Of a stretch of DNA of 64,000 bases, positions 1 to 64,000 are shown one piece after another. Origin of the DNA: Spirochaetia bacterium. Its GTDB lineage: Bacteria; Spirochaetota; Spirochaetia; WTKD01; G963693115. The notes below the pieces were generated by a model, which was given only the letters and a program-made list of their open reading frames with translations, had not been told where the DNA came from and did no database searches. The stretch spans positions 258,251 to 322,250 of the forward strand of contig CBDDCA010000006.1 of assembly GCA_965226055.1 (NCBI GenBank), in the 5' to 3' direction. The position numbers were made by a program, and so were the translations under genes. Numbering within the stretch: position 1 is the first letter of the stretch; every line of letters starts with the position of its first letter.

Positions 1-1596
1 TGCACCAAGCCGTTCATTATCATTATTTATCGAAGCAAAAATATTATTCGCCTGTAGCTTTTGCCTATACTCTTCAGCAACATCTCTATACTGTTCTACA
101 ATAGGAATAATAACTACCTGTTCAGGAGCAAGCCATACAGGAAAAGCTCCCGAGTAATGCTCTATCAATACACCAAAAAATCGTTCCAAAGATCCCAGCA
201 ACGCACGATGAATCATATAAGGACGCTTTTTTTCTCCATCTTTATCAATAAAACTCATGTTAAATCGCTCAGGCAAATTAAAATCAAATTGAATAGTCGT
301 CATTTGCCATTCTCTTCCTAGCGCATCCTTAATTTTAAAATCTATTTTAGGACCATAGAAGGCCCCTCCTCCTTCGTCTATCTCATATTCAATATGTTCT
401 TCTTCTACTGCTTTCTTTAATGCGTCTGTAACCCTTTGCCAGTCATCATCCTTGCCTACCGCTTTTTTTGGTTTTGTTGCCAAAAAAGCCTTAATATCAG
501 AGAATCCTAAATCTTTCCAAATAGAATAAGAAAATCGTAACACTTCTTTTATCTCATTTTCTACTTGATCGGGAGTACAAAAGATATGAGCATCATCCTG
601 TGTAAAACCACGAACACGTAATAATCCATGCAATACTCCTCCTTTCTCATATCGATATACAGTACCAAGCTCTGCCCAACGTAATGGAAGCTCACGATAC
701 GATCGCATCTTATTTTGATATATCAGTATATGAAAAGGACAGTTCATAGGTTTCGCATAATAATCGCTTGCATCTAACTCCATAGGAGAATACATATTCT
801 CTTTGTAAAATTCAAGATGTCCACTTTTTTCCCATAACCAGCTTTTTCCTACATGTGGCGTAAACAGTATATCATAACCATTGTGAAGATGTCTTTCACG
901 CCAATAATCCTCCACAGTCACACGAATGCGAGCTCCTTTTGGATGCCAATAAATCAACCCTGCTCCTGCCTCTTCATGAATACTAAATAAATCAAGCTCT
1001 TTACCAATCTTCCTATGATCTCTTTTTTCTACTTCTTTTAACCACTCTAAATGCTGACGTAGCTCTTTTGGTTGAGTCCATGCAGTAGCGTATATCCTTT
1101 GTAACATAGGACGCTTTTCATCTCCACGCCAATACGCTCCTGCTACAGAAAGTAACTTACACGCCTTTGCATTCAAATACTTAGTACTAGGAACATGAGG
1201 CCCCTTACATACATCAACAAAATCGTATACTGTATAGGTACTCAACTCAGCATCATCATGAAACCCACTGATAAGCTCTTGCTTATATGGTTGCTGTTCA
1301 TACAACTTCATAATATCATCACGAGTATGTACCTGTTTTGTAAATACAGATTCTTCTTTTAGTATCTCACCCATAGTATCTTCTATCCGTACTAAATCAG
1401 CTTCAGTAAGCGAATGAGGGAGATCAAAATCATAGTAAAAGCCATTTTCTATGGGCGGACCAATAGCAGTCTTTGCCTCTGGAAACAGCTGTAGCACTGC
1501 TTTTGCCATAACATGAGCAAAACTATGGCGTATACGATACAATTGTTCTTCTATAGATAATTTTTTATATTCTGATTCATTTATGTTTTCTTCCAT
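1..1596 (-). CDS. thrS: threonyl-tRNA synthetase; the C-terminus runs off the left edge of the window
   Basis: My own translation of the minus strand from the ATG at 1596-1594 gives MEENINESEYKKLSIEEQLYRIRHSFAHVMAKAVLQLFPEAKTAIGPPIENGFYYDFDL. Further on it gives YQNKMRSYRELPLRWAELGTVYRYEKGGVLHGLLRVRGFTQDDAHIFC. These are the ThrRS editing-domain HxxxH and the class II catalytic motifs. The frame stays open to position 1, so it is absent from the ORF track. The protein starts directly at the editing domain, with no TGS domain. Confidence 0.93.
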   Translation of the reverse strand, partial: MEENINESEYKKLSIEEQLYRIRHSFAHVMAKAVLQLFPEAKTAIGPPIENGFYYDFDLPHSLTEADLVRIEDTMGEILKEESVFTKQVHTRDDIMKLYEQQPYKQELISGFHDDAELSTYTVYDFVDVCKGPHVPSTKYLNAKACKLLSVAGAYWRGDEKRPMLQRIYATAWTQPKELRQHLEWLKEVEKRDHRKIGKELDLFSIHEEAGAGLIYWHPKGARIRVTVEDYWRERHLHNGYDILFTPHVGKSWLWEKSGHLEFYKENMYSPMELDASDYYAKPMNCPFHILIYQNKMRSYRELPLRWAELGTVYRYEKGGVLHGLLRVRGFTQDDAHIFCTPDQVENEIKEVLRFSYSIWKDLGFSDIKAFLATKPKKAVGKDDDWQRVTDALKKAVEEEHIEYEIDEGGGAFYGPKIDFKIKDALGREWQMTTIQFDFNLPERFNMSFIDKDGEKKRPYMIHRALLGSLERFFGVLIEHYSGAFPVWLAPEQVVIIPIVEQYRDVAEEYRQKLQANNIFASINNDNERLGA

Positions 1597-1680
1597 AGTA
1601 ACCTCTTCCATTCAATATATATTTATTGTATAGTACTCTTTACAATATTACCATACCCTACTGTTCTATATTGGAAATTA

Positions 1681-1768
1681 TAGACTGATAGTAAATATGT
1701 ATAAAATGTTGTATAATTGAGTAAAGGAGGCTGGGCTAATCTAATTTTGCTTATCCTTGCCAACCCCT
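1681..1768 (+). mobile_element. about 90-bp remnant of the 3' end of an IS1595-family element, a direct repeat of 4841..4930
   Basis: 1681 tagactgatagtaaatatgtataaaatgttgtataattgagtaaaggaggctgggctaatctaattttgcttatccttgccaacccc aligns by eye with 4841 tagaccgatagcaaacatgtatatatgtgttgtaaaattggataaaggaggcagggttagtctaattttgcttatatccatgccaacccc. The second sequence is the tail of the degraded transposase gene at 4396..4930. Confidence 0.7.
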
Positions 1769-1790
1769 AAAATTATTAAAAGAGGTATAT

Positions 1791-4043
1791 ATGAAGTTAA
1801 ATATATTCTATTTATTTTTTATATTTCTTGTGTTTTCACTTTTTACTTGTGAAGATATAAAGGTTAATAGTAAGGAAAAAGCCACCGCACCAGCAGAGGC
1901 ACGCAGTGTTACAGCAAGCCACACCGATACAAGTATAACTATATCATGGCAAGCCCCTACCCTTACAAGCATACACACAAAAGCAAATGGAGAAAGGCTT
2001 ACAACGACAGATGTATCGTACAAAGTATACAGAGTAGCAAAAGGAAGTGATGCCCGAAGTATAGCCCAGATTAAAACAGCAGACACGAACCCGATAGCAG
2101 TAGCAAAAGGAACAACAAGCACAACTATAAGTAACCTTACTGAAAATACCACCTATGAAATAGTAGTACAATCAGTCAATGCAACAGATAGTACACAAGT
2201 CTCTACAGGCATGCGAATAGAAGTTACTACCCTTGCTACTAATCAAGCAACCGCACCAGCAGAGGCACGCAGTGTTACGGGAAGTCCTACCGATACCAGT
2301 ATAGGCATATCATGGCAAGCACCTGCCCTTACAAGCACACACAAAAAAGCAGATGGAGAAAGGCTCACAACAGCAGATGTATCGTACAAAGTATACAGAG
2401 TAGCAAAAGGAAGCAAAGCCCGCACAATAGCCCAGATTAAAACAGCAGACACAAACCCGATAGCAGTAGCAAAAGGAACAACAAGCACAACTATAAGTAA
2501 CCTTACTATAAATACTACCTATGAAATAGTAGTACAATCAGTCAATGCCACTGACCCAACAAAAATCTCTACAGGTACACTAATAGAAGTAACTACCAAT
2601 AGTCAAGCAACTGCACCAGCAGAGGCACGCAGTGTTACAGCAAACCACACCGATACCAGTACAACTATATCATGGCAACCCCCAATACTTACAAGCACAC
2701 ACAAAAAAGCAGATGGAGAAAGGCTCACAACGGCAGATGTATCGTATAAAGTATACAGAGTAGCAAAAGGAAAGAATGCCCGCACAATAGCCCAGATTAA
2801 AACAGCAGACACAAACCCAATAGCAGTTGCAAAAGGAATAACAAGCACAACTATAAGTAACCTTACTGGAAATACTCCCTATGAAATAGTAGTACAATCA
2901 GTCAATGCCACCGACCCAACAAAAACCTCTACAGGAGTACAAATAGAAATAACTACCAATAGTCAAGCAACTGCACCAGACGAGACACACAGTGTTACAG
3001 CAAGCCACACCGATACCAGTACAACTATATCATGGCAAGCCCCTACCCTTACAAGCAGTCACAAGAAAGCAGATGGAAGATGGCTCACAACAGCAGATGT
3101 ATCGTACAAAGTATACAGAGTAGCAAAAGGAAAGAATGCTCGCACAATAGCCCAAATTAAAACAGCAGACACGAACCCGATAGCAGTAGCAAAAGGAACA
3201 ACAAGCACAACTATAAGTAACCTTACTGGAAATACCACCTATGAAATAGTAGTACAATCAGTCAATGCTACCGACCCAACAAAAACCTCTACAGGAGTAC
3301 AAATAGAAATAACCACCCCAAGCCAAGCTACCATACCAGAAGAAATCCGCTTTTTAGGAAGAAGTCGAACCGATGACAGTATATCCCTATCATGGATATA
3401 TATTTATATTACTCCAGGCAAGAAAGCAACTGGACAAAAGCTTACAGCGGCAGATATATCGTATAAAATATATAGAGTAGCAAAAGGAAAGAATGCCCGC
3501 ACAGTAGCCCAGATTAAAACAGCAGACACAAACCCGATAACAGTAGCAAAAGGAATAACAAGCACAACTATAAGTAACCTTACTATAAATACTACCTATG
3601 AAATAGTAGTACAATCAGTCAATGAAACGGACACTACAAAAGTATCTACAGGAGTACGAATAGAAGCAAATACCGATAGTCAGGCAACCGCACCAGAAGA
3701 TACACAAAGTGTTGGAGTAGATACGACCACCGATGACAGTATAAGAATATCATGGGAAGCCCCTACCCTTACAAGCACACACAAAAAAGCAGATGGAGGA
3801 AGGCTCACAACAGCAGATGTATCATATAAAGTATACAGAGTAGCAAAAGGAAGGTATCCCCGCACAATAGCCCAGATTAAAACAGCAGACACGAACCCGA
3901 TAACAGTAGCAAAAGGAATAACCCACGCAACTATAAGTAACCTTAATGGAAATACTACCTATGAAATAGTAATACAATCAGTGAATGCAACGGACACTAC
4001 AAAAGTATCTACAGGAATACGATTAGAAGTAAATACCAAATAA
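1791..4043 (+). CDS. surface lipoprotein made of six tandem fibronectin-type-III-like repeats
   Basis: 750-aa ORF. The signal peptide carries a lipobox (FLVFSLFTC, Cys20). It is followed by six units of about 120 aa, each with the pattern ATAPAEARSVT..DTSxxISWQAP...YKVYRVAKG...TTYEIVVQSVNATD (the W/Y/Y-x-V FN3 pattern). An RBS-like aagagg lies upstream of the ATG. Confidence 0.9.
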   Translation: MKLNIFYLFFIFLVFSLFTCEDIKVNSKEKATAPAEARSVTASHTDTSITISWQAPTLTSIHTKANGERLTTTDVSYKVYRVAKGSDARSIAQIKTADTNPIAVAKGTTSTTISNLTENTTYEIVVQSVNATDSTQVSTGMRIEVTTLATNQATAPAEARSVTGSPTDTSIGISWQAPALTSTHKKADGERLTTADVSYKVYRVAKGSKARTIAQIKTADTNPIAVAKGTTSTTISNLTINTTYEIVVQSVNATDPTKISTGTLIEVTTNSQATAPAEARSVTANHTDTSTTISWQPPILTSTHKKADGERLTTADVSYKVYRVAKGKNARTIAQIKTADTNPIAVAKGITSTTISNLTGNTPYEIVVQSVNATDPTKTSTGVQIEITTNSQATAPDETHSVTASHTDTSTTISWQAPTLTSSHKKADGRWLTTADVSYKVYRVAKGKNARTIAQIKTADTNPIAVAKGTTSTTISNLTGNTTYEIVVQSVNATDPTKTSTGVQIEITTPSQATIPEEIRFLGRSRTDDSISLSWIYIYITPGKKATGQKLTAADISYKIYRVAKGKNARTVAQIKTADTNPITVAKGITSTTISNLTINTTYEIVVQSVNETDTTKVSTGVRIEANTDSQATAPEDTQSVGVDTTTDDSIRISWEAPTLTSTHKKADGGRLTTADVSYKVYRVAKGRYPRTIAQIKTADTNPITVAKGITHATISNLNGNTTYEIVIQSVNATDTTKVSTGIRLEVNTK
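1881..4037 (+). repeat. six tandem coding repeats with a period of about 360 bp and high DNA identity
   Basis: Repeat starts are recognisable at about 1881, 2248, 2608, 2968, 3328 and 3685, each reading gc[ac]ac[ct]gcaccagcagaggcacgcagtgttac or a variant. Unit 5 is the most diverged (WIYIYITPG replaces WQAPTLTSTH). Confidence 0.95.
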
Positions 4044-4395
4044 GTAGGAATAATGAAAATACTAATAAGTAATTGCATAAAGGTAAAATATTCTAAACGA
4101 TATACAGAAAGAACACATCCCAAGAACCATATACCGAGAGTAATATAGTGCGACATTTCACCAGTAAAATATTGAAAGAGGTAGAGTATCAAGTAACCGA
4201 ATACTTAAAAAGTATAGGAGTAAAAAATGATAGAGAAAAAAGACAGTTTTAGAGATGGAATGAAAAAAGCAGATAAAAGCGAAGACACTAAAGTTATAGA
4301 ACAGATATTAAATGAAGTAGGTAACTATTTAGTACAATTCGTTATGTGAAGTAAGTTGAGAAACAGCAACAAAATGGTATCATATATTTCGAGTA

Positions 4396-4930
4396 ATGAT
4401 AGCAAAAAAACTCACAGTATATGAAGTATTGATAAAAAGAGAAATAGATGAAAGTTATTTCGGAGGAAAAAGAAAAGGAAAACGAGGAAGAGGAGCAACA
4501 GAAAAAACAATAGTGCTTAGATTGTATAAAAGGAGTGACCATGTGCATACACTCACAATAAGTAATACAACGACTTGCAACTCTATAGTATCATACAGAA
4601 AAAATAGCTCCTCAGAGTAGTATCTATACAGACACCTCTCCGAGTGATAATATACTTGCTGTATCAGACTTTCAGCACTATCGCATAAATCATGCAAAGG
4701 AATTTGCACACAAGCAAAATCATATAAACGAGATAGAGAATTTTTGGAATCCAATCAAAGAGACATCTGAGAAGATACAATGGAATACAAAAAAACCATT
4801 TTGAATTATACTTAAAAGAATATGAATTTCGGTTTAATTATAGACCGATAGCAAACATGTATATATGTGTTGTAAAATTGGATAAAGGAGGCAGGGTTAG
4901 TCTAATTTTGCTTATATCCATGCCAACCCC
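4396..4930 (+). pseudogene. IS1595-family (ISXO2-like) transposase, C-terminal half, broken by frameshifts and stops
   Basis: Frame 1 reads REIDESYFGGKRKGKRGRGATEKTIVL. A second frame reads YTDTSPSDNILAVSDFQHYRINHAKEFAHKQNHINEIENFWNPIKE. A third frame reads LKEYEFRFNYRP. Together these follow the conserved IS1595 DDE transposase pattern (EIDExYxGG..GKRGRG ... TD ... HxxVNH ... N.IE.FW ... E.EFRFN.R) but need at least two frame changes. Confidence 0.8.
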
Positions 4931-4968
4931 ATATTATATTTTCGCCTATACAGTTATAATTTTTAGCA

Positions 4969-5002
4969 TTTCTGCTTATCTCTTAAAAGAGAAAAGCAGA
5001 AA
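4969..5002 (-). terminator. candidate hairpin downstream of the sugar ABC operon
   Basis: tttctgcttatctctt (4969-4984) pairs with aagagaaaagcagaaa (4987-5002) in a 16-bp stem with one mismatch. There is no clear U-run, so terminator function is uncertain. Confidence 0.35.
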
Positions 5003-5033
5003 CATGTGTATATGCATTAACAATGCATGAGAA

Positions 5034-5993
5034 TTACTGTAATGGGTATAGTAGCTTTTGCACTTCGGGAGTATCGATATTTTCAAGGCTTACATACGTA
5101 GCACCTGTATCGATTCTTGGATTTACGCTTTTTCCTTGTAGAGCATCGTATACTGACATAACGCCTTTATATCCCATTTGAAATGGATTTTGTACAACAA
5201 AGCCATTAATAACTCCACTTTGAAGCAAAGCTATTTCTTGCTCACTAGAATCAAATCCAACAAGAATAATATCCTCTCTTCCAATTTCCTGCAATCCTAA
5301 TGCCGCTCCTACCGCAGAACCTTCGTTTGCTGCAAAAATAGCTTTAAGATCTGGATTAGCTCGTACCATATCAACGATAAGATTAGCAGATTTATCATGA
5401 TCTCCTGCACCGTACACTGGCTCAAGAACAGTTATACCAGAATACTTTTTTAATTCCTGTAAAGCTCCATCTCTTCTGTCTATCCCTGTAGAACTAGTTG
5501 CATCATGAACAATAACGCCTACTTTTCCTTCTTCACCAATAAGAGTAGCAAGCTCTTTTGCTCCTATCGCTGCAGCATTTGCATTATCAGTAGCAACAAA
5601 ACTCAATGGAATGTCACTATCTACTCCAGAATCAAACATAACTACTGGAATACCTGCTGTATTTGCTTTTTCCACATACGGAATAAGAGCTTCCTTATCT
5701 AAAGCAGCAAGCAACAGACCATCAACTCTTGATGTAATAGCATTTTCTACCATATTGATTTGTACATCAATCATTGATTCGGTAGCAGGCCCCTCAAAAG
5801 TAACTCTAATGCCAAGTTCTTCTGCCGCAGTATCAGCTCCCAGCTTTACTGTTTGCCAAAATTCATGCTGAAACCCTTTACTGATAACAGCAATATATGT
5901 GTCATCATCAGACACAGACTCTTGATTTCCACCAGCAAAAAGCATACCAGTGAACACCAACAATAAAATAGTTGAAATAATGATTTTTTTCAT
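5034..5993 (-). CDS. sugar ABC transporter substrate-binding protein (RbsB/type I periplasmic-binding fold)
   Basis: 319 aa with an N-terminal signal peptide. The sequence ISKGFQHEFWQTV...GLLLAALD...IPVVMFDSGV is typical of the ribose/galactose-binding family. It is the first-listed gene of a three-gene operon with a permease and an ATPase. Confidence 0.85.
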   Translation of the reverse strand: MKKIIISTILLLVFTGMLFAGGNQESVSDDDTYIAVISKGFQHEFWQTVKLGADTAAEELGIRVTFEGPATESMIDVQINMVENAITSRVDGLLLAALDKEALIPYVEKANTAGIPVVMFDSGVDSDIPLSFVATDNANAAAIGAKELATLIGEEGKVGVIVHDATSSTGIDRRDGALQELKKYSGITVLEPVYGAGDHDKSANLIVDMVRANPDLKAIFAANEGSAVGAALGLQEIGREDIILVGFDSSEQEIALLQSGVINGFVVQNPFQMGYKGVMSVYDALQGKSVNPRIDTGATYVSLENIDTPEVQKLLYPLQ

Positions 5994-6014
5994 TATAACC
6001 TCCTTATATTATTT

Positions 6015-6998
6015 TTATTTATTGTTCATCCCTCGTTTTATACGCTGATTATCAAGATAGACCGCTAGTATTACTACTAAGCCTATAATAATCTGCTGCC
6101 AAAATTGATTCACCTGCATAAGATTAAGCCCATTCCGTAACACACTCATAATCAAAGCTCCTATGACTGTCCCTAGTATAGTCCCTACTCCTCCCGATAA
6201 ACTTGCTCCTCCTATTACTGCAGCAGCAATTGCATCAAGCTCTAATCCTGTAGCAATAGATGGTTGCCCCGAATTCAAACGTGCAGCCATAATGATCCCT
6301 GCAAATCCACACATAGCTCCTGAGAAAGTATATACAAAAAACTTCACTAATTTTACAGAAATTCCCGAAAGCCTCGCTGCTTCTTCGTTGCTTCCAAGTG
6401 CGAAAATATATCTTCCTACTACCGTTTTTGATAATAGTAAATGAGCTATCACTGCAAACACAGCAAGATAAATAACAGGCATAGGTAATATACCGTACAT
6501 ATCATAATTATATAACAGCTTAAAATTCTGTTGTTGATTAAAATATATTGGTCTGCCACCACTCAACACTAAAGCAAACCCTCTCGCACTTATCATAACC
6601 CCAAGGGTAGCAATAAAAGGAGGCAATTCTAAATGTGCCACTACTACACCGCTAAAAGCACCACATAGTATACCAGATATAACTCCAATGACAAGTGCTG
6701 GAGCTATAGCCATGCCAGATCTTAAAAGAAGAGCTACAATGACCCCCGAAACAGCGACAATAGAACCAACAGAAAGATCAATACCTGCAGTAATAATAAC
6801 TATAGTAATACCAATAGCCACAATACCAGTTACTGCAGTTTGTTTAATTACTGTTATGATATTATCATATTTTAAGAAATAAGGACTTGCAAAAGAGAAA
6901 AATATTACAAGTAACAATAAACTTGCAAATATAGCTAATTTTTGAATAGTACTAGAATTTATCATCGATTTTTTACAGACAATTTCTTTTTGTGACAT
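6015..6998 (-). CDS. sugar ABC transporter permease (RbsC/branched-chain-type, BPD_transp_2)
   Basis: 327 aa and highly hydrophobic with multiple TM segments. GIDLSVGS and ARLNSGQP...GLELDAIAAAVIGGASLSGG are hallmark RbsC-family motifs. Confidence 0.88.
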   Translation of the reverse strand: MSQKEIVCKKSMINSSTIQKLAIFASLLLLVIFFSFASPYFLKYDNIITVIKQTAVTGIVAIGITIVIITAGIDLSVGSIVAVSGVIVALLLRSGMAIAPALVIGVISGILCGAFSGVVVAHLELPPFIATLGVMISARGFALVLSGGRPIYFNQQQNFKLLYNYDMYGILPMPVIYLAVFAVIAHLLLSKTVVGRYIFALGSNEEAARLSGISVKLVKFFVYTFSGAMCGFAGIIMAARLNSGQPSIATGLELDAIAAAVIGGASLSGGVGTILGTVIGALIMSVLRNGLNLMQVNQFWQQIIIGLVVILAVYLDNQRIKRGMNNK

Positions 6999-7026
6999 TA
7001 TAATAACTCCTATTTATAATACATAT

Positions 7027-8547
7027 CTAATTTTCATGTTGCATATGACCAGTAGCATATAACATAATTTTTTCCTGTGTAATATCTTGTTTTTCTAATA
7101 TACCTGATACTTCTCCCGAACACATTACCAATACTCTATCACTCATCCCAACAATTTCACTTAAATCTGAAGATACCATTATGATAGAAAGCCCAGTATC
7201 AGTTAAAGAAGTAATAAGATCGTATATTTCACGTCTTGCTCCAACATCAATACCTCTTGTAGGCTCATCAAAAATCAAAACATCGCATTGCGTACACAAC
7301 CACCGAGCAATAATCACTTTTTGCTGATTTCCTCCACTTAAATAGCGTACAATCTGAGTTAAAGAAGGAGTTTTTATACGTAAAGAATCTACAAATTCTG
7401 TACAATGCTCTCTTGCAATATTTTTGTTAATGATCCCTATCTTTTTAGAATGTTCCTTTATGGTAGCAAGGATTATGTTTTCTTGTACATTGAGATTAAG
7501 AGCAAGTCCATTTTTTTTCCTATCTTCAGTCAGATATCCAATACCATGCCTTATTGCATCACGCGGAGTATTGATAGCAACTTCTTTAGAATGAACAAAT
7601 ACTTTACCACTATCCTTCGGATCTGCACCAAAGATAGCTCTCATTAACTCAGTACGACCAGCTCCCACTAAACCAGACACTCCTAGTATTTCTCCCTTAC
7701 ACAAAGAGAACGATATATTCTTTAAGTCAGGATTACGCTGTATATTTTCTACACGCAAAATTTCCTCTCCTCTATGAGGATGCCTCGTAGGAAACATATC
7801 AGTAAGCTCTCTTCCTACCATAAGATGTATAAGATGTTCAGTAGTAGTATCCGCATAGTGCAAAGTATCAATATACTGACCATCTCGAAATACAGTTACT
7901 CTGTCCGCAATTTCTTCCAGCTCCTTCAATTTATGAGAGATAAAAATAATTCCTTTTCCTTGCTCTTTTAGTCTACGTACTGTACTAAACAATACTTCTG
8001 TTTCTGCTTCACTTAATGTTGCTGTTGGCTCATCCATAATGAGAATATCACAAGACACTGAGATAGCTTTAGCAATCTCTACCATTTGCTGTTCTGCAAC
8101 ACTTAAAGTACTTACTTTTGCATATACATCAATACTATAATTAAGTAACTGCAATATTCTATTTGCTTCTTCATTTAATTTTTTCTCATTAAGCACATAC
8201 CGAGCATAGCGTGGTTCTCTCCCAATAAATATATTTTGTGCAACAGTAAGATGGGAGAAAAGATTGAATTCTTGATGAATAATACTAATACCAATTTCCT
8301 GTGCTACATGAGGATTAAGCACTTCAATTTTCTTACCACGATATATAATATCTCCTTTATCTGGTTGATATACTCCAGTAAGAATTTTCATAAGAGTAGA
8401 TTTGCCTGCCCCATTTTCACCTAAAATAGCATGTACTTCCCCTGCCTTTACATCTAAAGACACATTTTGCAACGCCTTTACTCCAGGAAAAAATTTAGAT
8501 ACATCTTGTACCTTCAACAGCATATCGCTTTTATTTTGTGCCATCAT
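7027..8547 (-). CDS. sugar ABC transporter ATP-binding protein with duplicated ATPase domains (RbsA/MglA-like)
   Basis: 506 aa. Walker A is GENGAGKST, followed by a signature/Walker B ILIMDEPT. A second half carries LSGGNQQK and LIFDEPTRGIDV. Confidence 0.92.
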   Translation of the reverse strand: MMAQNKSDMLLKVQDVSKFFPGVKALQNVSLDVKAGEVHAILGENGAGKSTLMKILTGVYQPDKGDIIYRGKKIEVLNPHVAQEIGISIIHQEFNLFSHLTVAQNIFIGREPRYARYVLNEKKLNEEANRILQLLNYSIDVYAKVSTLSVAEQQMVEIAKAISVSCDILIMDEPTATLSEAETEVLFSTVRRLKEQGKGIIFISHKLKELEEIADRVTVFRDGQYIDTLHYADTTTEHLIHLMVGRELTDMFPTRHPHRGEEILRVENIQRNPDLKNISFSLCKGEILGVSGLVGAGRTELMRAIFGADPKDSGKVFVHSKEVAINTPRDAIRHGIGYLTEDRKKNGLALNLNVQENIILATIKEHSKKIGIINKNIAREHCTEFVDSLRIKTPSLTQIVRYLSGGNQQKVIIARWLCTQCDVLIFDEPTRGIDVGARREIYDLITSLTDTGLSIIMVSSDLSEIVGMSDRVLVMCSGEVSGILEKQDITQEKIMLYATGHMQHEN

Positions 8548-8649
8548 TCATACCTACATACATTATCTCAAGAATACTAAATGAATTACTCTTTTTACAA
8601 TGTTTTAATATAAAAATGCACTGCAAAACAAAGAATATCCTTCCTAATA

Positions 8650-9642
8650 CTATTTACTTGTGTATTTTATAGAAACCCATATCCGAAACGAACTACTTTT
8701 TCCGTTATATTTACCACTTCCTTGAAAGCTAATTGTATACAATTTCTGTAATAGCTTCCCTTTTGCTTTACCACTTATTGTACCAGAGCTAGTATCAAAA
8801 CCTAATCCTGTCTCATCGTTAATATCAGGAGAAATAGCATAGCGACCAGATATATCACTGGGATTTGCATCAAAACTCACCGATATATCAGTATCTTTGT
8901 CAGCAATAGCCATAATGAACGGTAAGCCATTATACGGTTCTATGGTAACAGCATCATTCCCGCTTGGAGTAAATACATAGCTCCAGCCAGGAAGTTTTAC
9001 ACTCGTAACACCTGAATTATCAAATATACCTTCTACTCTAATAGTATCTTGTATATCCCATTCCTCTAAATCATGCTTAAACCCAGTGGCTCCCTTAAAC
9101 ATATTAATCATATTATTGATAGTATTGTTTACTTTCCACGTTGATATATCTTGATTAAACTGTGTCGCTCCTGCAAACATACTGTTCATATTTTTCACTT
9201 TCTCTACTTTCCACACTGATATGTCTTGATCAAACTGTGTTGCTCCTGCAAACATACCACTCATATCGGTAACATTACTGACATTCCAGCTTGATATATC
9301 TCCATTAAAATGAGTATTTCCCTTAAACATATTGCTCATATCGGTAACATTACTGACATTCCAGCTCGATATATCTCCATTAAAATTAGCTAAATCTCCA
9401 TCACTACTAAATAAACCACTCAAATCTGTCATATTACTTATATCTATATTTGAGAGATCTGTTTCCCATCCATGAAATGAAACTTCACGTTTTATATTAT
9501 TAGCTAGTACTTGTTTATCCGATGGATGATAGACAAAAGACAAGTCTGTAGATTCCTGACTACAACTAAAAAGCAGTAGCAATCCCATTCCTATCATCCA
9601 TAGAAAATAATACTTATATGCTTGAGCATTACATTGTCTCAT
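8650..9642 (-). CDS. BspA-family / DUF285 leucine-rich-repeat lipoprotein, single-module paralogue of the giant gene's first module
   Basis: 330 aa. The lipobox is LLLFSCSQ. It contains 23-aa repeats of the form FNGDISSWNVSNVTDMSNMFKG.T., then GLGFDTSSGTISG (putative-Ig/He_PIG-like motif). It is collinear with residues about 25-340 of the 10605..19073 product. Confidence 0.85.
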   Translation of the reverse strand: MRQCNAQAYKYYFLWMIGMGLLLLFSCSQESTDLSFVYHPSDKQVLANNIKREVSFHGWETDLSNIDISNMTDLSGLFSSDGDLANFNGDISSWNVSNVTDMSNMFKGNTHFNGDISSWNVSNVTDMSGMFAGATQFDQDISVWKVEKVKNMNSMFAGATQFNQDISTWKVNNTINNMINMFKGATGFKHDLEEWDIQDTIRVEGIFDNSGVTSVKLPGWSYVFTPSGNDAVTIEPYNGLPFIMAIADKDTDISVSFDANPSDISGRYAISPDINDETGLGFDTSSGTISGKAKGKLLQKLYTISFQGSGKYNGKSSSFRIWVSIKYTSK

Positions 9643-9785
9643 AACTATTACACCAAATATACATTGATTACTACAGCTTGTACTTTAACTATAATTATTT
9701 TTACTAAATCTTACAGAGTAAAAAAACAATATGCTATTATTATACACTATATTAAAAAAATATGCAAAAATAGGTAATAAGTTGC

Positions 9786-9820
9786 CACGAGTTCAAGTAT
9801 TAAATGTGACAAAGGAGCAA
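9786..9820 (+). repeat. solo copy of the IS30-family left inverted repeat (copy A, diverged)
   Basis: cacgagttcaagtattaaatgtgacaaaggagcaa compares with the IRL of the intact element at 54784, cacgagttcaaggattaaatgcgacaaaggagcaa. No transposase gene is adjacent. Confidence 0.75.
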
Positions 9821-9930
9821 AAAAAGCGAAAATATAAAAAATACTGAATGTATCTCTTGCCTTTATTTCTTGAATTTGTAGCAGCTATCTTTTCTGTATA
9901 ACTGTGAGTAAGGTATTTTATAAGTGGCAA

Positions 9931-10536
9931 TTATATTCTACTGAATAAGATACTGAACAAAATACCAAATCCTGACAACATGATAGTCATTTGAATTCCA
10001 AAAAACCAGTACATAATAGTACTGTTTGTTTTTATCGATTCTTTCATAGATTTTATTTCTGTTGTCAAATTTTCCCGTACACTATTTATTTCTGTTGTCA
10101 AATTTTCCCGTACACTGCTTATCTCTGTTGTTAAGTTCTCCCGTATGCTGTTTATTTCTGTTGTTAAGTTCTCCCGTACACTGTTTATTTCTGTTGTTAA
10201 TTTCTTCTCTACACTGTTTATTTCTGTTGTCAAATTTTCCCGTACACTGCTTATCTCTGTTGTCAAATTCTCTCGTACGCTGTTTATTTCTGTTGTCAAA
10301 TTTTCCCGTACACTATTTATTTCTATTGTCAAATTTTCCCGTACACTGCTTATCTCTGCTGTTAAGTTCTCCCGTACACTGCTTATCTCTGCTGTTAAGT
10401 TCTCCCGTACGCTGTTTATTTCTGTTGTTAATTTCTTCTCTACACTGTTTATTTTTTCTAATAAAAAATCATATTGTGTAATTGGAGTTGCAAGCATTCC
10501 ATCTTCATTTGTAATTTTCTCTTGTACTGCTCTCAT
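9931..10536 (-). CDS. tail-anchored coiled-coil protein with 13 tandem 11-aa repeats (Bdr-like architecture)
   Basis: 201 aa. It reads LEKINSVEKKL followed by units of the form TTEINSVRENL, 13 units in total, then a C-terminal hydrophobic segment YWFFGIQMTIMLSGFGILFSILF. Confidence 0.8.
   Translation of the reverse strand: MRAVQEKITNEDGMLATPITQYDFLLEKINSVEKKLTTEINSVRENLTAEISSVRENLTAEISSVRENLTIEINSVRENLTTEINSVRENLTTEISSVRENLTTEINSVEKKLTTEINSVRENLTTEINSIRENLTTEISSVRENLTTEINSVRENLTTEIKSMKESIKTNSTIMYWFFGIQMTIMLSGFGILFSILFSRI
10033..10461 (-). repeat. 33-bp tandem coding repeat, about 13 units
   Basis: Read on the plus strand the unit is ttctgttgtcaaattttcccgtacactatttat, iterated with small variants. 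It encodes the 11-aa units. Confidence 0.95.
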
Positions 10537-10604
10537 AATTTTATTATATCATATTATTATCATTGAGTAAGTATGTAATCATTTGTAAGGTTGCAAATAA
10601 ACAA

Positions 10605-13600
10605 CTAGCGACAATTCCCCGCTGGAAGACACCATCCAGGCAAGTTTTTTACAGCTGTACCCTTAAACATATCTGTTTTTATCACACTGTTTGCTACATT
10701 CCAGTTACTCAAATTCTGATTAAAAACACTAGCATCAGCAAACATACTGCTCATATCGGTAACATTACTTACATTCCAATTCCCTATATCTTGATTAAAA
10801 ACATCAGCATCATAAAACATATACCTCATATTGGCAACATTACTTACATTCCAATTCCCTATATCCTGATTAAAAGCTTCAGCATCATAAAACATACTGT
10901 TCATATTGGTAACTTTACCTACATTCCATTTTGATATATCTCCATTGAAAAATTCTGTTTGATTAAACATATTGCTCATATCGGTAACTTTACTTACATT
11001 CCATAACGATACATCTCCATTAAAGTATTGTTTATCATAAAATAGCCCTCCCATGTCTGTTATGTTACTTGTATCTATCATGTTTAAGTTAGGGGCAAAT
11101 CCTTGTGCTTTTATCTCTGCTTCTATGGCTTCCTCTAACTTTTTTTTGTTTTGAGGAGTGTACTTGTATTCTATCGTAACTGATATTGTTTTTGATCTAC
11201 TGGCATCAGTATATGTATGTATTGCTTTCCCATCGCTCTTTTTACTGGTAAACTCTATAGTATAGGTCTTTGAAGCTGCTTTGGTAGGAGTACCTGATAT
11301 CTTCCCAGTATCAGCATCAAAGCTCAACCCTGTATCTGCTGTTATATCCGGACTTATACTAAAAATTCCTGCTATAGCGGGTGTTTTAGTAAGTGTTACT
11401 TCTTTATCTTTCGTTAATGGTACTCCTACATATGCCTTTACACTACCTCCTATACTAGCTCTACTTGCACTTATATTAAAATACCATGTAGGGAGTATTA
11501 CTACAGCTGTATGCTCAAACATATTTGTTTTACTCACAGTTTTATCCACATTCCATGTTTCAAGTTCTTTATTAAATACACTTGCTCCCTTAAACATATT
11601 GCTCATATCGGTAACTTTACTGACATTCCACCCTGTTATATCTTGATTAAACTTACTTGCATTAATAAACATACTACGCATATCGGTAACTTTACTGACA
11701 TTCCACCCTGTTATATCTTGATTAAACTCACTTGCCTTAAAAAACATACTGCTCATATTGGTAACGCTACTGACATTCCATCTTGATATATTTCCATTAA
11801 AATTAACTTCACTGGAAAATAGACTACTCATATCTTTTATTTTACTTGTATCTATCATAGTGAGATCGGGGGTATTTCCTTGTACAGTTATCTCTGTATT
11901 TATAGCCTGCTGTAATTCTGCTTTATTATTAGGAATATGCTTATACTCTTTAATAGTAACTAACACTTTTATAGTCCGCCTATCATCAATATATTTATGT
12001 ATGAGTGTTTTATCAGCCTCTTCACTTCTAAACTGTATGGTATACTCAGTCTGTGAAGTTACTGTGGTGGGAGTACCTGATATTATGCCAGTACTAGTAT
12101 CAAAGTTCAACCCTGTATTTGTTGTTATATTTGGACTTATACTAAAACTCCCTGTTATAACGGGCGTTTTGGTAAGTATTATTTTTTGACTGTCTAGGAG
12201 TGATAAATCTCTATAGACACTTATAGTAGTACTATTTGCACTTATACTAAAATACCATGTAGGCAACTTTTTTACTGCTGAAGCAAGAAACATATCTGTT
12301 TTTGTCACACCGCTATCTACATTCCAACTTTCAAGATCTTGGTTAAATGCATTTGCGTTATTAAACATAAAAAACATATTCGTAACACTACTGACATTCC
12401 AATTTGATATATCCCCATTAAATTTTTGTGCTCCTGCAAATATACTGCTCATATTGGTAACTTTACTTACATCCCATTTCGATACATTTCCATTAAAATG
12501 ATCTTTACTGGAAAATATATTACTCATATCTGTTATAGCACTCGTATCTATTATGTTTAGATTAGCGGTATTTCCTTGTGCATTTATCTCATCATCTACA
12601 GCCTTCTGTAATTCTGTTTTATCACTGGGCGTATACTTATACTGACTTATAGTTACATGTATCTCTATTGTCCGATCAGTATATGTATGTATTGTTTTCC
12701 CATTCTTTTCACTGGTAAACTGTATAGTATACTTAGTTTGTGAAGCTAATATAGTGGGAGTACCCGATATTGAGCCAGTGTTAGTATCAAAGTTCAACCC
12801 TGTATTTGTTGTTATATTTGGACTTATACTAAAACTCCCTGTTACATTAGACGTTTTAGTGAGTGTTATTGTTTCAGTGTTACTTAGCGATAAATCTTTG
12901 TATCCAGTTATAGTAGTTCTGTTTGCATTTATACTAAAATACCATGTAGGCAACTTCTTTACTACTGTACTTTCAAACATATTTGTTTTTATTACACTGC
13001 TTTTTACATTCCAGTTTTCCAGATTTGCACTAAACTTTGATGCAAAATTGAACATAGTTTCCATATTTGTAACTTTACTTACAGTCCAATTTTTTATATC
13101 TTGGTTAAAGCTTTGTGCAGATAGAAACATAGCTCTCATATTTATAACTTTACTTACAGTCCAATTTTTTATATCTTGGTTAAAGGCATGTGCTCCAGCA
13201 AATAAACTCTCCATATTTGTAACAGCACTTACATTCCATCCTGATATATCTCCATTAAATTTATTCGCATTCAAAAACATATTGCTCATATTTGTAACTT
13301 TACTTACATTCCATTTTGATATATCTCCATTGAAATTAGCTTTATCCTCAAATAGATTACTCATATCTGTTATAACACTTGTGTCTATTATGTTGAGATT
13401 AGCAGTATCTCCTTGTGCAGCTATCTCATCATCTACAGCTTTCTGTAACTCTGTTTTATTACTAGGAGTATGCTTATAACTTGTGGTAACTGATATTTTT
13501 ATTGTTCTATCAGTATATTTATGTGTCGCTGGATTACCTTTACTATCAGTAAAGCTACTGGTAAACTCTATAGTATAATCAGTCTTTGAAGCTGCTTTAG

Positions 13601-16600
13601 TAGGAGTTCCTGATATTGTGCCAGTGCTAGTATTAAAATCTAACCCTGTATTTACTGTTATATCTGGACTTATACTAAAACTTCCTGTTATATCAGGCGT
13701 TTTGGTAAAAGTTATTTCTTTATTTTTTGCAAGTGGAACATTTACATATGTATTTATACTACGATTACTTGCACTTATATTAAAATACCATGTAGGCAAC
13801 TTTGCTACTGCGGTATTCTTAAACATATCTGTTTTTGTCACACCACTTGCTACATTCCAGCTTTCAAGATCTTTTTCAAATGCATTTGCTCCACTGAGCA
13901 TACTACTCATATTGGTGACAGCATTTACATCCCATTCGGATATATCTCCATTGAAAGTAATATTATCCTTAAATAGATCACTCATATCTGTTATTTTACT
14001 TGTATCTATTATGTTGAGATTAGCTTCGTTTCCTTGTACATTTATCTCTGTAGTTATAGCTTGCTTTAATTCTGTTTTATTATTAGGAGTATGCTTATAC
14101 CTACGTATCTCTACCGATATTTTTATTGTCCTATCAGTATCAATATATTTATGTATTACTGTTCCATCTGTCTTTTTACTTGTAAACTGTATGGTATATT
14201 CAGTCTTTGAGATTGCTGTAAGAGGAGTACCCGATATTTTACCAGTGCTAGGATCAAAATCTAAACCTGTATTTTTTGCTATATCTGGACTAACGCTAAA
14301 ACTTCCTGTTATATTAGGTGTTTTGGTAAGGGTTATTTCTTTATCTGTTGCTAATGGTATGTTTTTATATGCAATTATCTTATTATCACTTGCACTTATG
14401 CTAAAATACCATGTAGGCAACTTTGCTACTGCGGTATTCTTAAATATATCTGTTTTTGTCACAGTCCCATCGCTTGCTACATTCCAATCTTCCAGATCTT
14501 GGTTAAATTTTGTCGCTCCCAAGAACATCTTGCCTATATCGGTAACGCTACTTATATTCCAGCTTGATATATCTTGATTAAACGCTGCCGCTGACGAAAA
14601 CATCTGATGCATATTCGTAACTTTTCCTACCTTCCAATTTGATATATCTTTATTAAAAATGGTTGCTCCCGAAAACATAGCTGTCATATTTGTAACTTTT
14701 CTTACATCCCAGCCCGACATATTGCTATTAAAATTTGCTGCTCCTAAAAACATTCGATTCATATCCGTAACTGCCCCTACATTCCACCCCGATATATCTT
14801 TATTGAAACTGGTTGCTCCCGAAAACATATTCCCCATATCATTCACATTTTGTACCTTCCAATTTGATATATCTTGATTAAAACTTGTCGCATTCCAAAA
14901 CATACCATTCATGTTAGTAACACTTTGTACCTTCCAGTTTGATATATCTTGATTAAAACTACCTGCATAATAAAACATACTGCTCATATCAATAACATTA
15001 CTTACATTCCAACCAGAAATATCCCCATTAAATGCAGCAGCTTGATTAAACATATGACTCATATCAGTAACATTACTTACATCCCACTCAGATATTTTAC
15101 CATTAAAAGTAGTATTACTATTAAATAATCCACTCATATCATCAATCTTACTAGTATCAATTATATTTAAGTCAGCAGTATTTCCTTGTAATCCTATCTC
15201 AGTATTTATATTGTTTATTAATTCTAATTTACCAGTAGGAGTATACTTATGCCCTATAGTAACTGTTATCGTTATTGTCCTATCAGTATAGGCATATATT
15301 GTTTTCCCATTCTTTTCACTGGTAAACTGTATGGTGTAAGGAGTTTTTGAAGCTACCTTTGTAGGAGTACCCGATATTGTCCCAGAGCTAGAATCAAAAC
15401 TCAAGCCTGTATTTGTTGTGATACTTGGACTTATACTAAAACTTCCTGCTATACTAGGTGTTTTGGTAACTTTTATTTCTTCACTTGCTCCTAATTTTAT
15501 ACGTGCTTGCCCTGTCAGAGCAGACTTATTTGCACTTATACTAAAATACCATGTAGGTAACTTTGCTACTGCGGTATTCTTAAACATATCTGTTTTTGTC
15601 ACAGTCCCATCGCTTGCCACCTTCCAGCTTTCAAGATCTTTGTCAAATGCACTTGCTCCTAAAAACATGCTACTCATATCAGCAACCTTGCTTACATTCC
15701 ATCCCGATACATTTTGATTGAAACTTGTTGCTCCTGAAAACATATTACTCATATCGGTAACGCTACTTACATCCCATCCCGATATATCTCCATTGAAATT
15801 AGCTTTATTCTCAAATATATTACTCATATCTGTTATATTACTTGTATTTATTATGTTTAAGTTAGCAGTATTTCCTTGTACTTCTATCTCCTTTTTTATG
15901 TTTTCCAATAACTCTGTTTTGTTGTTAGGAGTATAAAGATAAGTATTTATTGCTACTGATAGAGTGATGGATCTAGTATCGACATAAGTATATGTCGCTG
16001 GATTACCTGAGCTATCAGTAAAGCTACTGGTAAACTGTATGGTGTAAGAAGTTTGTGAAGCTGCCTCGGTAGGAGTACCCGATATTGTGCCAGTTCTAGT
16101 ATCAAAATCTAACCCTGTATTTGCTTTGATATCTGGACTTATACTGAAACTTCCTGCTATAAGGGGTGTCCTTGTCAGTATTATATCTGTTATTGGTACT
16201 TTTACTCCCTCATGTATACTATTGCTGCTTGCGCTTATACTAAAATACCATGTAGGTAATTTTGCTACTGCAGTATTCGTAAACATATTTGTTTTTGTCT
16301 TAAGGCTTGCTATATTCCAGTTTTCAATATCTCCATTAAATTTTATCGCCCCACTCAACATATTTTCCATATCAGTGACTTTACTTACATTCCACTCGGA
16401 TATATTTCCATTGAAAGTAGTGTTATCCTTAAATAGATCACTCATATCTGTTATGTTACTTGTATCTATTATGTTGAGATTAGCAGTATTTCCTTGTGCA
16501 TTTATCTCTGTAGTTATAGCTTGCTTTAATTCTGCTATATTATTGGGAGTATGCTTATATTTATGTATCTCTACTGATATTGTTATTGTTCTATCAGTAT

Positions 16601-19073
16601 AGGTATGTGTTGCTAAAGCACCTGTACTACCAGTAAAGCTACTGGTAAACTGTATGGTGTAAGAAGTTTGTGAAACTGCTTTGGTAGGAGTGCCTGATAT
16701 TGTCCCAGTGCTAGTATTAAAACTCAACCCTGTATTTGCTGTTATATCTGGACTAATACTAAAATTTCCTGCTATATCAGGCGTTTTGCTAAGGGTTATT
16801 TCTTCATTTTTTGCTAGCGGTATTCCTCTATATACATCTATACTAGCACTATTTGACTTTATGCTAAAATACCATGTAGGTAATTTTGCTACTGCGGTAT
16901 TCTTAAATATATCTGTTTTTGTCACAGCGATTGCTACATTCCAGCCTTCAAGATCTTGTGTAAACTTAGAAGCACCAGAAAACATGCTACTCATATTGGT
17001 AACCTTGCTTACATTCCATCCCGACACATTTTGATTGAAACTTGTTGCTCCTAAAAACATACTGCTCATATCGGCAACTTTACTTACATTCCATCCCGAT
17101 ACATTTTGATTGAAACTTGTTGCTCCTAAAAACATACTGCTCATATCGGTAACTTTACTTACATTCCATTTCGATATGTCTCCATTAAAACTTGTTGCTC
17201 CTGAAAACATACTGCTCATATCGGTAACTTTACTTACATTCCATTTCGATATATCTCCATTGAAAGTAGTGTTATCCTTAAATAGCCTACTCATATCTGT
17301 TATAAGACTCGTATTTATTATGTTTAGATTAGCAGTATTTCCTTGCAATCCTACCTCTGTTTTTATAGCTTCCAATAATTCTGCTTTATTTTTTGGCTTA
17401 TACTCTATAGTGAGCAATATTTCTATTGTCCTATCAGTATCAGTATAGGTATGTATTTCTGTCCTATCAGAGGAGGTACTTGTAAATGTTATAATATACT
17501 CAGTCTCTGAGGCTACCTTTGTAGGAGTACCTGATATTGTGCCAGTACTAGTATCAAAACTCAACCCTATACTCGTTATATCTGGCTTTATACCAAATTT
17601 TCCTGTTATATCAGGCGTTTTGCTAAGAGTTATTTTTTCATTATCTGCTAGTGATACCCCTTTATATACAGTGAGCTCATCAACATTAGCACTTATGCTA
17701 AAATACCATGTAGGCAATTTTGCTACTGCGGTATTTGTAAACATATCTTTTTTTGTCACAGTGCTTGCTACATTCCAGCCTTCAAGATCTTTATCAAATG
17801 CACTTGCTCCTGAAAACATACCATCCATATCTGTAATATTACTTACCTTCCACTTTGATATGTCTCCATTGAAACTTGTTGCTCCTGCAAACATATTACT
17901 CATATCGGTAACATTGCTTACATCCCACAATGATATATCTCTATTAAAGGTAGTGTCATCCTTAAATAGATCATGCATATCTTTTACAGCACTTGTATTT
18001 ATATAGTTAAAATTATCTACATCAGTATTTTTAATTGCTTCTATTAATTCGTTACGTGTTTTTACTATAGCAGTAAACACCGATACATATATAGAGAACT
18101 GGCTAGACTTTCCTAAGTAACTTCCATCCCCTGTAAAACGAATTGTATATTTTCTTCGTATACCATTTTCTTTATCCTTCAATAACCTTATTGCAGTGCC
18201 ATATATTTCTCCATTATTGTCCTTCATCTCCAATCCTGTATCTTCCGTAAGAGTTGTCGTTTTTCCATCAGTACTATTAAATTCAATACTCCATGTACCA
18301 GTAATTCCTGGAGGGCTTGTTGCAATATTGATTGGCATTAAAGGAACATTCAAGCTCGACTTGATTAACTGTTCATTATCATACCTATCTGTGATAGAGT
18401 TTCCATCACGCACAAGAGTAAATACATAATGCCAACTAGGAATACTTGTTGCAGGTACATTAGCTCCCTTAAATATATCTTGTATATTTACTGAATCTGC
18501 TACCTGCCATTTCTCTAAATCATACTGAAACACTGTTGCTTTATTAAACATGTTACTCATATCGGTAACCTTGCTCACATTCCAGCCTGATATATCTTGA
18601 TTAAAACTTGCTGCGGCTTCAAACATGTTACTCATATCGGTAACCTTGCTCACATTCCAGCCTGATATATTTTGATTAAAACTCGTTGCTCCCTTAAACA
18701 GATTACTCATATTAGTAACATTACTTACATTCCAGCCTGATATATTTCCATTAAAGGTAGTATTTCCTTCAAACATACTGCTCATATCAGTAATATTGCT
18801 TACATCCCAACTTGATATATCACCTGAAAAATTGGAAAATTCACCATCACCTTTGAATAAGCCGCTTATATCTTTTACTTTACTTGTATCTATAGTAGAG
18901 AGATCTGCTGCATTTCCGCGGGAGGCAATTTCTCGCTTAATGTTTTCAATAAGCGATTCTCTACTATCAGGAGAGTAAATAAAGTCTAAACTTAAAGATT
19001 TTTCTGGATCACAACCAGATACCAAAAAAGCGAAACATAAAAATAGCCAAAATATAAAAAATTGATACTTCAT
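10605..19073 (-). CDS. giant modular surface lipoprotein: 11 modules of DUF285/BspA LRR blocks, most followed by a putative-Ig (He_PIG-like) domain
   Basis: 2822-aa uninterrupted ORF. The lipobox is FLVSGCDP. There are eleven module starts of the type GNTANLNIIDTS.ITDMS.LF. Each is followed by 3-11 copies of the 23-aa unit F(N)xDIS.WNVS.VT.M..MF..A..F, then AVAKLPTWYFSISA and GLSFDTSTGTISGTPT. The last module ends with LPGWCLPAGNCR. Confidence 0.9.
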   Translation of the reverse strand: MKYQFFIFWLFLCFAFLVSGCDPEKSLSLDFIYSPDSRESLIENIKREIASRGNAADLSTIDTSKVKDISGLFKGDGEFSNFSGDISSWDVSNITDMSSMFEGNTTFNGNISGWNVSNVTNMSNLFKGATSFNQNISGWNVSKVTDMSNMFEAAASFNQDISGWNVSKVTDMSNMFNKATVFQYDLEKWQVADSVNIQDIFKGANVPATSIPSWHYVFTLVRDGNSITDRYDNEQLIKSSLNVPLMPINIATSPPGITGTWSIEFNSTDGKTTTLTEDTGLEMKDNNGEIYGTAIRLLKDKENGIRRKYTIRFTGDGSYLGKSSQFSIYVSVFTAIVKTRNELIEAIKNTDVDNFNYINTSAVKDMHDLFKDDTTFNRDISLWDVSNVTDMSNMFAGATSFNGDISKWKVSNITDMDGMFSGASAFDKDLEGWNVASTVTKKDMFTNTAVAKLPTWYFSISANVDELTVYKGVSLADNEKITLSKTPDITGKFGIKPDITSIGLSFDTSTGTISGTPTKVASETEYIITFTSTSSDRTEIHTYTDTDRTIEILLTIEYKPKNKAELLEAIKTEVGLQGNTANLNIINTSLITDMSRLFKDNTTFNGDISKWNVSKVTDMSSMFSGATSFNGDISKWNVSKVTDMSSMFLGATSFNQNVSGWNVSKVADMSSMFLGATSFNQNVSGWNVSKVTNMSSMFSGASKFTQDLEGWNVAIAVTKTDIFKNTAVAKLPTWYFSIKSNSASIDVYRGIPLAKNEEITLSKTPDIAGNFSISPDITANTGLSFNTSTGTISGTPTKAVSQTSYTIQFTSSFTGSTGALATHTYTDRTITISVEIHKYKHTPNNIAELKQAITTEINAQGNTANLNIIDTSNITDMSDLFKDNTTFNGNISEWNVSKVTDMENMLSGAIKFNGDIENWNIASLKTKTNMFTNTAVAKLPTWYFSISASSNSIHEGVKVPITDIILTRTPLIAGSFSISPDIKANTGLDFDTRTGTISGTPTEAASQTSYTIQFTSSFTDSSGNPATYTYVDTRSITLSVAINTYLYTPNNKTELLENIKKEIEVQGNTANLNIINTSNITDMSNIFENKANFNGDISGWDVSSVTDMSNMFSGATSFNQNVSGWNVSKVADMSSMFLGASAFDKDLESWKVASDGTVTKTDMFKNTAVAKLPTWYFSISANKSALTGQARIKLGASEEIKVTKTPSIAGSFSISPSITTNTGLSFDSSSGTISGTPTKVASKTPYTIQFTSEKNGKTIYAYTDRTITITVTIGHKYTPTGKLELINNINTEIGLQGNTADLNIIDTSKIDDMSGLFNSNTTFNGKISEWDVSNVTDMSHMFNQAAAFNGDISGWNVSNVIDMSSMFYYAGSFNQDISNWKVQSVTNMNGMFWNATSFNQDISNWKVQNVNDMGNMFSGATSFNKDISGWNVGAVTDMNRMFLGAANFNSNMSGWDVRKVTNMTAMFSGATIFNKDISNWKVGKVTNMHQMFSSAAAFNQDISSWNISSVTDIGKMFLGATKFNQDLEDWNVASDGTVTKTDIFKNTAVAKLPTWYFSISASDNKIIAYKNIPLATDKEITLTKTPNITGSFSVSPDIAKNTGLDFDPSTGKISGTPLTAISKTEYTIQFTSKKTDGTVIHKYIDTDRTIKISVEIRRYKHTPNNKTELKQAITTEINVQGNEANLNIIDTSKITDMSDLFKDNITFNGDISEWDVNAVTNMSSMLSGANAFEKDLESWNVASGVTKTDMFKNTAVAKLPTWYFNISASNRSINTYVNVPLAKNKEITFTKTPDITGSFSISPDITVNTGLDFNTSTGTISGTPTKAASKTDYTIEFTSSFTDSKGNPATHKYTDRTIKISVTTSYKHTPSNKTELQKAVDDEIAAQGDTANLNIIDTSVITDMSNLFEDKANFNGDISKWNVSKVTNMSNMFLNANKFNGDISGWNVSAVTNMESLFAGAHAFNQDIKNWTVSKVINMRAMFLSAQSFNQDIKNWTVSKVTNMETMFNFASKFSANLENWNVKSSVIKTNMFESTVVKKLPTWYFSINANRTTITGYKDLSLSNTETITLTKTSNVTGSFSISPNITTNTGLNFDTNTGSISGTPTILASQTKYTIQFTSEKNGKTIHTYTDRTIEIHVTISQYKYTPSDKTELQKAVDDEINAQGNTANLNIIDTSAITDMSNIFSSKDHFNGNVSKWDVSKVTNMSSIFAGAQKFNGDISNWNVSSVTNMFFMFNNANAFNQDLESWNVDSGVTKTDMFLASAVKKLPTWYFSISANSTTISVYRDLSLLDSQKIILTKTPVITGSFSISPNITTNTGLNFDTSTGIISGTPTTVTSQTEYTIQFRSEEADKTLIHKYIDDRRTIKVLVTIKEYKHIPNNKAELQQAINTEITVQGNTPDLTMIDTSKIKDMSSLFSSEVNFNGNISRWNVSSVTNMSSMFFKASEFNQDITGWNVSKVTDMRSMFINASKFNQDITGWNVSKVTDMSNMFKGASVFNKELETWNVDKTVSKTNMFEHTAVVILPTWYFNISASRASIGGSVKAYVGVPLTKDKEVTLTKTPAIAGIFSISPDITADTGLSFDADTGKISGTPTKAASKTYTIEFTSKKSDGKAIHTYTDASRSKTISVTIEYKYTPQNKKKLEEAIEAEIKAQGFAPNLNMIDTSNITDMGGLFYDKQYFNGDVSLWNVSKVTDMSNMFNQTEFFNGDISKWNVGKVTNMNSMFYDAEAFNQDIGNWNVSNVANMRYMFYDADVFNQDIGNWNVSNVTDMSSMFADASVFNQNLSNWNVANSVIKTDMFKGTAVKNLPGWCLPAGNCR

Positions 19074-19219
19074 ATAAATATATTCAATAATACGTACAAA
19101 AAAATAAATTTACTTAATATAAATTTAGTACATTTATACGATTTTTCAACCTCTTATGTACATAATATATATTACTATATTTTATTGTCAATAATATCAT
19201 TTTCCAATACTCCCAATAT

Positions 19220-19675
19220 TTATTTCTTACGTTTTGCTCGCGTACTCTTGGGTGTATTCTTCTGTTGTGTATCATTCTCATCATTCACCATGATAGTATT
19301 AAAATTGATAGGAGGCAGTAGTATTGGGGAAATGCCAGATTTTGCTGTTAATGAAGAAATATATTCTCTTACATAAGGAAAAAGAACAGCAGGAGCATCT
19401 TTTTTTGAAAATTCTTTCAATAATGCTATATTTGGTTCTTCTGCATCTTCTTGAAACTGTCCTGCACAAATAATTTCAATATGTAACGAGTTTTCTTCAT
19501 TTTGAATTGTAACCTTTAGTTCTACATATAGCATATTATTATCTTCATCTATTGAAGATTTTGCTTCCATCTGCGGATCAATTTCAGATGATTGTATAGT
19601 AGCAGCTCTCTGGAATACTACATGAGGAAATATAATAGAATGTATTCTAATACCAAGTGATTTATTTTTTTGCAT
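19220..19675 (-). CDS. secB: protein-export chaperone SecB-like
   Basis: 151 aa. DAPAVLFPYVREYISSLTAKSGISPILLPPINF matches the conserved SecB C-terminal core (E. coli [32 protein letters not shown], from memory). It has a basic C-terminal tail. Confidence 0.7.
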   Translation of the reverse strand: MQKNKSLGIRIHSIIFPHVVFQRAATIQSSEIDPQMEAKSSIDEDNNMLYVELKVTIQNEENSLHIEIICAGQFQEDAEEPNIALLKEFSKKDAPAVLFPYVREYISSLTAKSGISPILLPPINFNTIMVNDENDTQQKNTPKSTRAKRKK

Positions 19676-19760
19676 AAAACTACCTACTCTCTACTTTACT
19701 ATAAAATGCAATTTATTATTGCATCATAATATACTATTATATATTATCGCAACTGCAGCA

Positions 19761-22331
19761 TTATAACTTTATAGTGAGAAAAAAACTAATTTCTAGCTGA
19801 CGTAGCCATTTGCTCGGACTAAAAGTGTATTCAATTTTTCTATTTGAAGGATCCTTATTACTTGAACCTGCTGTTTCTTTATCTTTTATTTCTTTGTCAT
19901 CTATTTGAAACCAAGCAAGAAAATCTCCTAAACTAAATCGGTATCCTAACACAACATTTTTATTATCAAGGAATTTGCCCGAGAAGGCAGGGACTAAACT
20001 CCATATTGGAGCATAACTACGTGCAGAATTGATCTCTGTTGTATCAAATCCTGTCCGAGGGTACACTGTAAGAGGAAACTCTGGTGATGGATGTTTTTCA
20101 TATACAGTGGGAGTAAATGGAGTATCTATAGTGTATACATTGGTGAGAGAAAAATTAAACGCGGGGTTTACTTTGTACAAATAGCTTAATTTAATGGTGT
20201 GCCGATAATCATTAGAGGCAGGAAGCCATATATCATCCTTTGTCTTAAAATATACAAACCCCAATGTGTATGAAATATCTAATATATGAAAATCGGTGGT
20301 ATACTGATAACGAAATGTTGCTCCTGTACCAAATCCATGTTTTACAGGTAAATACGAAAAGCCTCTTATGTTTGAGTTTGCATAGTCAGGATCTGAAAAA
20401 TCGGGAACGACATTATATTTGTATTGACTAAATATACCTTCAAAACCATAATACCATCCAAAGTAGGGAGATACAGAGAGCTGATGATCGCCAAGCTGTA
20501 TAAGATATTTCGCAAAAGACATTGTTCCATAGCTTGGATTGGTAAATGTTGTTTCATCGTACTGGTACTTAATAGTTTTTTCTAAAATTTTTCTATTGAC
20601 ATATTGTAATTCTTCTAAAAATGCAGGACTCCATCCTGTAAACAGGGAGAGTACATGTATATCGCTAAATGTTAGTGCATAGTCTGCTCGTACAGAAGGA
20701 TACACTTTGCTAGGGTCTTGTGCTATCCAAGATATGCCAGGACTTACAGAAAATGACATTTCTCCTCTATCGTATAGTTCCTCATAATCGTATTGGAAAA
20801 ATGCATAGGCTTTAAGATAGTCTTCGTTAATGGTGTACTTTGGCAGAGCAGCTTCTTTGTCTGTTTTATTCTCAGAATCGTTTGGATCTATATAATAAAA
20901 TATATCTTCGTAATTTGATCTTAAGGTAACATAGTCCACTATTGATCCTATGCTCATAACAACATTATCAAAAAACGACTGTGAATAGATATTTTTTATT
21001 CCTGTATTCCATACATTTGAATTTCCTTTATAGTAATATCCTGTATTATACAGTTCTTGATCGAGTTCTATAATGTTTCTACGCGTTTCTCCTATATTTT
21101 TTCTTCTAAATTCTGAATTAACATTTGCTACATAATAATAACTATAGATATCAAGCTCATTAAATGCACTTGCTCCAATTAATTTTGACCATTGTAGTCC
21201 TCCTCCAACAAAATAAGGGAAATTTTTAGATTCTAAAGTTACATCTTCATTTGAGGCACTTACATCAATAGTATCATAATACGCAAGCGTTAATAGTTTT
21301 ATTCTGTCTGCCCCTTTTGTGTATTCTAATGATAAAAAGAGATCTCCATATAAATAGCGCTCTATGTTTGTTTGTGTTTCTCCTGCAGATTCCGCAATTA
21401 ATTGTATAAGAGGAAACAGCGTATATTGAGAAATAGACTGCTTTGCCATAGTAAATAATGTTGTATGTTCATTTAAGTTAGTACGATAACTCAAAAAAGG
21501 ATCAGTAATGCCTACCCCTATATCTAATTGATGAGATGTTACTGTTTCGGGATACACAACAGTGGTTCCTCCAAGTGATTGTCCGTACCGTCCTGGAGGG
21601 GGACCTTTTAGTGTTTTTACTGAGCTAATTGATTCTTTTGAGAGTATTGGCTTTGTATTATCTGATAAATGAGTGTTTGAAGGAATGGGCAAAAAATCAA
21701 TATATGCTTGATTCCATGCAGAGTCTCCTCCAAATACCGAGAATAAAGAACCATAAGAAAAAAAGGTGCCATTTTGTGGATCAATTAAAAAAGGAGAAGT
21801 AGCATTTTCTTTTTCATTTATAAATACCCCTGCTTCTGTAGTGATAATATTAAATGGATCATTGTCTACTACAGGGAGATTGTCTATAAATTCAGCGTCA
21901 TACTCCTCTTTGTTCGGTTCAATTTGTATCTTTCTTTCTGCGGTAACAATAATCTCTTGTTCAAATTCTTCACTTATATCATCTAGTACAAATAGATACG
22001 GATCACGCTCCGAAGAAGAGACTGTTCCTATTTCAATGGTATAATCAAATTCTTTTTCCTCTATTGTGATGATCTTTACTGTATAGATTCCTGCATCAAT
22101 ATCTTTGAATACAAAGTTGCCTTCTGTATCACTCACTTCAATAGCGTCCAGTTCTATAATAATGATCGTTACATCAGAGAGAGATGCGTCATTTGATGAT
22201 GTACTGGAAACTACTTTTCCATAAAAATCTATTGCAAATACTGGCACACAAAGAAACAGAAACAAAATAGACACTATATACGGTTTCATAAAAATACCCC
22301 TTAGTATTATATATACTATATCATAATACAC
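19761..22331 (-). CDS. outer-membrane beta-barrel protein with an N-terminal carboxypeptidase-regulatory-like domain (TonB-dependent-receptor-like)
   Basis: 856 aa. The likely true start is Met15 (MKPYIVSILFLFLCVPVFA, ATG at 22289). GKVVSS...VSDTEGNFVFKDIDAGIYTVKI is a CarboxypepD_reg-type fold. EIIVTAERK and TLKGPPPGRYGQSLGG are plug-like. The rest is long, aromatic-rich and looks like beta strands. Confidence 0.55.
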   Translation of the reverse strand: MYYDIVYIILRGIFMKPYIVSILFLFLCVPVFAIDFYGKVVSSTSSNDASLSDVTIIIIELDAIEVSDTEGNFVFKDIDAGIYTVKIITIEEKEFDYTIEIGTVSSSERDPYLFVLDDISEEFEQEIIVTAERKIQIEPNKEEYDAEFIDNLPVVDNDPFNIITTEAGVFINEKENATSPFLIDPQNGTFFSYGSLFSVFGGDSAWNQAYIDFLPIPSNTHLSDNTKPILSKESISSVKTLKGPPPGRYGQSLGGTTVVYPETVTSHQLDIGVGITDPFLSYRTNLNEHTTLFTMAKQSISQYTLFPLIQLIAESAGETQTNIERYLYGDLFLSLEYTKGADRIKLLTLAYYDTIDVSASNEDVTLESKNFPYFVGGGLQWSKLIGASAFNELDIYSYYYVANVNSEFRRKNIGETRRNIIELDQELYNTGYYYKGNSNVWNTGIKNIYSQSFFDNVVMSIGSIVDYVTLRSNYEDIFYYIDPNDSENKTDKEAALPKYTINEDYLKAYAFFQYDYEELYDRGEMSFSVSPGISWIAQDPSKVYPSVRADYALTFSDIHVLSLFTGWSPAFLEELQYVNRKILEKTIKYQYDETTFTNPSYGTMSFAKYLIQLGDHQLSVSPYFGWYYGFEGIFSQYKYNVVPDFSDPDYANSNIRGFSYLPVKHGFGTGATFRYQYTTDFHILDISYTLGFVYFKTKDDIWLPASNDYRHTIKLSYLYKVNPAFNFSLTNVYTIDTPFTPTVYEKHPSPEFPLTVYPRTGFDTTEINSARSYAPIWSLVPAFSGKFLDNKNVVLGYRFSLGDFLAWFQIDDKEIKDKETAGSSNKDPSNRKIEYTFSPSKWLRQLEISFFLTIKL

Positions 22332-22364
22332 TATATCATATTTATTTCATTTCCTATTTTATAT

Positions 22365-23216
22365 CTACTTAATTGCTCCGCCTATCATGCCTCTGATGAT
22401 ATATCTTTGTGCAAAAATAAATAAAATAACAATGGGGATAAGTGATAGTAATGCCGCAGTCAAAATGAGTTCCCATTGTTTGACATAGGCTCCTACAAAA
22501 TTAGCAACAGCAAGAGGAATTGTTTGTATTTGATTTCCTTTTCCTAGTACTAGAATAGGTAATAAAAAGTCATTCCATATCCATATACCATTTAATATCA
22601 ATACGGTAACATATACAGGTTTGAGAATAGGAAACACAATATAGAAAAAAGTTTGAAATGGATTGCATCCATCAACCCGTGCAGCGTCTTCTAATTCTAG
22701 TGGTATCGCTTTAATAAATCCATGAAATAAAAATATAGAAAGTGGTGCACCAAATCCAACATATGCAAATATAATGCCAGTATAAGAACGTAGCATCTTA
22801 ATGCCAACAGTAGATCCAAATATTCTAAACCATGATATTAAGGGTAACATCACTACTTGAAAAGGAATGACCATTGCACCAACAAAAATCAAAAATAATA
22901 CTGCAGATATTTTGTTCTTTGTGCGTACTAGTACCCATGCAGCCATAGAAGAACTGGTGGTTATCAATAACAGAGATACTGTGGTAATAATAGAAGAGCT
23001 TATAAAAGAAGATATATACCGTATATTTTTATCACTAAGAATAAAGGCAATATTATCAAAAATATTTGACCAATTTTCAGGAAATGATAAGGGGTTGTTT
23101 GTAATTTGAAAAGAAGATTTCGCTGAATTTATTATTACTAAGCCAAGAGGCAAGAAAACAGCAATACATAGCAGTAGGGTAATAGATTCTAATATACGTA
23201 ATATTACTTTATTCAT
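22365..23216 (-). CDS. carbohydrate ABC transporter permease (MalG-type)
   Basis: 283 aa with six predicted TM segments. It carries the EAA-type loop LELEDAARVDGCNPFQTFFYIVFPILKP. Confidence 0.9.
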   Translation of the reverse strand: MNKVILRILESITLLLCIAVFLPLGLVIINSAKSSFQITNNPLSFPENWSNIFDNIAFILSDKNIRYISSFISSSIITTVSLLLITTSSSMAAWVLVRTKNKISAVLFLIFVGAMVIPFQVVMLPLISWFRIFGSTVGIKMLRSYTGIIFAYVGFGAPLSIFLFHGFIKAIPLELEDAARVDGCNPFQTFFYIVFPILKPVYVTVLILNGIWIWNDFLLPILVLGKGNQIQTIPLAVANFVGAYVKQWELILTAALLSLIPIVILFIFAQRYIIRGMIGGAIK

Positions 23217-24109
23217 TACATTTCTACCTCACGTTTTTTATTAAAATATACTTGAACAAGCGATATTACAAGTAATGCTACAAAAAATAGTACTGATTTA
23301 GATTGAGCTACTGCCATTTGACTTACTCCTTTTACTACTTTCTCTGATTCTTTTATGATATGCATTGATATTAGCTCAGTGCCTTGCATGGCTCTTCCCA
23401 TAAACATGGTGGAAGGCCCTCCGTAAGTGAGGGAATAGTTTACATCGTATTGCTTAAATGAATACAGGAGAGAGATAAATGTACATACTGTAAATGCAGG
23501 GGCTATCATAGGAATAGTAATTTTTCGAAATCTATCCCATGCACTTGCTCCATCAATCATGGCAGCTTCAAATAATGATTCAGGAATGCTCTGTAAGCCC
23601 GTGATATAAATTATCATAAGGTATCCTGCATATTGCCATACTCCCACTATTACCAGTGCTACTGTTGCATAATTTCTATCGGATAACATGAGAAAATCGG
23701 TATTAAAAAAACTAGGAAAAAATCTACTAAAAATAAATTGCCAAATATATCCTAGTATCAATCCTCCTATTAAATTAGGAAGAAAAAATCCTGCTCGATA
23801 AAAATTTCTAAATTTTAGTTTCTGTGTTACCAATAGTGCCAGTGATAAGGCACATACATTCATAAACACAATGTTAAGCGTACTGTATACTACAGTAATA
23901 ATAATTGAGTAAAGAAATCGCGGATCCTCAGAAAACATTTTTCGATAATTTTCAAAGCCAAGAAATTCTTTTACACGAATGCCGTTCCAATCAGTAAACG
24001 AATAAAAGACTCCCATAAAAAATGGGATGATCATAACCATAATAAATGCAATAAGAGCAGGGGCTAAAAATATCCAAAAATACATTGTATCGTTTTTTCT
24101 TCCTCTCAT
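23216..24109 (-). CDS. carbohydrate ABC transporter permease (MalF-type)
   Basis: 297 aa. It carries the EAA loop SLFEAAMIDGASAWDRFRKITIPMIAP. There is a 1-nt overlap with the downstream permease. Confidence 0.9.
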   Translation of the reverse strand: MRGRKNDTMYFWIFLAPALIAFIMVMIIPFFMGVFYSFTDWNGIRVKEFLGFENYRKMFSEDPRFLYSIIITVVYSTLNIVFMNVCALSLALLVTQKLKFRNFYRAGFFLPNLIGGLILGYIWQFIFSRFFPSFFNTDFLMLSDRNYATVALVIVGVWQYAGYLMIIYITGLQSIPESLFEAAMIDGASAWDRFRKITIPMIAPAFTVCTFISLLYSFKQYDVNYSLTYGGPSTMFMGRAMQGTELISMHIIKESEKVVKGVSQMAVAQSKSVLFFVALLVISLVQVYFNKKREVEM

Positions 24110-24130
24110 AGTTTTTTCTCCTCACATATA

Positions 24131-25501
24131 TTATTGTAAATATTCTAAATACTCTTTTTGTACTTCTACCATCACCTCTACATATTCAGAGATATTTCTT
24201 GCTACATCTACTACTGGGTCTACAAGTAGTGCTTGTACTACTGATTGTTTTGATTTACTCATTATTGCATGAGCAGTCATGTCATGAATACCCACTTGAT
24301 TACGCAGTATTCCAGCATACGCAGGGGGTAACGGGGGGAGTGCTATGCCTTGTACTCCATTTTTATTGATACGAGCAGGAACTTCTACTGCAATACATTC
24401 TGGTAACTCGCTTATATATTTTCCTCCATTACCGTCACTATTAGGAATATTCACTGCTGCTTCTATGTAATCTACATCCTGTATGATACCATCGATAATA
24501 ATAGCAATGCGTTCACTTATACGTTTCTCAATTTTATGTTTCTTCTGTAACATATAGCGCTGATAGTACCGATAAAAATCAAGTATTCCACGATGATCGG
24601 CTACATCGTAGGCCCATCCAAGATATTCACCAAAATGACTATCGGAAGTAATGGGCAAAAGCCCAAACTGTTCAAGAATAAACAAAAAAAGCCTGCGTTC
24701 TCCCCAAAAACGTGATGCAGATATATCTGCCATTTCAGTAGCTCCTTCTGTTTCAATAAATTCACCATGTTCCATAAGGTGCATCATATAATCACTATAG
24801 GTAGGGACTGTCTTAAAAAACTCTTTTGCTTTTGCACGAATATCAGGATATACATCTTTTTTACTGTCTTTATAGTGTGCTTCCAGTAACACACTAAAGT
24901 GATTAAGTCCACCAGCTACAAGTTCTAAATTATCAAATGATGTATGAAGCATACTAGGAAGATACCGCTCTAAAGACGCTATTTCATGACACAGTCCAAT
25001 AAATTTTATATCAGGAAATTTTTTATGTACAGTGGTACATATTCTGCTCATAGGATTGCTATAATTAAACACAAACGCATCTGGACAAATACGCTGTATG
25101 TCTTCACACATAGCAAGTATAGGAGGAACAATACGCAAAGAGTGAAACAATCCTCCTGGTCCACCATTTTCTCCATATATTTGACGAATTCCATATTGTT
25201 GGGCAATAGTTCTATCTTGATCCCATAATACAAAACGGTCTCCTATTTCTATGGAAATAATAACAAAATCAGCACCTTGTAATGCTTCCTCTCTATTGGT
25301 AGTTGCTTTAATGGTGAACTGAAGCGAAGTATCTTGTTCAAGAAATGCAAGGGTATGATCGTGCACTTCTTTCAATTTCTTTGCGTTAATATCAAGGAGT
25401 GTAATAGTACTGCCTTGTAGAGAGGGAGTACAAAAAATATCTCCTAAAGTTCCATATCCAAATTGATGACTTCCTGCACCGATAAGCACTATATTAGCCA
25501 T
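24131..25501 (-). CDS. glycoside hydrolase family 4 (NAD/Mn-dependent alpha-glucosidase or alpha-galactosidase)
   Basis: 456 aa. The N-terminal Rossmann motif is IVLIGAGSHQFG. NYSNPM and GLCHE are GH4 hallmarks. Confidence 0.85.
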   Translation of the reverse strand: MANIVLIGAGSHQFGYGTLGDIFCTPSLQGSTITLLDINAKKLKEVHDHTLAFLEQDTSLQFTIKATTNREEALQGADFVIISIEIGDRFVLWDQDRTIAQQYGIRQIYGENGGPGGLFHSLRIVPPILAMCEDIQRICPDAFVFNYSNPMSRICTTVHKKFPDIKFIGLCHEIASLERYLPSMLHTSFDNLELVAGGLNHFSVLLEAHYKDSKKDVYPDIRAKAKEFFKTVPTYSDYMMHLMEHGEFIETEGATEMADISASRFWGERRLFLFILEQFGLLPITSDSHFGEYLGWAYDVADHRGILDFYRYYQRYMLQKKHKIEKRISERIAIIIDGIIQDVDYIEAAVNIPNSDGNGGKYISELPECIAVEVPARINKNGVQGIALPPLPPAYAGILRNQVGIHDMTAHAIMSKSKQSVVQALLVDPVVDVARNISEYVEVMVEVQKEYLEYLQ

Positions 25502-25546
25502 AGTATATTGTTCCTTTCTTTTTATTTTTTCTTATTATATATATTG

Positions 25547-26797
25547 TTACTGTAATGTAGCAAAAGTTTCCGTAAGCTTTACAACAAACTGATCTTCGGT
25601 CAATTCTTTTTTTGCAAACTGTTCAAACAATGGGCCAAGTACATTGTCTCTAAAATCTCCGGGTAAATAGTATTGATTCCATGCATATGTTTTTCCTTCA
25701 TTCACCCATTCCAGTAAAGATGCAGATAATGGCGCTTTTGGAGTAAGACTAACATTAGTAAAGGCAGGTATAGCTTGAATTTTATTTACCATATAATCAT
25801 GGCCCTGTGGTGTTTCAGCCATAAATCGTAAGAACGCTTTTGCTTTACTTGCATTCCCGTACTTGTTGACTACATACCATGTTGGAGGATTCACAAACAC
25901 TCCATCTGTATCTTCAAACGAAGAACCATGTGGAGCATATGCACGAGGAAATGTCACGTTTGCATTTGCTAAGTTTGGTTCAATCCAATTTCCTTGATGA
26001 ATAAATGCTGCTTTCTGAGTAGCAAAGGCATTGACTTGTGCATCATAGTCTCCTGCCACTAGCACTCGTTGATCAGAGTAATCAAATAATAGCTTTACCC
26101 ACATTACATATTCTCTTAATCGTTCTTTTTCTACTTTTCCTTCAAGTGCTTTCTCTACAACAGAAAGATCATTTCTTGCTAAGCCATTCGAAAGGTACGA
26201 GTTTATATTATGATGAGATGTTACCCAATGCATACCAGAACCTGCAGTCATAGATACTACACTGTCAAGACCTAATACTTCTTTCATATCATCAAGCTCT
26301 TCAAACGCAGCCTTGTATGCATGATAATTAGTGAGTAATGCAGGATCAATGCCTGCCATATCAAGTATTTGTGCGTTATACCCCATGCCCCATCCCTCAA
26401 TGGCTATGGGAAAACCAACAATTTTATCATCAACTTCAAATCCTACATCAGTGTATTGAGTCCACGATTCATCAGAAAGATCATCTATGTATTCTGACCA
26501 TGTTTGGTATCCTTCTTTTCCATCAATGACAAATATATCTGGGGCTTCGCCTGCATTGATATCGGCTCGCAACTGAGTAGTGAGACTACAAGAATCACCT
26601 CCACATGTTTTGACCACTACTTTCATTCCTGTAGATTGCCTAAACACTTCAGCAAACTCTTTGAGCTGAGCATCAATTTCAACTTTGTTATGCATAATTA
26701 TAATAGGACGATCTTTAGTATCTTCATTTGATCCTCCTGCCCACGCTACAGTACTGATGTATACTATCAGTAAAAAATATATACCTATTTTCTTCAT
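25547..26797 (-). CDS. sugar ABC transporter extracellular solute-binding protein (family 1)
   Basis: 416 aa with a signal peptide. It is the first gene of the operon that also holds the GH4 gene and two permeases. No ATPase is encoded in the operon. Confidence 0.8.
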   Translation of the reverse strand: MKKIGIYFLLIVYISTVAWAGGSNEDTKDRPIIIMHNKVEIDAQLKEFAEVFRQSTGMKVVVKTCGGDSCSLTTQLRADINAGEAPDIFVIDGKEGYQTWSEYIDDLSDESWTQYTDVGFEVDDKIVGFPIAIEGWGMGYNAQILDMAGIDPALLTNYHAYKAAFEELDDMKEVLGLDSVVSMTAGSGMHWVTSHHNINSYLSNGLARNDLSVVEKALEGKVEKERLREYVMWVKLLFDYSDQRVLVAGDYDAQVNAFATQKAAFIHQGNWIEPNLANANVTFPRAYAPHGSSFEDTDGVFVNPPTWYVVNKYGNASKAKAFLRFMAETPQGHDYMVNKIQAIPAFTNVSLTPKAPLSASLLEWVNEGKTYAWNQYYLPGDFRDNVLGPLFEQFAKKELTEDQFVVKLTETFATLQ

Positions 26798-26866
26798 AAA
26801 TTACTCCTTTAATTATTATTAGTATATCATATATGTACATATTATATTTTTATAACAAGAAAATAT

Positions 26867-27266
26867 CACGAGTTCAAGGATTAAATGCGACAAAGGAGCA
26901 AGAAACATAAAACAAGCATATTTTTTATTAGCTACTACATATAGTGTATATTTAGTATATAATTTTCAATTTAAGCACTAGAGAAATTTGCTTTATTTTT
27001 ATATTAATGCTATACTAAATGCAGAATAATAAGAGAACAATAACATTATGAGTGTACAAGCAAAAACTGATACAAAAGAAACTACTTTAATTTTAAATAA
27101 TACCGATAAGGAAAATTTGGAAAGATGTTTCTCGGAATGGAAATTCAAAGATTATCAAAGCCTTATGAGGTTCGTATCATCTATTTTAATTGAGAGCGAA
27201 GATAAAATAACAATAGGCATTAAGAAAAGTGGAGTGCTAAAAGAATTTTCACCAGCAGATCATTTA
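26867..27266 (+). repeat. about 400-bp dispersed repeat (copy 1), made of an IS30 IRL-like sequence, an AT-rich leader and most of a 77-aa ORF; it matches 54284..54692
   Basis: It starts with cacgagttcaaggattaaatgcgacaaaggagcaa. The stretch gcatatttttt attagctactacatatagtgtatatttagtatataattttcaatttaagcactagagaaatttgctttatttttatattaatg.tatactaaatgcagaataataagagaacaataacattatgagtgtacaag is near-identical in both copies, with only a handful of substitutions and one about 9-bp indel by eye. Confidence 0.9.
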
Positions 27267-27281
27267 CTAAAAGATTCATAA
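27048..27281 (+). CDS. small hypothetical protein (77 aa), duplicated at 54474
   Basis: The ORF is conserved in two copies with almost no substitutions. I recognise no motif. Confidence 0.6.
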   Translation: MSVQAKTDTKETTLILNNTDKENLERCFSEWKFKDYQSLMRFVSSILIESEDKITIGIKKSGVLKEFSPADHLLKDS

Positions 27282-27626
27282 ATGGCAGATAATCAAAACA
27301 ATAAACCTAATGCTGAGTATAGCATTGAACATCAATTAAAGGAGTTAAAGCAAGATATAATTACCCCTCATAAATTTGCAAAGATATTTTCTGATGCTAT
27401 GCGTGAATCAAAAGGTTTAGATGAAAGTATACAAAAATGCTTAAAAGAGCTTATAGCTAAAGATGATGATATTAAAAAGGAAATTTTTGAGAGAATAAAA
27501 GATTACATCAAAGAAGAAAGAAAGTTATTTAATACATCAGTATGGAAAACATCTAAAGACATTATTCTTTTAATTGTAGGTGCTGGAATATCGTTTTTAT
27601 TTACATGGCTAGCAAAGTTTCTTTAA
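27282..27626 (+). CDS. small tail-anchored membrane protein (114 aa), hypothetical
   Basis: Its ATG abuts the stop of the 77-aa ORF (taaatg). The body is a charged helix and the C-terminal TM segment is IILLIVGAGISFLFTWLAKFL. An N-terminally similar fragment lies at 54700. Confidence 0.6.
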   Translation: MADNQNNKPNAEYSIEHQLKELKQDIITPHKFAKIFSDAMRESKGLDESIQKCLKELIAKDDDIKKEIFERIKDYIKEERKLFNTSVWKTSKDIILLIVGAGISFLFTWLAKFL

Positions 27627-27673
27627 GTAGCTAAAAAGAAGCTATACATTTGATACCGCACTTGATACCACGA

Positions 27674-28360
27674 CTACTCTCTCTGTAAGTGCTCTATAAT
27701 CATTTCTTTTGCTTCTGAAATCTCTAATAACGATGTTATAAAATAGTGCATATTCTCTTTTTGATGGAATTTTCTCTCATTGACTATCTCATCATAGTTA
27801 ATACACAGTAAACTACACAGCTCTTCTCCTGTATATGCCTCATACTCATTTATCTTATTCTTGAAGCCTGTCACTATCTGTTTTTTGTCTGTTACATTAA
27901 AAGAACACATCACAGGAGTAACGGTAAACTGTATTTCTCGTGATATAAAATTAATATATTCGTGTAAATGCCGTCTCTCTCCCGCTGATTTTTTAGTATC
28001 AAATTGATCTCCATCTTTTACTTCTATGACATAACAATTCTGCACATTCTGTTTTGTTTTTTGGAATGCTACAAAATCAGGCTCAAAAGATTTCTGAGCT
28101 ATTAAGGATTTTTTTATTTGTTGTTTGTTCGCTACCCATATTCCTTCTGGATAGGAATCTGACTTTAGATAAGAGTCAATATCTGTTATTTGATTACAAC
28201 GCTCCCATATAATCTTTTCTAGTTCATTCCCTGCTGATATTACTGTAGCTTGTAACTTACTTATCAAGTTACCTAGCTTTTCATTCCCTACTATTCTTGT
28301 ATAACCACTTGGAGACTGTTTCGTATCTCTTCCTTTTGCTTCACTGAGAAGAGCATTCAT
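27674..28360 (-). CDS. putative type II restriction endonuclease (PD-(D/E)xK)
   Basis: 228 aa. EPDFVAF...(16 aa)...YVIEVKDGD fits the PD...(D/E)xK pattern. Its start overlaps the stop of the upstream methylase gene by 4 nt. Confidence 0.6.
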
Positions 28361-29070
28361 GTTTCTATTATATCACATCCTAAAAAATTTCTGTTTGATT
28401 TTTTACATGCTTCAAATACAGAAAAACTACCGCTTGCAGGGTCTATTACTATATCATCCTCATTTGTTACTGCTTCAATCAATGCTTTTTGTAGCTCTAT
28501 TGGCTTGTTATGAGCATGATTTCTCTCTACTTTCTCATCCCATACATCTCTTATAGTATGAACAGTCCATACTCCCTTTGCTCTTTTAGGAGCTTTCTGA
28601 ATAACATATACATATTCTGATACTCGCCTTGTTCTATACCCCATCCCTATTCTTTGTTTATTCCATGTTATAAGATCCACTATTTCTAAATGAGTTTCTA
28701 CTAACCACTTACTAATACCATTACACAAAATAAATTTGTCTACCCATAAAAAACAATGCCCCATAGGATGCAATACTCTATCTATCTCTTTTATAAACTT
28801 GTCTATTATTTTATCTGTCATCTGTGGCAAAATAGCTCTCGCTTTTTGCCGCTCCCCTTCATTTCCATATCCTTGCTTATCTAAGATTCCTCTATACTGA
28901 GGATCAAAAAATACTACTGGGAATGTATTACTATCCAACTTAGAAAGAAGATCTAAGCCATCCATCTGCATTTTTGTGTTTAGTGTTAGTCCTTTCGCTA
29001 ATGTTATATCTCCTTGCTTAATATCTCGCTTACTCGAATATACATTATTGGGATTATACTGTGCTTTCAT
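28357..29070 (-). CDS. DNA methyltransferase, beta-class N4/N6 (motif IV before motif I)
   Basis: 237 aa. Motif IV is the variant [31 protein letters not shown] follows. The AdoMet motif is [48 protein letters not shown]. Confidence 0.85.
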
Positions 29071-30632
29071 GATAAGAGAGAATAGTAGCTTTGTAACACT
29101 GGATGAGGATCTCCTTTCAACAAAGTATGTGTTAGTACTTTTCCTAACTGCACCCCTTCTTGATCAAAAGAATTGATGTTCCATAAGAACCCTTGAAACA
29201 TTACTTTATTTTCAAAGTGTGAAAGTAACGCACCAAGTGTGTACGGAGTTGCCATATCAGCATACAATACACTGGAAGGACGATTTCCTATAAACAGCTT
29301 ATGTGCATTATCATTATCCTTTCCCATTGAAAACGCCACTATCTGTGCTGCTAAGTTTGCCAACAGCTTTTGTTGACTTGTAGAGCCTTCATAGGATATA
29401 TCATGTTGCATCTGAGAATGAGTAAACGCTATAAACTGTAATGGTACAATATCAGTTCCCTGATGTAATAGCTGATAAAAACTATGCTGTCCGTTTGTCC
29501 CTGGTTCTCCAAACACTACCGGTCCAGTAGTATAGTCAATACGTTCCCCAAAACGATTTACTTGTTTTCCATTACTCTCCATATCAAGCTGTTGTAAATG
29601 AGCAGGAAAACGAGATAACGCCTGACTATACGGAAGCACTGCAGTGTAAGGATACTTAAGAACATTACGTTCGTACACACCAATAAGAGCATCTATCATT
29701 GCAGGATTTTGCATAACAGGAGCAGTATACGCTATCTTATCACTCTCATGTGTACCACGTAAAAACTCCCGTGTTATATCGCTTCCATAGGCAAGATTTA
29801 AGAGACATACTCCCACCGCACTACTTACCGAATAGCGTCCACCAATATAATCATCAATAAAAAAAGAATCGAGGTAATCTTTTGATTGTGCTAAAGGACT
29901 TGTTTCAGAGGTTACACATACCATATGCTTTTTGGGATGTTTAATACCTGCTTGTTGTAACCATTCTAACGCAAACTGAGCATTGGTAAGCGTTTCTTGT
30001 GTTGTCCCACTCTTTGAAACTAAAATAAACAATGTTGTTTCTGGATTAGCAAACAATAATTGTTCTCCCGTATCATCAGGGTCAACATTACTTATAAACC
30101 CTACTTTTCGTATAGGAATATCTTTTCTTTTTGCGTATACATAGGAACGCAAAGCAAGATATACAGCACGAGGGCCAAGATCTGAACCTCCTATTCCTAT
30201 TTGAATAAAAGTATCAAAAGGTTTTCCTGTTTCTCCTACTATTTCTTGGGCATGTACTTTTTTTGCAAAATTTTCACAAAGGCGTATCTGTTCGGCATAA
30301 AATTCATTATAATTTCTCCCTTCTTTTTGGACTACAGTGTCTAACTGTCCACGAAGAGCATGGTGTAATACCATACGCTGTTCGCCAGTGTTTACTATTT
30401 CCCCATTTACAAGCTGAGAAAACATTTCTTTGAGTTGTTGTTCTTCTGACAGAGCATAGAGTTGCTGAAGTATCTCATCGTTTACTCTTTTTGCAGAAAA
30501 ATTATAGCGGTATCCAGCTCCTGCTACATCATATTGTTGAATACGTTTTGCATCAAATTGTTCATAACTAAACAATGGCATATCACTTAACTTCTTAAAA
30601 TTAGTACAATCATTTAAGTTCTTATTACTCAT
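29067..30632 (-). CDS. pgi: glucose-6-phosphate isomerase
   Basis: 521 aa. Typical PGI blocks are present: [37 protein letters not shown] and [18 protein letters not shown]. Confidence 0.95.
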
Positions 30633-30754
30633 ATATTCAGTATAATAGAATTACTATATTTTATTTCAAATATCCTTTCGCATACCTAGTAACAATACTC
30701 CTATACCAGCTTAACCTATTAAAAAGTAAAAGGCACAGCACTAATACCGTAAAC

Positions 30755-30782
30755 TTAATACTATCTTAACAATTTTTTAATT
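30755..30782 (+). promoter_or_regulatory. candidate Pho-box-like direct repeats upstream of pstS
   Basis: TTAATA (30755), TTAACA (30766) and TTAATT (30777) are spaced exactly 11 bp apart, 48-75 bp upstream of the pstS ATG. A possible -10 tatact sits at 30803 and an RBS aaaggaga at 30818. The region is AT-rich, so chance occurrence is plausible. Confidence 0.3.
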
Positions 30783-30829
30783 ATTATCTCATATAGATAC
30801 TCTATACTGTAAGAAAAAAAGGAGATACT

Positions 30830-31816
30830 ATGAAAAAATTTAGTTTCATATTACTAATAGTGATAAGTACAATCACTATTGTACCCGTTTTTGCCAATGG
30901 CAATAAAGAAGAAGCAGATAGCTCTAATAATTGGGCAATAAAAAGAGAAGCACAGATCCCCGAAGTGAATGCAAGTAATGTACAAGGAAGCATCATTATT
31001 GCAGGAAGTTCTACTGTATTTCCTGTTGCTGAAAAACTTGCAGATATTTTTCGTGAAGACGGATATACAGGAAATATAAAAGTAGACAGTATTGGAAGTG
31101 GTGCTGGGTTTGAACGCTGGACAAAAGGAGAAACAGATATTGCTAATGCAAGTCGCCCTATTAAAGAAAAAGAAATAAACACTGCACAATCAATAGGAAG
31201 AGATCCTATTGGGTTTCTGATAGGAATTGACGCATTAGTAGTGATAGTAAATCCTGAAAACGACTGGCTTAATGATGTGAGCATTGAAATGCTTGCAAAA
31301 ATTTTTAGCTCTGATAAATGGAGTGATGTAAATCCAAGCTGGCCAAATGCTATGATTGAAAAATTTTCACCAGGAACTGATAGCGGTACATTTGATTACT
31401 TCGTAGAAGCTGTATTTGACAAAGATAAAGAACCACTACTCTCTGCAAACTCACTCCAGCTTTCCGAAGATGACAATATTCTCTCAAGGGGGGTACAAAG
31501 CTCTAAATACGGTATTGGGTACTTTGGATATGCATACTACAATGAAGCAAAAGATACACTCAAAGCTATTAGTATTTCAGGAAGCGTGCCTTCCGAAAAA
31601 AGTGTATACGACAATACATACCCATTAGCACGCCCATTGTACATGTATTCTTCTGCTTCAATTATGCAAGAAAAACAACAAATAGCTGCATTTTTAGCGT
31701 ATACATTGAATAATATAGAAAGCGTTATCACAGAAGTAGGATATTTTCCTGCACGTCAGGCTGATTATACTAACAGTAACAAAGCATGGATGCAAGCAAT
31801 GGAAGGAAACTATTAA
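30830..31816 (+). CDS. pstS: phosphate ABC transporter substrate-binding protein
   Basis: 328 aa with a signal peptide. GSSTVFPV, GSGAGF and SRPIKEKE are PstS-family (PBP-like_2) motifs. It is the first gene of a pst operon. Confidence 0.9.
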   Translation: MKKFSFILLIVISTITIVPVFANGNKEEADSSNNWAIKREAQIPEVNASNVQGSIIIAGSSTVFPVAEKLADIFREDGYTGNIKVDSIGSGAGFERWTKGETDIANASRPIKEKEINTAQSIGRDPIGFLIGIDALVVIVNPENDWLNDVSIEMLAKIFSSDKWSDVNPSWPNAMIEKFSPGTDSGTFDYFVEAVFDKDKEPLLSANSLQLSEDDNILSRGVQSSKYGIGYFGYAYYNEAKDTLKAISISGSVPSEKSVYDNTYPLARPLYMYSSASIMQEKQQIAAFLAYTLNNIESVITEVGYFPARQADYTNSNKAWMQAMEGNY

Positions 31817-31837
31817 AATAGTAACTATCGTATAACT

Positions 31838-32764
31838 ATGAAAATGCCACGATTACAAGATAAAAATAAGTACCGTCATATCCCAAGAATACATGAACGA
31901 GGTATTGAATGGGTTCTTACCATATGTGGAGTACTCTCTATAATAATAACAATAGCCATCGTGCTCTTTCTTGGCAAAGACGCTCTCCCGTTCTTTCAAG
32001 ACGAAGAAGTTTCATTATGGGAATTTTTTACTTCGACATCGTGGCAACCTGCATTAGGACAGTTAGGCATACTTCCTTTGTTTAATGCAACATTACTTAC
32101 TAGTTTTATAGCCTTACTTTTTGCTACGCCCATTGGTGTTTTTACTGCTATATACTTAAGCGAGTTTGCCAGTACAAGAATACGAAACATACTAAAACCT
32201 ATATTAGAAATGCTTGCAGGCATTCCTTCAATAGTATACGGGTTTTTTGCAGTAGTATTTGTTACCCCTTTACTTCGAACAATTATTGGAAGTGATGTAG
32301 TGAACATTTATAATAATCTTTCTGCAGGTTTAATGATGGGGGTACTCATACTTCCAATTATTACTTCTATGGTAGAAGATTCTCTTCATGCCATACCAAA
32401 CACATTACGGAGTGGAGCCTACGCCTTAGGAGCAACGAAATTTCAGACTGCAACACAGATCGTACTTCCTGCAGCATTTTCTGGAGTATCAGCAAGTATT
32501 ATTATTGGATTATCGCGTGCCATAGGAGAAACTACTATAGCAGCCTTAGCTGCAGGAGCAGGAGCTAATTTCACCTTTAATCCATTTGAATCTGCCGAAA
32601 CTATGACAGGCTATATTCTACGTATTAGCGGTGGAGATGTAAGCTATAATACTATAGACTATACCAGCATTTTTGCTATTGGCATTACATTATTTTTTAT
32701 TACCCTTGGACTAAATATGTTAGGGCAGTATATCAGTAACAAATATAGAGAGGTATACGATTGA
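31838..32764 (+). CDS. pstC: phosphate ABC transporter permease
   Basis: 308 aa with multiple TM segments. It carries the EAA loop LRSGAYALGATKFQTATQIVLPAA. Confidence 0.9.
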   Translation: MKMPRLQDKNKYRHIPRIHERGIEWVLTICGVLSIIITIAIVLFLGKDALPFFQDEEVSLWEFFTSTSWQPALGQLGILPLFNATLLTSFIALLFATPIGVFTAIYLSEFASTRIRNILKPILEMLAGIPSIVYGFFAVVFVTPLLRTIIGSDVVNIYNNLSAGLMMGVLILPIITSMVEDSLHAIPNTLRSGAYALGATKFQTATQIVLPAAFSGVSASIIIGLSRAIGETTIAALAAGAGANFTFNPFESAETMTGYILRISGGDVSYNTIDYTSIFAIGITLFFITLGLNMLGQYISNKYREVYD

Positions 32765-33921
32765 TGAATCTTAAAACAGTAAAAGAAAAATTTCAAATAC
32801 TCTGCTTATTTGCATCATCACTTTTTTCCATACTCATACTCATTACGCTTTTATTCCAAATTCTCAATGAGAATTTTGGATATGTAATGTACGAATACTC
32901 AATAGAAGAAAAAGAGCTTCTCAGCACACCATTGGAACAAGCCAGCAAAGAAGAGATGATTGTTCTCTTAAAAGAAACATTACGCCCTTCTTTACAACGA
33001 AATTTAACAGAAGACACAGCATTTGAAAACCAAACTATTGACACTTTACGCAACCATGTTCGTCAGTACATTCTGAAAGAAAAAATTGTCAAATCATGGT
33101 CACTCTATGATTCTATTACAAAAAAAGATGAAATCTTTGCACAAGCTACCAGTACTAAAAACCGAATAGTATTTCATTCTTGGCTAAACCCTAACTTCAT
33201 AATTTCAAAACAAAGTACCGAAGCAAGTACAACAGGAATTCGAACTGCTATACTTGGTACATTATGGGTTATTACGATTGCTGCTTTATTTTCTATTCCG
33301 TTTGGTGTTGCAACTGCAATATATCTGGAAGAATACGCAAAAAAAAATATGCTCACAAACATTATTACCACCAATATTTATAATCTTGCAGGAGTTCCCT
33401 CTGTTATATATGGATTACTTGGACTAGCACTCTTTGTTCGTATTTTTGAACCTATCACACAAGGAAGAACAATACTATCTGCTGGACTTACCTTAGGGCT
33501 TATGTGTTTACCTATGATAATCATCAACTCTCAAGAAGCCATTAAAGCTGTCCCTAACACCTTACGTTATTCTAGTTATGCACTTGGAGCAACAAAATGG
33601 CAAACCATCCTGTACCATGTACTTCCCTACTCTTTAGAACGCATTATTACAGGCATTATACTTGCTCTTTCTCGAGCAATAGGAGAAACCGCTCCTCTTG
33701 TTATCATAGGGGCAGCAACATTTATCAGTGTAGATCCCAACAACATCTTTGCCAGCTTTACTGCATTACCCATTCAAATATATCAATGGGCATCACGCCC
33801 TCAACACATTTATTACAACACAAGCTCAGCAGCAATTATCGTATTACTTATTCTCATTTTAATAGTAAACATTATTCCTATTAGTATACGAAATAGGCTG
33901 TCAAAAAAAGTAAAAATATAA
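32761..33921 (+). CDS. pstA: phosphate ABC transporter permease with a long N-terminal extension
   Basis: 386 aa. It carries LRYSSYALGATKWQTILYHVLPYS. About 150 residues lie between the first TM segment and the conserved core. The start may be the TTG at 32761 or the ATG at 32764. Confidence 0.88.
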   Translation: MMNLKTVKEKFQILCLFASSLFSILILITLLFQILNENFGYVMYEYSIEEKELLSTPLEQASKEEMIVLLKETLRPSLQRNLTEDTAFENQTIDTLRNHVRQYILKEKIVKSWSLYDSITKKDEIFAQATSTKNRIVFHSWLNPNFIISKQSTEASTTGIRTAILGTLWVITIAALFSIPFGVATAIYLEEYAKKNMLTNIITTNIYNLAGVPSVIYGLLGLALFVRIFEPITQGRTILSAGLTLGLMCLPMIIINSQEAIKAVPNTLRYSSYALGATKWQTILYHVLPYSLERIITGIILALSRAIGETAPLVIIGAATFISVDPNNIFASFTALPIQIYQWASRPQHIYYNTSSAAIIVLLILILIVNIIPISIRNRLSKKVKI

Positions 33922-33941
33922 GAGAATGAAAGTAGGACATT

Positions 33942-34727
33942 ATGAACACAAAAAATAACACCCTCTTACAAACAAAAAAACTCAATTTTTATTATAACTA
34001 CGATAAAAAGAAACCTTCAAGTATGATACATGCACTTACAGATATTTCTCTTGAAATAGAGCACAACACAATCTGTGCACTTATAGGACCTTCTGGGTGT
34101 GGAAAGAGTACTTTCTTACGTTGTATAAACCGTATGAACGATCTCATCCCTCATACAAAAGCGGAAGGGGAAATTCTTGTAAAAGGAAAAAATATCTTTG
34201 ATTCTGAAGTAGATCCAGTAGAAGTACGAAAAGAGATAGGAATGGTATTTCAAAAGCCCAATCCTTTTCCTAAAAGTATTTATGAAAATATAGCATGGGG
34301 GGCACGTATCAATGGTATCACTAAAAACCTTGATGAACTGGTAGAAAAAAACCTTGTGAATGCTGGACTATGGGATGAAGTAAAAGATAAACTAAAATCA
34401 AGTGCACTCTCTCTATCAGGAGGACAACAACAACGACTTTGCATTGCTCGTACATTAGCAATAAATCCGCAAATAATTCTTATGGATGAACCAACATCGG
34501 CACTTGATCCCATATCAACGTCTGTAATTGAGAACTTGATTATTGAGCTAAGAAAATCTTATACTATAATTATAGTAACTCATAATATGCAACAGGCAGG
34601 AAGAATATCAGACGATACCGCATTTTTCCTTAATGGTGTCCTCATAGAATGCGACAAAACAGCAGACATGTTTGTAAAACCCAAAAACATAAAAACAGAA
34701 GAATATATTACTGGCAAATTCGGATAA
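33942..34727 (+). CDS. pstB: phosphate ABC transporter ATP-binding protein
   Basis: 261 aa. It carries [26 protein letters not shown] and [12 protein letters not shown]. Confidence 0.95.
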
Positions 34728-34743
34728 ATTTATAGGAGATAAT

Positions 34744-35403
34744 ATGACATTAATAAGAGAACATTTTAATCAAGCACAAAATGAAATAGAGAAACGCATC
34801 ATTCGTTTTTCTTCAATGATATCAGATACATTACACAAAGCATTTAATACAGTGCTAGCATTAGATTTATCAGAAGCGAAACAGATTATTGAACACGATA
34901 AACTAATTGATGAAGAACAACGTAAAATTGAAGAAGCATGTGTAAAAATACTTGCAACGGAACAACCAGTGGCATCAGATTTACGGAGTTTAGTAGCATA
35001 CATAAAAGAGCTTTCTCTGTATGAAAAAATTGGAGATTATGCAAAAAGTATGTGCTTAAATACCGAGATGGTAACAAAACAGCTTATTGAAGAATATTCT
35101 CCTCATATCATTGCTCAACGAAAGGTAGTATTTGAAATGCTTGAAAGTACTATTGAAGCTTTAGTAAAAAAAGACGCAAACTTAGCACGCGATACTGCTC
35201 AAAAAGATAATCAACTTGACAAAAATTACCGTGCCACACAAAGAGAGCTCCTTAAAAAACTTGATAACAATGATATACATCATGAAAGTATAGTTGCATT
35301 TATCAATATTATTAAATGTTTTGAAAGAATTGGAGACATGATAAGCATCATTGACGAATTGATAGTATATGCTGTTAATGGCATACATGAAGACCTAAAC
35401 TAA
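34744..35403 (+). CDS. phoU: phosphate signalling complex protein PhoU
   Basis: 219 aa. It has two repeats ending in the E(R/K)IGD motif (YEKIGDYAK and FERIGDMIS), and it lies immediately after pstB. Confidence 0.9.
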   Translation: MTLIREHFNQAQNEIEKRIIRFSSMISDTLHKAFNTVLALDLSEAKQIIEHDKLIDEEQRKIEEACVKILATEQPVASDLRSLVAYIKELSLYEKIGDYAKSMCLNTEMVTKQLIEEYSPHIIAQRKVVFEMLESTIEALVKKDANLARDTAQKDNQLDKNYRATQRELLKKLDNNDIHHESIVAFINIIKCFERIGDMISIIDELIVYAVNGIHEDLN

Positions 35404-35417
35404 AAAGCTATTGTTGT

Positions 35418-36128
35418 ATGTCAGTGTCATCCCTGCCATCTGTTCTTATTGCTGATGATGATAAAGAAATATGTAAGCTTATTGAAATACTTATAAAGCC
35501 CATAAGTAGCACTACCACAATAACAAATACTGGAAAACAAACCTTACAATGTATTGAAACATCTATACCAGATGTTATTATACTTGATCTCAGTTTTCCT
35601 GATCTTGACGGATTTTCAATTTGCTCATGGATTCGCAAGAATGAAACAATACCACAACCTATCATTATAGTACTTACCGCAAGAAATTCGGACAAAGATA
35701 AAATAAACAGCTTTGATATTGGTGCAGATGAATACATAAGCAAACCGTTTAGTCCAGCATTTCTTAGTAAAAGAATACATATGCTATGGCAACAAAAAAA
35801 TAGTAGCAACAGTGCCACAACCAACACTACAAAGATTCAGTTTAATGAAATCGTGCTTGATATAGAACAAAAAAGAGCATTTATCGAAGAGAGTGAAATA
35901 TATCTTACCTTTATGGAATGGCAGATACTTTTATTATTTATGAAACATCCCGGAAAAGTATTATCACGTTCTTTCATTATCCAACATGTAAAAGGAGATA
36001 ACTTTATTATATATGATAGAGTAATTGATGTTCATATTGTAGCATTACGAAAAAAATTAGGACACTTAAAATCATATATCTGCACAAAACGAAGTATGGG
36101 ATATTATCTTGATAATACAAAAAAATAA
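35418..36128 (+). CDS. OmpR/PhoB-family response regulator
   Basis: 236 aa. The receiver domain reads VLIADDD...ILDLSFPDLDG...LTAR...KPF. The C-terminal winged-helix domain reads LTFMEWQILLLFMKHPGKVLSR...VIDVHIVALRKKL. Confidence 0.88.
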   Translation: MSVSSLPSVLIADDDKEICKLIEILIKPISSTTTITNTGKQTLQCIETSIPDVIILDLSFPDLDGFSICSWIRKNETIPQPIIIVLTARNSDKDKINSFDIGADEYISKPFSPAFLSKRIHMLWQQKNSSNSATTNTTKIQFNEIVLDIEQKRAFIEESEIYLTFMEWQILLLFMKHPGKVLSRSFIIQHVKGDNFIIYDRVIDVHIVALRKKLGHLKSYICTKRSMGYYLDNTKK

Positions 36129-37161
36129 TAACAATACCCTCGATTATACAAACTATCTCAGCTTATTAAAAGCATCAAACTTTTTATCACCTTGGTGTAT
36201 AATAAATAAAAATCTCACTATTGTAGAAGCACATCAAAAAATAACATCATTTTCAAAGTTTGATACTGTAGTAGGACTTCATATTCTTCAAGCGTTTCTC
36301 AGTCATATATTAGAAGAACATCTTGAACAATTTCTTCTCACTGAAGAAAGAAGCAACACTATCGTAGTTCCAATCCATGAACAGCAATATCATATTGAAA
36401 TATCAAAAATACAAAATAGCCCCTATATATTGCTTATATTTATGAAGCTACAAGACAGTACACTTGATAAGAATGAAAAAACAGAGGAAATATTTATTCA
36501 AAATATATCACATGAATTACGTACTCCCCTTACTATTATATTAGGCTATATTGAACACATTACCACCAATCAAACTACTGATACATTTAAGGAAGAACTG
36601 TACTGTATTCAACAACAAGGACATCGACTGCACAATATTATTGATGCTCTTACATACCTATACTTTCCTAAACATTTTCAACAACAAACACCTGACACAT
36701 ATGAAAACATTAACAATATCATTACAGAATTCTTAGGCACACAAATTACCAAAAAAAAGAAATCATATATTTCCTTTATTCAGTGTCAAAAAAACACACA
36801 CATAAACATAAACAAAGTACTCTTATATATCGTTCTCTACAACCTTATTGATAATGCTATAAAATTTTCTTCAAACGAACCGCATATCATCATTACTGCC
36901 AAAGATAAAAAAGATACCATAGTAGTATCAATACAAGACCAAGGAATGGGCATTCCAGAACATCTTCACGAAAAAATATTTGAACGATTTTATCGTGTTA
37001 CTAGCACCGATCACCAAACAACACAAGGCTCAGGACTTGGACTGACAATAACAAAAAAAATCATACAGACAATGAACAGTAGCATACAGCTACAGAGTGC
37101 TGTACACAAAGGAACTACTGTAATACTCACCTTTCCGAAAGACACTCATAAAAATGTATAG
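36109..37161 (+). CDS. sensor histidine kinase (PhoR-like by context) with no evident transmembrane segment
   Basis: 350 aa. The HisKA H-box is ISHELRTPLT. HATPase motifs are DNAIKFS, DQGMGIP and GSGLGLTI. The start is uncertain (TTG at 36109). No hydrophobic stretch of 18 aa or more precedes the H-box. Confidence 0.85.
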   Translation: MIIQKNNNNTLDYTNYLSLLKASNFLSPWCIINKNLTIVEAHQKITSFSKFDTVVGLHILQAFLSHILEEHLEQFLLTEERSNTIVVPIHEQQYHIEISKIQNSPYILLIFMKLQDSTLDKNEKTEEIFIQNISHELRTPLTIILGYIEHITTNQTTDTFKEELYCIQQQGHRLHNIIDALTYLYFPKHFQQQTPDTYENINNIITEFLGTQITKKKKSYISFIQCQKNTHININKVLLYIVLYNLIDNAIKFSSNEPHIIITAKDKKDTIVVSIQDQGMGIPEHLHEKIFERFYRVTSTDHQTTQGSGLGLTITKKIIQTMNSSIQLQSAVHKGTTVILTFPKDTHKNV

Positions 37162-37179
37162 CTATCATTTTCTGTAGTG

Positions 37180-38484
37180 CTAAGGAATAATGTTACTTAC
37201 AAGATAGTCTCTATTATACATGATAACTCTACCCAACTTATACTCTCTCCATTTCACAAGAATAGGTTGAGGAACAATATTCTTTTCTTGCTCCAACTGT
37301 GTTACAGTGAACATCGTACTATCATATATAGTAGCTATTTCTAAACGCTCTTTGAGCATTGTTACTAAATTACCATCAACAGACCATAATTTTATTCTTG
37401 CATCCTTTCCTGCACTTGCAATACTATTGCTCTTTCCATTAAAAGCAACTGTCCATATACGATCATTATTATCCTTAATACTTCGTTCTAAAGTAGCATT
37501 TTTTACATTCCATATATTTATACTCTCATCAGCACTACTACTAATAATATACTTTGAATCAGCACTAAACCCAACAGCATATATATTTGAAGCATGTCCT
37601 TTTAGTACACGACTTGCTCGCAGTCCTTCTTTAGACGACTTTGCCTGTGCTAAGTCATCCAACGAGTATACTATTATCGTACAATCATCACTAGCACTTG
37701 CAAGATATTTTCCATCTGCACTAAACGCCAACGCATTGACATCTCCGTAATGTCTTCTAAAGCTCTGTAAAGCAGTTATGTTTCTGTCTTGCTTTGCCAT
37801 TTCTGTATTAAAAGGAACATTCCAAAATCGTACAATATTATCTGTACCACCACTTGCAAGATATGTTCCGTCAGAACTATATGCTATAACATGTATCTCC
37901 TGTTGTGTCTGTAGCTCATCTATAAGCTGTGCATTCTCTACATCCCATATACGAATACTTCCATCTTTTCCCGCACTTGCAAGAGTATTTTCACTAGGAT
38001 GAAATGCTATAGTATACCCCTCGTTCTGTGAGATAGTATGATTTTGTGACTTATCCTGAAATTGAGCTTGAATTTGAGTAAGGATATTCCCTTTATTTGT
38101 TAGATCCCAAATAGTAATAGTACCATCAACACTCACACTTGCTACCAACGTTCCACTAGGACTATATAGTACTTGAGAAATAGCAGAGCTATGTCCTTCT
38201 AAACTACGAATAATCTGATAACTGTTTAGGTCCCATAGTTTGACTGTATTATCTTTTGATCCACTCACAAGAAAATTACCACTAGGAGAAAATGCAATGC
38301 TAACAACATCATCACTATGAATGGGCTGTGGCTCTAACCTTTCTAAGCCTACTTGTTGCATAAAATCAAGGGCTGACCCCTTCGCTACTTCCTGCTCTTC
38401 CTTATATGATGTACAGCTTGTTGCTACCAAGAGAACATAAAAAAAAGAGATTATAAATATACACTGTAATAATTGCTGTTTCAT
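37180..38484 (-). CDS. WD40-repeat lipoprotein (seven-bladed propeller predicted)
   Basis: 434 aa. The lipobox is LLVATSCTS. There are seven units of the type FSPSGNFLVSGSKDNTVKLWDL. Confidence 0.85.
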   Translation of the reverse strand: MKQQLLQCIFIISFFYVLLVATSCTSYKEEQEVAKGSALDFMQQVGLERLEPQPIHSDDVVSIAFSPSGNFLVSGSKDNTVKLWDLNSYQIIRSLEGHSSAISQVLYSPSGTLVASVSVDGTITIWDLTNKGNILTQIQAQFQDKSQNHTISQNEGYTIAFHPSENTLASAGKDGSIRIWDVENAQLIDELQTQQEIHVIAYSSDGTYLASGGTDNIVRFWNVPFNTEMAKQDRNITALQSFRRHYGDVNALAFSADGKYLASASDDCTIIVYSLDDLAQAKSSKEGLRASRVLKGHASNIYAVGFSADSKYIISSSADESINIWNVKNATLERSIKDNNDRIWTVAFNGKSNSIASAGKDARIKLWSVDGNLVTMLKERLEIATIYDSTMFTVTQLEQEKNIVPQPILVKWREYKLGRVIMYNRDYLVSNIIP

Positions 38485-38668
38485 GTAAATACACTATGAG
38501 TGTATTCTTATTATCTGCAATTTTAATCAAAAATTTTACTACTTTGATAAATATATTAGTATTTATTTTCCTGCATGTATACAACATAAGTACTAGATAC
38601 TCCTCTATAGCAGATACTTGCACCAATAATACAGATTTTATCAAATGTTCATTATAAAACTCCTATTA

Positions 38669-41116
38669 TCAAATTCCCAGTGCATTCAACCTCAGTCTCT
38701 CTGTTGTAGTTTGTACAGTCTTTGCTTGATACCCCTTAAGCGGAATAAGATTTTGGTGAATAGCATCCAATATAGTATGTTTAGTAGGAAAATACTCCAA
38801 TTCCAAATCAGCAGGAGGCGTAATAAGATTTTTTGCACCAACAACAAAAGGAGGAGCATCTAAATAATCAAATACCACTGTACTAAGATTACTTGCTACA
38901 GTATGCATAAATGAACCTCTTTCCACTGCATCACTTACTAATAGTACCTTTCCTGTTTTTTTTACCGATTCTATAAGAATATCATATTGTAATGGATTTA
39001 TAAAACGAAGATCAATAACATCTGATTCTATACCATGTTTTGTCGAGAGATACTGTGATGCTTCCAATGCTGGATACAGAGTTGGCCCTACTGTAATAAT
39101 ACTAAGATGCTTTCCGTTTCTCCGCTGTACAGGAACACCCAATTCTACTGTATAATGCTCCTGTGGTACTCCCTGTGAATAAAACAGCTCTCCTTTACTA
39201 TACAATTTTTGACTTTCAAAAAATATCACAGGGTTACTTGCACTCAATGCTGTAGCAAGCATCCCTTTTGCATCATAGGGAGTGACAGGATACATGACTT
39301 GTAACCCAGGTATGTGTGCCACAAGAGATGTCCAATCTTGTGAATGCTGTGGCCCATACTTAGTTCCCACTGATACACGCAGCACTAATGGCATTTGTAA
39401 TGCTAACGCACTCATGCCTTGCCACTTTGACATCTGATTAAATACTTCATCTCCAGCCCTCCCAAGAAAATCACAATACATAAGCTCCACTAATGCCCGT
39501 CCTCCACTGAGAGCATACCCTATAGCTGTACCAACAATAGCACTTTCTGCAATAGGAGGGTTAAACAATCTATGATATGGCAACGACTCAGTTAAGCCAC
39601 GATAACACGCAAACGCTCCTCCCCAATCTCTATTTTCTTCTCCATATAATATCAACTTTGAATCAGTATATGCACTATGTAGCACAGCTTCAAATATCCC
39701 ATCACGCAATGTATACACCTGAGATTCTGGATATGGTTTTTTTTGTTCATCAAAAGCATAGCGTTTTTTACTTAATAGCTGTTTTACACGAGAATTTTCC
39801 TCTTGTGGAATACGTACTTCTGGTATATCATTTGTAGTGTATGCTTTTTGAGAAAACATTCTATTCTCAATAGCAGCAACAGTAACAAAAGGATTTTCCT
39901 CTGTACGAATAACAAGCTCAAGTGTCTTCTTTATTTTTATCATAACATCTTCATGAAAAGAAGAACATGCTTCTTCACTTACAATAGCATGAGATAGCAA
40001 ATAATTAGCATACTCTATAATTGGATCTTTTTCCTTAAAGCTATCAATTTCCTCTTTTGTTCTATATGAAGAAACATCAGAAGAAGAATGACCTGAAATT
40101 CTATATGTAATCGTATCAAGCAAAACAGGCCCACGCCCTTGTAATAGAATTTCTTTTTTTCTCCGCGTAGCATCAGCCACCGCTAATGGATTAAAGCCAT
40201 CGACTCTTTCTGCATACATAGCATTTGCATTCACCCCCGATGCAATACGAGCCATAACCCCTATCCCCATAGTTTCCCCAACAGTTTGCCCTCCCATACC
40301 ATAAAAATTATTAAAGATATTCATCAGATATGGCGGAGCTCCCTCTTTATCCCAAAGACTATAGTACTGTTCCATTGAAGAAAACATAAGAGCTTCCCAT
40401 ACTGCTCCACATGCCATAGCAGCATCCCCTATATTTGCAATTACTATGCCCGGTGTATTATGTATTTTTTTATACAAAGCAGCCCCCAATGCAATAGTAG
40501 CACTGCCTCCCACTATAGCATTATTTGGCATACTTCCCAACGGAAAAAAGAATGCATGCATTGATCCTCCGATCCCTGCATTAAATCCATTTTCTCTTGC
40601 AAAAATTTCCGAAAGCAACCCATACAATACACAATATTCCGCAACATCATACATATTTTTTGCGAGCTTATGCTTTTCAACAATATGTAGCAGAGTACCT
40701 TCTCTATAATTCAAGAACAATGTATATAAATCATTTTCATTTAAGCCTCGAATAGCCGAAAAACATTTTGCTATAATCTCACCATGACTACGATGAGAAC
40801 CAAAAATAATATCATTTTTTTCTAAAGCAAGACATTGTCCTACAGCAGCTGATTCCTGTCCAATAGATAAATGTACTGCCCCTCTATGAGTGTAGCGTAT
40901 GTTCTGATATTCTCCCTTTGTTTTTATAGCACTAAGCATTTGCTCAAATTCTCGAATTATGAGCATATCATAATATACTCTTCTTAACCTTTCTCTCCCG
41001 TACCGTTCCAGTTCTCTATAAAAATGAGGTTGATACGCATTTATTGGAATAGACGCAGACTCTAACACATCTGCTTTGCGTATTTCATCTTTTTGTAACA
41101 ATATACTCTTTGGCAT
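38669..41116 (-). CDS. fused alpha/beta E1 component of a thiamine-diphosphate-dependent 2-oxoacid (pyruvate/acetoin/branched-chain) dehydrogenase
   Basis: 815 aa. The N-terminal half carries the E1-alpha TPP motif region (GDAAMACGAVWEALMFSS...NNFYGMG). The C-terminal half is a transketolase-like E1-beta (GEENRDWGGAFACYRGL...FNPPIAESAIVGTAIGYAL). Confidence 0.8.
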   Translation of the reverse strand: MPKSILLQKDEIRKADVLESASIPINAYQPHFYRELERYGRERLRRVYYDMLIIREFEQMLSAIKTKGEYQNIRYTHRGAVHLSIGQESAAVGQCLALEKNDIIFGSHRSHGEIIAKCFSAIRGLNENDLYTLFLNYREGTLLHIVEKHKLAKNMYDVAEYCVLYGLLSEIFARENGFNAGIGGSMHAFFFPLGSMPNNAIVGGSATIALGAALYKKIHNTPGIVIANIGDAAMACGAVWEALMFSSMEQYYSLWDKEGAPPYLMNIFNNFYGMGGQTVGETMGIGVMARIASGVNANAMYAERVDGFNPLAVADATRRKKEILLQGRGPVLLDTITYRISGHSSSDVSSYRTKEEIDSFKEKDPIIEYANYLLSHAIVSEEACSSFHEDVMIKIKKTLELVIRTEENPFVTVAAIENRMFSQKAYTTNDIPEVRIPQEENSRVKQLLSKKRYAFDEQKKPYPESQVYTLRDGIFEAVLHSAYTDSKLILYGEENRDWGGAFACYRGLTESLPYHRLFNPPIAESAIVGTAIGYALSGGRALVELMYCDFLGRAGDEVFNQMSKWQGMSALALQMPLVLRVSVGTKYGPQHSQDWTSLVAHIPGLQVMYPVTPYDAKGMLATALSASNPVIFFESQKLYSKGELFYSQGVPQEHYTVELGVPVQRRNGKHLSIITVGPTLYPALEASQYLSTKHGIESDVIDLRFINPLQYDILIESVKKTGKVLLVSDAVERGSFMHTVASNLSTVVFDYLDAPPFVVGAKNLITPPADLELEYFPTKHTILDAIHQNLIPLKGYQAKTVQTTTERLRLNALGI

Positions 41117-41222
41117 ACTTATTTATAGTGTATCATGTATTTTTATTGAAAAAAACTACTACTTGCACTCAATCTTCAATATTGTTAGGATACATACATT
41201 TTCACTTTCTTTTTGGCATCTC

Positions 41223-42032
41223 TCATACTACAGATGAAGGCGAAAAGTGAGCTATGGCTAACGATACTTTGTGTAAAAATCCAGCTGCTTGTACTTCATT
41301 ATATGCTCTACTATCAAAAGAAAATGATAATGTCACATACGGCTTAAAAGATACTCCCCCATCAGCTGTATATCTTGCCTGTGGCACAATAGGACTTATT
41401 CCTAATATGCCCGTCTGTGGAATAGTGAGAACAGGAGTATAGTGTTCTATCCCATATGATCCAAAATTACTTATAGTAAATGTAGCTCCTTTAAGGGACT
41501 GTGCATCTATACTATTGTTTCTACACTTATGTATAAGAATTTTTGCATTCTGTGATATTTCGTTAAGAGACTGTGTATGTGCATTTCGTAACACTGGCAT
41601 TAGTACCCCAGAAGGACTATTTACCATAAAAGAAAGATGTACCGAACTATGCTCAACAATTTGGTTTCCATCTTCTCGCAAAGAATTTATAAAAGTACAC
41701 TCTGCAAGCACACGAGAACAAATATACAAAAACATATCATTTAGAGTAATAGTTTTATTCTGTGTTTTATATTGCTTATGGGATCGCTGAACAGATCTTG
41801 CATCTGCTGACATTGTTATTGTGCGCTGCTCAATGCTCCTTACCTGTTCTTGTTGCAATAAAAACGAACGAATAGTAGCTTCTTCTATCCTTAACAAAGA
41901 GTTCTGTTCAATATACAAGTGAAACAATGGGTAAAGGGAAACAAACTGTTCAAAACTCCACCCTCTTTGTGTAAGATAGCGTTTTGCTCGGGGACTTAGA
42001 TGCACAGAAGGAAGAGTAGCTATTTCTGTCAT
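41223..42032 (-). CDS. 2-oxoacid dehydrogenase E2-like acyltransferase catalytic domain only, with the catalytic His replaced
   Basis: 269 aa. FTISNFGSYGIEHYTPVLTIPQTGILGI aligns with the E2 core. The canonical DHRxxDG is DSRAYNE here (LSFSFDSRAYNEVQAAGFL). There is no lipoyl or E1/E3-binding domain. Confidence 0.65.
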   Translation of the reverse strand: MTEIATLPSVHLSPRAKRYLTQRGWSFEQFVSLYPLFHLYIEQNSLLRIEEATIRSFLLQQEQVRSIEQRTITMSADARSVQRSHKQYKTQNKTITLNDMFLYICSRVLAECTFINSLREDGNQIVEHSSVHLSFMVNSPSGVLMPVLRNAHTQSLNEISQNAKILIHKCRNNSIDAQSLKGATFTISNFGSYGIEHYTPVLTIPQTGILGISPIVPQARYTADGGVSFKPYVTLSFSFDSRAYNEVQAAGFLHKVSLAIAHFSPSSVV

Positions 42033-42087
42033 ATATATTTGCTATTATACATTACTTTCACTTTCATATGTCTCTCTCCATTTATTA

Positions 42088-43044
42088 TCATATTGGTATC
42101 TTAATCCATGCTTGAGGCACATCTGTATCATTGATACTGTATCCTTCTTTTTCTTTAGAACTAATATACGGTAAAATTACTATCTTATCTTTATTTGTAT
42201 TAAGCCATGCTCCCCACCAACTAAATGTACTACTTGCAATTATTTGATGCTTACATTTACTTAGCAAATATAAATCTTCATGTCCTTTTGAAAGTGAATT
42301 TCCGTCCATAATAGTAAAGGATATATGAGAGAAACGATGAGCTTGCCTTTTAACCCATGCAGGATCATCACTAAAGAAAAAATAATGTGGATGCTGTAAT
42401 TTTTTCTGCATAATATGTATTGCAGCAAGATAATAATCTATACCTACCAAATTGCCTATAGTAACAACATCTGTCCTACGAATATGAACTCCCACTGATT
42501 GCTTTTTACTCAATATGATGTTTTCGTATTTTAAAGAATAGCTGCCAAGTGGATTACGAAGGGTACATTGCTGAAGAATATCACTTCGATACTCTTCAAA
42601 AAATGTATGACATTGAAACCAACCATCAAGGTACACATTATTCCCCAGACGAAATAAAGATTGTACATACTCATCTGGATACCCATATTTAACATGATGA
42701 TTATTAAACGTTTTCAAACAATATATCTTTGTAAGATACCGTTTAAGAAATAATGCTACTTTCATAGGAACATTCATTTTCCTTATAAGAGATAATAAAG
42801 CATGCACTCTCCTATAATATTTGTAAGAAGGTATTAGTAAGCAACCATATTGAGCAATAATATTATATTCATCAAGAAAAAGAATACGAGCTTTTATACT
42901 GTTACCAGCAGAATCTTTCACAAAATAATCATAATCTAAAAAATCAAGAACAACATAGGTATTATTTTTTCTTGCTAAGGCATAGGCTGTAGCGTATTGA
43001 AATAACTGATTACCAAGTCTCCCTTGTACTTTAACAGCTATCAT
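42088..43044 (-). CDS. glycosyltransferase family 11 (alpha-1,2-fucosyltransferase-like)
   Basis: 318 aa. GRLGNQLFQYATAYALA, VGVHIRRTD and IIASSTFSWWGAWL match the FutC-type motifs GGLGNQMFQYA, HIRRGD and STYSWW. Confidence 0.85.
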   Translation of the reverse strand: MIAVKVQGRLGNQLFQYATAYALARKNNTYVVLDFLDYDYFVKDSAGNSIKARILFLDEYNIIAQYGCLLIPSYKYYRRVHALLSLIRKMNVPMKVALFLKRYLTKIYCLKTFNNHHVKYGYPDEYVQSLFRLGNNVYLDGWFQCHTFFEEYRSDILQQCTLRNPLGSYSLKYENIILSKKQSVGVHIRRTDVVTIGNLVGIDYYLAAIHIMQKKLQHPHYFFFSDDPAWVKRQAHRFSHISFTIMDGNSLSKGHEDLYLLSKCKHQIIASSTFSWWGAWLNTNKDKIVILPYISSKEKEGYSINDTDVPQAWIKIPI

Positions 43045-43990
43045 ATCTTATACCATATTTATCCCTTCCATTGAGGACGTACCCCCCCCCCCCCAATTTC
43101 CACAGCATGCCTTTTACAATATTCTTAAAAGATTGATATAACGAAGGTTTCATTTTTTTCTGTAATAATTTCTCTGGTAAAAAATATTGATGAAAATAAA
43201 ACCATACATCAAAAGGATGAGGAGGATCAATCATATGAAAATATTCGGGATATCCAATGGCAAGACGAGCATATATATTTTGTTCTACTCCAATAAATGT
43301 ACCATGAGAAGACATGTTATCCTTCAATGTATAGTAAAGATTATGTATTTTTAAGAGAATAGAGCTATGAATAAGAAATAAGCCTCCAACATGTTCTCTT
43401 GTTCGCAAGGTCAATGTAGCTATATTTTCTTTCTCCTTCGCATATTGTTGAACATCAAACCTTTGTTCTGTTTTTGTCATTACTACTTTATGGGGAGACA
43501 TAGTAGTTACTTTTTCTACATCAGGCCACTGTCTAATTTCTCTTGGTTTCAAATCGTAATCATACCTACGCTTTCTTCCTCTAAACGCTCCAATATCCAT
43601 CCACATAAACCACTGCGACCGAAACACATTTAACTCATACGCTTCTTTTACAAAATGTAATTTTTCGTTCCATATAATATACAGCTCAGGATCATGTATA
43701 TCTTTTTCTTTATTTTTTGCATGATGTTCTTGATACAATGCATAATGAGCATACTCATGAAGCTGATGAAATTCTTTTATAATAACAACAGTATTTTCTT
43801 GATACTTTTTCCTTAATCGTAAAAAATAGGGAGCATGCTCTTTATCAGTAAATATAACGAGCGGGAGTTTCATATTACAGAGAAAATTTTTTATCCACTG
43901 TTTATACATATCATCACTATGTTTTGATTTCTTAAGACGATAATATGCAGTCACTATTGTGAGACTATTCTTAACAATACTTTCCTCCAA
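43031..43990 (-). CDS. HtrL/YibB-like glycosyltransferase, tandem copy 1, with a G13 tract near the 3' end
   Basis: 319 aa. A TTG start is inferred because no in-frame ATG precedes the conserved N-terminus. TIVTAYYRLKKSKH...W..N.L......VIFTD resembles the HtrL_YibB family, from memory. The C-terminal tail after GGGG is YVLNGRDKYGIRYDSC. It overlaps the GT11 start by 14 nt. Confidence 0.7.
   Translation of the reverse strand: MEESIVKNSLTIVTAYYRLKKSKHSDDMYKQWIKNFLCNMKLPLVIFTDKEHAPYFLRLRKKYQENTVVIIKEFHQLHEYAHYALYQEHHAKNKEKDIHDPELYIIWNEKLHFVKEAYELNVFRSQWFMWMDIGAFRGRKRRYDYDLKPREIRQWPDVEKVTTMSPHKVVMTKTEQRFDVQQYAKEKENIATLTLRTREHVGGLFLIHSSILLKIHNLYYTLKDNMSSHGTFIGVEQNIYARLAIGYPEYFHMIDPPHPFDVWFYFHQYFLPEKLLQKKMKPSLYQSFKNIVKGMLWKLGGGGYVLNGRDKYGIRYDSC
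43082..43094 (-). repeat. homopolymer C13 on the plus strand (G13 in the coding strand)
   Basis: Counted directly: 9 C at 43082-43090 and 4 C at 43091-43094. Confidence 0.95.
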
Positions 43991-44047
43991 ACACTAGTAC
44001 AAGTATATCATACTAGTACTATTTTTATTTAAGTCAACAATAACGAT

Positions 44048-44082
44048 CACGAGTTCAAGGAGTAACTGCGACAAAGGAGCAA
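44048..44082 (+). repeat. solo IS30-family IRL (copy C, diverged)
   Basis: cacgagttcaaggagtaactgcgacaaaggagcaa lies exactly at the end of duplication unit 1. Confidence 0.75.
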
Positions 44083-44114
44083 AAAACATACTGTTACCTA
44101 ATTTATGTGATCTA

Positions 44115-45119
44115 TCAAAAATAAGACAAGATGCCATTAGTATACAACAAAAATTCTATTTTATAAGCAAACTCTCTTTCCTTCCTTATTATTATTCCAT
44201 TGGGGTGTACCCCCCCCCCCCCCAATTTCCACAGCATGCCTTTTACAATATTCTTAAAAGATTGATACAACGAAGGCTTTATTTTTTTCTGTAATAATTT
44301 CTCTGGTAAAAAATATTGATGAAAATAAAACCATACATCAAAAGCATGAGAAGGATCAATCATATGAAAATATTCAGGATATCCAATGGCAAGACGAGCA
44401 TATATATTTTGGTCTACTCCAATAAATGTACCATGAGAAAACATATTATCCTTCAATGTATAATAAAGATTATGTATTTTTAAGAGAATAGAGCTATGAA
44501 TAAGAAATAAGCCTCCAACATGTTCTCTTGTTCGCAAGGTCAATGTAGCTATATTTTCTTTCTCTTTCGCATATTGTTGAACATCAAACTCTTCCTCTGT
44601 TTTTATCATTACTGCTTTATGGGGAGACATAGTAGTTACTTTTTCTACATCAGGCCACTGTCTAATTTCTCTTGGTTTCAAATCGTAATCATACCTACGC
44701 TTTCTTCCTCTAAACGCTCCAATATCCATCCACATAAACCACTGCGACCGAAACACATTTAACTCATACGCTTCTTTTACAAAATGTAATTTTTCGTTCC
44801 ATATAATATACAGCTCAGGATCATGTATATCTTTTTGTATATCTTTTGCATGATGTTCTTGATACAATGCATAATGAGCATACTCATGAAGCTGATGAAA
44901 TTCTTTTATAATAACAACAGTATTTTCTTGATACTTTTTCCTTAATCGTAAAAAATAGGGAGCATGCTCTTTATCAGTAAATATAACGAGCGGGAGTTTC
45001 ATATTACAGAGAAAATTTTTTATCCACTGTTTATACATATCATCACTATGTTTTGATTTCTTAAGACGATAATATGCAGTCACTATTGTGAGACTATTCT
45101 TAGCAATACTTTCCTCCAA
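44115..45119 (-). CDS. HtrL/YibB-like glycosyltransferase, tandem copy 2, with a G14 tract near the 3' end
   Basis: 334 aa and near-identical to copy 1 up to ...WKLGGGG. After that it has a different tail, VHPNGIIIRKEREFAYKIEFLLYTNGILSYF, because of the extra G and different downstream DNA. Confidence 0.7.
   Translation of the reverse strand: MEESIAKNSLTIVTAYYRLKKSKHSDDMYKQWIKNFLCNMKLPLVIFTDKEHAPYFLRLRKKYQENTVVIIKEFHQLHEYAHYALYQEHHAKDIQKDIHDPELYIIWNEKLHFVKEAYELNVFRSQWFMWMDIGAFRGRKRRYDYDLKPREIRQWPDVEKVTTMSPHKAVMIKTEEEFDVQQYAKEKENIATLTLRTREHVGGLFLIHSSILLKIHNLYYTLKDNMFSHGTFIGVDQNIYARLAIGYPEYFHMIDPSHAFDVWFYFHQYFLPEKLLQKKIKPSLYQSFKNIVKGMLWKLGGGGVHPNGIIIRKEREFAYKIEFLLYTNGILSYF
44210..44223 (-). 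repeat. homopolymer C14 on the plus strand (G14 in the coding strand)
   Basis: Counted directly: 1 C at 44210, 10 C at 44211-44220 and 3 C at 44221-44223. Confidence 0.95.
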
Positions 45120-45183
45120 ACACTAGTACAAGTATATCATACTAGTACTATTTTTATTTAAGTCAACAATAACGATACTATAC

Positions 45184-45211
45184 CAATAGCCCAAAATTAT
45201 AAGGGCTATTG
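45184..45211 (-). terminator. candidate hairpin after the ABC/GldG/DUF4340 cluster
   Basis: caatagccc (45184-45192) pairs with gggctattg (45203-45211) in a perfect 9-bp stem with a 10-nt loop, 14 nt downstream of the stop at 45225. There is no U-run. Confidence 0.35.
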
Positions 45212-45224
45212 ATATATGCAAGTA

Positions 45225-46250
45225 TTACTCTTCCACTAATACAGGAGGTGGTGTTTGTTCTGAGTCTTGAAACATAGCTTCTTCATTTTCTTCAGGTTCT
45301 TGAGCAAAAAAGTGATCATCATCAACAAGGAAACGATCTTCTACTGTCGAGTTATTAAGAATAAATGCAACAGTATCGCGTCCTCCTTTTGTTTTTGCAT
45401 AATAGGTATCAGCAAAAAAGTATATATCTAATTCAAGAGCATCTCCTGATTTTTGAGTTACTTTTATACTGATACTTTTTGTTTCTTCTTGCAATGCTAC
45501 AGATGTAAGATCTTTCGCTTCTAAGAAAAACATATCTGTGAGATACTTTTCTGCAAGCACAGCATCAATCTTTTTATCAGAACCTACTAAACTCCATCCC
45601 TCATCGTTTCTTTCTAGTAGCATAGTACTTGACAACACTTTTGTCTTATCATCATATCGTTGTATTTGATACTGAGATACATTTTCTACAGCATTATTAC
45701 TAGGAAACAAACGAAGGTCTGCCCAATCCAGATAATCATACTGTAGGTAAGACACCATAGTATCATCTATTTGATATACAGAGGGACTATCATCAATTTG
45801 AGCAAAACTATTTGCTCCTGAAGCATCGCTCACTCGCAATGAAATCAGCTGGGATCCATCCTCTGCTGAAAGAACTAAGGAATACGCAGTATCGCCTAAC
45901 TGATACTGTGATACATCTTTTGGATCTTTCGATACGAGCCTTCCTTTTTTTACCTTTGCTACTGTATTGAGGAACGATTGCACTATATCTTGATTTACAG
46001 GATAATTTTTTACATCCACATCCTCTTCTTCTCTTGTGAGCGTCCATATATTGTTCAATTTTTTGAGAACAAATTTTTCGCTCGTACCAATTCCTTCTAC
46101 ATTAGCTATATCAACAGTACCAATAAGTGGCTGTGATACTTTTTTTCTCTGCTGTGATTGAGGCTTTGTTACTGTAGCTATGGTATACACTAGCACTAAT
46201 ATCACAAATATCACAGTGAGTATTACAATATTTTTTGTATTTTTAGTCAC
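45225..46250 (-). CDS. membrane-anchored protein, DUF4340-like by context (follows the GldG-type gene)
   Basis: 341 aa. The N-terminal TM segment is IVILTVIFVILVLVYTIATV and the tail is acidic. The family assignment comes from memory of conserved gene order, not from a motif. Confidence 0.45.
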   Translation of the reverse strand: MTKNTKNIVILTVIFVILVLVYTIATVTKPQSQQRKKVSQPLIGTVDIANVEGIGTSEKFVLKKLNNIWTLTREEEDVDVKNYPVNQDIVQSFLNTVAKVKKGRLVSKDPKDVSQYQLGDTAYSLVLSAEDGSQLISLRVSDASGANSFAQIDDSPSVYQIDDTMVSYLQYDYLDWADLRLFPSNNAVENVSQYQIQRYDDKTKVLSSTMLLERNDEGWSLVGSDKKIDAVLAEKYLTDMFFLEAKDLTSVALQEETKSISIKVTQKSGDALELDIYFFADTYYAKTKGGRDTVAFILNNSTVEDRFLVDDDHFFAQEPEENEEAMFQDSEQTPPPVLVEE

Positions 46251-46267
46251 AATTATTCTCCTTTATT

Positions 46268-48013
46268 TTAATATCGTCTCCGAGAAAGATTTCTTCTCAT
46301 AAAAAGTACTACTGCCCCAACAATAACTATAAGTAAAGGGACAAAAAAGTTATTGATCAACTGAACAACAAACATATACCCTTCTTTTTTTGCTTCGTCT
46401 TGAATCTTATTTAACTGAAGATTACGTACATTCTTTGACTTTATCTGTAATAACTCTACATCAGCACTTAACCATTCTGTTGAGTTAGATACAAAAGAAA
46501 TATTATACTGTGCATTAGAAAATTGATAGAGAGGACTTATAAAATAATGACTTCCCGCAGCAAGAAACCTTGCCTGTTCGGTACTTGATATATACTCTTC
46601 TATACTCTCCTCTGGGGTACTTATAATCCCTGCTTCTACTGCACTTGATAATGGGCCATTAAATACAGAGATAAGATTATATTGTTTTGTATTCTCTTCA
46701 TTTTTAGAAGTAAAAAATCCAGTGTTATCAGGAACTACATTAAAGCCGTTTCCTTGTGCATTAGGCCCTACTGTCCATCCATCTTCTGTAGTTTTCACTA
46801 TATTTGTTACATAGTCTGCAACATCATCGCGAACAACTATTGGGCTTGTCCAATACATATCCAAGCCTGCAAAACGGTTTGTAATAGGATGATCTAAGGC
46901 AACATTTTGCTGAGCAATGGTAGGCCACATTGGATAACTTTGAAAAATACTTACTCCTGCACCACCACTTAAAGGAATCTGCTTATTAAGAGAATCAAGT
47001 GCTATTTCATCTTTTATAGTAAGCCCATAACTCTCTATCATTTTATTAAGGACTGTGTCATTGGCTGTTGCAAATAAGCCTCTTTGTAAATCAACATTCG
47101 CTCTATCAACTGCAAAAAACACTCCTTTTCCTTGCATAACAAATTGGTCTATACGATATGCTAACTCATTGGACACATCCTGATTTCCTAAAATATACAA
47201 CACATCCACATCATCAGGAAACGGAGCATCATCTTTTTCTATTATTTTGACTTCAAAATCTTGCTCAAGTATTTGTTGTATCACTTGCCTATTCTGTTGA
47301 TCATCATAGTATGTATCAAGAAACAACACTCCAACAACACGTGCATCATCATTATATGTTTCTACTATTTTTGATACTACTTGATACTCAATAATGGATG
47401 GTTCTAATGTAAAAGGGATAACACTGTTTCGTTCTTGATAAGAAATAACAATGCCTGAATATACCACCGCAAAAGATGCCTCGTTCTTTTCAACAAACTG
47501 TATCTGTCTTGGTTCTAAGCCTTTTCCACGTAATTCTTCTTCGCTCAATGTTTCTGGATCAATCTCCTCTACAATAATACTCCCAGAACTCCGTGCTGCT
47601 ATTTCTTGTAATGTATCAAGAATTTGCTGTGTTCCTTGTGCTTGCAGTTTTAATTTAGGACTAATATAATAATCTATGTATACAATATCCTCAAGGTCTC
47701 TTAGTATATCAATGGTCACCTGAGAGATTGAATATACTTTATTTTCTGTAGTATCAATACGAAAGGGAAATACCAACGAGTTTATTAGCACTAACACGAT
47801 TACTGCAAAGAATACAATAGAAACAAACTGTTCCTTTGCTTTTTTCTGCCATATCCCCCCTCCCTTAGCTCCTTTCTTTACTTTCTTCTGAGATACAGTA
47901 GAACTTTCTCCTTGAGATGCTGTATCTTTCTGAGTATCATCCTGTTGTGCTGGCACAGATGATACATTTTTTATATCTTCATTTCTTTCATCATTACTCA
48001 TGTCTACCTCCAT
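46268..48013 (-). CDS. GldG-like ABC-transport-system accessory protein
   Basis: 581 aa with N- and C-terminal TM anchors (FFAVIVLVLINSLVF and FFVPLLIVIVGAVVLF) around a large extracytoplasmic domain. It lies after an ABC-2 permease and an ATPase. Confidence 0.55.
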   Translation of the reverse strand: MEVDMSNDERNEDIKNVSSVPAQQDDTQKDTASQGESSTVSQKKVKKGAKGGGIWQKKAKEQFVSIVFFAVIVLVLINSLVFPFRIDTTENKVYSISQVTIDILRDLEDIVYIDYYISPKLKLQAQGTQQILDTLQEIAARSSGSIIVEEIDPETLSEEELRGKGLEPRQIQFVEKNEASFAVVYSGIVISYQERNSVIPFTLEPSIIEYQVVSKIVETYNDDARVVGVLFLDTYYDDQQNRQVIQQILEQDFEVKIIEKDDAPFPDDVDVLYILGNQDVSNELAYRIDQFVMQGKGVFFAVDRANVDLQRGLFATANDTVLNKMIESYGLTIKDEIALDSLNKQIPLSGGAGVSIFQSYPMWPTIAQQNVALDHPITNRFAGLDMYWTSPIVVRDDVADYVTNIVKTTEDGWTVGPNAQGNGFNVVPDNTGFFTSKNEENTKQYNLISVFNGPLSSAVEAGIISTPEESIEEYISSTEQARFLAAGSHYFISPLYQFSNAQYNISFVSNSTEWLSADVELLQIKSKNVRNLQLNKIQDEAKKEGYMFVVQLINNFFVPLLIVIVGAVVLFMRRNLSRRRY

Positions 48014-48765
48014 TTTCTGTTAATAAGTACTTGTCTATTTAAAAATAAGAATAGAGCCGATACTGCAAGATAATATATAACATCTCTCGTATCAATAAGC
48101 CCTTTTACAAAACTGTCAAGATGTGTGGGCAAAGCAATATAGTCTATAAGCTGTGCTAAAAAACGTGGCAAGGCAGGCAAATTTGGAAGATATGCTATAA
48201 GGGTAAGCAAAAAAAGCACAAGTGCAGTTAAAAGGAAATTAGATATTTGATTTTTCGAAAGCGATGAGAGAAAACACCCAAGACTCACTTCGGTAGTAGT
48301 AAGCAGTATAATACCCAGATAGTTTGCAAAAAGTACGCCTAGCTCAAAATCACCAAACGGCAACAACGATAGCGTAAGAATAGTATTTATTACAATCATC
48401 ACAAGAAACAAGCTCAATGCCCCTAAAAACTTTCCTAACACTAACTGCCATTCAGTAAAAGGAAGGGTAAGTAGTAATTCATCTGAACCCGTTTTTTTCT
48501 CTTCTGACCATGTACGCATCGTTACCGCTGGTACTACTATAATAAAAAATATAGGAATAATACTAAAAATAGTGCGAAAATCTGCCCTATTTTGCACAAA
48601 AAATGCTTGAAATTGAAATGTCCATAAAGAGACAATCAATGTAAAAAAGAAAATAAGAATATATGCAATGGGAGAGCTAAAATATTGTTTTAACTCTTTT
48701 TTTACTAATATAAATGTCATGCTACTCTCCTGATTGTTTAGTAATTTTTTCAAAAATGGATTCAA
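48004..48765 (-). CDS. ABC-2 type permease (GldF-like)
   Basis: This polytopic membrane protein is 253 aa as listed in the ORF track. The probable true start is Met16 (ATG 48720), one nt after the ATPase stop codon. Confidence 0.75.
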   Translation of the reverse strand: MNPFLKKLLNNQESSMTFILVKKELKQYFSSPIAYILIFFFTLIVSLWTFQFQAFFVQNRADFRTIFSIIPIFFIIVVPAVTMRTWSEEKKTGSDELLLTLPFTEWQLVLGKFLGALSLFLVMIVINTILTLSLLPFGDFELGVLFANYLGIILLTTTEVSLGCFLSSLSKNQISNFLLTALVLFLLTLIAYLPNLPALPRFLAQLIDYIALPTHLDSFVKGLIDTRDVIYYLAVSALFLFLNRQVLINRKWR

Positions 48766-49663
48766 GGCTGGTACTTTTTTGACTTAATTCCCGTAATCGG
48801 ATACGCTCTTTACTTGCCCAATCAAAAAATATCTCACCTTTCATATACTCAGATAAACCAGTGATAATAACCTTCGTGGAATCATCTTTTTCTTCAACAA
48901 TGTCTACTTTATTCACTCCCTCAACATTTCCTAGAGAAAGCACTGTTTCTTTAGGAACATTGCCTACCAACTCTAAGGAAAATATATCTTCTCCTTTTAG
49001 CTGATGAGATATTTCCTCACTTGTTCCTTCTGCTACAATTTTTCCTTCATTTACAATAAGCACACGCTTACATAACACTTCAACTTCTTGTAGTATGTGA
49101 GTAGAGAGAATAACTGTTTTTGTTTCTCCTAGTTCTTGAATAACTTTCCGTATTTCTTTAATCTGATTTGGGTCTAGTCCTGATGTAGGTTCATCTAAAA
49201 TAACTACTGCAGGATCATGGATAATAGCCTGTGCAAGCCCTACCCTTTGCCTCATTCCTTTTGAAAGACTGGAAATAGGTTTGTACACAAAATCACTAAT
49301 ACCACAACGCTGTATTCCCTTATCTATTGCAGCACCTAAGTCTACCGAACTAATGCCTCTCGCTCTTCCAATAAACTGCAAGTACTCATACACGAGAAGA
49401 TCTTCGTACAGTGGAGTAGTTTCGGGCAAATATCCGACTTGCGATTTTGTAAAAACAGTGTCTTCCACCACACTTTTTCCTGCTATCTTTACTGTTCCAC
49501 TATGTGGATTATGATAGCCTGTTATCATTTTCATAATAGTAGTTTTTCCTGCCCCATTAGGACCAAGGAGACCCACTATTTCTCCTTCAGGTACAAAAAA
49601 ACTTACATCTCTTACTGCTGTAAATGTATCATACCTTTTTGTTACATTTTTTAATTCAATCAT
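48722..49663 (-). CDS. ABC transporter ATP-binding protein (GldA-like)
   Basis: 313 aa. It carries GPNGAGKTT, LSKGMRQRVGLAQA and ILDEPTSGLDP. Confidence 0.92.
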   Translation of the reverse strand: MIELKNVTKRYDTFTAVRDVSFFVPEGEIVGLLGPNGAGKTTIMKMITGYHNPHSGTVKIAGKSVVEDTVFTKSQVGYLPETTPLYEDLLVYEYLQFIGRARGISSVDLGAAIDKGIQRCGISDFVYKPISSLSKGMRQRVGLAQAIIHDPAVVILDEPTSGLDPNQIKEIRKVIQELGETKTVILSTHILQEVEVLCKRVLIVNEGKIVAEGTSEEISHQLKGEDIFSLELVGNVPKETVLSLGNVEGVNKVDIVEEKDDSTKVIITGLSEYMKGEIFFDWASKERIRLRELSQKSTSLESIFEKITKQSGE

Positions 49664-49835
49664 ATGATAGAAATCCTCCTAGTCAATAGAGTTAATATTG
49701 TGTAATGATCAACTATTTATTTAAACTTTACTCCAGTATACAAATATACTAAACACTATGCAAGAGTTACGGGGAATAATTTTTGGGGAAATTAGAGGGT
49801 ACATTAGATAGTAGAACCATAAGTTTGTACTGTTT

Positions 49836-50699
49836 TTAATGAGAGATACTATTAACTTTTAAACTATCTTTGAAAAATAATATTTCTTTTCCATTCTTAG
49901 TTTTATTAGCAAAATGTTTTAGAATAAAAGGTTTTCTATTTTTTACCCAAGAAAAATTTTCATTTATTTCCTCTTTATCATCATAAGAAACAATCCAAGA
50001 AAATTTTTTAATATTTTTAATTTTTTCACTTAAGATTTTATGCTGATCTTGTTTATAAAAGTTTAAGTATAAATCTTTTCCTTTATTAAAATAGGGAGGA
50101 TCAAAATAAAATATTGTCTGCTTATTTTTTTCTTCTTTTTGAATTTTATCAATTAGTTCTAAAACATCTAGATTATGCAGAGTTATTTGTTCTTTATACC
50201 TTGCTATTAATTTGATTTTTTTTATTATTGTATCTTTATTGAATCTACAATTTAATTTATATTTTCCTTTTTGTTTTAAGCCTCCAATAGGACCTCCTTT
50301 TAAAATTCCTGAAAAATTTGCCCTATTTAAAAATAATGTAGAAAAGCCTACCTCTAATGATGAAAAATTTTGTATCTCTTTTTGTATTTCTTTTTGTTTT
50401 TTCCAATTTTCTATACTTATTTCTGTATCATGTATGAGTGTGCATAACTCATCAGTTTTATTCAAAACACAATACCAAAAAGAATAAATAGATTTGTCTA
50501 AATCATTTAAAGTTATTTTTTTAAATTTATTTTCTAATAAAAGATATAAACCAACTGAAGCTCCTCCACAAAAAGGCTCTACATAATGATCATTTATTTT
50601 ATTATCAGTGCAAATTTGAGAAATAAATTTTGAAAGCCTATTCTTTCCTCCTGGATATCTTAATGGTGAATAAAATTTATTTTTAATCATTTTTACCAT
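49836..50699 (-). CDS. Dam-type (D12 class, alpha) N6-adenine DNA methyltransferase
   Basis: 287 aa. LRYPGGKNRL and EPFCGGASV (AdoMet motifs) precede FYFDPPY (motif IV), the order seen in E. coli Dam. The local G+C is very low. Confidence 0.88.
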   Translation of the reverse strand: MVKMIKNKFYSPLRYPGGKNRLSKFISQICTDNKINDHYVEPFCGGASVGLYLLLENKFKKITLNDLDKSIYSFWYCVLNKTDELCTLIHDTEISIENWKKQKEIQKEIQNFSSLEVGFSTLFLNRANFSGILKGGPIGGLKQKGKYKLNCRFNKDTIIKKIKLIARYKEQITLHNLDVLELIDKIQKEEKNKQTIFYFDPPYFNKGKDLYLNFYKQDQHKILSEKIKNIKKFSWIVSYDDKEEINENFSWVKNRKPFILKHFANKTKNGKEILFFKDSLKVNSISH

Positions 50700-51969
50700 A
50701 GTAATGCTTTAATATTTTCCCTACAATTTTAGAACACTGTAAAATATTTGTTTTATCATATTCAATATTTGCGTGAGCATATTTTGCTAATAACGATTCA
50801 AAATCAGAATTTTTTTTCAAAATGTCTGTGCCAATACTATTGAAATTTAATTCTTTTTGATCTAACATATCAGATGCTTTAATTTCTTTCATAAATTCTC
50901 CAAAAACAGCATCATCACTTGCTCGTTTATCTCCCTCATTTTCAAAATATTTTCTTCCAGCAGCCTCCATTATTAGTCTCAAAGACATACCTATAATAGG
51001 TAAGATATTTTTATCTCTTTTAAATGTTTCATAAATTTCATCTAGTATACTATACAAATCATTAACTTTTCCTTTTTTTAGTTCTAATTTTTCTCCAAAT
51101 AAAGTATCTACGATTGCTTTATCTCTAGGAGTTTTTCTTAGTTTTTTTTGTAAATTATTATCTTTTATCACATTCTTGCTACTCTGTTCTGTAAAATTTC
51201 TAATATTTAATTCTTTATCATCAATTAAAGGTTTTATTGATCCTCTATTTTTTCTTGTACTTATTTGTTTACTTTGAATCAATTGTATTAATTTTTCAAA
51301 AATTAATTGTAATTTTTCATCCTTTTCATATGAAGGATAAACACTCTCTAATTTATTATTTGAATCAAAATAAAAACCTAATTTGTAAAAATTATCTACA
51401 GTCAAAATTTCTGTTTTAATAAAATTTTGATCTAGTGCTTTATAATTCTCACTTATTAAATGTGTTGCTTCTTCAATTTTTAAAAATAAACTTTTTTCCT
51501 TTTTCAAATGATAATGATCAAAATAATCTTGTTGTAAAGCAGACCAAGTATTATTTCTTATATTATCTGCTTGTATAATTGTTAATGCTGTTTTCTCATT
51601 ACATAAAACACAAGAAATTTCTTTTAAGTTTACTAAATTTTTTGGTGGACTAGATGGAAATAATTTTTTTTCTATTACAACAGACCATTGTGGATTTTGT
51701 AAATATTTTAATACTACTATTCTTTTATTACCATCATAAACAATATGTTTTTTATTTTTAAAAACAACAATTGGTAATTTATTAAGATGATAGAAATCTC
51801 CCATTTCTTCAATTAGCTTTGGAATATTCCATTTATCTCTATCATCCTTTATGGCTTTTTTTATTATTTCTAAATCTCCAATATCTTCTCCAATTGGATC
51901 TCTTGGATTTTCAGTCCATAAATGTAATTCCGATATTTTTATCTCTTTGATTTTTTGATCATCACCCAT
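50683..51969 (-). CDS. ParB N-terminal (ParB/Srx nuclease-like) domain protein with an uncharacterised helical extension of about 330 aa
   Basis: 428 aa. IKISELHLWTENPRD and VYDGNKRIVVLKYL correspond to the ParB-N box (..NPR.. and DG.RR). I could not assign the remainder by eye. Its 3' end overlaps the methylase start by 17 nt. Confidence 0.65.
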   Translation of the reverse strand: MGDDQKIKEIKISELHLWTENPRDPIGEDIGDLEIIKKAIKDDRDKWNIPKLIEEMGDFYHLNKLPIVVFKNKKHIVYDGNKRIVVLKYLQNPQWSVVIEKKLFPSSPPKNLVNLKEISCVLCNEKTALTIIQADNIRNNTWSALQQDYFDHYHLKKEKSLFLKIEEATHLISENYKALDQNFIKTEILTVDNFYKLGFYFDSNNKLESVYPSYEKDEKLQLIFEKLIQLIQSKQISTRKNRGSIKPLIDDKELNIRNFTEQSSKNVIKDNNLQKKLRKTPRDKAIVDTLFGEKLELKKGKVNDLYSILDEIYETFKRDKNILPIIGMSLRLIMEAAGRKYFENEGDKRASDDAVFGEFMKEIKASDMLDQKELNFNSIGTDILKKNSDFESLLAKYAHANIEYDKTNILQCSKIVGKILKHYYGKND

Positions 51970-52016
51970 ATATTTAATTCCTCCACCTCTCTTGCTTAAT
52001 CTACTTAATAAGTATA

Positions 52017-52958
52017 CTAATCTTTCAATGGAATTGTAAACACTTGCCTTTCTCTACAACATACGAGTGAGTCGAATATATTTTTTGCTTCTTTTTCAAT
52101 TTCTCCAATATCATTTAATGTATAACGAGGGCTAAAATGCAATAATGCAGCTTGGGTAACACCTCCACTTTCTTTCACCATTTGTGCAGCTTCCACCCCT
52201 GTTAAGTGTAATTTTTCTTTTGCTGCCTCCAAGTGTTCTTGCTTAAACATTCCTTCAATAAACACTAAGTCTGAACCTGCCATTTCTTGCACAATATCGG
52301 GCGTTGGACGTGTATCGGTAACATATACAATTTTTCTTCCGCTCCGTGAAGCCCCTAATACTTGATGAGGATAGTATGTTTTTTCGTCAATGGTAATTGT
52401 TTCTCCTCGCTGTAATGTTGCCCAGTGGGGACCTCGCGGTATGTTCAGCTGCACTGCCTTTTCTACATCAAATCGGCCTGGCCTCTCATGTTCAATAAAA
52501 GAAAAACCCCATACTTTACGGGTATGTTTTCCGAGAAATGTTTTGATATGAAATTCATTTTTTTTGTGACAATATACTACAGACTGATTATCCAGTTCTT
52601 CTAAAATAACATACTCTATATCAAAGTTAATGTACATACCAAGACTACGCCTTGTAGCTTCAATAAACTCTCTCACTGCTGCAGGACATACAATAGTAAG
52701 AGGAATATCACGCCCTACCTGTGAAGAGAGCATCAACAGACCAGGCAATCCCGTAACATGATCAGCATGAGAATGACTAATACATACTACATTGATTTTT
52801 TTCCAGCTTACAGAAGCCTTACGTAAACTCAACTGCAAGCCTTCACCACAATCAAACAATATCTCATCAGATCCACGTCTCAGCAATACAGACGACAAAT
52901 GCCTTCGAGGAAGAGGCAGAGACCCACTTGTTCCCATTACAATAGCTTCGAGAATCAT
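52017..52958 (-). CDS. rnz: ribonuclease Z (metallo-beta-lactamase fold)
   Basis: 313 aa. It carries GTSGSLPLPRRHLSSVLL, FDCGEG and the ISHSHADHVTGLPGLL (HxHxDH) motif. Confidence 0.85.
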   Translation of the reverse strand: MILEAIVMGTSGSLPLPRRHLSSVLLRRGSDEILFDCGEGLQLSLRKASVSWKKINVVCISHSHADHVTGLPGLLMLSSQVGRDIPLTIVCPAAVREFIEATRRSLGMYINFDIEYVILEELDNQSVVYCHKKNEFHIKTFLGKHTRKVWGFSFIEHERPGRFDVEKAVQLNIPRGPHWATLQRGETITIDEKTYYPHQVLGASRSGRKIVYVTDTRPTPDIVQEMAGSDLVFIEGMFKQEHLEAAKEKLHLTGVEAAQMVKESGGVTQAALLHFSPRYTLNDIGEIEKEAKNIFDSLVCCRERQVFTIPLKD

Positions 52959-52974
52959 ATATATGTAACTATGA

Positions 52975-54195
52975 CTATACTTCTACTTCTTTTGAATAGT
53001 CTACAGAGTCCCACATAAAACCATGAATAGTATAAAATTCCTTGCGAAATCCATGTATGTCTGTTTTTTCTTCAAGGTTAGTTTCATCTATTTGATTCCA
53101 AATATCCGCTACTTTCTTCTGAATATCGTCTCGCATTTCCCAATCATCCATACGAATACGCTGATGTTCATCAGTACGAATACCTACATTAGTCGCATGC
53201 TCACTTCCGTATATTCTTTCACTAAAGAGTCTCCCCATTTGTTCTATGCATCCTTCATGAATGCCTTCTTCTTTCATCACCTTATATAATATAGCAAGAT
53301 ACAAGGGAACGACAGGAATGACACTACTAGCTCGCGTTACTAACGCTTTATTTACCGAAACATATGCTCGACCGAGTCCTGCTGACTGCATTGCAGTATC
53401 AAGCTCATGTGCAGTAGCTTCTAAATCTTCTTTTGCTTTGCCTATTGTTCCGCTTCTATATAGCTCCTTTGTTAGTTCAGGACCGATATATGAAAACGCA
53501 ATATTGAAGGAATTTTCAGCCAATACCCCAGCTTTCATCAATGCCTCTGTCCATAGCTTCCAATCTTCTCCTCCCATCACTTTCACAGTGTGAGCAATCT
53601 CTTCCTCACTTGCAGGAGCAACATCAATATCATATAAAGAAGAATCAACTATATTGATTGACTTTCCTACAAAATTGTTTCCTATCGGTTTTAATACCGA
53701 ATTATATACTTCCCCTGTAGTAGGATCAATACGCTTTGGTGAAGCAAGGCTATAAATAACAAGATCTATCTTTCCCATTTCTTGCTGTATTACATCAATA
53801 CACTGCTGTTTTATTTCATTACTAAATGCGTCACCATAAATGGAGTTACACCAGAGCCCTGCTTGTTTTGCTTCCGCTTCAAAGGCATGCGTGTTATACC
53901 AGCCTACAGTAGCAGTTCGCTTTTTTGCAGGATTAGCAGGAGCTTCAAAGGCAACACTCAGTGTCTTTGCTCCATATCCAAATGCAGCAACAATACGCGA
54001 GGCTAAGCCATATCCTGCAGATCCTCCAAGAATCAGTACATTTTTCGGAGCATTACTGCTCTTATCTTGAATACTTTGTATGTGTTTTTTGACATACTCA
54101 ATTTGTGATTGCACTAATTTTGTACACCCAGTTGGATGTGCATTTATACAGACATTTTTCATTATTTTTGGTGATACTATCATACTTTCTGCCAT
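52975..54195 (-). CDS. fabV: trans-2-enoyl-CoA/ACP reductase (FabV/Ter family)
   Basis: 406 aa. MIVSPKIMKNVCINAHPTGC..QIEYVKK...KNVLILGGSAGYGLASRI..AFGYGA and KVMGGEDW...GTIGKAKEDLEATAH...VNKALVTRASSVIPVVPLYL...HEGCIEQ parallel the T. denticola Ter sequence as I remember it. Confidence 0.9.
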   Translation of the reverse strand: MAESMIVSPKIMKNVCINAHPTGCTKLVQSQIEYVKKHIQSIQDKSSNAPKNVLILGGSAGYGLASRIVAAFGYGAKTLSVAFEAPANPAKKRTATVGWYNTHAFEAEAKQAGLWCNSIYGDAFSNEIKQQCIDVIQQEMGKIDLVIYSLASPKRIDPTTGEVYNSVLKPIGNNFVGKSINIVDSSLYDIDVAPASEEEIAHTVKVMGGEDWKLWTEALMKAGVLAENSFNIAFSYIGPELTKELYRSGTIGKAKEDLEATAHELDTAMQSAGLGRAYVSVNKALVTRASSVIPVVPLYLAILYKVMKEEGIHEGCIEQMGRLFSERIYGSEHATNVGIRTDEHQRIRMDDWEMRDDIQKKVADIWNQIDETNLEEKTDIHGFRKEFYTIHGFMWDSVDYSKEVEV

Positions 54196-54283
54196 ACTTA
54201 CTCCTATTGATTAAAATATATTACATGGTATTTTACATTATATTAAAACAATGGTATTGTTGCAGTAACTTATTATTGGGGAT

Positions 54284-54692
54284 CACGAGTTCAAGGATTA
54301 AATGCGACAAAGGAGCAAAAAAAGTAAGAAAAATAAAACAAAGCATATTTTTATTAGCTACTACATATAGTGTATATTTAGTATATAATTTTCAATTTAA
54401 GCACTAGAGAAATTTGCTTTATTTTTATATTAATGTTATACTAAATGCAGAATAATAAGAGAACAATAACATTATGAGTGTACAAGTAAAAACTGATACA
54501 AAAGAAACTACTTTAATTTTAAATAATACCGATAAGGAAAATTTGGAAAGATGTTTCTCGGAATGGAAATTCAAAGATTATCAAAGTCTTATGAGGTTCG
54601 TATCATCTATTTTAATTGAGAGCGAAGATAAAATAACAATAGGCATTAAGAAAAGTGGAGTGCTAAAAGAATTTTCACCAGCAGACCATTTA
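54284..54692 (+). repeat. about 400-bp dispersed repeat (copy 2): IS30 IRL-like sequence, leader and small ORF; it matches 26867..27266
   Basis: See copy 1. The first 55 nt or so (gatcacgagttcaaggattaaatgcgacaaaggagcaaaaaaagtaagaaaaa) are identical to the left end of the intact IS30 element 500 bp downstream. Confidence 0.9.
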
Positions 54693-54731
54693 GTAAACGA
54701 TGTCAGAACCTCAGAACAACCAAAAAAGTAG
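54474..54731 (+). CDS. small hypothetical protein (85 aa), paralogue of 27048..27281 with a different C-terminal tail
   Basis: It is identical to the 77-aa protein except A5V, up to ...EFSPADHL. It then reads VNDVRTSEQPKK in place of LKDS. Confidence 0.55.
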   Translation: MSVQVKTDTKETTLILNNTDKENLERCFSEWKFKDYQSLMRFVSSILIESEDKITIGIKKSGVLKEFSPADHLVNDVRTSEQPKK

Positions 54732-54783
54732 TGATAATTATATCACCGATCAACAGTTAAAGGAATTTAATTATGTCACCGAT
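54700..54783 (+). pseudogene. 5' fragment of a paralogue of the 114-aa tail-anchored protein gene, interrupted by IS30
   Basis: MSEPQNNQKSSDNYITDQQLKEFNYVTD compares with MADNQNNKPNAEYSIEHQLKELKQDIITP (27282). The frame runs straight into the IS30 IRL. Confidence 0.5.
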
Positions 54784-55866
54784 CACGAGTTCAAGGATTA
54801 AATGCGACAAAGGAGCAAAAAAAGTAAGAAAAAATAAAAAAAGGAGACACTCTATAATTGTATAAACGAAACAAATTAGGAGGTCTCCTTTATGAGTATA
54901 CCAAAAAACTCATTTCGTCATCTGACAGAGAAAGATCGTACTATTATCGCTACGCTCCGTCATGCAAAGTACAGTGTCAATGCTATAGCCAAACGCCTCA
55001 GTGTCCATCGCAGCACTGTCTATCGTGAAATACAACGCAATGGGGGCAAACGTGTCTATAATGAAGTCATTGCTCACAGACGGGCAAGAAAACGATGGGA
55101 ACAGAGTCATACAAAACACTCTGTTCTTTCTCATACTATTCGTACCTATATCGTTTTTCACCTTATTTTCGATGGCTGGTCGCCCGAACAAATAGCAGGA
55201 AGGCTCAGTATTGATATGCCTCAGTATGCTATCAGTCATGAGACGATATATCACTTTATTTACCGTTTCGCTCCTCATTTGACACAGTATCTGCGAAAAC
55301 AGCACCAAACACGCAAAAAAAGAACCATATCTCACTCTTTTTCTGTTTCTCGTATCCCTCATCGTGTCTCAGTACACGAACGAGGCGATGTTTCTAATGA
55401 ATATGGCCACTGGGAAGTAGATCTTGTTGGCTCTTCTTCAAAAGCTACTGTGCTTGCTTTAGTGGAAAAACATACCCGTTATGTTCTTTTTCATAAGATA
55501 CCTGACAAAACTGCTCATACCGTACAGTATGGCATGCTCTTTGCTCTAAGGAACATACCACGCCATTTATGTAACAGTTTCACTTATGATAATGGGAGTG
55601 AATTTATGCTCCATACTGAAATAAATACACGCTTGAATGCTCGTTCTTATTTTTGTACTCCTTACTGTGCTTGGGAAAAAGGATTAGTCGAACATTCTAT
55701 TGGATTATTACGTCAGTACTTTCCTAAGAAGACTTTGTTTCATAGAGTCAAGCAAAGTGATATACTACAAGTACAAACGCTTATCAATCATAGACCACGA
55801 AAATGTCTTCATTTTTTGACCCCTGCTGAAGCCTTTTCTGTCGCATTTAGTCCTTGAATCCGCACT
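54784..55866 (+). mobile_element. intact IS30-family insertion sequence, about 1.08 kb
   Basis: The IRL is cacgagttcaaggattaaatgcgacaaaggagc. The reverse complement of the right end (55833-55866) is gtgcggattcaaggactaaatgcgacagaaaagg, sharing the core TTCAAGGAyTAAATGCGACA. There is a single transposase ORF inside. The exact termini are uncertain by a few nt. Confidence 0.85.
54892..55857 (+). CDS. IS30-family DDE transposase
   Basis: 321 aa. The N-terminal HTH reads LTEKDRTIIATLRHAKYSVNAIAKRLSVHRSTVYREIQRN. GHWEVDLV, TYDNGSEF and EHSIGLLRQYFPK are the D, D and E blocks typical of IS30 transposases. An RBS aggagg lies 8 nt upstream. Confidence 0.92.
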   Translation: MSIPKNSFRHLTEKDRTIIATLRHAKYSVNAIAKRLSVHRSTVYREIQRNGGKRVYNEVIAHRRARKRWEQSHTKHSVLSHTIRTYIVFHLIFDGWSPEQIAGRLSIDMPQYAISHETIYHFIYRFAPHLTQYLRKQHQTRKKRTISHSFSVSRIPHRVSVHERGDVSNEYGHWEVDLVGSSSKATVLALVEKHTRYVLFHKIPDKTAHTVQYGMLFALRNIPRHLCNSFTYDNGSEFMLHTEINTRLNARSYFCTPYCAWEKGLVEHSIGLLRQYFPKKTLFHRVKQSDILQVQTLINHRPRKCLHFLTPAEAFSVAFSP

Positions 55867-55888
55867 TAGTACAGAAAATAATAAGGAA

Positions 55889-55969
55889 ATGATAATTACT
55901 CTTATGGCTGATAAATTTGAAATTGCTAAAGACGCAATGACTTATCGTCTGGGATTACAAAATAAATAG
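55889..55969 (+). pseudogene. possible 3' fragment of the gene interrupted by IS30
   Basis: MIITLMADKFEIAKDAMTYRLGLQNK shows patchy similarity to DIITPHKFAKIFSDAMRESKGL of the 27282 product. It has no TM tail. The assignment is tentative. Confidence 0.3.
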
Positions 55970-56137
55970 CTTTTTTATGATAGCCTAAAAAACTCTCTGT
56001 AATTGCCCATCATAGCAATACTACAAAAATTTTAATTTTTTACTATAATACTAGTGTATGATGATAACATACAATAATGAAACAAAAGGAGTATTTCTAT
56101 GAATGAAAATAGAGAGCTACAAAGTATGAAAAAAATC

Positions 56138-56152
56138 GGGGGGGGGGGGGGG
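56138..56152 (+). repeat. homopolymer G15 inside the 5' end of the surface lipoprotein gene
   Basis: Counted directly: 3 G at 56138-56140, 10 G at 56141-56150 and 2 G at 56151-56152. Confidence 0.95.
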
Positions 56153-56190
56153 TACACTCTCGATATAAGCAAAACCTAACTATACTAGTA

Positions 56191-59100
56191 GTGCTAGCAA
56201 TGACTACCCTCGTACTTGTAGGATGTGCAGAGAGTAGCAACAATTCCTCATCAGGCGGAGGGGGAAAACAGGTAACCCCGACACTCGCATCAGTGTCCAA
56301 TGTGCAGATACAAGCAGCAAGCAACGATGGGACGCTCTCGTTACGCTGGCAAGCTCCCAGCGAAGCCACGCATGTAGTAGTAAAAGCTACATCAACTGCG
56401 CCAGCACAATCTATACAGGTGCGTGTTCCTGCAATAGAATATCGTGCATTGTTTCAACAAAACAGACCCTACACCCTCAGAGGCTTGCATGCCACTACCG
56501 ATTATACAGTAGAGATAGAAGCACAAAAATCAGACTCAGAAGTATCACCAAAAACAACACGCTCTGTGACAACACTGATCGATGAAACTGCACCACAGGA
56601 CACTTTTACACGGGTAGCAGTAGAGAAAGCACAAAACGATAGTATAAAGCTAACATGGGACAAAGCACTGCTATCGTCAGGCAAGACAGACATAGCCGAA
56701 GCCACAATACAGGTGATAGAAAGAACTACTAATGTAAGGGCAGAAGTATCAGTACAAGATGTAACACAAGGAGAGGTGAGCATTGCTGTCCCCACTATAG
56801 ACGGCATAAGCTATGATATAGTAGTAGTATACAAAGATAGCAACGGTAACGAAAGCACAGCAAAGCAAGCACTCAGAGGCATAGTGCCATCAGCACTCTC
56901 ACAAACAGTAACGCCACTTTCCGCATCAGACCTTACAGTAACAGCAAACGATAAAAGCAATAGCCCAGCCGATGAAAGCCTGCTTATTATGTGGGATGAT
57001 AAAGATGACAGCTTTGACTTTTCAAACAAAAGCCTCCAAGTACGCGTTATAGCAACCGCAACAAATACAGTAGTAGCAGAGGAGACAATAGACAAAGATA
57101 CAAGTGCAACAAATGTCAGCGGAGCAAGTGCAGACAACCAAGAGTACGCCACTGTGTATGTAGCAAAAGATGGCATAGCACTCACAAAACTCTATGGCAC
57201 GCTTACCTACAAAGTAGAAGTGTATGTTTCTCAAAACGGAAAGTACTCCACTGCAGTGTCAAAAGAACAAGCAACAACAGACAAAAGCACAGAGCCTGTA
57301 AGCAATGTAAGTGCCGTAGGAGGAGCAACAAGCATAGTAGTAGGCTGGCAAGCCCCCGATGTACGAGATTATGCAGGAGTGACTATAACAGTAACAGAAA
57401 AGGACAGCACAACAGCAGCAAAGACAGTGACAATAACAGAGAGAACAGTACGCAACACACAGATAACAGACCTCAAAGCAACCACCGAGTATACAGTGGC
57501 AGTCGTATCAATGGACAGTGCAGGCAACAAAGGAACAGAAGCAACAGCCACAGTCAGCACATCAGCAGATAGCACCGCCCCCGATGCAGTAACAAGCATA
57601 CAAGCAAGCTATCCTTTTGTATCAGCAGCAAAGATAGGCACACAGATAACATGGACAGCACCCGATGCAGCAAAAGCAAAGAACAAAGACATAAAAGAAT
57701 ACAGCGTAAGCATAGCAGAAAAAGGCACAAGCACCACAGTACTGAGCGAGAAGAAAATACCCTATCCCACAAAGTCACTCTCTGTAGAAGAACTTGTGCA
57801 AGGCAAAACATATACCATAACAATACTCACGCTTGATTACTCAGAAAACAAAAGTAGCCAAGCCACAAAAGACATAACAACCCCCAACTCACTCACAGCT
57901 CCCTCAGAAGATCTCTTTCAAAGCAAGCCTACCCTTGACAAAACAGGAGCTATACAGATAAAAGCAACTTTTAAGAATGCTCCAAGCATAGGACGATACT
58001 ACACCTTGCGTATGAAAGAGGGAGCTACCTTAATAGCAGAAAAAAGCATAACAAACACAGCAATCACCATTAGCTTTGGGATAGCAGATGGCTTAGAAGT
58101 ACCTAAGAGCCAAGCAAATGCCAAGAATTATCGCTTTGATTTTCTGCAAATAGCAAATAACAGAGTAAGTCCAGTAACCGCACTGAGTGATGCAGTAGCA
58201 GTATACGATAGCACCTCGACAGCACCGCCCGCTCCCAAAGATGCAAAGCTCTCCGTAGAGTCAGTAACCCAAACAACTGCAAAAGCAGTCTATACATTTA
58301 GTGCAGGAGACATTACTGATACCAACAAAGCACCCAGCGGAAGCAAACTCACACAGGCACAAATACAATACAAAGTATACATAGCAGCAGGAGACCACAG
58401 CACAAAAACACTAGACGAAATAAAAGCCCTTGCAGGAGTACAAACAAGAGAGCTAGCAGGAAACAGCACTCCATTAAAAGCAACATTTATAGGAACGAAA
58501 GGAGCAGACTATACCGCAGGGGTAGAAGCAATAAACAGCCTCAATCCATCATATAGTACAGGAGCATCAGTAACAATAAAGAAAGCAACACTTACTGCTC
58601 CCCCAAGCACACCAAAAGTAACAACCTACACTAACAGTAATGCAGTGGTATTTGCAGTGCCTACCACAGGAAGTAACAGCGGGAAAAAAGTCATAACAGT
58701 ACAACTCAATGCCTCAGACATAGCAGGAGTGAGCAAGGCAAATGGCAATGCCCTTGAAGCGACAGACCTTGCCTACTATGTGCTATACCTCAAGAAAGAA
58801 GATAGCACAGGAAAGCCTGCCAGCGTATCAGCACTATGGGCAACAGAAAAGAGCAGTACAAGAGTGGCAAAATACACAAAAGCAACAGGAACAACTCAAG
58901 ACACAATATCCATAGCAATAGTAGACAGCACCAGTGGAAGCAATGCAGGAGCCACACCCATAGAAACAGCAAAAGACTACTACATAGGAGTAAGGATAGT
59001 CAACACAACATCCCCCAATTACGATGCAACAAATAGCGACAAGCTCTTTCCTGCAGGCTTTTACACCGATGTAACAGAAATAAAGGAAATCTATACTTCC

Positions 59101-60906
59101 AAAGCAGTAGCACCCAGCCAGTCATTACTCACAGGAAAGCTGGTAGTATCACAGTCAACAAATACTACAGGCACAATAAAGCTGGTACTTACCGAGCTAA
59201 ATACATTTACAGGAGCAAAAGACTACGATGGCACAAACATAACAGCAAATGACAAGCTAGTATACACAGTGTATGGCTTACAGAAAGACACCACTCCTAC
59301 AGTAGCAGAAGTACTTGCAGGCAGAAAAGTAAACCTAGGCAGTGCAAGTAGCGGAGTGTACACAGTACCAGCTCTTGCCAGTTTAGGCTTATCTTCAGAC
59401 ACAGCACCAGTAGTAGCAATAAAAGGAGCGACAAAGTATTACTTTGTGGTAGAGGTAGCAATAAAAACAGACCCTAGCAAGAAAGTAGCATCCTCAACAG
59501 TAGCAAGCGTAACAACCGCATCGCAGGCGACCGCCCCCGCAGAAGTAAGCAGTATACAGACAAGAGTAGCCCAGACAGGCATGAGAGTATCGTGGACAGC
59601 CCCCAGCCTCAGTGCAAGCCACAAAGCAAATACAGGCGATGCCCTAACAGTAGCACAAGTATCGTACAAGGTATACAAAGTAGCTAAGGGAGGCAGTGCA
59701 AAAAGTGTAGCAGCAATAAAACAAGCAGACTCAAGTCCTACAACAGTAGCAGCAGGAACAACAAACACTACCCTGACAGGATTGACAAACGGAACGACCT
59801 ACGAAATAGTAGTGCAAGCAGTAAACAGCACCGATGATACAAAAGCATCCACTGGACTACGCCACGAGTTTGAAGCAAGAGGAATAGCTATAGGAAACAC
59901 TAGCATAGTCTCAGCAGAAGTAGGCAAAACGCCAGCAATAAATATTACAAGAGTACTTACCAGTAACTCTGCCTTTACCTGTGATGCAAACATACTAGAG
60001 GCAGATGCAAAGAAGATAAAACAAGAAACAGGGCTAGCAGTATCGTTTGATCAGAGTAGCAAAACAGTTACTATAACAGGCATAGCAAATAAGTCTAATA
60101 TACGAGATACAGCCATTACTGAGTATAACTATGCTGTAGCACAGTGTACAATAACCGCTTCAAAGAAAAAAGTGCCAGCCACCATCGTGATACAGACAGA
60201 GCTAAGAACAGCACCATCAGGAAAAGCAGAAGCCTATTACAGACCAACAACAAAGGCACAGCTTCAAACTATTATCAGTGAAGAAAAGACAAGGCAAGGT
60301 TCAGGAGGAAACAGTAACCCTAGCCCCAACCTCAACATGATAGACACCAGTGCTATTACTGATATGAGCCAATTATTTCAGAATGATACTACTTTTAATG
60401 GAGATCTAACACAGTGGAATACCAGTAATGTAACGAGAATGAATGGTATGTTTACTGATGCAAGTGTTTTTAATCAAAATATAGGAGATTGGGATACAGG
60501 AGAAGTTATACATATAGGTAGTATGTTTTTTAGAGCAAGTGTTTTTAATCAAAATATAGGAAGCTGGAATATAAGTAAAGTTAAAAATATTGATAGTATG
60601 TTTGCTAGTGCCAGTGCTTTTAATCAAGACATAGGAAATTGGGACACAAGCAATGTTATTAATATGAGTACTACATTTTTGAGTGCAAGTGCCTTTAATC
60701 AAGACATAGGAAACTGGAATGTAAAGAATGTCGATTCTATAACTGGTATGTTTAACGGAGCTTCTACATTTGATCAAGATTTATCATCATGGATATTGTG
60801 TAAAGCAAGTCTCACTTTTTTGGAGTTCGAAAATTCGGCTATGGATGGAAAAACAGCAAAGTACCCGACAGTAAAGCGTCAAAGTGATCCAGCATGTACA
60901 TCGTAA
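56191..60906 (+). CDS. large surface lipoprotein with multiple FN3-like domains and a C-terminal DUF285/BspA LRR block; the 5' end is out of frame with its probable true start at 56099
   Basis: 1571-aa ORF as listed (GTG start). The lipobox is TLVLVGCAES. Numerous FN3-like units are present, for example VSNVSAVGGATSIVVGWQAPD...TEYTVAVVSMDSAGN. One unit at 59518..59877 is homologous to the 1791..4043 repeats. The C-terminus reads NLNMIDTSAITDMSQLF followed by six 23-aa DUF285 units. The upstream ATG 56099 with RBS aaaggag is separated from this frame by the G15 tract. Confidence 0.85.
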   Translation: MLAMTTLVLVGCAESSNNSSSGGGGKQVTPTLASVSNVQIQAASNDGTLSLRWQAPSEATHVVVKATSTAPAQSIQVRVPAIEYRALFQQNRPYTLRGLHATTDYTVEIEAQKSDSEVSPKTTRSVTTLIDETAPQDTFTRVAVEKAQNDSIKLTWDKALLSSGKTDIAEATIQVIERTTNVRAEVSVQDVTQGEVSIAVPTIDGISYDIVVVYKDSNGNESTAKQALRGIVPSALSQTVTPLSASDLTVTANDKSNSPADESLLIMWDDKDDSFDFSNKSLQVRVIATATNTVVAEETIDKDTSATNVSGASADNQEYATVYVAKDGIALTKLYGTLTYKVEVYVSQNGKYSTAVSKEQATTDKSTEPVSNVSAVGGATSIVVGWQAPDVRDYAGVTITVTEKDSTTAAKTVTITERTVRNTQITDLKATTEYTVAVVSMDSAGNKGTEATATVSTSADSTAPDAVTSIQASYPFVSAAKIGTQITWTAPDAAKAKNKDIKEYSVSIAEKGTSTTVLSEKKIPYPTKSLSVEELVQGKTYTITILTLDYSENKSSQATKDITTPNSLTAPSEDLFQSKPTLDKTGAIQIKATFKNAPSIGRYYTLRMKEGATLIAEKSITNTAITISFGIADGLEVPKSQANAKNYRFDFLQIANNRVSPVTALSDAVAVYDSTSTAPPAPKDAKLSVESVTQTTAKAVYTFSAGDITDTNKAPSGSKLTQAQIQYKVYIAAGDHSTKTLDEIKALAGVQTRELAGNSTPLKATFIGTKGADYTAGVEAINSLNPSYSTGASVTIKKATLTAPPSTPKVTTYTNSNAVVFAVPTTGSNSGKKVITVQLNASDIAGVSKANGNALEATDLAYYVLYLKKEDSTGKPASVSALWATEKSSTRVAKYTKATGTTQDTISIAIVDSTSGSNAGATPIETAKDYYIGVRIVNTTSPNYDATNSDKLFPAGFYTDVTEIKEIYTSKAVAPSQSLLTGKLVVSQSTNTTGTIKLVLTELNTFTGAKDYDGTNITANDKLVYTVYGLQKDTTPTVAEVLAGRKVNLGSASSGVYTVPALASLGLSSDTAPVVAIKGATKYYFVVEVAIKTDPSKKVASSTVASVTTASQATAPAEVSSIQTRVAQTGMRVSWTAPSLSASHKANTGDALTVAQVSYKVYKVAKGGSAKSVAAIKQADSSPTTVAAGTTNTTLTGLTNGTTYEIVVQAVNSTDDTKASTGLRHEFEARGIAIGNTSIVSAEVGKTPAINITRVLTSNSAFTCDANILEADAKKIKQETGLAVSFDQSSKTVTITGIANKSNIRDTAITEYNYAVAQCTITASKKKVPATIVIQTELRTAPSGKAEAYYRPTTKAQLQTIISEEKTRQGSGGNSNPSPNLNMIDTSAITDMSQLFQNDTTFNGDLTQWNTSNVTRMNGMFTDASVFNQNIGDWDTGEVIHIGSMFFRASVFNQNIGSWNISKVKNIDSMFASASAFNQDIGNWDTSNVINMSTTFLSASAFNQDIGNWNVKNVDSITGMFNGASTFDQDLSSWILCKASLTFLEFENSAMDGKTAKYPTVKRQSDPACTS

Positions 60907-60924
60907 CATAGAGAGAGATACATA

Positions 60925-60963
60925 CTTATGGCAAGAAAGGAAATACTCTTTTCTTGCCATAAG
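60925..60963 (+). terminator. candidate intrinsic terminator hairpin after the surface lipoprotein gene
   Basis: cttatggcaagaaa (60925-60938) pairs with tttcttgccataag (60950-60963) in a perfect 14-bp stem with an 11-nt loop, 19 nt after the stop. There is no strong U-run. Confidence 0.45.
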
Positions 60964-61084
60964 AGTATAAAATTCATAAAAACAAGCATCATCAATTTCT
61001 CCATACATGAAATTATAGACAATAATAAGGAATTATATGGTATACTAAAAAATATACACTGCAATTAGTTTATACCTATTATTT

Positions 61085-61657
61085 ATGCAACAGAAAGCAT
61101 CTGCCACAGACACACAAGAACTACAGGACATTATCTCAGCATTAGATAACGAACAATATAGAAATAGCTTTGGTCGTATAGTACGTAATCTTGAAGACAT
61201 TAAAACATACACAAAAAAACTATATCTCAAAAATATGCTACAGATAGCACTTTCACAAAACTATACATGCATAGATGAAGAAACATTTGCTCTTGCAGAA
61301 ACACAAGAACACGATACACTGTCTTTAGCAATACGTTCTGGATCAGAATGTGGTGGCGTATACTATGCCCTGTTTCTAAAAAGCAAAAACTATACTCTCC
61401 CTGCATATCTTACACTAAAATCTTTCTGTGATACGACTATTCCTCGTATTATTGGCTGTCATAGTCCCGAACAAATACCTTTCTTTTGGAATTACTTTAA
61501 TCCCGCCATTAACTTTCTGTTCTTCTCCGATAACAACACTCTCTCCCTTCTTCATACACAATCACGACAAAAAATAGTTACGCAGCACTGGAAACAGTTA
61601 CATCAGTTCTTACACACTATTACCGATGAAGTAAAGAAACATTTCACTCTATTGTAA
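61085..61657 (+). CDS. hypothetical protein
   Basis: 190-aa ORF in an otherwise empty interval. I recognise no motif. Confidence 0.45.
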   Translation: MQQKASATDTQELQDIISALDNEQYRNSFGRIVRNLEDIKTYTKKLYLKNMLQIALSQNYTCIDEETFALAETQEHDTLSLAIRSGSECGGVYYALFLKSKNYTLPAYLTLKSFCDTTIPRIIGCHSPEQIPFFWNYFNPAINFLFFSDNNTLSLLHTQSRQKIVTQHWKQLHQFLHTITDEVKKHFTLL

Positions 61658-61690
61658 GATTGTAAGCATAGCCTCTTATTATTCCTCATA

Positions 61691-62458
61691 TTAGTTATTA
61701 TTAAACTCACGAAAAGAATCTATTTCTTTTTGAGTATATAATTCAGACAGAGGAGATATTTCTTCAATTTCAATAAAAGGGACTTTATATTGTAATTGCT
61801 CACGCCATACTCTCATATCCTTTACTGTTTCAAAATCTATGGTACGAACAATCTTCATATGCTTTTTTTTATTTTGCTGTTCAAACTCCACCACTGCAAA
61901 TTTTCCGCCCCCTATATACTGTATTTCTTGTCCTTCCTGTATGTCTTCACAGGCTTGTACATATGCTATTGCCTCATCAAAACTCACATACTCATCGCTT
62001 GCTCCCTTGTTAAAGGCAGTCAATACTTCAGATATGGGCTTACCACTATCACTAGACACTAGCTGTAAAGAAGTATCAGGAGACACAACATGAGGCACAG
62101 CTCCCTTAGGATAACTACGCGACTGAGGCACAGAAACAGGATTATCTTTTTGATACATTGTTTCGCTTGATATATGAGTAGCTTTTATCTTTGTCATACG
62201 TAACCCTGTTTGTACACCAGCAAGAACAATAGTAGTTTCCTTATTATGAGATTGATTGCCGTGTGTACTTTTTGAATCTATCTTTTTATCTCCCTTTTTT
62301 GCTTTTTTTGTCAGCGACTGAGAAGACTGTTTGTTATATGCCGTAGCATTACTATGCTGTTGCTTTGTATCATCATGTTTAGCAACATGCTTGCCTACAC
62401 TTTTTTGGGTATTCTTCTTTTTTCCAAAAAAGCTATTGCGTATATGCTTTTTTTCCAT
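61691..62458 (-). CDS. hypothetical protein with a lysine-rich, low-complexity N-terminus
   Basis: 255-aa ORF divergent from polA. The N-terminal 80 aa or so are K/S/Q-rich. I recognise no motif in the C-terminal half. Confidence 0.5.
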   Translation of the reverse strand: MEKKHIRNSFFGKKKNTQKSVGKHVAKHDDTKQQHSNATAYNKQSSQSLTKKAKKGDKKIDSKSTHGNQSHNKETTIVLAGVQTGLRMTKIKATHISSETMYQKDNPVSVPQSRSYPKGAVPHVVSPDTSLQLVSSDSGKPISEVLTAFNKGASDEYVSFDEAIAYVQACEDIQEGQEIQYIGGGKFAVVEFEQQNKKKHMKIVRTIDFETVKDMRVWREQLQYKVPFIEIEEISPLSELYTQKEIDSFREFNNN

Positions 62459-62483
62459 GTATATAGTATAATTAAAATATACA

Positions 62484-64000
62484 ATGAGTACAACTCTATT
62501 TTTAGTTGATGGACATGGGCTTATTTTTCGTTCCTATTATGCTCATATTAAAAATCCATTACGAAATTCACAGGGACATAACACTTCAGCTATTTATGGT
62601 TTTTTTCAAAGCATAAAAAAAATCTTTACTGACTATGCTCCTTCAGATATCGTAATTGCATTGGATTCACATGAGGCAGAACTTGAACGTAAAAAAGTAT
62701 ATCCAAACTACAAAGCAAATCGACAAAAAACTCCCGAAGATCTTAAAACACAAATCGCTATTATCATAGACATCATTAAAGCTATGGAAATTCCTCATTT
62801 AAGCGTACTTGGACATGAAGCCGATGATATTATAGCTACCTTATCAAGAAAAAAGAGCAAAGACAACATAGCAAGTACCATAGTAAGCTCTGATAAAGAT
62901 CTCTTTCAATTACTTGGAGATAATGTTTCTATATTACGTCCTACAAGTAAAAGCAGCGATTGGATACCGATAACTCCAGCATGGATTCAAGAAAACTATA
63001 ATATTGAATATTCCCAAATTCATGACTATCTTGCTATTATTGGAGATAGTAGCGACAATATTCCGGGTGTTGCAGGATTAGGACCAAAAACAGCAGCAGC
63101 ATTATTACAAAATTACAAAAATCTCGATGAAATATTTGCTAACATTAGCAACTTAAAAGAAAGCTGGCGAAAAAAACTCGTGGATGCCAAAGAAATAGCA
63201 CAATTAAGCTATGCACTTATTGCCTTACACTATGATGTTCCTATCCCTGACAATTTTACTACCGCATATCCCGAATTATTATGGCATAAAGCTCATAGTA
63301 TTTTTGAAAATAATGATATATCCAGTTTTCCCACAAAAAACCCACACGGTAGCACTTCCACACAAAACACCACTACTGCTTCGCCTAACGATACCGAAAC
63401 ACATAGTTCCACAGCATCATGTTCCGTTAGCATTATTGAAAAAACTGAACAATTACAAGCAATAGTAAACACTGCGTTAGACAAAAACATCATAAGCATA
63501 TATCCTGTGTATACAGGACATACCCCACATACTACCCTTACTGGACTTGCTCTTGCTTGTAGTGAACATCAAGCCTACTATCTTCCTTTCTCTTCATCAA
63601 CAGGAGATAACGATACCAAGAAAGAGGAGCATGTTTCATATAACACATTGATGGAAGATAGCACATCAAGAAAAACATGTATAGACCTATTACAATCGTT
63701 ATTCAAAAGTAAGAAATGCGTACTTCTATTTCATGATGCAAAGCAAGCACTCAATATACTGTACAGAGAAGGCTTTGAAAAAGCACATAATTACTTTCAT
63801 CCAAAAAAGCACAGTTTTGCTATAGTAGATTGCATCATTGCAGCATGGCTTATTTCACCCGAAAATAATCAGTACGATATAGCATCATTATGTAACAAAT
63901 ACCTCCCTCAGCATCCTCTTACGAACTCTATACATACACTGTCTTTTCTGACAGACAATACAGACGCTTCATCACTCGTACATAGTGCTGGCATTCATAG
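62484..64000 (+). CDS. polA: DNA polymerase I; the N-terminal 5'-3' exonuclease domain and the start of the 3'-5' exo-like domain are present, and the gene runs off the right edge
   Basis: My own translation from the ATG at 62484 gives MSTTLFLVDGHGLIFRSYYA...YKANRQKTPEDL...GHEADDIIATL...AIIGDSSDNIPGVAGLGPKTAAALL, the classic Pol I 5' nuclease motifs. The frame is open to position 64000. Confidence 0.93.
   Translation, partial: MSTTLFLVDGHGLIFRSYYAHIKNPLRNSQGHNTSAIYGFFQSIKKIFTDYAPSDIVIALDSHEAELERKKVYPNYKANRQKTPEDLKTQIAIIIDIIKAMEIPHLSVLGHEADDIIATLSRKKSKDNIASTIVSSDKDLFQLLGDNVSILRPTSKSSDWIPITPAWIQENYNIEYSQIHDYLAIIGDSSDNIPGVAGLGPKTAAALLQNYKNLDEIFANISNLKESWRKKLVDAKEIAQLSYALIALHYDVPIPDNFTTAYPELLWHKAHSIFENNDISSFPTKNPHGSTSTQNTTTASPNDTETHSSTASCSVSIIEKTEQLQAIVNTALDKNIISIYPVYTGHTPHTTLTGLALACSEHQAYYLPFSSSTGDNDTKKEEHVSYNTLMEDSTSRKTCIDLLQSLFKSKKCVLLFHDAKQALNILYREGFEKAHNYFHPKKHSFAIVDCIIAAWLISPENNQYDIASLCNKYLPQHPLTNSIHTLSFLTDNTDASSLVHSAGIH

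Follow-up and report, generated by a model that had tools for sequence, protein, structure and literature searches.

Terminal poly-G tracts and an IS30-linked gene duplication in a Spirochaetia glycan operon: candidate C-terminal phase variation rather than on/off switching

Two adjacent and nearly identical glycosyltransferase genes in an uncultured Spirochaetia genome each carry a long poly-G tract close to the 3' end, which raises the question of what a change in tract length would do to the encoded enzymes and to the fucosyltransferase gene that follows. The locus, which lies within a window of 64,000 nucleotides (the whole stretch of DNA that was analysed), is a small glycan-synthesis operon in which an HtrL-like GT-A transferase is followed by a GT11 fucosyltransferase. 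We read its terminal tracts and IS30-linked duplication as a case of C-terminal phase variation rather than on/off switching, and give this reading a probability of roughly 0.6. The genes and tracts concerned are as follows.

42088..43044, minus strand: GT11 alpha-1,2-fucosyltransferase-family gene, overlapping the stop of copy 1; 95% amino-acid identity to the gene of the relative described below
43031..43990, minus strand: HtrL_YibB-family GT-A glycosyltransferase, copy 1 (319 aa), adjoining GT11
43082..43094, minus strand: G13 tract (C13 on the plus strand), codons 300–303 of copy 1, 37 nt upstream of the GT11 ATG
44115..45119, minus strand: HtrL_YibB-family GT-A glycosyltransferase, copy 2 (334 aa), whose upstream flank and stop cluster are both ancestral
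44210..44223, minus strand: G14 tract at the homologous position of copy 2

Re-reading of the sequence confirmed both tracts at the positions and lengths given in the preliminary description of this DNA. They are long simple-sequence repeats lying inside open reading frames, and they stand apart from the rest of the window: only three G/C runs of at least 9 occur in the 64 kb (13, 14 and 15 nt), the next longest being 6, so that the run-length distribution is bimodal, with three runs of 13–15 and none of 7–12. Shuffled sequences lead one to expect 0.01 matches to G9. G-runs of at least 13 are intrinsically slippage-prone in every bacterium examined.

Both HtrL-like products pass the gathering threshold of Pfam PF09612 HtrL_YibB (30.4 and 28.8 bits against 24.1), with profile positions 2–262 of 267 aligned to residues 9–263; HtrL/YibB of the E. 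coli waa cluster passes it as well. The score against the NCBIfam YibB equivalog TIGR02192, however, is 44.9 bits, far under the cut-off of 264.9, and these genes are therefore not orthologues of E. coli YibB/HtrL, from which they also differ in an extra basic amphipathic C-terminal helix that is confined to close relatives. The family has been associated with LOS/LPS loci (PMC4172580). The original assignment of the product as a glycosyltransferase is supported by its Rossmann-like GT-A fold, from which sugar transfer is predicted, and a candidate metal/nucleotide motif is provided by the invariant residues W130, D132 and G134 (WMDIG). In the AF2 model of copy 1 (pLDDT 86) the last helix, which is amphipathic and basic, spans residues 284–299, and residues 300–319 are disordered. 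Most homologues stop near residue 270; the extension beyond this point (residues 270–299, net charge +6) is found in the closest relatives only, and ends at the tract position. The GT11 product scores 89.2 bits against PF01531 (threshold 23.9) over residues 1–298 and has the HxRRxD motif, as HIRRTD from residue 187. Its gene is itself free of tracts and is probably co-transcribed with copy 1.

The tracts lie 6–9 codons before the ancestral stop and 16–31 codons before the present stops. When they were resized in silico from G9 to G18 the products were always 308–335 aa, no frame truncating the enzyme. Copy 1 gives 319 aa at G13, 310 aa at G14 and 314 aa at G15, its tails by frame being YVLNGRDKYGIRYDSC, VRPQWKG and (G)TSSMEGINMV; copy 2 gives 334 aa at G14, 308 aa at G13/G16 (an ancestral-like YTPME-stop end) and 319 aa at G15, with the respective tails VHPNG...SYF, YTPME and (G)TPQWNNNKEGKRVCL. 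The frame-dependent part amounts to 7–31 residues, or 11–35 including the glycine run, and the alternative tails are probably disordered, judging from the model. The locus thus has the arrangement of C-terminal phase variation, a tract late in the reading frame whose predicted frames differ only in the sequence and length of the C-terminus.

We propose that the tracts would slip during replication, with each resulting frame still predicted to encode a complete enzyme, as the tract follows both the catalytic domain and the terminal helix of the model. The change of tail might alter stability or membrane association, or might modestly change re-initiation at GT11, and its functional effect is probably small. 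Phase variation of this kind has been proposed for Helicobacter canadensis at G11–G14 tracts at the 3' ends of coding sequences, including those of surface-glycan genes (Snyder et al. 2010, PMC2823697). The likeness extends to the outcome, since in both cases there is poly-G at the 3' end and all three frames lead to a near-full-length protein whose tail runs from a few residues to some tens. Read-level variation in tract length was available to the H. canadensis study (PMC2823697), whereas the lengths given here, in a Spirochaetia MAG, are known from one assembly; the tract has moreover been duplicated with its gene, and in one copy it also sets the position of the stop relative to the start of an overlapping fucosyltransferase gene.

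Translation returned the tails of the two copies as first written. Their difference had been put down to the single-nucleotide difference in tract length together with differing downstream DNA, and the second of these does account for the sequence past a shared Asn-Gly. The extra G is not the cause there: the stretch ahead of AATGGA is equally long in both copies (G13 plus 9 nt, G14 plus 8 nt), which puts them in one and the same frame at that point. Before the Asn-Gly, where YVL stands against VHP, both the tract length and the substitutions that follow it contribute to the difference. In both copies the present frame is the one with the longest tail, and it reads past the ancestral stop; this frame could be favoured, although such a coincidence would arise by chance about once in 9 cases and is not significant.

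A scan of genome contigs for close relatives returned only OZ244590.1, a Spirochaetia MAG that is syntenic with the locus at ~95% nucleotide identity over 15 kb and has a single HtrL copy. At the tract site its product ends in KLEGETPSME and three stops, with no homopolymer (AAATTG GAG GGA GAG ACG CCC TCA ATG GAA TAA TAA TAA, then 12 nt and the GT11 ATG). By comparison with this genome the duplication appears to be derived here. Since so close a relative has no homopolymer at the site, the tract appears to be a recent expansion of GGAGGGAGAGA, and nothing points to its long-term upkeep by selection. As a first step, this purine run in the single-copy HtrL gene would have acquired three A-to-G changes and, at its 3' edge, one from G to T, followed by slippage and a 4-nt expansion of the altered run into a tract of G13–14, all within ~5% genome divergence. 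The pair of genomes therefore offers an unusually clear view, before and after, of tract birth from a purine-rich run. Both copies share the tract and the G-to-T change, which argues that the tract came first and the duplication second, although gene conversion between the copies would leave the same pattern. Acquisition of the tract from a lipoprotein gene elsewhere in the window, with which it shares GnTACAC, was considered and rejected, as the AC was already present in the ancestor and one substitution accounts for the T. The flanks of the locus are 94–99% identical between the two genomes and the 3' half of HtrL only 76–93% (84% amino-acid identity for HtrL, ~95% for its neighbours); the C-terminal half of this gene diverges much faster than the flanking genes.

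The second step concerns the duplication, for which the following features are needed.

43066..44047, minus strand: duplicated unit 1 (982 nt), comprising a promoter-like site, the whole gene, the tract and 16 nt past the tract
44195..45177, minus strand: duplicated unit 2 (983 nt), aligned in register to unit 1 with an offset of 1129
44010..44037, minus strand: promoter-like TTGACT-N16-TAGTAT upstream of copy 1, within the duplicated unit
45139..45166, minus strand: promoter-like site upstream of copy 2, identical to that of copy 1
44048..44090, plus strand: solo IS30-family left inverted repeat with ~13 nt from inside the IS; the outer tip of the repeat abuts the first base of unit 1
44091..44184, no strand: junction filler, translated at G14 as the junk tail of copy 2
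44185..44194, minus strand: retained ancestral triple-stop cluster TAATAATAAG, in frame at G13/G16 and out of frame at G14
43045..43065, minus strand: rewritten 21-nt spacer from the shared AATGGAA to the GT11 ATG, GGGATAAATATGGTATAAGAT versus ancestral TAATAATAAGTAGAGAAAGAT, with stops for the G14 and G12/G15 frames
54784..55865, plus strand: complete IS30-family element with its transposase at 54892..55857, used as reference in identifying the inverted repeat at 44048

The tandem duplication held up on re-analysis, with an IS30 end placed exactly at the junction of two units of 97% nucleotide identity (21 substitutions in 894 coding nt, giving 13 residue differences; the 57 nt upstream are identical). 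So did the solo inverted repeat at 44048, which agrees at 28 of 30 positions with the left end of the 54784 element; the same 30-mer aligns with the right end of that element, whose transposase scores 236 bits against NF033563 (cut-off 80). Three further solo IS30 left ends occur in the same 64 kb, beside the complete copy. The claim that each unit starts exactly at its homopolymer, with the tract as the boundary of the duplication, did not survive: ungapped homology runs from 43066 and 44195, 16 nt past the tract, and AATGGAA is shared. In copy 2 the ancestral sequence (TAATAATAAG) persists to 44185 by comparison with the relative, and relative to the single-copy genome there is an insertion of ~1.1 kb within the 12-nt HtrL-GT11 spacer, in which the IS30 end is joined by another promoter-plus-gene unit and by filler. 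Copy 1, the GT11-adjacent gene, is probably the inserted one.

IS homology at 44048 ends after ~43 nt, and neither a right end nor a transposase is present in 44091–44194; for the 94-nt filler (44091–44184), comparison with the window, the relative and every fetched locus gave no significant match. A blastn alignment that seemed to carry the duplication to 44154, into the 5' end of GT11, was discarded, as nothing past TAATAATAAG is significant (in local alignment the score was reached by 188 of 500 shuffles). Rfam returned no RNA element in the interval 41.5–46.5 kb at E up to 0.1. The IS30 tip lying exactly at the junction points to a transposase-made join. We suggest that a ~1.1-kb block, consisting of the 94-nt filler, the IS30 left end, the promoter-plus-gene unit with the same tract and ~16 nt of filler, would have been placed into the 12-nt spacer, the IS body being lost later. 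The locus resembles other IS30-linked duplications with a solo inverted-repeat scar in having the terminal repeat exactly at the junction, but differs in that only ~43 nt of the IS are left and the other junction is without IS sequence. Candidate routes are transposition between sister chromatids, mobilisation of the adjoining DNA and a later deletion.

A somewhat unlikely but serious alternative is that the tracts are neutral, perhaps invariable expansions at the ends of these genes, and that the G13/G14 difference, or the exact lengths, reflect homopolymer consensus errors. The absence of the tract from the 95%-identical relative and the mildness of the predicted consequences agree with this, as do the names of related contigs (ctg26443_14x_c, ctg143019_6.49x_l), which suggest low-coverage assemblies, presumably long-read metagenomes at 6–14x. 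The sole hint of variation in tract length is the G13/G14 difference between the paralogues in one assembly, and this could be a consensus error of long-read metagenome assembly. Exact-protein look-ups with copy 1, copy 2 and GT11 yielded 0 positioned contigs from other strains or assemblies, and a scan of JGI metagenome contigs gave 45 loci, all at ≤38% identity and 0 with a G9 run, among which was no close strain; no G/C run of at least 7 occurs in any of the related HtrL loci. Against an artefact of assembly, however, the runs lie at equivalent sites in two copies that have diverged and that continue with different bases after the run (TACGTCCTC versus TACACCCC), and are thus real, and against invariability stand the slippage-prone length of the runs and a bimodal distribution that is typical of contingency tracts.

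An unlikely reading is that the copy 1 tract is a phase-variable switch of translational coupling, which would grade or toggle fucosylation through GT11. The frame after the tract does set the position of the copy 1 stop relative to the GT11 ATG, as had been proposed and as in silico resizing bears out: counted from the first base of that ATG, the stop falls 14 or 3 nt ahead of it or 11 nt past it, the last being the present arrangement (the ATG lying 11 nt upstream of the stop codon), in which the two reading frames overlap by 14 nt. GT11 has no promoter-like site of its own between the tract and its start, and the best anti-SD pairing upstream of it is weak and ~17 nt away; on this reading, its translation would rely on ribosomes that have just finished copy 1. 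In the ancestral frame HtrL and GT11 share one reading frame with only stops between them, the two domains occur as HtrL+GT11 fusion proteins in other organisms, and the 21-nt spacer before GT11 has been rewritten in this lineage such that every frame meets a stop. A tract-length effect on coupling is possible from this arrangement. However, all three stop positions lie in the range that termination-reinitiation normally tolerates and near the GT11 ATG, so no strong effect is expected. HtrL and GT11 are not neighbours in a more distant relative (L050), and coupling is therefore no conserved requirement; the copy 2 tract has no downstream gene to couple to. We discarded the missing SD as proof of obligatory coupling, since roughly one in two likely genes of the window is also without a recognisable SD, and likewise fusion of HtrL to GT11 by frameshift, each frame reaching a stop before the GT11 frame opens.

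More doubtful still is the idea of a newborn contingency locus at the HtrL/GT11 junction, lacking in the 95%-identical relative, that would tune fucosylation of a surface glycan stochastically by shifting the copy 1 stop around the GT11 start, while the second tract would independently switch the tail of the paralogue, a combinatorial 3 x 3 device for glycan variation seen at its birth.

Under C-terminal phase variation as we favour it, the duplication itself probably matters more than the tracts: with the C-terminal half of the gene assumed to be the acceptor side, its fast divergence and the 13 residue differences suggest two transferases of slightly different specificity.

The window contains a further tract that bears on the remaining alternative.

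56138..56152, plus strand: G15 tract, codons 14–18 of a 1.57-kaa fn3/DUF285 lipoprotein gene

Only with 3n+1 G's does the lipoprotein signal peptide, which has an LVGC lipobox, fall in frame; the tract is G15, and out of frame, both here and in the relative, and is in frame in a third relative. Judged from these reading frames it is a classical on/off switch, and together with the HtrL tracts it suggests that this uncultured lineage may use poly-G contingency loci for its surface. In Neisseria lgtA/C/D, H. pylori futA/B/C and C. jejuni wlaN/cgtA the tract is 5' or mid-gene, and a frameshift truncates the enzyme; the present locus resembles these in its G/C homopolymers in glycan genes and its GT11 fucosyltransferase, but here the tract lies past the whole catalytic domain and the GT11 gene is tract-free. 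That the HtrL tracts are on/off contingency switches like lgt, futA/B/C and wlaN, as the preliminary description implied by analogy with Helicobacter, Neisseria and Campylobacter, is very improbable: although long G-tracts in glycan genes fit such switches, with the lipoprotein gene in the same lineage and the gonococcal lgt genes, in which poly-G switching has reportedly been seen, as precedents, these tracts begin at codon 300 of ~308–334, past the Pfam domain, the usual homologue end and the last predicted helix, and cannot act as on/off switches where every frame from G9 to G18 leaves a full-length enzyme with a short tail.

To our knowledge, poly-G contingency loci among spirochaetes are documented mainly in Treponema pallidum. 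There, at tprE/G/J, tprL and TP0126, the poly-G lies upstream of promoters and acts on transcription; the likeness is that of a spirochaete with poly-G length as the variable element, but here the tract is within coding sequence with no promoter-like site downstream, and no consensus site for a T. pallidum-style promoter was found between the tract and GT11. The locus would, given slippage of its tracts, provide a case of C-terminal phase variation in a spirochaete glycan gene. Neither HtrL-like gene should be labelled as a pseudogene or as frameshifted in annotation. Gene callers also cut off the conserved N-terminus of both, picking a downstream ATG in each case.

The HtrL-like tandem is a real feature and fits best under IS30-associated duplications: a GT-A glycan gene is present in two copies, each bearing a candidate tract for C-terminal phase variation. 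Sequence inspection, alignment and profile searches bear out the raw observations of the preliminary description, namely a C13 tract at 43082-43094 and a C14 tract at 44210-44223 (plus strand), near-identical HtrL-like units and an IS30 end at 44048; it was largely accurate, although it misplaced the duplication boundary and over-read the mechanism. Read on the minus strand, which is the coding strand here, the two tracts consist of G's; they belong to exactly three G/C runs of at least 9 nt (13, 14 and 15) in the 64-kb window, where the next longest run is 6, the G+C content is 34.7% and shuffles predict 0.01 G9 matches. The features concerned are as follows.

43031..43990, minus strand: HtrL-like ORF with G13 (copy 1), 319 aa, above the Pfam HtrL_YibB threshold
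44115..45119, minus strand: HtrL-like ORF with G14 (copy 2), 334 aa, above the Pfam HtrL_YibB threshold
42088..43044, minus strand: GT11 gene (PF01531), with the HxRRxD motif as HIRRTD
~54784-55865, plus strand: complete IS30-family element, transposase scoring 236 bits on NCBIfam 'IS30 family transposase' (cut-off 80)
56138-56152, plus strand: third tract, G15, in codons 14-18 of a 1.57-kaa fn3/DUF285 protein (gene 56100..60906)

The alignment of the two HtrL-like units is gapless (offset 1129), and 21 substitutions separate them over 894 coding nt. The 57 nt upstream of both genes are identical and include, in each unit, a promoter-like site TTGACT-N16-TAGTAT. The units had been described as beginning exactly at the homopolymer, but their homology begins 16 nt past the tract, at 43066/44195, and AATGGAA is common to both. 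G13 plus TACGTCCTC and G14 plus TACACCCC are of equal total length, so that the copies are in one frame at a shared Asn-Gly, before which the tails read YVL and VHP owing to tract length and to substitutions after the tract. Beyond AATGGAA the tails diverge because the downstream DNA differs; of the two causes first put forward for the unrelated tails, this one stands and the one-G difference does not apply there. To retain the conserved N-terminal strand TIVTAYY, translation would have to begin at the only suitable codon, a candidate TTG without an upstream SD (43974-43990, 45103-45119); codons 1-3 of the TTG-started genes contain a perfect GGAGG, and a leader ORF is possible. The public gene calls P0001, P0038 and P0002 use a downstream ATG, dropping 39 conserved residues.

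The main appeal of the locus is its clear view of the birth of a tract. P0002, the closest homologue outside this genome (84% amino-acid identity), is encoded on the 2.36-Mb chromosome OZ244590.1 ('MAG: Spirochaetia bacterium'), where the locus is syntenic at ~95% nucleotide identity over 15 kb, in the order ABC transporter, DUF4340, HtrL, GT11, 2-oxoacid dehydrogenase E2, E1. This relative has a single HtrL gene, and neither the IS30 end nor the homopolymer was found at its HtrL locus; its sequence at the position of the tract is AAA TTG GAG GGA GAG ACG CCC TCA ATG GAA TAA TAA TAA, with the GT11 ATG 12 nt after the triple stop. It follows from this comparison that the tract arose in situ by expansion of GGAGGGAGAGA, which took three A-to-G substitutions, a single G-to-T change and the addition of four G's, that it lies 6-9 codons ahead of the ancestral stop, and that both copies stand at +1 with respect to the ancestral frame. 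In copy 2 both the upstream flank and TAATAATAAG (44185-44194) are still those of the ancestor, and at G13 or G16 this copy would end ...KLGGGGYTPME*, near the relative's ...KLEGETPSME*; copy 1 adjoins GT11 across a rewritten 21-nt spacer. The tract was found in no related locus examined, and is young.

HtrL and GT11 share one frame ancestrally, parted by stops only (8793-8822 of the relative's HtrL locus L001; window 43045-43050): the relative has TAA TAA TAA GTA GAG AAA GAT ATG, and copy 1 at G12/G15 would have TAA GAT ATG. Synteny stops just past the ABC transporter operon (L001 1-1597 vs window beyond 49.8 kb), where the relative encodes one Cas12f1/TnpB-like and one DUF4468 protein and the window has five other genes, then the IS30 region.

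Compared with the single-copy relative, the window carries an insertion of ~1135 nt (about 43050-44184) in the HtrL-GT11 spacer. Its parts, listed 5' to 3' on the coding strand (window coordinates descending), are:

first, a 94-nt filler, 44091-44184
second, 43 nt of IS30 left end
third, a 982-nt second promoter-plus-gene unit
fourth, a filler of ~16 nt

The sequence at 44048 matches the left end of the complete IS30-family element at 28/30 positions, and aligns with the right end too. The idea that the duplication reached into the 5' end of GT11 failed a shuffle test. Three more solo IS30 left ends lie at 9786-9824, 26867-26909 and 54284-54333. The ends at 26867 and 54284 are followed by the same ~430-nt module, with a small ORF MSVQ[V/A]KTDTKETTLILNNTDKENLERCFSEWKFKDYQSLMRFVSSILIESEDKITIGIKKSGVLKEFSPADHL..., and the insertion point of the complete IS30 (54784) is directly behind one of these modules; ends and module may represent a passenger element bounded by IS30 ends, or IS30 targeting its own ends.

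Computed resizing of the tracts gave the following products.

Effect of tract length on the two HtrL-like copies (computed)
G13: copy 1, 319 aa, stop 43031-33, overlapping GT11 by 14 nt; copy 2, 308 aa, ancestral-like (also G16)
G14: copy 1, 310 aa, stop 43059-61, 14 nt before the GT11 ATG; copy 2, 334 aa
G12 / G15: copy 1, 313 / 314 aa, stop 43048-50, 3 nt before the ATG and in the GT11 frame; copy 2, 318 / 319 aa

The catalytic domain is intact in every frame, which rules out on/off switching of the lgt or fut type, where truncation of that domain would be expected; the established glycosyltransferase-type phase variation invoked in the preliminary description was thus too strong a reading. 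The proposal that the frame after the tract in copy 1 sets the stop position relative to the GT11 ATG holds for G12-G15, and at the present length that ATG lies 11 nt upstream of the copy 1 stop codon. It is conceivable that tract length affects translational coupling to GT11, since neither a promoter-like site between tract and GT11 nor a well-placed SD for GT11 was found. However, the copy 1 stop stays near the ATG in all frames, genes without an SD are common in this genome, and HtrL and GT11 are not adjacent in a more distant relative (L050). The tracts match the category of 'C-terminal phase variation', a mechanism proposed in H. canadensis for CDSs that have G11-G14 tracts at their 3' ends, among them several glycan genes (PMC2823697); here too a G-tract lies at the 3' end of a glycan gene. 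Variability of the HtrL tracts is suggested by how G runs of at least 13 generally behave and by the G13/G14 difference between the paralogues. The names given to contigs in related assemblies (..._14x_c, ..._6.49x_l) suggest, as a reading of names only, low-coverage long-read metagenome assemblies; if this is correct, +/-1 homopolymer errors are plausible.

Most members of the HtrL-like family are 255-280 aa long, ending near residue 270 of copies 1 and 2. The C-terminal extension LPEKLLQKK...GMLWKL occurs only in the nearest relatives, P0002 and a further near homologue (P0003), and stops right at the tract site. AlphaFold modelling of copy 1 (pLDDT 86, pTM 0.84) places the last helix at 284-299 and leaves residues 300-319 disordered (pLDDT ~36). 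The extension (270-299) has a net charge of +6 and the terminal helix is amphipathic, its hydrophobic moment ranking 10th of 304 sixteen-residue windows; we infer that it serves as a peripheral membrane anchor. The proteins score 44.9 bits against a cut-off of 264.9 and hence do not count as orthologues of E. coli YibB/HtrL. HtrL and GT11 domains are fused in other organisms in both orders (P0029, 579 aa; P0035, 532 aa), which supports a functional partnership.

We think that the duplication itself was the more consequential event. Amino-acid identity to the relative is 94-96% for neighbouring genes and only ~84% for HtrL; nucleotide identity is 94-99% in the flanks and HtrL 5' half and 76-93% in the 3' half (window 43095-43600 and 44224-44730 vs L001 8286-8816), which makes the latter a local peak of divergence. 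The differences between the copies also lie mostly in the 3' half, with 14 non-synonymous and 7 synonymous changes (dN/dS = 0.45). This pattern suggests that the half of the enzyme presumed to face the acceptor is diversifying. In L050 (1-8900; ENA ERZ25073789 ctg143019) the island is laid out differently: upstream of the E1 dehydrogenase gene there are a single HtrL, a GDP-sugar epimerase/dehydratase gene in convergent orientation and two GT11 genes in tandem, the duplicated gene there being GT11 and not HtrL. A glycan island of variable make-up occupies the site. A large ORF of 2822 aa lies at 10605..19073 (minus strand).

The setting is a spirochaete lineage with classical poly-G switching elsewhere. 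The fn3/DUF285 lipoprotein gene begins ATG AAA AAA ATC G15 TAC..., and only 3n+1 G's put its signal peptide (...LVLVGC, with an LVGC lipobox) in frame; at G15 the gene is therefore OFF in the window. The OZ244590.1 orthologue likewise has G15 and is out of frame (2930-2944 of its lipoprotein locus, L049), and the protein of a third relative (P0046), MNDSYKSKELYSVKKIGGGGGVHSQYKQNL...LILVGC, is in frame. The lipoprotein G15 is a classical on/off contingency tract conserved in the lineage, and it is at this gene that poly-G switching is real. No counterpart was found in the window, at the same place, of a T14 run (L049 2749-2762) that lies ~100 nt upstream of the lipoprotein gene start in the relative, where it may form a second, transcriptional variable tract.

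Follow-up and report, generated by a model that had tools for sequence, protein, structure and literature searches.

The two-gene island between rnz and an ABC-transporter operon of a Spirochaetia bacterium is probably a PD-λ-5-type module for defence against phages, which was acquired horizontally at a variable chromosomal site. It was analyzed within a stretch of 64,000 nucleotides of contig CBDDCA010000006.1 (GenBank assembly GCA_965226055.1), referred to here as the window. Gene A (50683..51969, minus strand; ORF of 428 aa) encodes a ParB/HEPN protein, i.e., a divergent PD-λ-5A, and gene B (49836..50699, minus strand; ORF of 287 aa) encodes a D12-class N6-adenine DNA methyltransferase (PD-λ-5B). 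A first-pass annotation had read the pair as a candidate undescribed module and knew of no named system with such an architecture. This reading fails, since both genes match PD-Lambda-5 in PADLOC and since this system, which has the same architecture, received its name and its experimental validation in 2022 (Vassallo et al. 2022, PMC9519451). Fusions of ParB and HEPN beside DNA-modification genes had already been described in 2013 (PMC3632139). The idea of a modification-plus-effector module gained support from the base composition, the exchange of cargo in a sister genome and the strict linkage of A and B.

Borders and Composition of the Island

The borders of the island were determined by alignment to a related strain, as had been suggested earlier. 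The flanks of the sister genome L088 are 97% identical to the window, and blastn and junction alignments revealed that homology ends at 51985 and restarts at 49788. Thus, the insert spans 49789..51984. It comprises 2,196 bp without homology to the sister genome, contains only genes A and B, and reaches no more than 15 nt beyond the start of A and 47 nt past the end of B. The two minus-strand genes had been described as more AT-rich than their flanks, and the formal calculation bore this out: the G+C content of A and B together was 23.1% (A, 23.7%; B, 22.2%), as compared to 39.4% for rnz, 36.4% for the ABC ATPase gene and 34.7% for the whole window. Among 619 windows of the same size (2,134 bp; standard deviation 3.3%), the island showed the minimum. 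Likewise, GC3 was 11–12% in A and B, as compared to 23–28% in five flanking genes.

Horizontal acquisition is backed independently of composition by the sister genome, since its 97%-identical flanks enclose different cargo, namely a Cas12-like gene and a CRISPR array at the same chromosomal site. Both the composition and the breakpoints show that the two-gene island was acquired horizontally; the earlier proposal to this effect agrees with the G+C and GC3 contrast, the cargo swap and the strict A-B linkage. The junction between rnz and the ABC-transporter operon is a small defence hotspot in this lineage, occupied alternately by PD-λ-5 and a minimal type V CRISPR locus. The neighbourhood of the island in the window consists of housekeeping genes and is not a multi-system defence island. 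Flanking repeats, tRNA genes, mobility genes, Rfam elements and terminators were not found at the island borders.

A GGAGG ribosome-binding site of A (51980..51984, minus strand), identified by sequence and junction alignment, lies 10 nt before the ATG and directly at the island border. Further upstream, in the conserved flank at the 3' end of rnz, a promoter-like site (TTTACA-18-TATACT; 52011..52040, minus strand) matches at 10 of 12 positions and is kept in the sister genome. Sites of this kind occur in the region just as often as expected from shuffled sequence, and the site is a weak candidate for a promoter that could drive whichever cargo fills the junction.

Gene B and Its Coupling to Gene A

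Genes A and B overlap by 17 nt (50683..50699, minus strand), as described in the first-pass annotation, or by only 8 nt should translation of B begin at the second ATG (M4), the position from which homologues of B align. The overlap suggests translational coupling of the two genes. B contains the motif YPGGK and the catalytic motifs EPFCGG and DPPY and matched Pfam PF02086 at 4e-18, which confirms the D12 part of its former label "D12/Dam-class". B is not an orthodox Dam enzyme by score: with 59 bits against TIGR00571, it remained under the Dam equivalog cut-off of 114.85. GATC specificity can therefore not be assumed. B shares 43% identity with the methylase encoded at the reference-type PD-λ-5 locus of a Vibrio phage.

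Domain Architecture of Gene A

More than 300 full-length homologues of A were collected, and A retained every residue invariant in the family. The N-terminal domain (residues 1–100; 51670..51969, minus strand) carries the invariant LW.ENPR and DGN(R/K)R motifs, which read LHLWTENPRD and DGNKR in A. It was previously assigned to the ParB/Srx type; the predicted structure of A agrees, with a ParB-N/sulfiredoxin fold and a GxxR-type phosphate-binding motif. The domain is predicted to bind NTP. The helical or mixed middle region (residues 101–265; 51175..51669, minus strand) contains the conserved blocks PCNVC, ERKH..W and RDYF and the invariant R239, and was predicted with a pLDDT of about 90. 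Foldseek alignments of A to ParB/Noc spanned 240–270 columns, and the middle region is possibly a ParB-like DNA-binding region. It is followed by a variable linker (residues 266–285; 51115..51174, minus strand) with a pLDDT below 50 and gap-rich, length-variable alignment columns.

The fold search proposed earlier for residues 100–428 identified a HEPN fold in the C-terminal domain (residues 286–428; 50686..51114, minus strand), which forms a four-helix up-down bundle with invariant N303, R331 and H399. The catalytic motif Rx4-6H is absent from this HEPN-like domain. The invariant H399 sits in KYAH together with K396 and is not preceded by an Arg at a distance of 4–6 residues; R331 lies in an earlier helix, 68 residues away. 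RNase activity of A is thus uncertain. Searches of A against Pfam and NCBIfam gave no match, DUF262 and DndB in Pfam showed no significant sequence match, and a profile search of PDB sequences with the clade of A returned nothing meaningful. PD-(D/E)xK, HNH and GIY-YIG folds were not detected either, in line with the earlier view that A is not a recognizable restriction endonuclease.

Assignment to PD-λ-5

PADLOC assigned both genes to PD-Lambda-5. B matched the model PD-Lambda-5_B (PDLC04018) at 1.6e-110, with residues 8–285 aligned to model positions 3–278 of 291. A was matched weakly by 15 PD-Lambda-5_A models, mainly over residues 1–280, the best at 1.6e-10 and with 38 bits or less. To the profile of canonical PD-λ-5A, built from 32 sequences, the profile of the A clade aligned by hhalign with an E of 1.3e-8 over 402 columns, and all invariant motifs were co-aligned. 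When the domains were compared separately, the N-terminal domain (E 6.9e-12) and the C-terminal domain (E 8.5e-5) matched their counterparts, as compared to an E of at least 0.07 for mismatched-domain controls, and the middle region alone was not significant (E 0.32). Homology of the C-terminal domain is of moderate strength (hhalign probability of 60%) and was obtained in usable form only with the 32-sequence canonical profile; hhalign of the A clade against the single Vibrio C-terminal half or against four reference C-termini was not significant. The C-terminal half of the Vibrio phage protein itself found one protein in a word-indexed search and only near-identical Vibrio records by tblastn.

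Thus, A and B are adjacent and co-oriented in the order A then B, B matches the PD-λ-5B profile and the homology of A to PD-λ-5A extends over the entire protein. The reference-type loci L083 and L089 have the same gene arrangement. PD-λ-5 was annotated as "ParB/HEPN, methyltransferase", and the system of E. coli ECOR7 gave broad protection that covered nearly all of the phages tested (Vassallo et al. 2022, PMC9519451). A mechanism of PD-λ-5 was not found in the literature searched.

Distribution and Gene Neighbourhoods

A genome survey, also suggested by the first-pass annotation, showed that the pair co-occurs consistently: a B-type methylase adjoins the A homologue in all 83 loci, which come from many phyla of bacteria and archaea, including CPR and DPANN archaea. 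In 59 of 80 genome loci, B directly follows A in the same orientation, and in many of these the genes overlap or lie less than 30 nt apart. The similarities of A and B to the window pair co-vary across loci (Spearman 0.48, p 4e-6). An OLD/AbiL-like ATPase gene is added at variable positions in 24 of the 80 genome loci (30%). Some pairs lie within clear defence islands; in gut Alphaproteobacteria, for example, the pair is found beside Type III R-M, RhuM, AbiEii and AAA_15/21 ATPase genes. Reference-type PD-λ-5 loci are carried by a P2-like Vibrio phage and a Vibrio plasmid, the clade of A was rarely encountered on viral contigs (3 loci), and tblastn with A against phage and plasmid collections gave no match. 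At locus L065, one copy of A is decayed next to an intact B, and a second, intact canonical A follows the decayed copy.

PD-λ-5-like pairs represent a much broader family than the examples from enterobacterial and Vibrio prophages. The family includes a compact clade, which is poorly covered by current PADLOC models and extends over Bacteroidota, Proteobacteria, Spirochaetes, Actinobacteria, Patescibacteria and DPANN archaea.

Proposed Mechanism and Alternative Explanations

B most likely methylates the host chromosome and so would provide a self mark. A is probably the effector or sensor, combining a ParB/Srx module, a helical middle region and a C-terminal HEPN domain. The N-terminal module retains ENPR and GNRR motifs of the nucleotide-binding type, and the middle region appears to resemble the DNA-engaging part of ParB/Noc clamps. 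The module is most likely R-M-like, i.e., the ParB-like part would engage DNA under nucleotide control and would act where the methyl mark of B is absent. The HEPN domain may provide a second output, which is probably RNA-directed and possibly abortive. This combination is what the phrase "a compacted RM+Abi system" of Vassallo et al. (2022, PMC9519451) refers to. Nuclease or RNase activity, methylation dependence, and the division of sensing and killing between the domains are points that we only infer. A more specific version appears rather doubtful: A could be a nucleotide-gated ParB-like clamp that loads onto DNA or slides along it, reads the m6A of B and, upon encountering unmethylated DNA, activates a non-canonical HEPN nuclease with Arg and His on different helices. 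This would be a mechanism without described precedent in which restriction acts at least partly on RNA instead of through a classical restriction endonuclease, and the clade of about 430 aa with its optional OLD-like ATPase would be its widespread minimal form. ENPR, GNRR, R239, N303, R331 and H399 offer ready-made targets for mutagenesis.

Three other explanations were considered. It is unlikely that B is an orphan or epigenetic methylase and that A is a ParB/HEPN regulator of its expression or activity without any restriction. This would fit DndB, which has the same ParB-like and HEPN make-up and negatively regulates the dnd modification genes (PMC3632139), as well as the lack of Rx4-6H in A and the closeness of its ParB-like part to the CTP-switch clamps and repressors ParB, Noc and KorB. 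The decayed A beside an intact B at L065 points the same way, but the intact canonical A that follows means that B is not alone there. Moreover, nearly all phages tested are countered by the E. coli homologue, which shares this architecture, R-M and Abi genes accompany the pair, the site otherwise holds CRISPR-Cas, and invariant polar residues persist in both domains of A over very long evolutionary distances. It is quite unlikely, too, that the pair is a plain Type II-like R-M system in which the ParB-like domain of A is an endonuclease acting at the site of B and the HEPN-like domain serves only structurally in dimerization or DNA binding. N6A-modifying R-M systems do include ParB-fold nucleases (PMC4738411), DNA nicking with ATP as regulatory switch is known for ParB/Srx proteins, and R-M pairs typically show such a gene order, overlap and strict linkage. 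Cloning of PD-λ-5 needed a strain deleted for the mrr region, which fits an active adenine methylase, presumably the reason for this choice. However, none of the endonuclease folds searched for (PD-(D/E)xK, HNH or GIY-YIG) was detected in A, the invariant Arg and His of its C-terminal domain are kept between clades, which argues for a second activity, and the OLD/AbiL-like ATPase found in 30% of loci is a partner more typical of Abi or backup effectors.

The first-pass annotation had alternatively offered A as a regulator or partition remnant of a decayed mobile element. A role in ParABS partition or as a KorB-type regulator was rejected: ParA is absent from the neighbourhood of the island in the window, and the methylase is adjacent in 83 of 83 loci. 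That the island derives from a ParB-methylase locus of a phage or plasmid, with a former role in partition, packaging or anti-restriction, and is now functionless in its host is highly improbable. ParB-methylase loci are known in phages (PMC4738411), reference-type loci reside in a phage and a plasmid, and the island is tiny and strongly AT-rich. However, both ORFs are of full length, all family-invariant residues of A are retained and the borders are clean, with exactly two genes inside. No phage, plasmid or ParA genes lie beside the island, and the clade of A is rare on viral contigs and was not found by tblastn in the phage and plasmid collections.

Comparison with Known Systems

Like Type II R-M systems with Dam-family methylases (DpnII, for example), the island couples a D12-class methylase to a gene presumed to act against unmodified DNA. 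It differs from them in that A lacks a recognized restriction-endonuclease fold (PD-(D/E)xK, HNH, GIY-YIG or PLD) and in that B scores below the Dam equivalog threshold. The CTP clamps ParB, Noc and KorB were the best Foldseek matches (6sdk, 7nfu, 7bnr and 8qa8) for the N-terminal domain and the helical region next to it, and A possesses equivalents of their NPR and GxRR boxes. Unlike these clamps, A has neither a ParA partner nor a partition context, the HEPN domain replaces the dimerization domain and a methylase is always linked. DndB and the COG1479/DUF262-HEPN proteins (Makarova et al. 2013, PMC3632139) also combine an N-terminal domain of the ParB superfamily (DGxxR-type) with HEPN beside DNA-modification genes. 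Their motif is DGQHR or DGQQR instead of DGNRR, and their partners are dnd or pgl genes, whereas the partner of A is an m6A methylase.

The closest system is PD-λ-5 (E. coli ECOR7 RCQ13837.1/RCQ13838.1; "PD-Lambda-5" in PADLOC and DefenseFinder). A is shorter (about 430 aa as compared to about 500 aa in the E. coli/Vibrio type), and its whole clade lies outside the 2023 PADLOC model set. The island is a chromosomal islet of 2.2 kb, whereas the PD-λ-5 reference is located in a prophage, and protection is known only for the E. coli ECOR7 system. As in A, a Pfam match and the Rx4-6H motif are absent from canonical members, whose C-terminal Arg and His follow the same pattern (LR..E ... VHG). Both types share the gene order with overlapping or tightly coupled genes, the ENPR/GNRR N-terminal domain, colinear conserved blocks and the C-terminal R...HG motifs.

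A Strain-Specific, AT-Rich Insert between rnz and an ABC-Transporter Gene

Gene A (50683..51969, minus strand, 428-aa ORF) and gene B (49836..50699, minus strand, 287-aa ORF) are flanked by an ABC-transporter ATPase gene (48722..49663) and rnz (52017..52958). The ORFs, their 17-nt overlap and all motifs quoted in the first-pass annotation were present. B possesses two in-frame ATGs, M1 and M4 (50688-50699), and the overlap shrinks to 8 nt with the second. Since the alignment of B homologues begins around residues 5–11, M4 may be the true start of B. The AT-richness noticed by eye was confirmed by formal calculation: the G+C content of A+B was 23.1%, as compared to 39.4% for rnz, 36.4% for the ABC ATPase gene and a window mean of 34.7%. 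The island showed the lowest G+C content of 619 same-size windows (standard deviation 3.3%), and GC3 was 11–12% in A and B versus 23–28% in five neighbouring genes. Neither tRNA genes nor Rfam families at gathering threshold were detected in the whole 64-kb window (1-64000).

In a cluster look-up, rnz and the ABC ATPase gene had relatives of at least 90% identity on a 2.36-Mb contig of another assembly, and no such relatives of A and B were found on this contig. The sister-genome locus L088 (ERZ25071788 ctg26443_14x_c) shares the order FabV-rnz ... ABC-transporter with the window, and blastn showed both island flanks to be 97% identical. Homology stopped at window position 51985 and restarted at 49788; thus, the insert spans 49789..51984 (2,196 bp) and comprises A, B, 15 nt upstream, including the GGAGG of A, and 47 nt downstream. 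At its borders, no target-site duplications, repeats, tRNA or mobility genes were found. Horizontal acquisition had been inferred correctly, given the low G+C content and the clean insert between flanks 97% identical to those of the sister genome.

At the same site, the sister genome carries 4,073 bp of unlike cargo, i.e., a 782-aa protein with HTH_OrfB_IS605 and Cas12f1-like TNB domains and weak PADLOC Cas12f/Cas12u4 matches, followed by a CRISPR array of eight 36-nt repeats (TTTGTAGGGAGTGTTATTTTTGACCCTAACTACAAG) with 66-nt spacing, and a DUF4468 protein. This compact type V-like CRISPR locus (L088:9088-12125) had no cas1 or cas2 among its called genes. Since defence cargo occupies one site in both genomes, the rnz/ABC-transporter site is a small hotspot. 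The 782-aa effector, only distant kin of the PADLOC Cas12f/Cas12u4 models, may merit separate study.

A second strain-specific difference near the island, 54283-55857, lies just past the end of sister homology at 54283 and contains an IS30-family transposase gene (54892..55857; HTH_38 and rve) and an 85-aa ORF (54474..54731). A 1,571-aa ORF at 56191-60906 with DUF285 and fibronectin type III repeats, which probably encodes a surface protein, showed a G+C content unusually high for the window (43–47%) and a very strong AT skew of up to 0.56.

Upstream of A, only one strong promoter-like site was detected, TTTACA-18-TATACT (52040..52011); it belongs to the conserved flank, where rnz ends, and is kept in the sister genome. 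Since such matches were equally frequent in shuffled sequence, its reading as a promoter is only suggestive. A search for a terminator-like site found none.

Domain Architecture of A and B

B, a D12-class adenine methylase according to Pfam (PF02086, 4e-18), scored under the Dam equivalog cut-off and matched PADLOC PD-Lambda-5_B over its full length (1.6e-110). Its SAM-binding and DPPY motifs are intact. A had no match in Pfam or NCBIfam; in PADLOC, it matched 15 PD-Lambda-5_A models (best 1.6e-10), mostly with residues 1–280. An AlphaFold2 model of A, built from a 40-sequence alignment, had a mean pLDDT of 84, with low-confidence stretches at 266–285 and 377–387. ParB-N/sulfiredoxin folds were among its matches (pNOB8 ParB 6.5, Srx 6.5, KorB 6.4, PadC 6.0). 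CTP-bound ParB and Noc ranked on top in Foldseek and aligned over 240–270 columns; thus, the likeness reaches the helical middle region of A. Invariant in the family alignment were L17, W18, E20, N21, P22 and R23 (LW.ENPR), D79, G80, N81 and R83, as well as C120, W142, R239, N303, R331 and H399. The HEPN-like domain lacks the canonical Rx4-6H motif, as K396 precedes H399 and R331 is part of an earlier helix. It was established that A combines a ParB/Srx-type with a HEPN-type module.

A and B Form a Divergent PD-λ-5 Pair

A functional selection in E. coli ECOR7 led to the discovery of PD-λ-5, whose entry reads "ParB/HEPN, methyltransferase" (Vassallo et al. 2022, PMC9519451). The HHpred table for PD-λ-5A assigns ParBc to residues 6–89 (96%) and gives only weak DUF4145/HEPN hints for the C-terminus (PMC9519451). 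Reference-type loci were found by searching with B. A Vibrio maritimus plasmid encodes an intact 513-aa "ParB/Srx family N-terminal domain-containing protein" (7e-190) whose gene overlaps that of a "DNA adenine methylase". In the P2-like Vibrio phage ValB1MD-2, A consists of two overlapping ORFs (PDLC03995, 4e-109 and 2e-69), directly followed by B. These ParB and HEPN halves (L083:1946-3498) overlap by 4 nt; since a free-standing 258-aa homologue of the C-terminal half exists (P0121), the split form may be real and not the product of a frameshift. Rugamonas brunnea (L065, 6001-8623) carries, in this order, a decayed window-type A with two in-frame stops, an intact canonical A (PDLC04013, 7e-165) and B, which looks like replacement of one A variant by another beside the same methylase.

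With the canonical A of Rugamonas as query, 252 canonical homologues were retrieved, of which 32 were aligned; canonical members had no Pfam match either. hhalign aligned the clade of ~430-aa homologues of A with the canonical clade end to end (probability 95.6%, E 1.3e-8, 402 columns), with ENPR, GNRR, R-H...W, STR, LR..E and HG co-aligned. Domain by domain, E was 6.9e-12 for the N-terminal, 8.5e-5 (101 columns) for the C-terminal and 0.32 for the middle parts, and at least 0.07 for all six mismatched pairs. A was concluded to be a divergent but genuine PD-λ-5A of the same architecture. All members of the ~430-aa clade scored at most 54 bits on the PADLOC A models, which thus cover it poorly. 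The proposal of an undescribed system was incorrect, given these A alignments and the fit of B to PD-Lambda-5_B: the pair is a new, divergent member of the known PD-λ-5 type.

A-B Linkage and an Optional ATPase

More than 300 full-length homologues of A were found by word-indexed search, and exhaustive profile search yielded 153 and 1,208 representative clusters at E ≤ 1e-30 and E ≤ 1e-3, respectively. The GTDB species representatives yielded 190 relatives, and the 80 loci retained belong to Bacteroidota, Alpha- and Gammaproteobacteria, Spirochaetes, Fibrobacteria, Actinobacteria, Patescibacteria and Nano-, Woese- and Pacearchaeota. The co-occurrence survey suggested earlier revealed a B homologue (35–63% identity) adjoining A in all 80 loci and in 3/3 viral contigs. 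A preceded B on the same strand in 59 loci; 13 were convergent, 7 had an inserted gene and in 1, B came first. The similarity of A to its window counterpart co-varied across loci with that of B (Spearman 0.48, p 4e-6). It was established that A and B are inherited together.

The inserted gene encoded an AAA_15/AAA_21 ATPase in six of seven cases, with PADLOC matches to ATPase-Toprim, PtuA, AriA, AbiLi, GajA and Old. A homologous ATPase (AAA_15/AAA_21, OLD/AbiL/PtuA-like, 520–600 aa) adjoined the pair in 24/80 loci (L002-L006, L011, L015, L017, L032, L042-L049, L051, L053, L055, L060, L061, L069, L077), where it precedes A, separates A from B, follows B or sits in the convergent arm. As a third component, this ATPase seems to be optional. 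In gut Alphaproteobacteria, the pair lies beside such an ATPase, Type III R-M and RhuM, with AbiEii in one variant, and its outer flanks vary among contigs. Prophages phiNP of Citrobacter (L081:1631-4319) and Javan645 of Streptococcus (L082:1693-4346) carry a methylase 44–48% identical to B, preceded by an ATPase of the same kind, and no ParB/HEPN gene. B-type methylases seem to pair modularly with different partners.

Possible Mode of Action and Comparison with Known PD-λ-5

According to the literature, ParB/Srx proteins are NTP binders capable of nicking DNA, with ATP serving as a switch. N6A R-M systems include ParB-fold nucleases (PMC4738411), and fusions of ParB with HEPN, found alongside DNA-modification systems, have been suggested to act as suicide or backup modules (PMC3632139). 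A literature search on PD-λ-5 turned up no paper addressing its mechanism. B may mark self DNA, while A would engage DNA via its ParB-like part under nucleotide control and act on unmarked DNA; its HEPN domain could provide a second, possibly RNA-directed output. Of the first-pass reading as an undescribed R-M-like defence pair, the R-M-like defence role is reasonable, while the pair is of PD-λ-5 type. Of interest are the PD-λ-5 mechanism, how widely the clade is distributed, the optional ATPase and a hotspot that in the sister genome houses a minimal type V CRISPR locus. The window pair has the ParB/HEPN plus methyltransferase architecture of PD-λ-5 from E. coli ECOR7, and the ATPase is missing in both. 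With 428 aa, its A is shorter than the 513-aa PD-λ-5A of the Vibrio maritimus plasmid.

Follow-up and report, generated by a model that had tools for sequence, protein, structure and literature searches.

A poly-G tract in the leader of a long lipoprotein gene

The window, by which we mean the whole 64,000-nucleotide stretch of spirochete DNA analysed, carries on its plus strand a long ORF of 1571 codons (56191..60906), counted from a GTG at 56191 and closed by a stop codon at 60904-60906. This lipoprotein gene has an IS30-like transposase gene immediately on its 5' side (54892-55857) and a FabV-like gene (52975-54195) as a neighbour; on its 3' side it is flanked by an ORF at 61085-61657. The start of the long ORF lies 92 nt from an upstream ATG (56099-56101), and it is thus in a different frame from the leader that opens there. 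The ATG is found 7 nt after a ribosome-binding site, AAAGGAG (56085..56091), recognized from the sequence and from the same arrangement in the paralogues described below. Between this ATG and the lipobox, 39 nt 3' of the start codon and 47 nt 3' of the ribosome-binding site, there is an uninterrupted run of 15 G (56138..56152), the proposed switch. Directly 5' of it is a run of seven A (56129..56135), read as AAA AAA ATC, or KKI, which is possibly a second slip site.

With 15 G, an OFF length, the leader ORF (56099..56179) encodes MNENRELQSMKKIGGGGGYTLDISKT and then ends at a TAA (56177-56179). A second TAA (56166..56168) closes the other OFF frame, in which n, the number of G, is of the form 3k+2 and the peptide ends in ...GGTLSI, as deduced from in-silico lengths and from the paralogues. 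The conserved segment that follows the tract (56153..56226) encodes in the ON frame a basic n-region (VHSRYKQNLT), an h-region (ILVVLAMTTLV) and the lipobox L-V-G-C, with the cysteine codon at 56224-56226. By inspection, neither GTG 56191 nor ATG 56200 has a purine-rich Shine-Dalgarno sequence in front of it, and a product initiated at either codon would start (M)LAMTTLVLVGC, with zero charged residues. An earlier note on this DNA had placed the ribosome-binding site, the ATG, the G15 tract, the TAA at 56177 and the 1571-aa ORF at these same positions, and had pointed out that the internal starts lack a ribosome-binding site and a charged n-region; inspection of the sequence bore out each of these points.

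A TATAAT box (56044..56049), in the context TACTATAAT, is an unmapped candidate for the promoter -10 element, an assignment derived only from paralogue conservation: a YTATAAT box occurs at a similar distance 5' of the ribosome-binding site in those paralogues retaining their own upstream region. A generic sigma-70 scan did not flag this box, for want of a good -35 element, and a generic scan for promoters and terminators returned counts not above those of shuffled sequence. Comparison of the whole window with Rfam, at gathering thresholds, retrieved zero RNA families, so that an explanation by a riboswitch or a leader RNA is unavailable.

The G15 tract is no chance feature. In a window with 34.7% G+C, about 2e-6 G or C runs of at least 15 would be expected in 64 kb, and the longest other G run on the plus strand is of six. 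Two further long tracts, G13 and G14, occur in the window on the minus strand, within HtrL-like genes that adjoin a GT11 glycosyltransferase gene; genes of this HtrL-like/glycosyltransferase class often bear contingency tracts in other bacteria. GGG accounts for only 15% of the glycine codons in the ORFs of the window, giving a probability of 8e-5 for five consecutive GGG codons, and a later stretch of four glycines in the same lipoprotein is encoded by GGC GGA GGG GGA. Since GGG is the minority glycine codon, an uninterrupted G run is no coding requirement. We had considered that a poly-Gly linker might impose such a requirement, and dropped the idea in view of codon usage, the existence of tract-free paralogues and the scatter of the tracts over frames.

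Tract length determines the reading frame in silico

We varied the tract in silico from G11 to G19. Lengths of 13, 16 and 19 yielded products of 1601-1603 aa starting with MNENRELQSMKKIGGGG(G)VHSRYKQNLTILVVLAMTTLVLVGCAES, while lengths of 11, 12, 14, 15, 17 and 18 yielded peptides of only 21-27 aa, such that a change of one unit toggles between the full-length and the truncated product. This agrees with the proposal in the earlier note that 13 or 16 G would fuse the two parts, and extends it to 19, the outcome being a lipoprotein of around 1600 aa with an LVGC lipobox. The fused frame contains a basic n-region (K11, K12, R22 and K24), a 16-residue hydrophobic core and L-V-G-C, features that we assessed as a lipoprotein signal by rule-based inspection only. 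The fused signal peptide is long, with the cysteine at residue 43, which counts against a switch.

The ORF encodes a predicted giant FN3 and PARCEL/DUF285 lipoprotein

The mature lipoprotein would begin at the cysteine encoded at 56224 and comprise 1560 aa; it is probably exposed at the surface. Pfam comparisons identified fn3 in four stretches (9.5e-27), indicating at least four FN3 domains, and tandem C-terminal repeats of the DUF285 type (2.4e-57, 192 bits). FN3_DSCAM-DSCAML_C and Pur_ac_phosph_N were the only other Pfam matches at E <= 0.01. PARCEL-repeat models of NCBIfam also matched, with TIGR02167 (PARCEL repeat) reaching 39.5 bits over a cut-off of 30. The match to NF045896, the model for Mbov_0838-family PARCEL lipoproteins, attained 127 bits against a cut-off of 500 and was confined to the repeat region, which leaves the protein outside that family. 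Of the earlier description as an FN3/BspA-type protein the first half holds; the second is imprecise, because the repeats at the C-terminus belong to DUF285/PARCEL and Pfam gave no BspA/LRR_5 match at E <= 0.01.

The 1560 stop-free codons after the lipobox would occur by chance with a probability of about 1e-47, and dN/dS values of the gene against its paralogues are 0.27-0.43. Judged from its sequence, the gene is a member of a large family of FN3 plus PARCEL/DUF285 lipoproteins.

A related genome contains at least 29 paralogues with the same cassette

The 2.36-Mb sequence OZ244590.1 ('MAG: Spirochaetia bacterium'), corresponding to one genome, contains at least 36 paralogues. Among them, 29 bear the cassette AAAAAAATC-G(n)-TACACTCTCGATATAAGC...lipobox, with n ranging from 11 to 18: there is one copy with 11 G, three with 12, one with 13, ten with 14, eight with 15, three with 16, one with 17 and two with 18. 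Apart from these 29 tracts, the 443,557 bases examined of this genome contain no G/C run of at least nine. Near-identical pairs, with both flanks at least 95% identical, differ in tract length in 10 of 13 cases, a polymorphism that is among paralogues and not among alleles of one locus; an orthologous locus in a second strain was not found. The length of the tract thus appears to evolve fast among paralogues.

The lipobox is in frame with the RBS-proximal ATG in 7 of the 29 copies and out of frame in the other 22, tallies that are provisional because calls of homopolymers of 11 or more are uncertain. The in-frame fraction does not differ from one third (p = 0.33), as expected for fast, unselected switching. 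Most OFF copies retain mature ORFs of ca. 1400-2000 codons, L026 alone among them being cut short, at 716 codons; of the other paralogues, L011 has a break at 102 codons. Pairs of OFF copies show dN/dS values of 0.38-0.50, the same as the one ON-ON pair (0.39). The OFF copies are therefore not pseudogenes: they are intact and under purifying selection.

The endings of the OFF frames also recur across copies, and both OFF frames close at a TAA. Paralogues in which n is a multiple of three share the ending ...YTLDISK(T/A), and nearly all those with A7 and G11 or G14 stop at the same TAA (after GTLSI or GTLSL); the A4 copy L016 ends in ...GTLDISRA. The A run is mostly A7 in the MAG copies, with A6 in L002 and L012, A8 in L011 and A4 in L016, L028 and L014b, and the A6 and A8 copies are all in frame at the lipobox (3/3). 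In a comparison of 30 copies, the first 120 nt 3' of the tract were 84-96% conserved per 10-nt bin, and the upstream leader was variable. These leaders span 10-24 codons before the glycine run; even so, the frame from the RBS-ATG is open into the tract in 30/30 copies, and all the copies with A7 (25/25) read KKI-Gly. Every paralogue with its own start has the motif AAGGAG(N7-8)ATG, including the four to five that are tract-free (L008, L029, L030, L033 and L050), in which the RBS-ATG leads directly into an ordinary lipoprotein signal (for example, MKKVMKKYWLIALVLAMTT.VLVGC).

The cassette is therefore a module of ca. 150 nt, consisting of RBS-ATG, a short variable leader, A7-G(n), and a conserved n/h-region plus lipobox. 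It is nearly identical in at least 29 genes, each of 4.6 kb and diverged elsewhere, which together represent around 7% of the 2.36-Mb genome; this near-identity could derive from gene conversion or from selection.

Protein searches retrieved four relatives only (P0001, P0002, P0004 and P0005), which indicates that public protein sets contain very few members of the family. In P0002, a homologue annotated in another assembly, the reading frame continues across the tract (MNDSYKSKELYSVKKIGGGGGVHSQYKQNL...). By contrast, P0001 (MITLVLVGC...), P0003 (MLAITTLVLVGC...) and P0005 were called from internal starts. A scan of JGI metagenomes with the pattern ATCG(10)N{0,10}TACACTC gave 15 hits, 0 of them with cassette flanks, and a scan of IMG/VR with G10TACACTCTCRATATAARC gave 0 hits.

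A model for phase variation and its alternatives

We consider slipped-strand translational phase variation, at one member of a family of FN3 plus PARCEL/DUF285 lipoproteins, to be a highly probable interpretation of these sequences. The gene would be a simple-sequence contingency locus with G15 as its hypermutable part, the 5' cassette of the family having poly-G after the start codon and ahead of the segment for the basic n-region, h-region and lipobox. Translation would initiate at the RBS-proximal ATG 56099. If the tract, with A7 upstream, has a length of 3k+1, the ribosome would read KKI-Gly(4-6)-VHSRYKQN-h-region-LVGC, and the product would be an exportable, lipidated protein of ca. 1600 aa. 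In the other two length classes, a stop would be met 5 or 9 codons further on, at a conserved TAA, and no signal-bearing protein would be made. Slipped-strand mispairing during replication would shift n by +/-1, presumably at a useful rate in this organism, and each gene could thereby switch ON and OFF heritably, reversibly and independently of its paralogues, so that a clonal population would display many combinations of surface lipoproteins. The sequenced population would be predominantly OFF at the window locus. The intragenic poly-G translational ON/OFF switch postulated in the earlier note is hence supported by the 29 paralogues with n = 11-18 in all three frames, the conserved TAA, the intact OFF ORFs and the read-through in P0002.

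A homopolymer miscall is possible, although we think it unlikely: the true tract would be G16 (or G13), the gene would be intact and its OFF state an assembly artefact, with a tract that might still be mutable. Indeed, the OFF state at G15 is an assembly reading that, at the level of the assembled sequence, is inseparable from a miscall of +/-1. Long G runs are the hardest context on every long-read platform, and the relatives come from metagenome assemblies of modest coverage, as the coverage figures in names like ctg26443_14x_c and ctg31713_4.76x_l imply; the window itself probably has the same origin, and homopolymer calls of 11 or more in such assemblies may err by at least one base. Contig L050 (4.8x) contains several broken ORFs in the family gene, and the commonest lengths in the MAG, 14 and 15, are just under the in-frame 16, as systematic under-calling would give. 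However, lengths from 11 to 18 among copies with near-identical flanks are too widely spread for an error of +/-1 around a single value, and the 14x MAG is indel-accurate outside the tract, with about three frame breaks in ca. 150 kb of family coding sequence. Besides, a miscall would touch only the current state of the gene; the OFF-frame stops, the tract-free paralogues and a choice of GGG that resembles non-coding sequence would all remain.

Non-heritable recoding seems improbable. Here the length of the DNA would be stable, and slippage of the RNA polymerase on G15/A7, or ribosomal frameshifting at A AAA AAA, would give constant low expression. Transcriptional slippage is known to occur at long homopolymers, as established for A/T runs of at least nine. 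The A7 run lies directly 5' of the tract, and copies with n = 3k, like the window gene, would return to the ON frame by a -1 shift. 'Riboshifting' was also raised by Nouvel et al. for the G10 tract of a P48-like gene of M. agalactiae (PMC2824730). Nevertheless, the A run is off the canonical X XXY YYZ register, the zero frame being ATG AAA AAA ATC, and no downstream stimulatory structure was identified, in an analysis that included no specific search for one. Recoding would also leave unexplained the different lengths, in all three frames, of near-identical paralogues; moreover, G15 DNA is expected to slip at replication anyway, and recoding would then add leakiness to heritable switching instead of replacing it.

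We regard as very improbable that the tract is part of a 5' UTR, where it would affect transcription or the mRNA in the manner of T. pallidum promoters or the 5' UTR of M. agalactiae spma, and that translation starts at GTG 56191 or ATG 56200. The gene callers did choose internal starts for OFF copies (P0001 and P0003), and the T. pallidum precedents are promoter-based. Yet the sole Shine-Dalgarno sequence is that upstream of ATG 56099, and the tract-free paralogues begin their signal peptides at the same RBS-ATG. The variable leaders that nonetheless all open into the tract, with KKI-Gly invariant in the A7 copies, and the conserved stops in both other frames, likewise speak against this reading; the basic n-region, with its R and K, exists only in the frame entered via the tract. 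Lastly, a pseudogene, decaying since its inactivation by a frameshift where poly-Gly was once encoded, is scarcely credible: the RBS-ATG frame is interrupted, the IS30-like transposase gene lies immediately upstream and a few paralogues have extra breaks (L026 and L011), but the stop-free ORF, the dN/dS values against paralogues and 22 likewise intact OFF paralogues, under the same constraint as the ON copies, contradict the decay that the earlier note had allowed for.

Implications of a family-wide switch

If slipped-strand switching operates as proposed, each cell lineage could show a different subset of some 30 giant FN3/PARCEL lipoproteins, a kind of bet-hedging typical of host-associated bacteria confronted with antibodies, phages or variable attachment sites. 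It is about an even question whether the gene belongs, as a single unit, to a combinatorial coat system of genome scale, with independent heritable switches, in an uncultured spirochete lineage. Such a system, if real, would surpass in size every other single gene family under the control of homopolymeric tracts that we know of, and it would, to our knowledge, be without precedent in Spirochaetota as a translational (intragenic) poly-G switch of a gene family. With it, intragenic homopolymer switching, known from mollicutes and proteobacteria, would reach the spirochetes, with a repertoire as large as those of opa and Campylobacter or larger.

There are also practical consequences. Gene callers will routinely mis-start or split genes of this type, as with P0001, P0003 and P0005. 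Likewise, what looks like a homopolymer 'error' when a genome of this kind is assembled as a long-read MAG may reflect true variation within the population, and it would be unwise to polish it away.

Comparison with known phase-variable systems

The earlier note had drawn a parallel with tpr genes of T. pallidum, which is a loose one. T. pallidum (tprE/G/J, tp0126 and tprL) is indeed a spirochete with variable poly-G tracts near genes for surface proteins, subject to slipped-strand mispairing, but those tracts are located in promoters and act on transcription: tprE/G/J are permissive with 8 or fewer Gs, and for tp0126 it is the -35/-10 spacing that matters (PMC7864442). The window tract is instead 3' of the RBS and ATG and would act via the reading frame, and its protein is unrelated to Tpr, with Pfam giving only fn3-type and DUF285 families. 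Neisseria opa (PMC3745409) and the poly-G lipoproteins of Mycoplasma (PMC2996958, PMC2824730) are closer precedents.

Campylobacter and Helicobacter also have long G/C homopolymers, within surface-structure and glycosyltransferase genes, that stand out from the run-length distribution of a low-G+C genome (PMC8355987). Their tracts, usually G8-G13, are distributed across many unrelated genes, whereas in the lineage of the window one gene family with a common cassette holds nearly all of them.

In the Mycoplasma lipoproteins, as here, there is a tract length that brings the signal peptide and lipobox back into frame (PMC2824730), and two examples have PARCEL/DUF285 repeats like those of the window protein (PMC2996958). 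They differ in being single genes or small sets with G8-G13, predicted by curation or strain comparison, whereas the window family has G11-G18 and a cassette common to 29 paralogues of ca. 1500 aa, in a diderm spirochete lineage. No N-terminal similarity between them was detected, the best NCBIfam PARCEL lipoprotein model matching the repeats only (127/500 bits).

Neisseria Opa proteins are encoded by ca. 11 opa genes with CTCTT repeats in the leader-peptide coding sequence (PMC3745409). They constitute a multigene family of surface proteins scattered round the chromosome, in which each copy has its own repeat in the signal/leader coding region, resulting in independent frame switching and combinatorial expression (PMC3745409). 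The window family is organized in the same way: in OZ244590.1, 29 of the at least 36 copies bear a tract of their own where the signal peptide is encoded. The opa repeat is a pentamer and not a homopolymer, and Opa are small beta-barrel outer-membrane proteins, not lipoproteins, with no sequence relationship to the window family, so the analogy is functional only. Switching of opa has been measured, at ca. 1e-3 per generation (PMC3745409), whereas that of the window family is deduced. In all, the mechanism is already well known from Neisseria opa and the Mycoplasma poly-G lipoproteins, and it is the scale that is unusual.

Anatomy and reading frames of the lipoprotein gene

Re-reading of the sequence bore out the description that the earlier note had given of the giant surface lipoprotein gene. 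On the plus strand, a ribosome binding site (RBS; AAAGGAG, 56085-56091) precedes an ATG at 56099, followed by an A7 run (56129-56135), TC and a tract of 15 G (56138-56152). With the assembled G15, the frame of this ATG translates as MNENRELQSMKKIGGGGGYTLDISKT and ends at a TAA (56177-56179), and the only long ORF, of 1571 codons from a GTG (56191-60906), lies in a different frame. When the gene was rebuilt in silico with G11 to G19, the leader was joined to the long ORF only at G13, G16 and G19, as had been predicted for the first two lengths, giving products of 1601-1603 amino acids with the N-terminus MNENRELQSMKKIGGGG(G)VHSRYKQNLTILVVLAMTTLVLVGCAES; all the remaining lengths yielded a peptide of 21-27 amino acids.

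The tract is a gross outlier in the window, which has a G+C content of 34.7%, a chance expectation of ca. 2e-6 for any G or C run of at least 15, and no other G run longer than 6. Moreover, GGG makes up only 15% of the Gly codons (14,791 codons from the window ORFs), and a GGGG peptide a few codons further on in the protein is encoded by GGC GGA GGG GGA.

The fused-frame N-terminus contains basic residues (K11, K12, R22 and K24), a 16-residue hydrophobic core and L-V-G-C and, judged by inspection, appears to match the classical lipobox pattern. Conversely, a hypothetical start at GTG 56191 or ATG 56200 would produce (M)LAMTTLVLVGC, whose n-region lacks charge, and we saw no Shine-Dalgarno sequence before either codon, in agreement with the earlier reading. 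Nevertheless, GTG 56191 is situated 11 nt beyond termination at TAA 56177, and some reinitiation might occur there, yielding a protein with a truncated, uncharged signal. Pfam identified four fibronectin type III (FN3) stretches (9.5e-27) and C-terminal DUF285 repeats (2.4e-57), which NCBIfam designates PARCEL repeats; no BspA/LRR_5 family is in the Pfam list for this protein, which is thus better described as PARCEL/DUF285-type than as 'BspA-type'.

Directly upstream of the gene there is an IS30-like transposase (HTH_38 and rve domains; 54892-55857, plus strand), with 90% DNA identity to a copy beside paralogue L012 of the related metagenome-assembled genome (MAG) OZ244590.1. Short flanking repeats (54278-54369, 54781-54843 and 55802-55867) are common to several loci of this MAG, and residues of a small ORF (55864-55968) recur near its family genes. 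The window also contains, all without a G tract, a 2822-aa ORF with 18 DUF285 stretches and He_PIG Ig-like domains (10605-19073, minus strand), a 330-aa DUF285 protein (8650-9642, minus strand) and a 750-aa FN3 protein (1791-4043, plus strand), the DNA of the last resembling sequence 5' of the family gene in MAG locus L024. Additionally, a 434-aa protein consisting almost entirely of WD40 repeats (five stretches, 5.6e-64; 37180-38484, minus strand) is encoded next to a 2-oxoacid dehydrogenase E1/E2 pair.

A paralogous family with a common cassette

A protein search retrieved two homologues from other assemblies. The N-terminus of P0002, from a 727-kb contig, is MNDSYKSKELYSVKKIGGGGGVHSQYKQNLTLVALFLVLAILILVGC, the same leader translated straight across a G16 tract; the gene call of P0001 used an internal start (MITLVLVGC...), and its DNA locus has the cassette of the window gene, again with G15, and likewise stops at ...YTLDISKA*. 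When one genome per species was scanned, 33 loci emerged, all of them on the single 2.36-Mb chromosome OZ244590.1, and tblastn with the mature N-terminal domain distinguished 36 family copies in the 443,557 bases examined. The cassette, present in 29 of these MAG copies, is (A/G)TG/ATC-AAAAAAATC-G(n)-TACACTCTCGATATAAGCAAA(A/G)CATAACTCTCGTTGCACTGTTTTTAGTGCTAGCAAT...CTCGTAGGATGT, with n being 11 (one copy), 12 (three), 13 (one), 14 (ten), 15 (eight), 16 (three), 17 (one) or 18 (two). Apart from these 29 tracts, no G or C run in the bases examined reaches 9. Among 30 copies, conservation is 84-96% per 10-nt bin over the 120 nt 3' of the tract, and the leaders 5' of it fall into several unrelated classes.

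The window gene shows 84-86% DNA identity with the nearest MAG subfamily, its leader (MNENRELQS) constitutes a class of its own and, except for the shared IS30-like element, its flanks show no synteny to the MAG copies, indicating that the window genome is related to, but different from, the MAG.

As natural controls, four paralogues (L008, L029, L030 and L033), plus a copy on another metagenome contig, lack the tract and start an ordinary lipoprotein signal at the same RBS-ATG, e.g. MKKVMKKYWLIALVLAMTT.VLVGC or MKKYHNQNLTTVVALFLVLAIVTLVLVGC. These copies establish the RBS-proximal ATG as the start codon of the family and place the tract within the signal-peptide coding region, not in the 5' UTR.

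Start-less arrangements also exist. Around position 6000 of L007, promoter-proximal sequence joins the mature N-terminus directly, with deletion of leader and signal, and in L014 (2190-6000) one ORF exceeding 2000 codons comprises a family gene and, 3' of it, a second N-terminal domain; the 5' gene, despite its divergent leader and h-region, still has G15 in the usual position. The start-less copies suggest recombination within the family. All but three of the 36 copies (the exceptions being at 1.468, 2.002 and 2.322 Mb) are on the plus strand below ca. 1.02 Mb and on the minus strand above ca. 1.19 Mb, as if they followed the direction of replication from an origin close to coordinate 0.

Frame state and integrity of the copies

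Counting from the RBS-proximal ATG, seven of the 29 MAG copies are in frame at the lipobox (ON: L002, L009, L011, L012, L013, L017 and L027), although L011 has a stop further downstream, and 22 are out of frame (OFF); this proportion does not differ from the one third expected (p = 0.33). The mature ORFs of most OFF copies remain open for ca. 1400-2000 codons, L026 being the only one cut short, at 716 codons. Nei-Gojobori dN/dS values were 0.38-0.50 for OFF-OFF pairs, 0.39 for one ON-ON pair and, when the window gene was compared with 13 paralogues, 0.27-0.43. The 1560 stop-free codons of the window gene have a chance probability of ca. 1e-47. Judged from ORF intactness and dN/dS, OFF copies are under selection and are not pseudogenes. 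Both OFF frames end in TAA, with recurrent endings across copies: ...YTLDISK(T/A) for n = 3k and ...GTLSI for n = 3k+2.

The tract is polymorphic and changes in length much faster than its flanks evolve: among 13 copy pairs with flanks at least 95% identical (60 nt upstream plus 115 nt downstream), n differs in ten, by 1 to 4.

Adjacent A-run and other tracts

The A-run beside the G tract is A4, A6, A7 or A8 across the family. The three copies with A6 (L002 and L012) or A8 (L011) all reach the lipobox in frame (small numbers; one-sided p = 0.037), which hints at the A-run as a possible second slip site or at compensatory changes.

Apart from G15, the window has just two long G/C runs, C13 (43082-43094) and C14 (44210-44223), corresponding to G13 and G14 in the coding direction of two tandem HtrL_YibB-like genes (43031-43990 and 44115-45119, minus strand), 16-31 codons ahead of their stops and, as with the lipoprotein G15, directly followed by TAC. 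The gene pair is a 983-nt duplication (97.5% identity) ending ca. 16 nt beyond the tract. Past the tracts, translation ends within 5-31 codons whatever the frame, and the ATG of the next gene, a GT11 glycosyltransferase (42088-43044), overlaps the stop of the first copy; these tracts would affect nothing beyond the C-terminal tail or coupling to the following gene.

Several family genes (e.g. L007, L008, L012, L029, L030, L033 and, at 9740-9760, the P0001 locus), tract-free copies included, contain poly-T tracts (ca. T8-T16) just ahead of the conserved promoter-like region, about 60-70 nt 5' of the putative -10 box. They may resemble UP elements or represent an additional variable tract that acts at the transcriptional level. 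None is present in the window copy.

Proposed mechanism and alternatives

A slipped-strand contingency switch is the best-supported reading of the G15 tract. Replication slippage would alter n by one; in one length class of three, ribosomes from ATG 56099 would proceed via Gly(4-6) into the basic n-region, h-region and lipobox, and in the remaining two they would terminate within 5-9 codons. With its own tract on each paralogue, the family could be expressed in many combinations. The sequences show the anatomy of the gene, its frame logic, the length polymorphism and selection acting on OFF copies. The window protein is presumably exported, lipidated and surface-exposed, and slippage probably occurs at a useful rate in its organism.

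It is possible, though rather unlikely, that G15 is a homopolymer miscall and not the true consensus of the window locus. From their contig names ('14x', '4.76x'), the relatives look like modest-coverage metagenome assemblies, ORFs are broken on the 4.8x contig, and the modal called lengths, 14-15, are just below the in-frame 16. An error of ±1 is thus conceivable at the window locus; the earlier 'currently OFF' agrees with the assembly, which reads an out-of-frame G15, but is provisional; the sequenced population was probably mostly OFF. Nevertheless, error cannot account for the range of 11-18 between near-identical flanks or for the conserved OFF-frame stops, nor for tract-free paralogues and the GGG codon choice. 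Slippage in transcription or by ribosomes could cause leakiness, but as the principal route to protein it leaves the DNA-level scatter of tract lengths unexplained, and the A-run is outside the canonical frameshift register. ORF intactness and dN/dS contradict a pseudogene, an outcome contemplated in the earlier note. Finally, the location of the only RBS, the tract-free paralogues and the frame conservation of the variable leaders all contradict a T. pallidum-like tract in the 5' UTR or promoter.

Comparison with known systems

The analogy previously drawn with Treponema pallidum holds for slippage but not for mode of action: its poly-G tracts (tprE/G/J, tp0126 and tprL) sit in promoters, where they affect transcription (PMC7864442). 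G/C homopolymers were counted in a comparison of cultivable treponemes, which described no such family (PMC8049484), nor did we find a description of the family or its cassette in the literature searched, which is weak evidence given incomplete journal coverage. The mechanism is of a known kind, and the intragenic poly-G phase switch originally proposed is supported in its core by the 29 MAG cassettes, with n = 11-18, and the intact OFF copies. The closest functional analogue is Neisseria opa, with ca. 11 scattered genes whose leader-peptide coding sequences contain CTCTT repeats, switching at ca. 1e-3 per generation (PMC3745409). The closest specific precedent is found in the poly-G lipoproteins of Mycoplasma: the P48-like gene of M. 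agalactiae has a G10 tract between start and lipobox, and expression of M. bovis P68 follows tract length, G8-10 (PMC2824730). Against this background, the features that stand out here are the many paralogues with one common cassette and their presence in a spirochete lineage.
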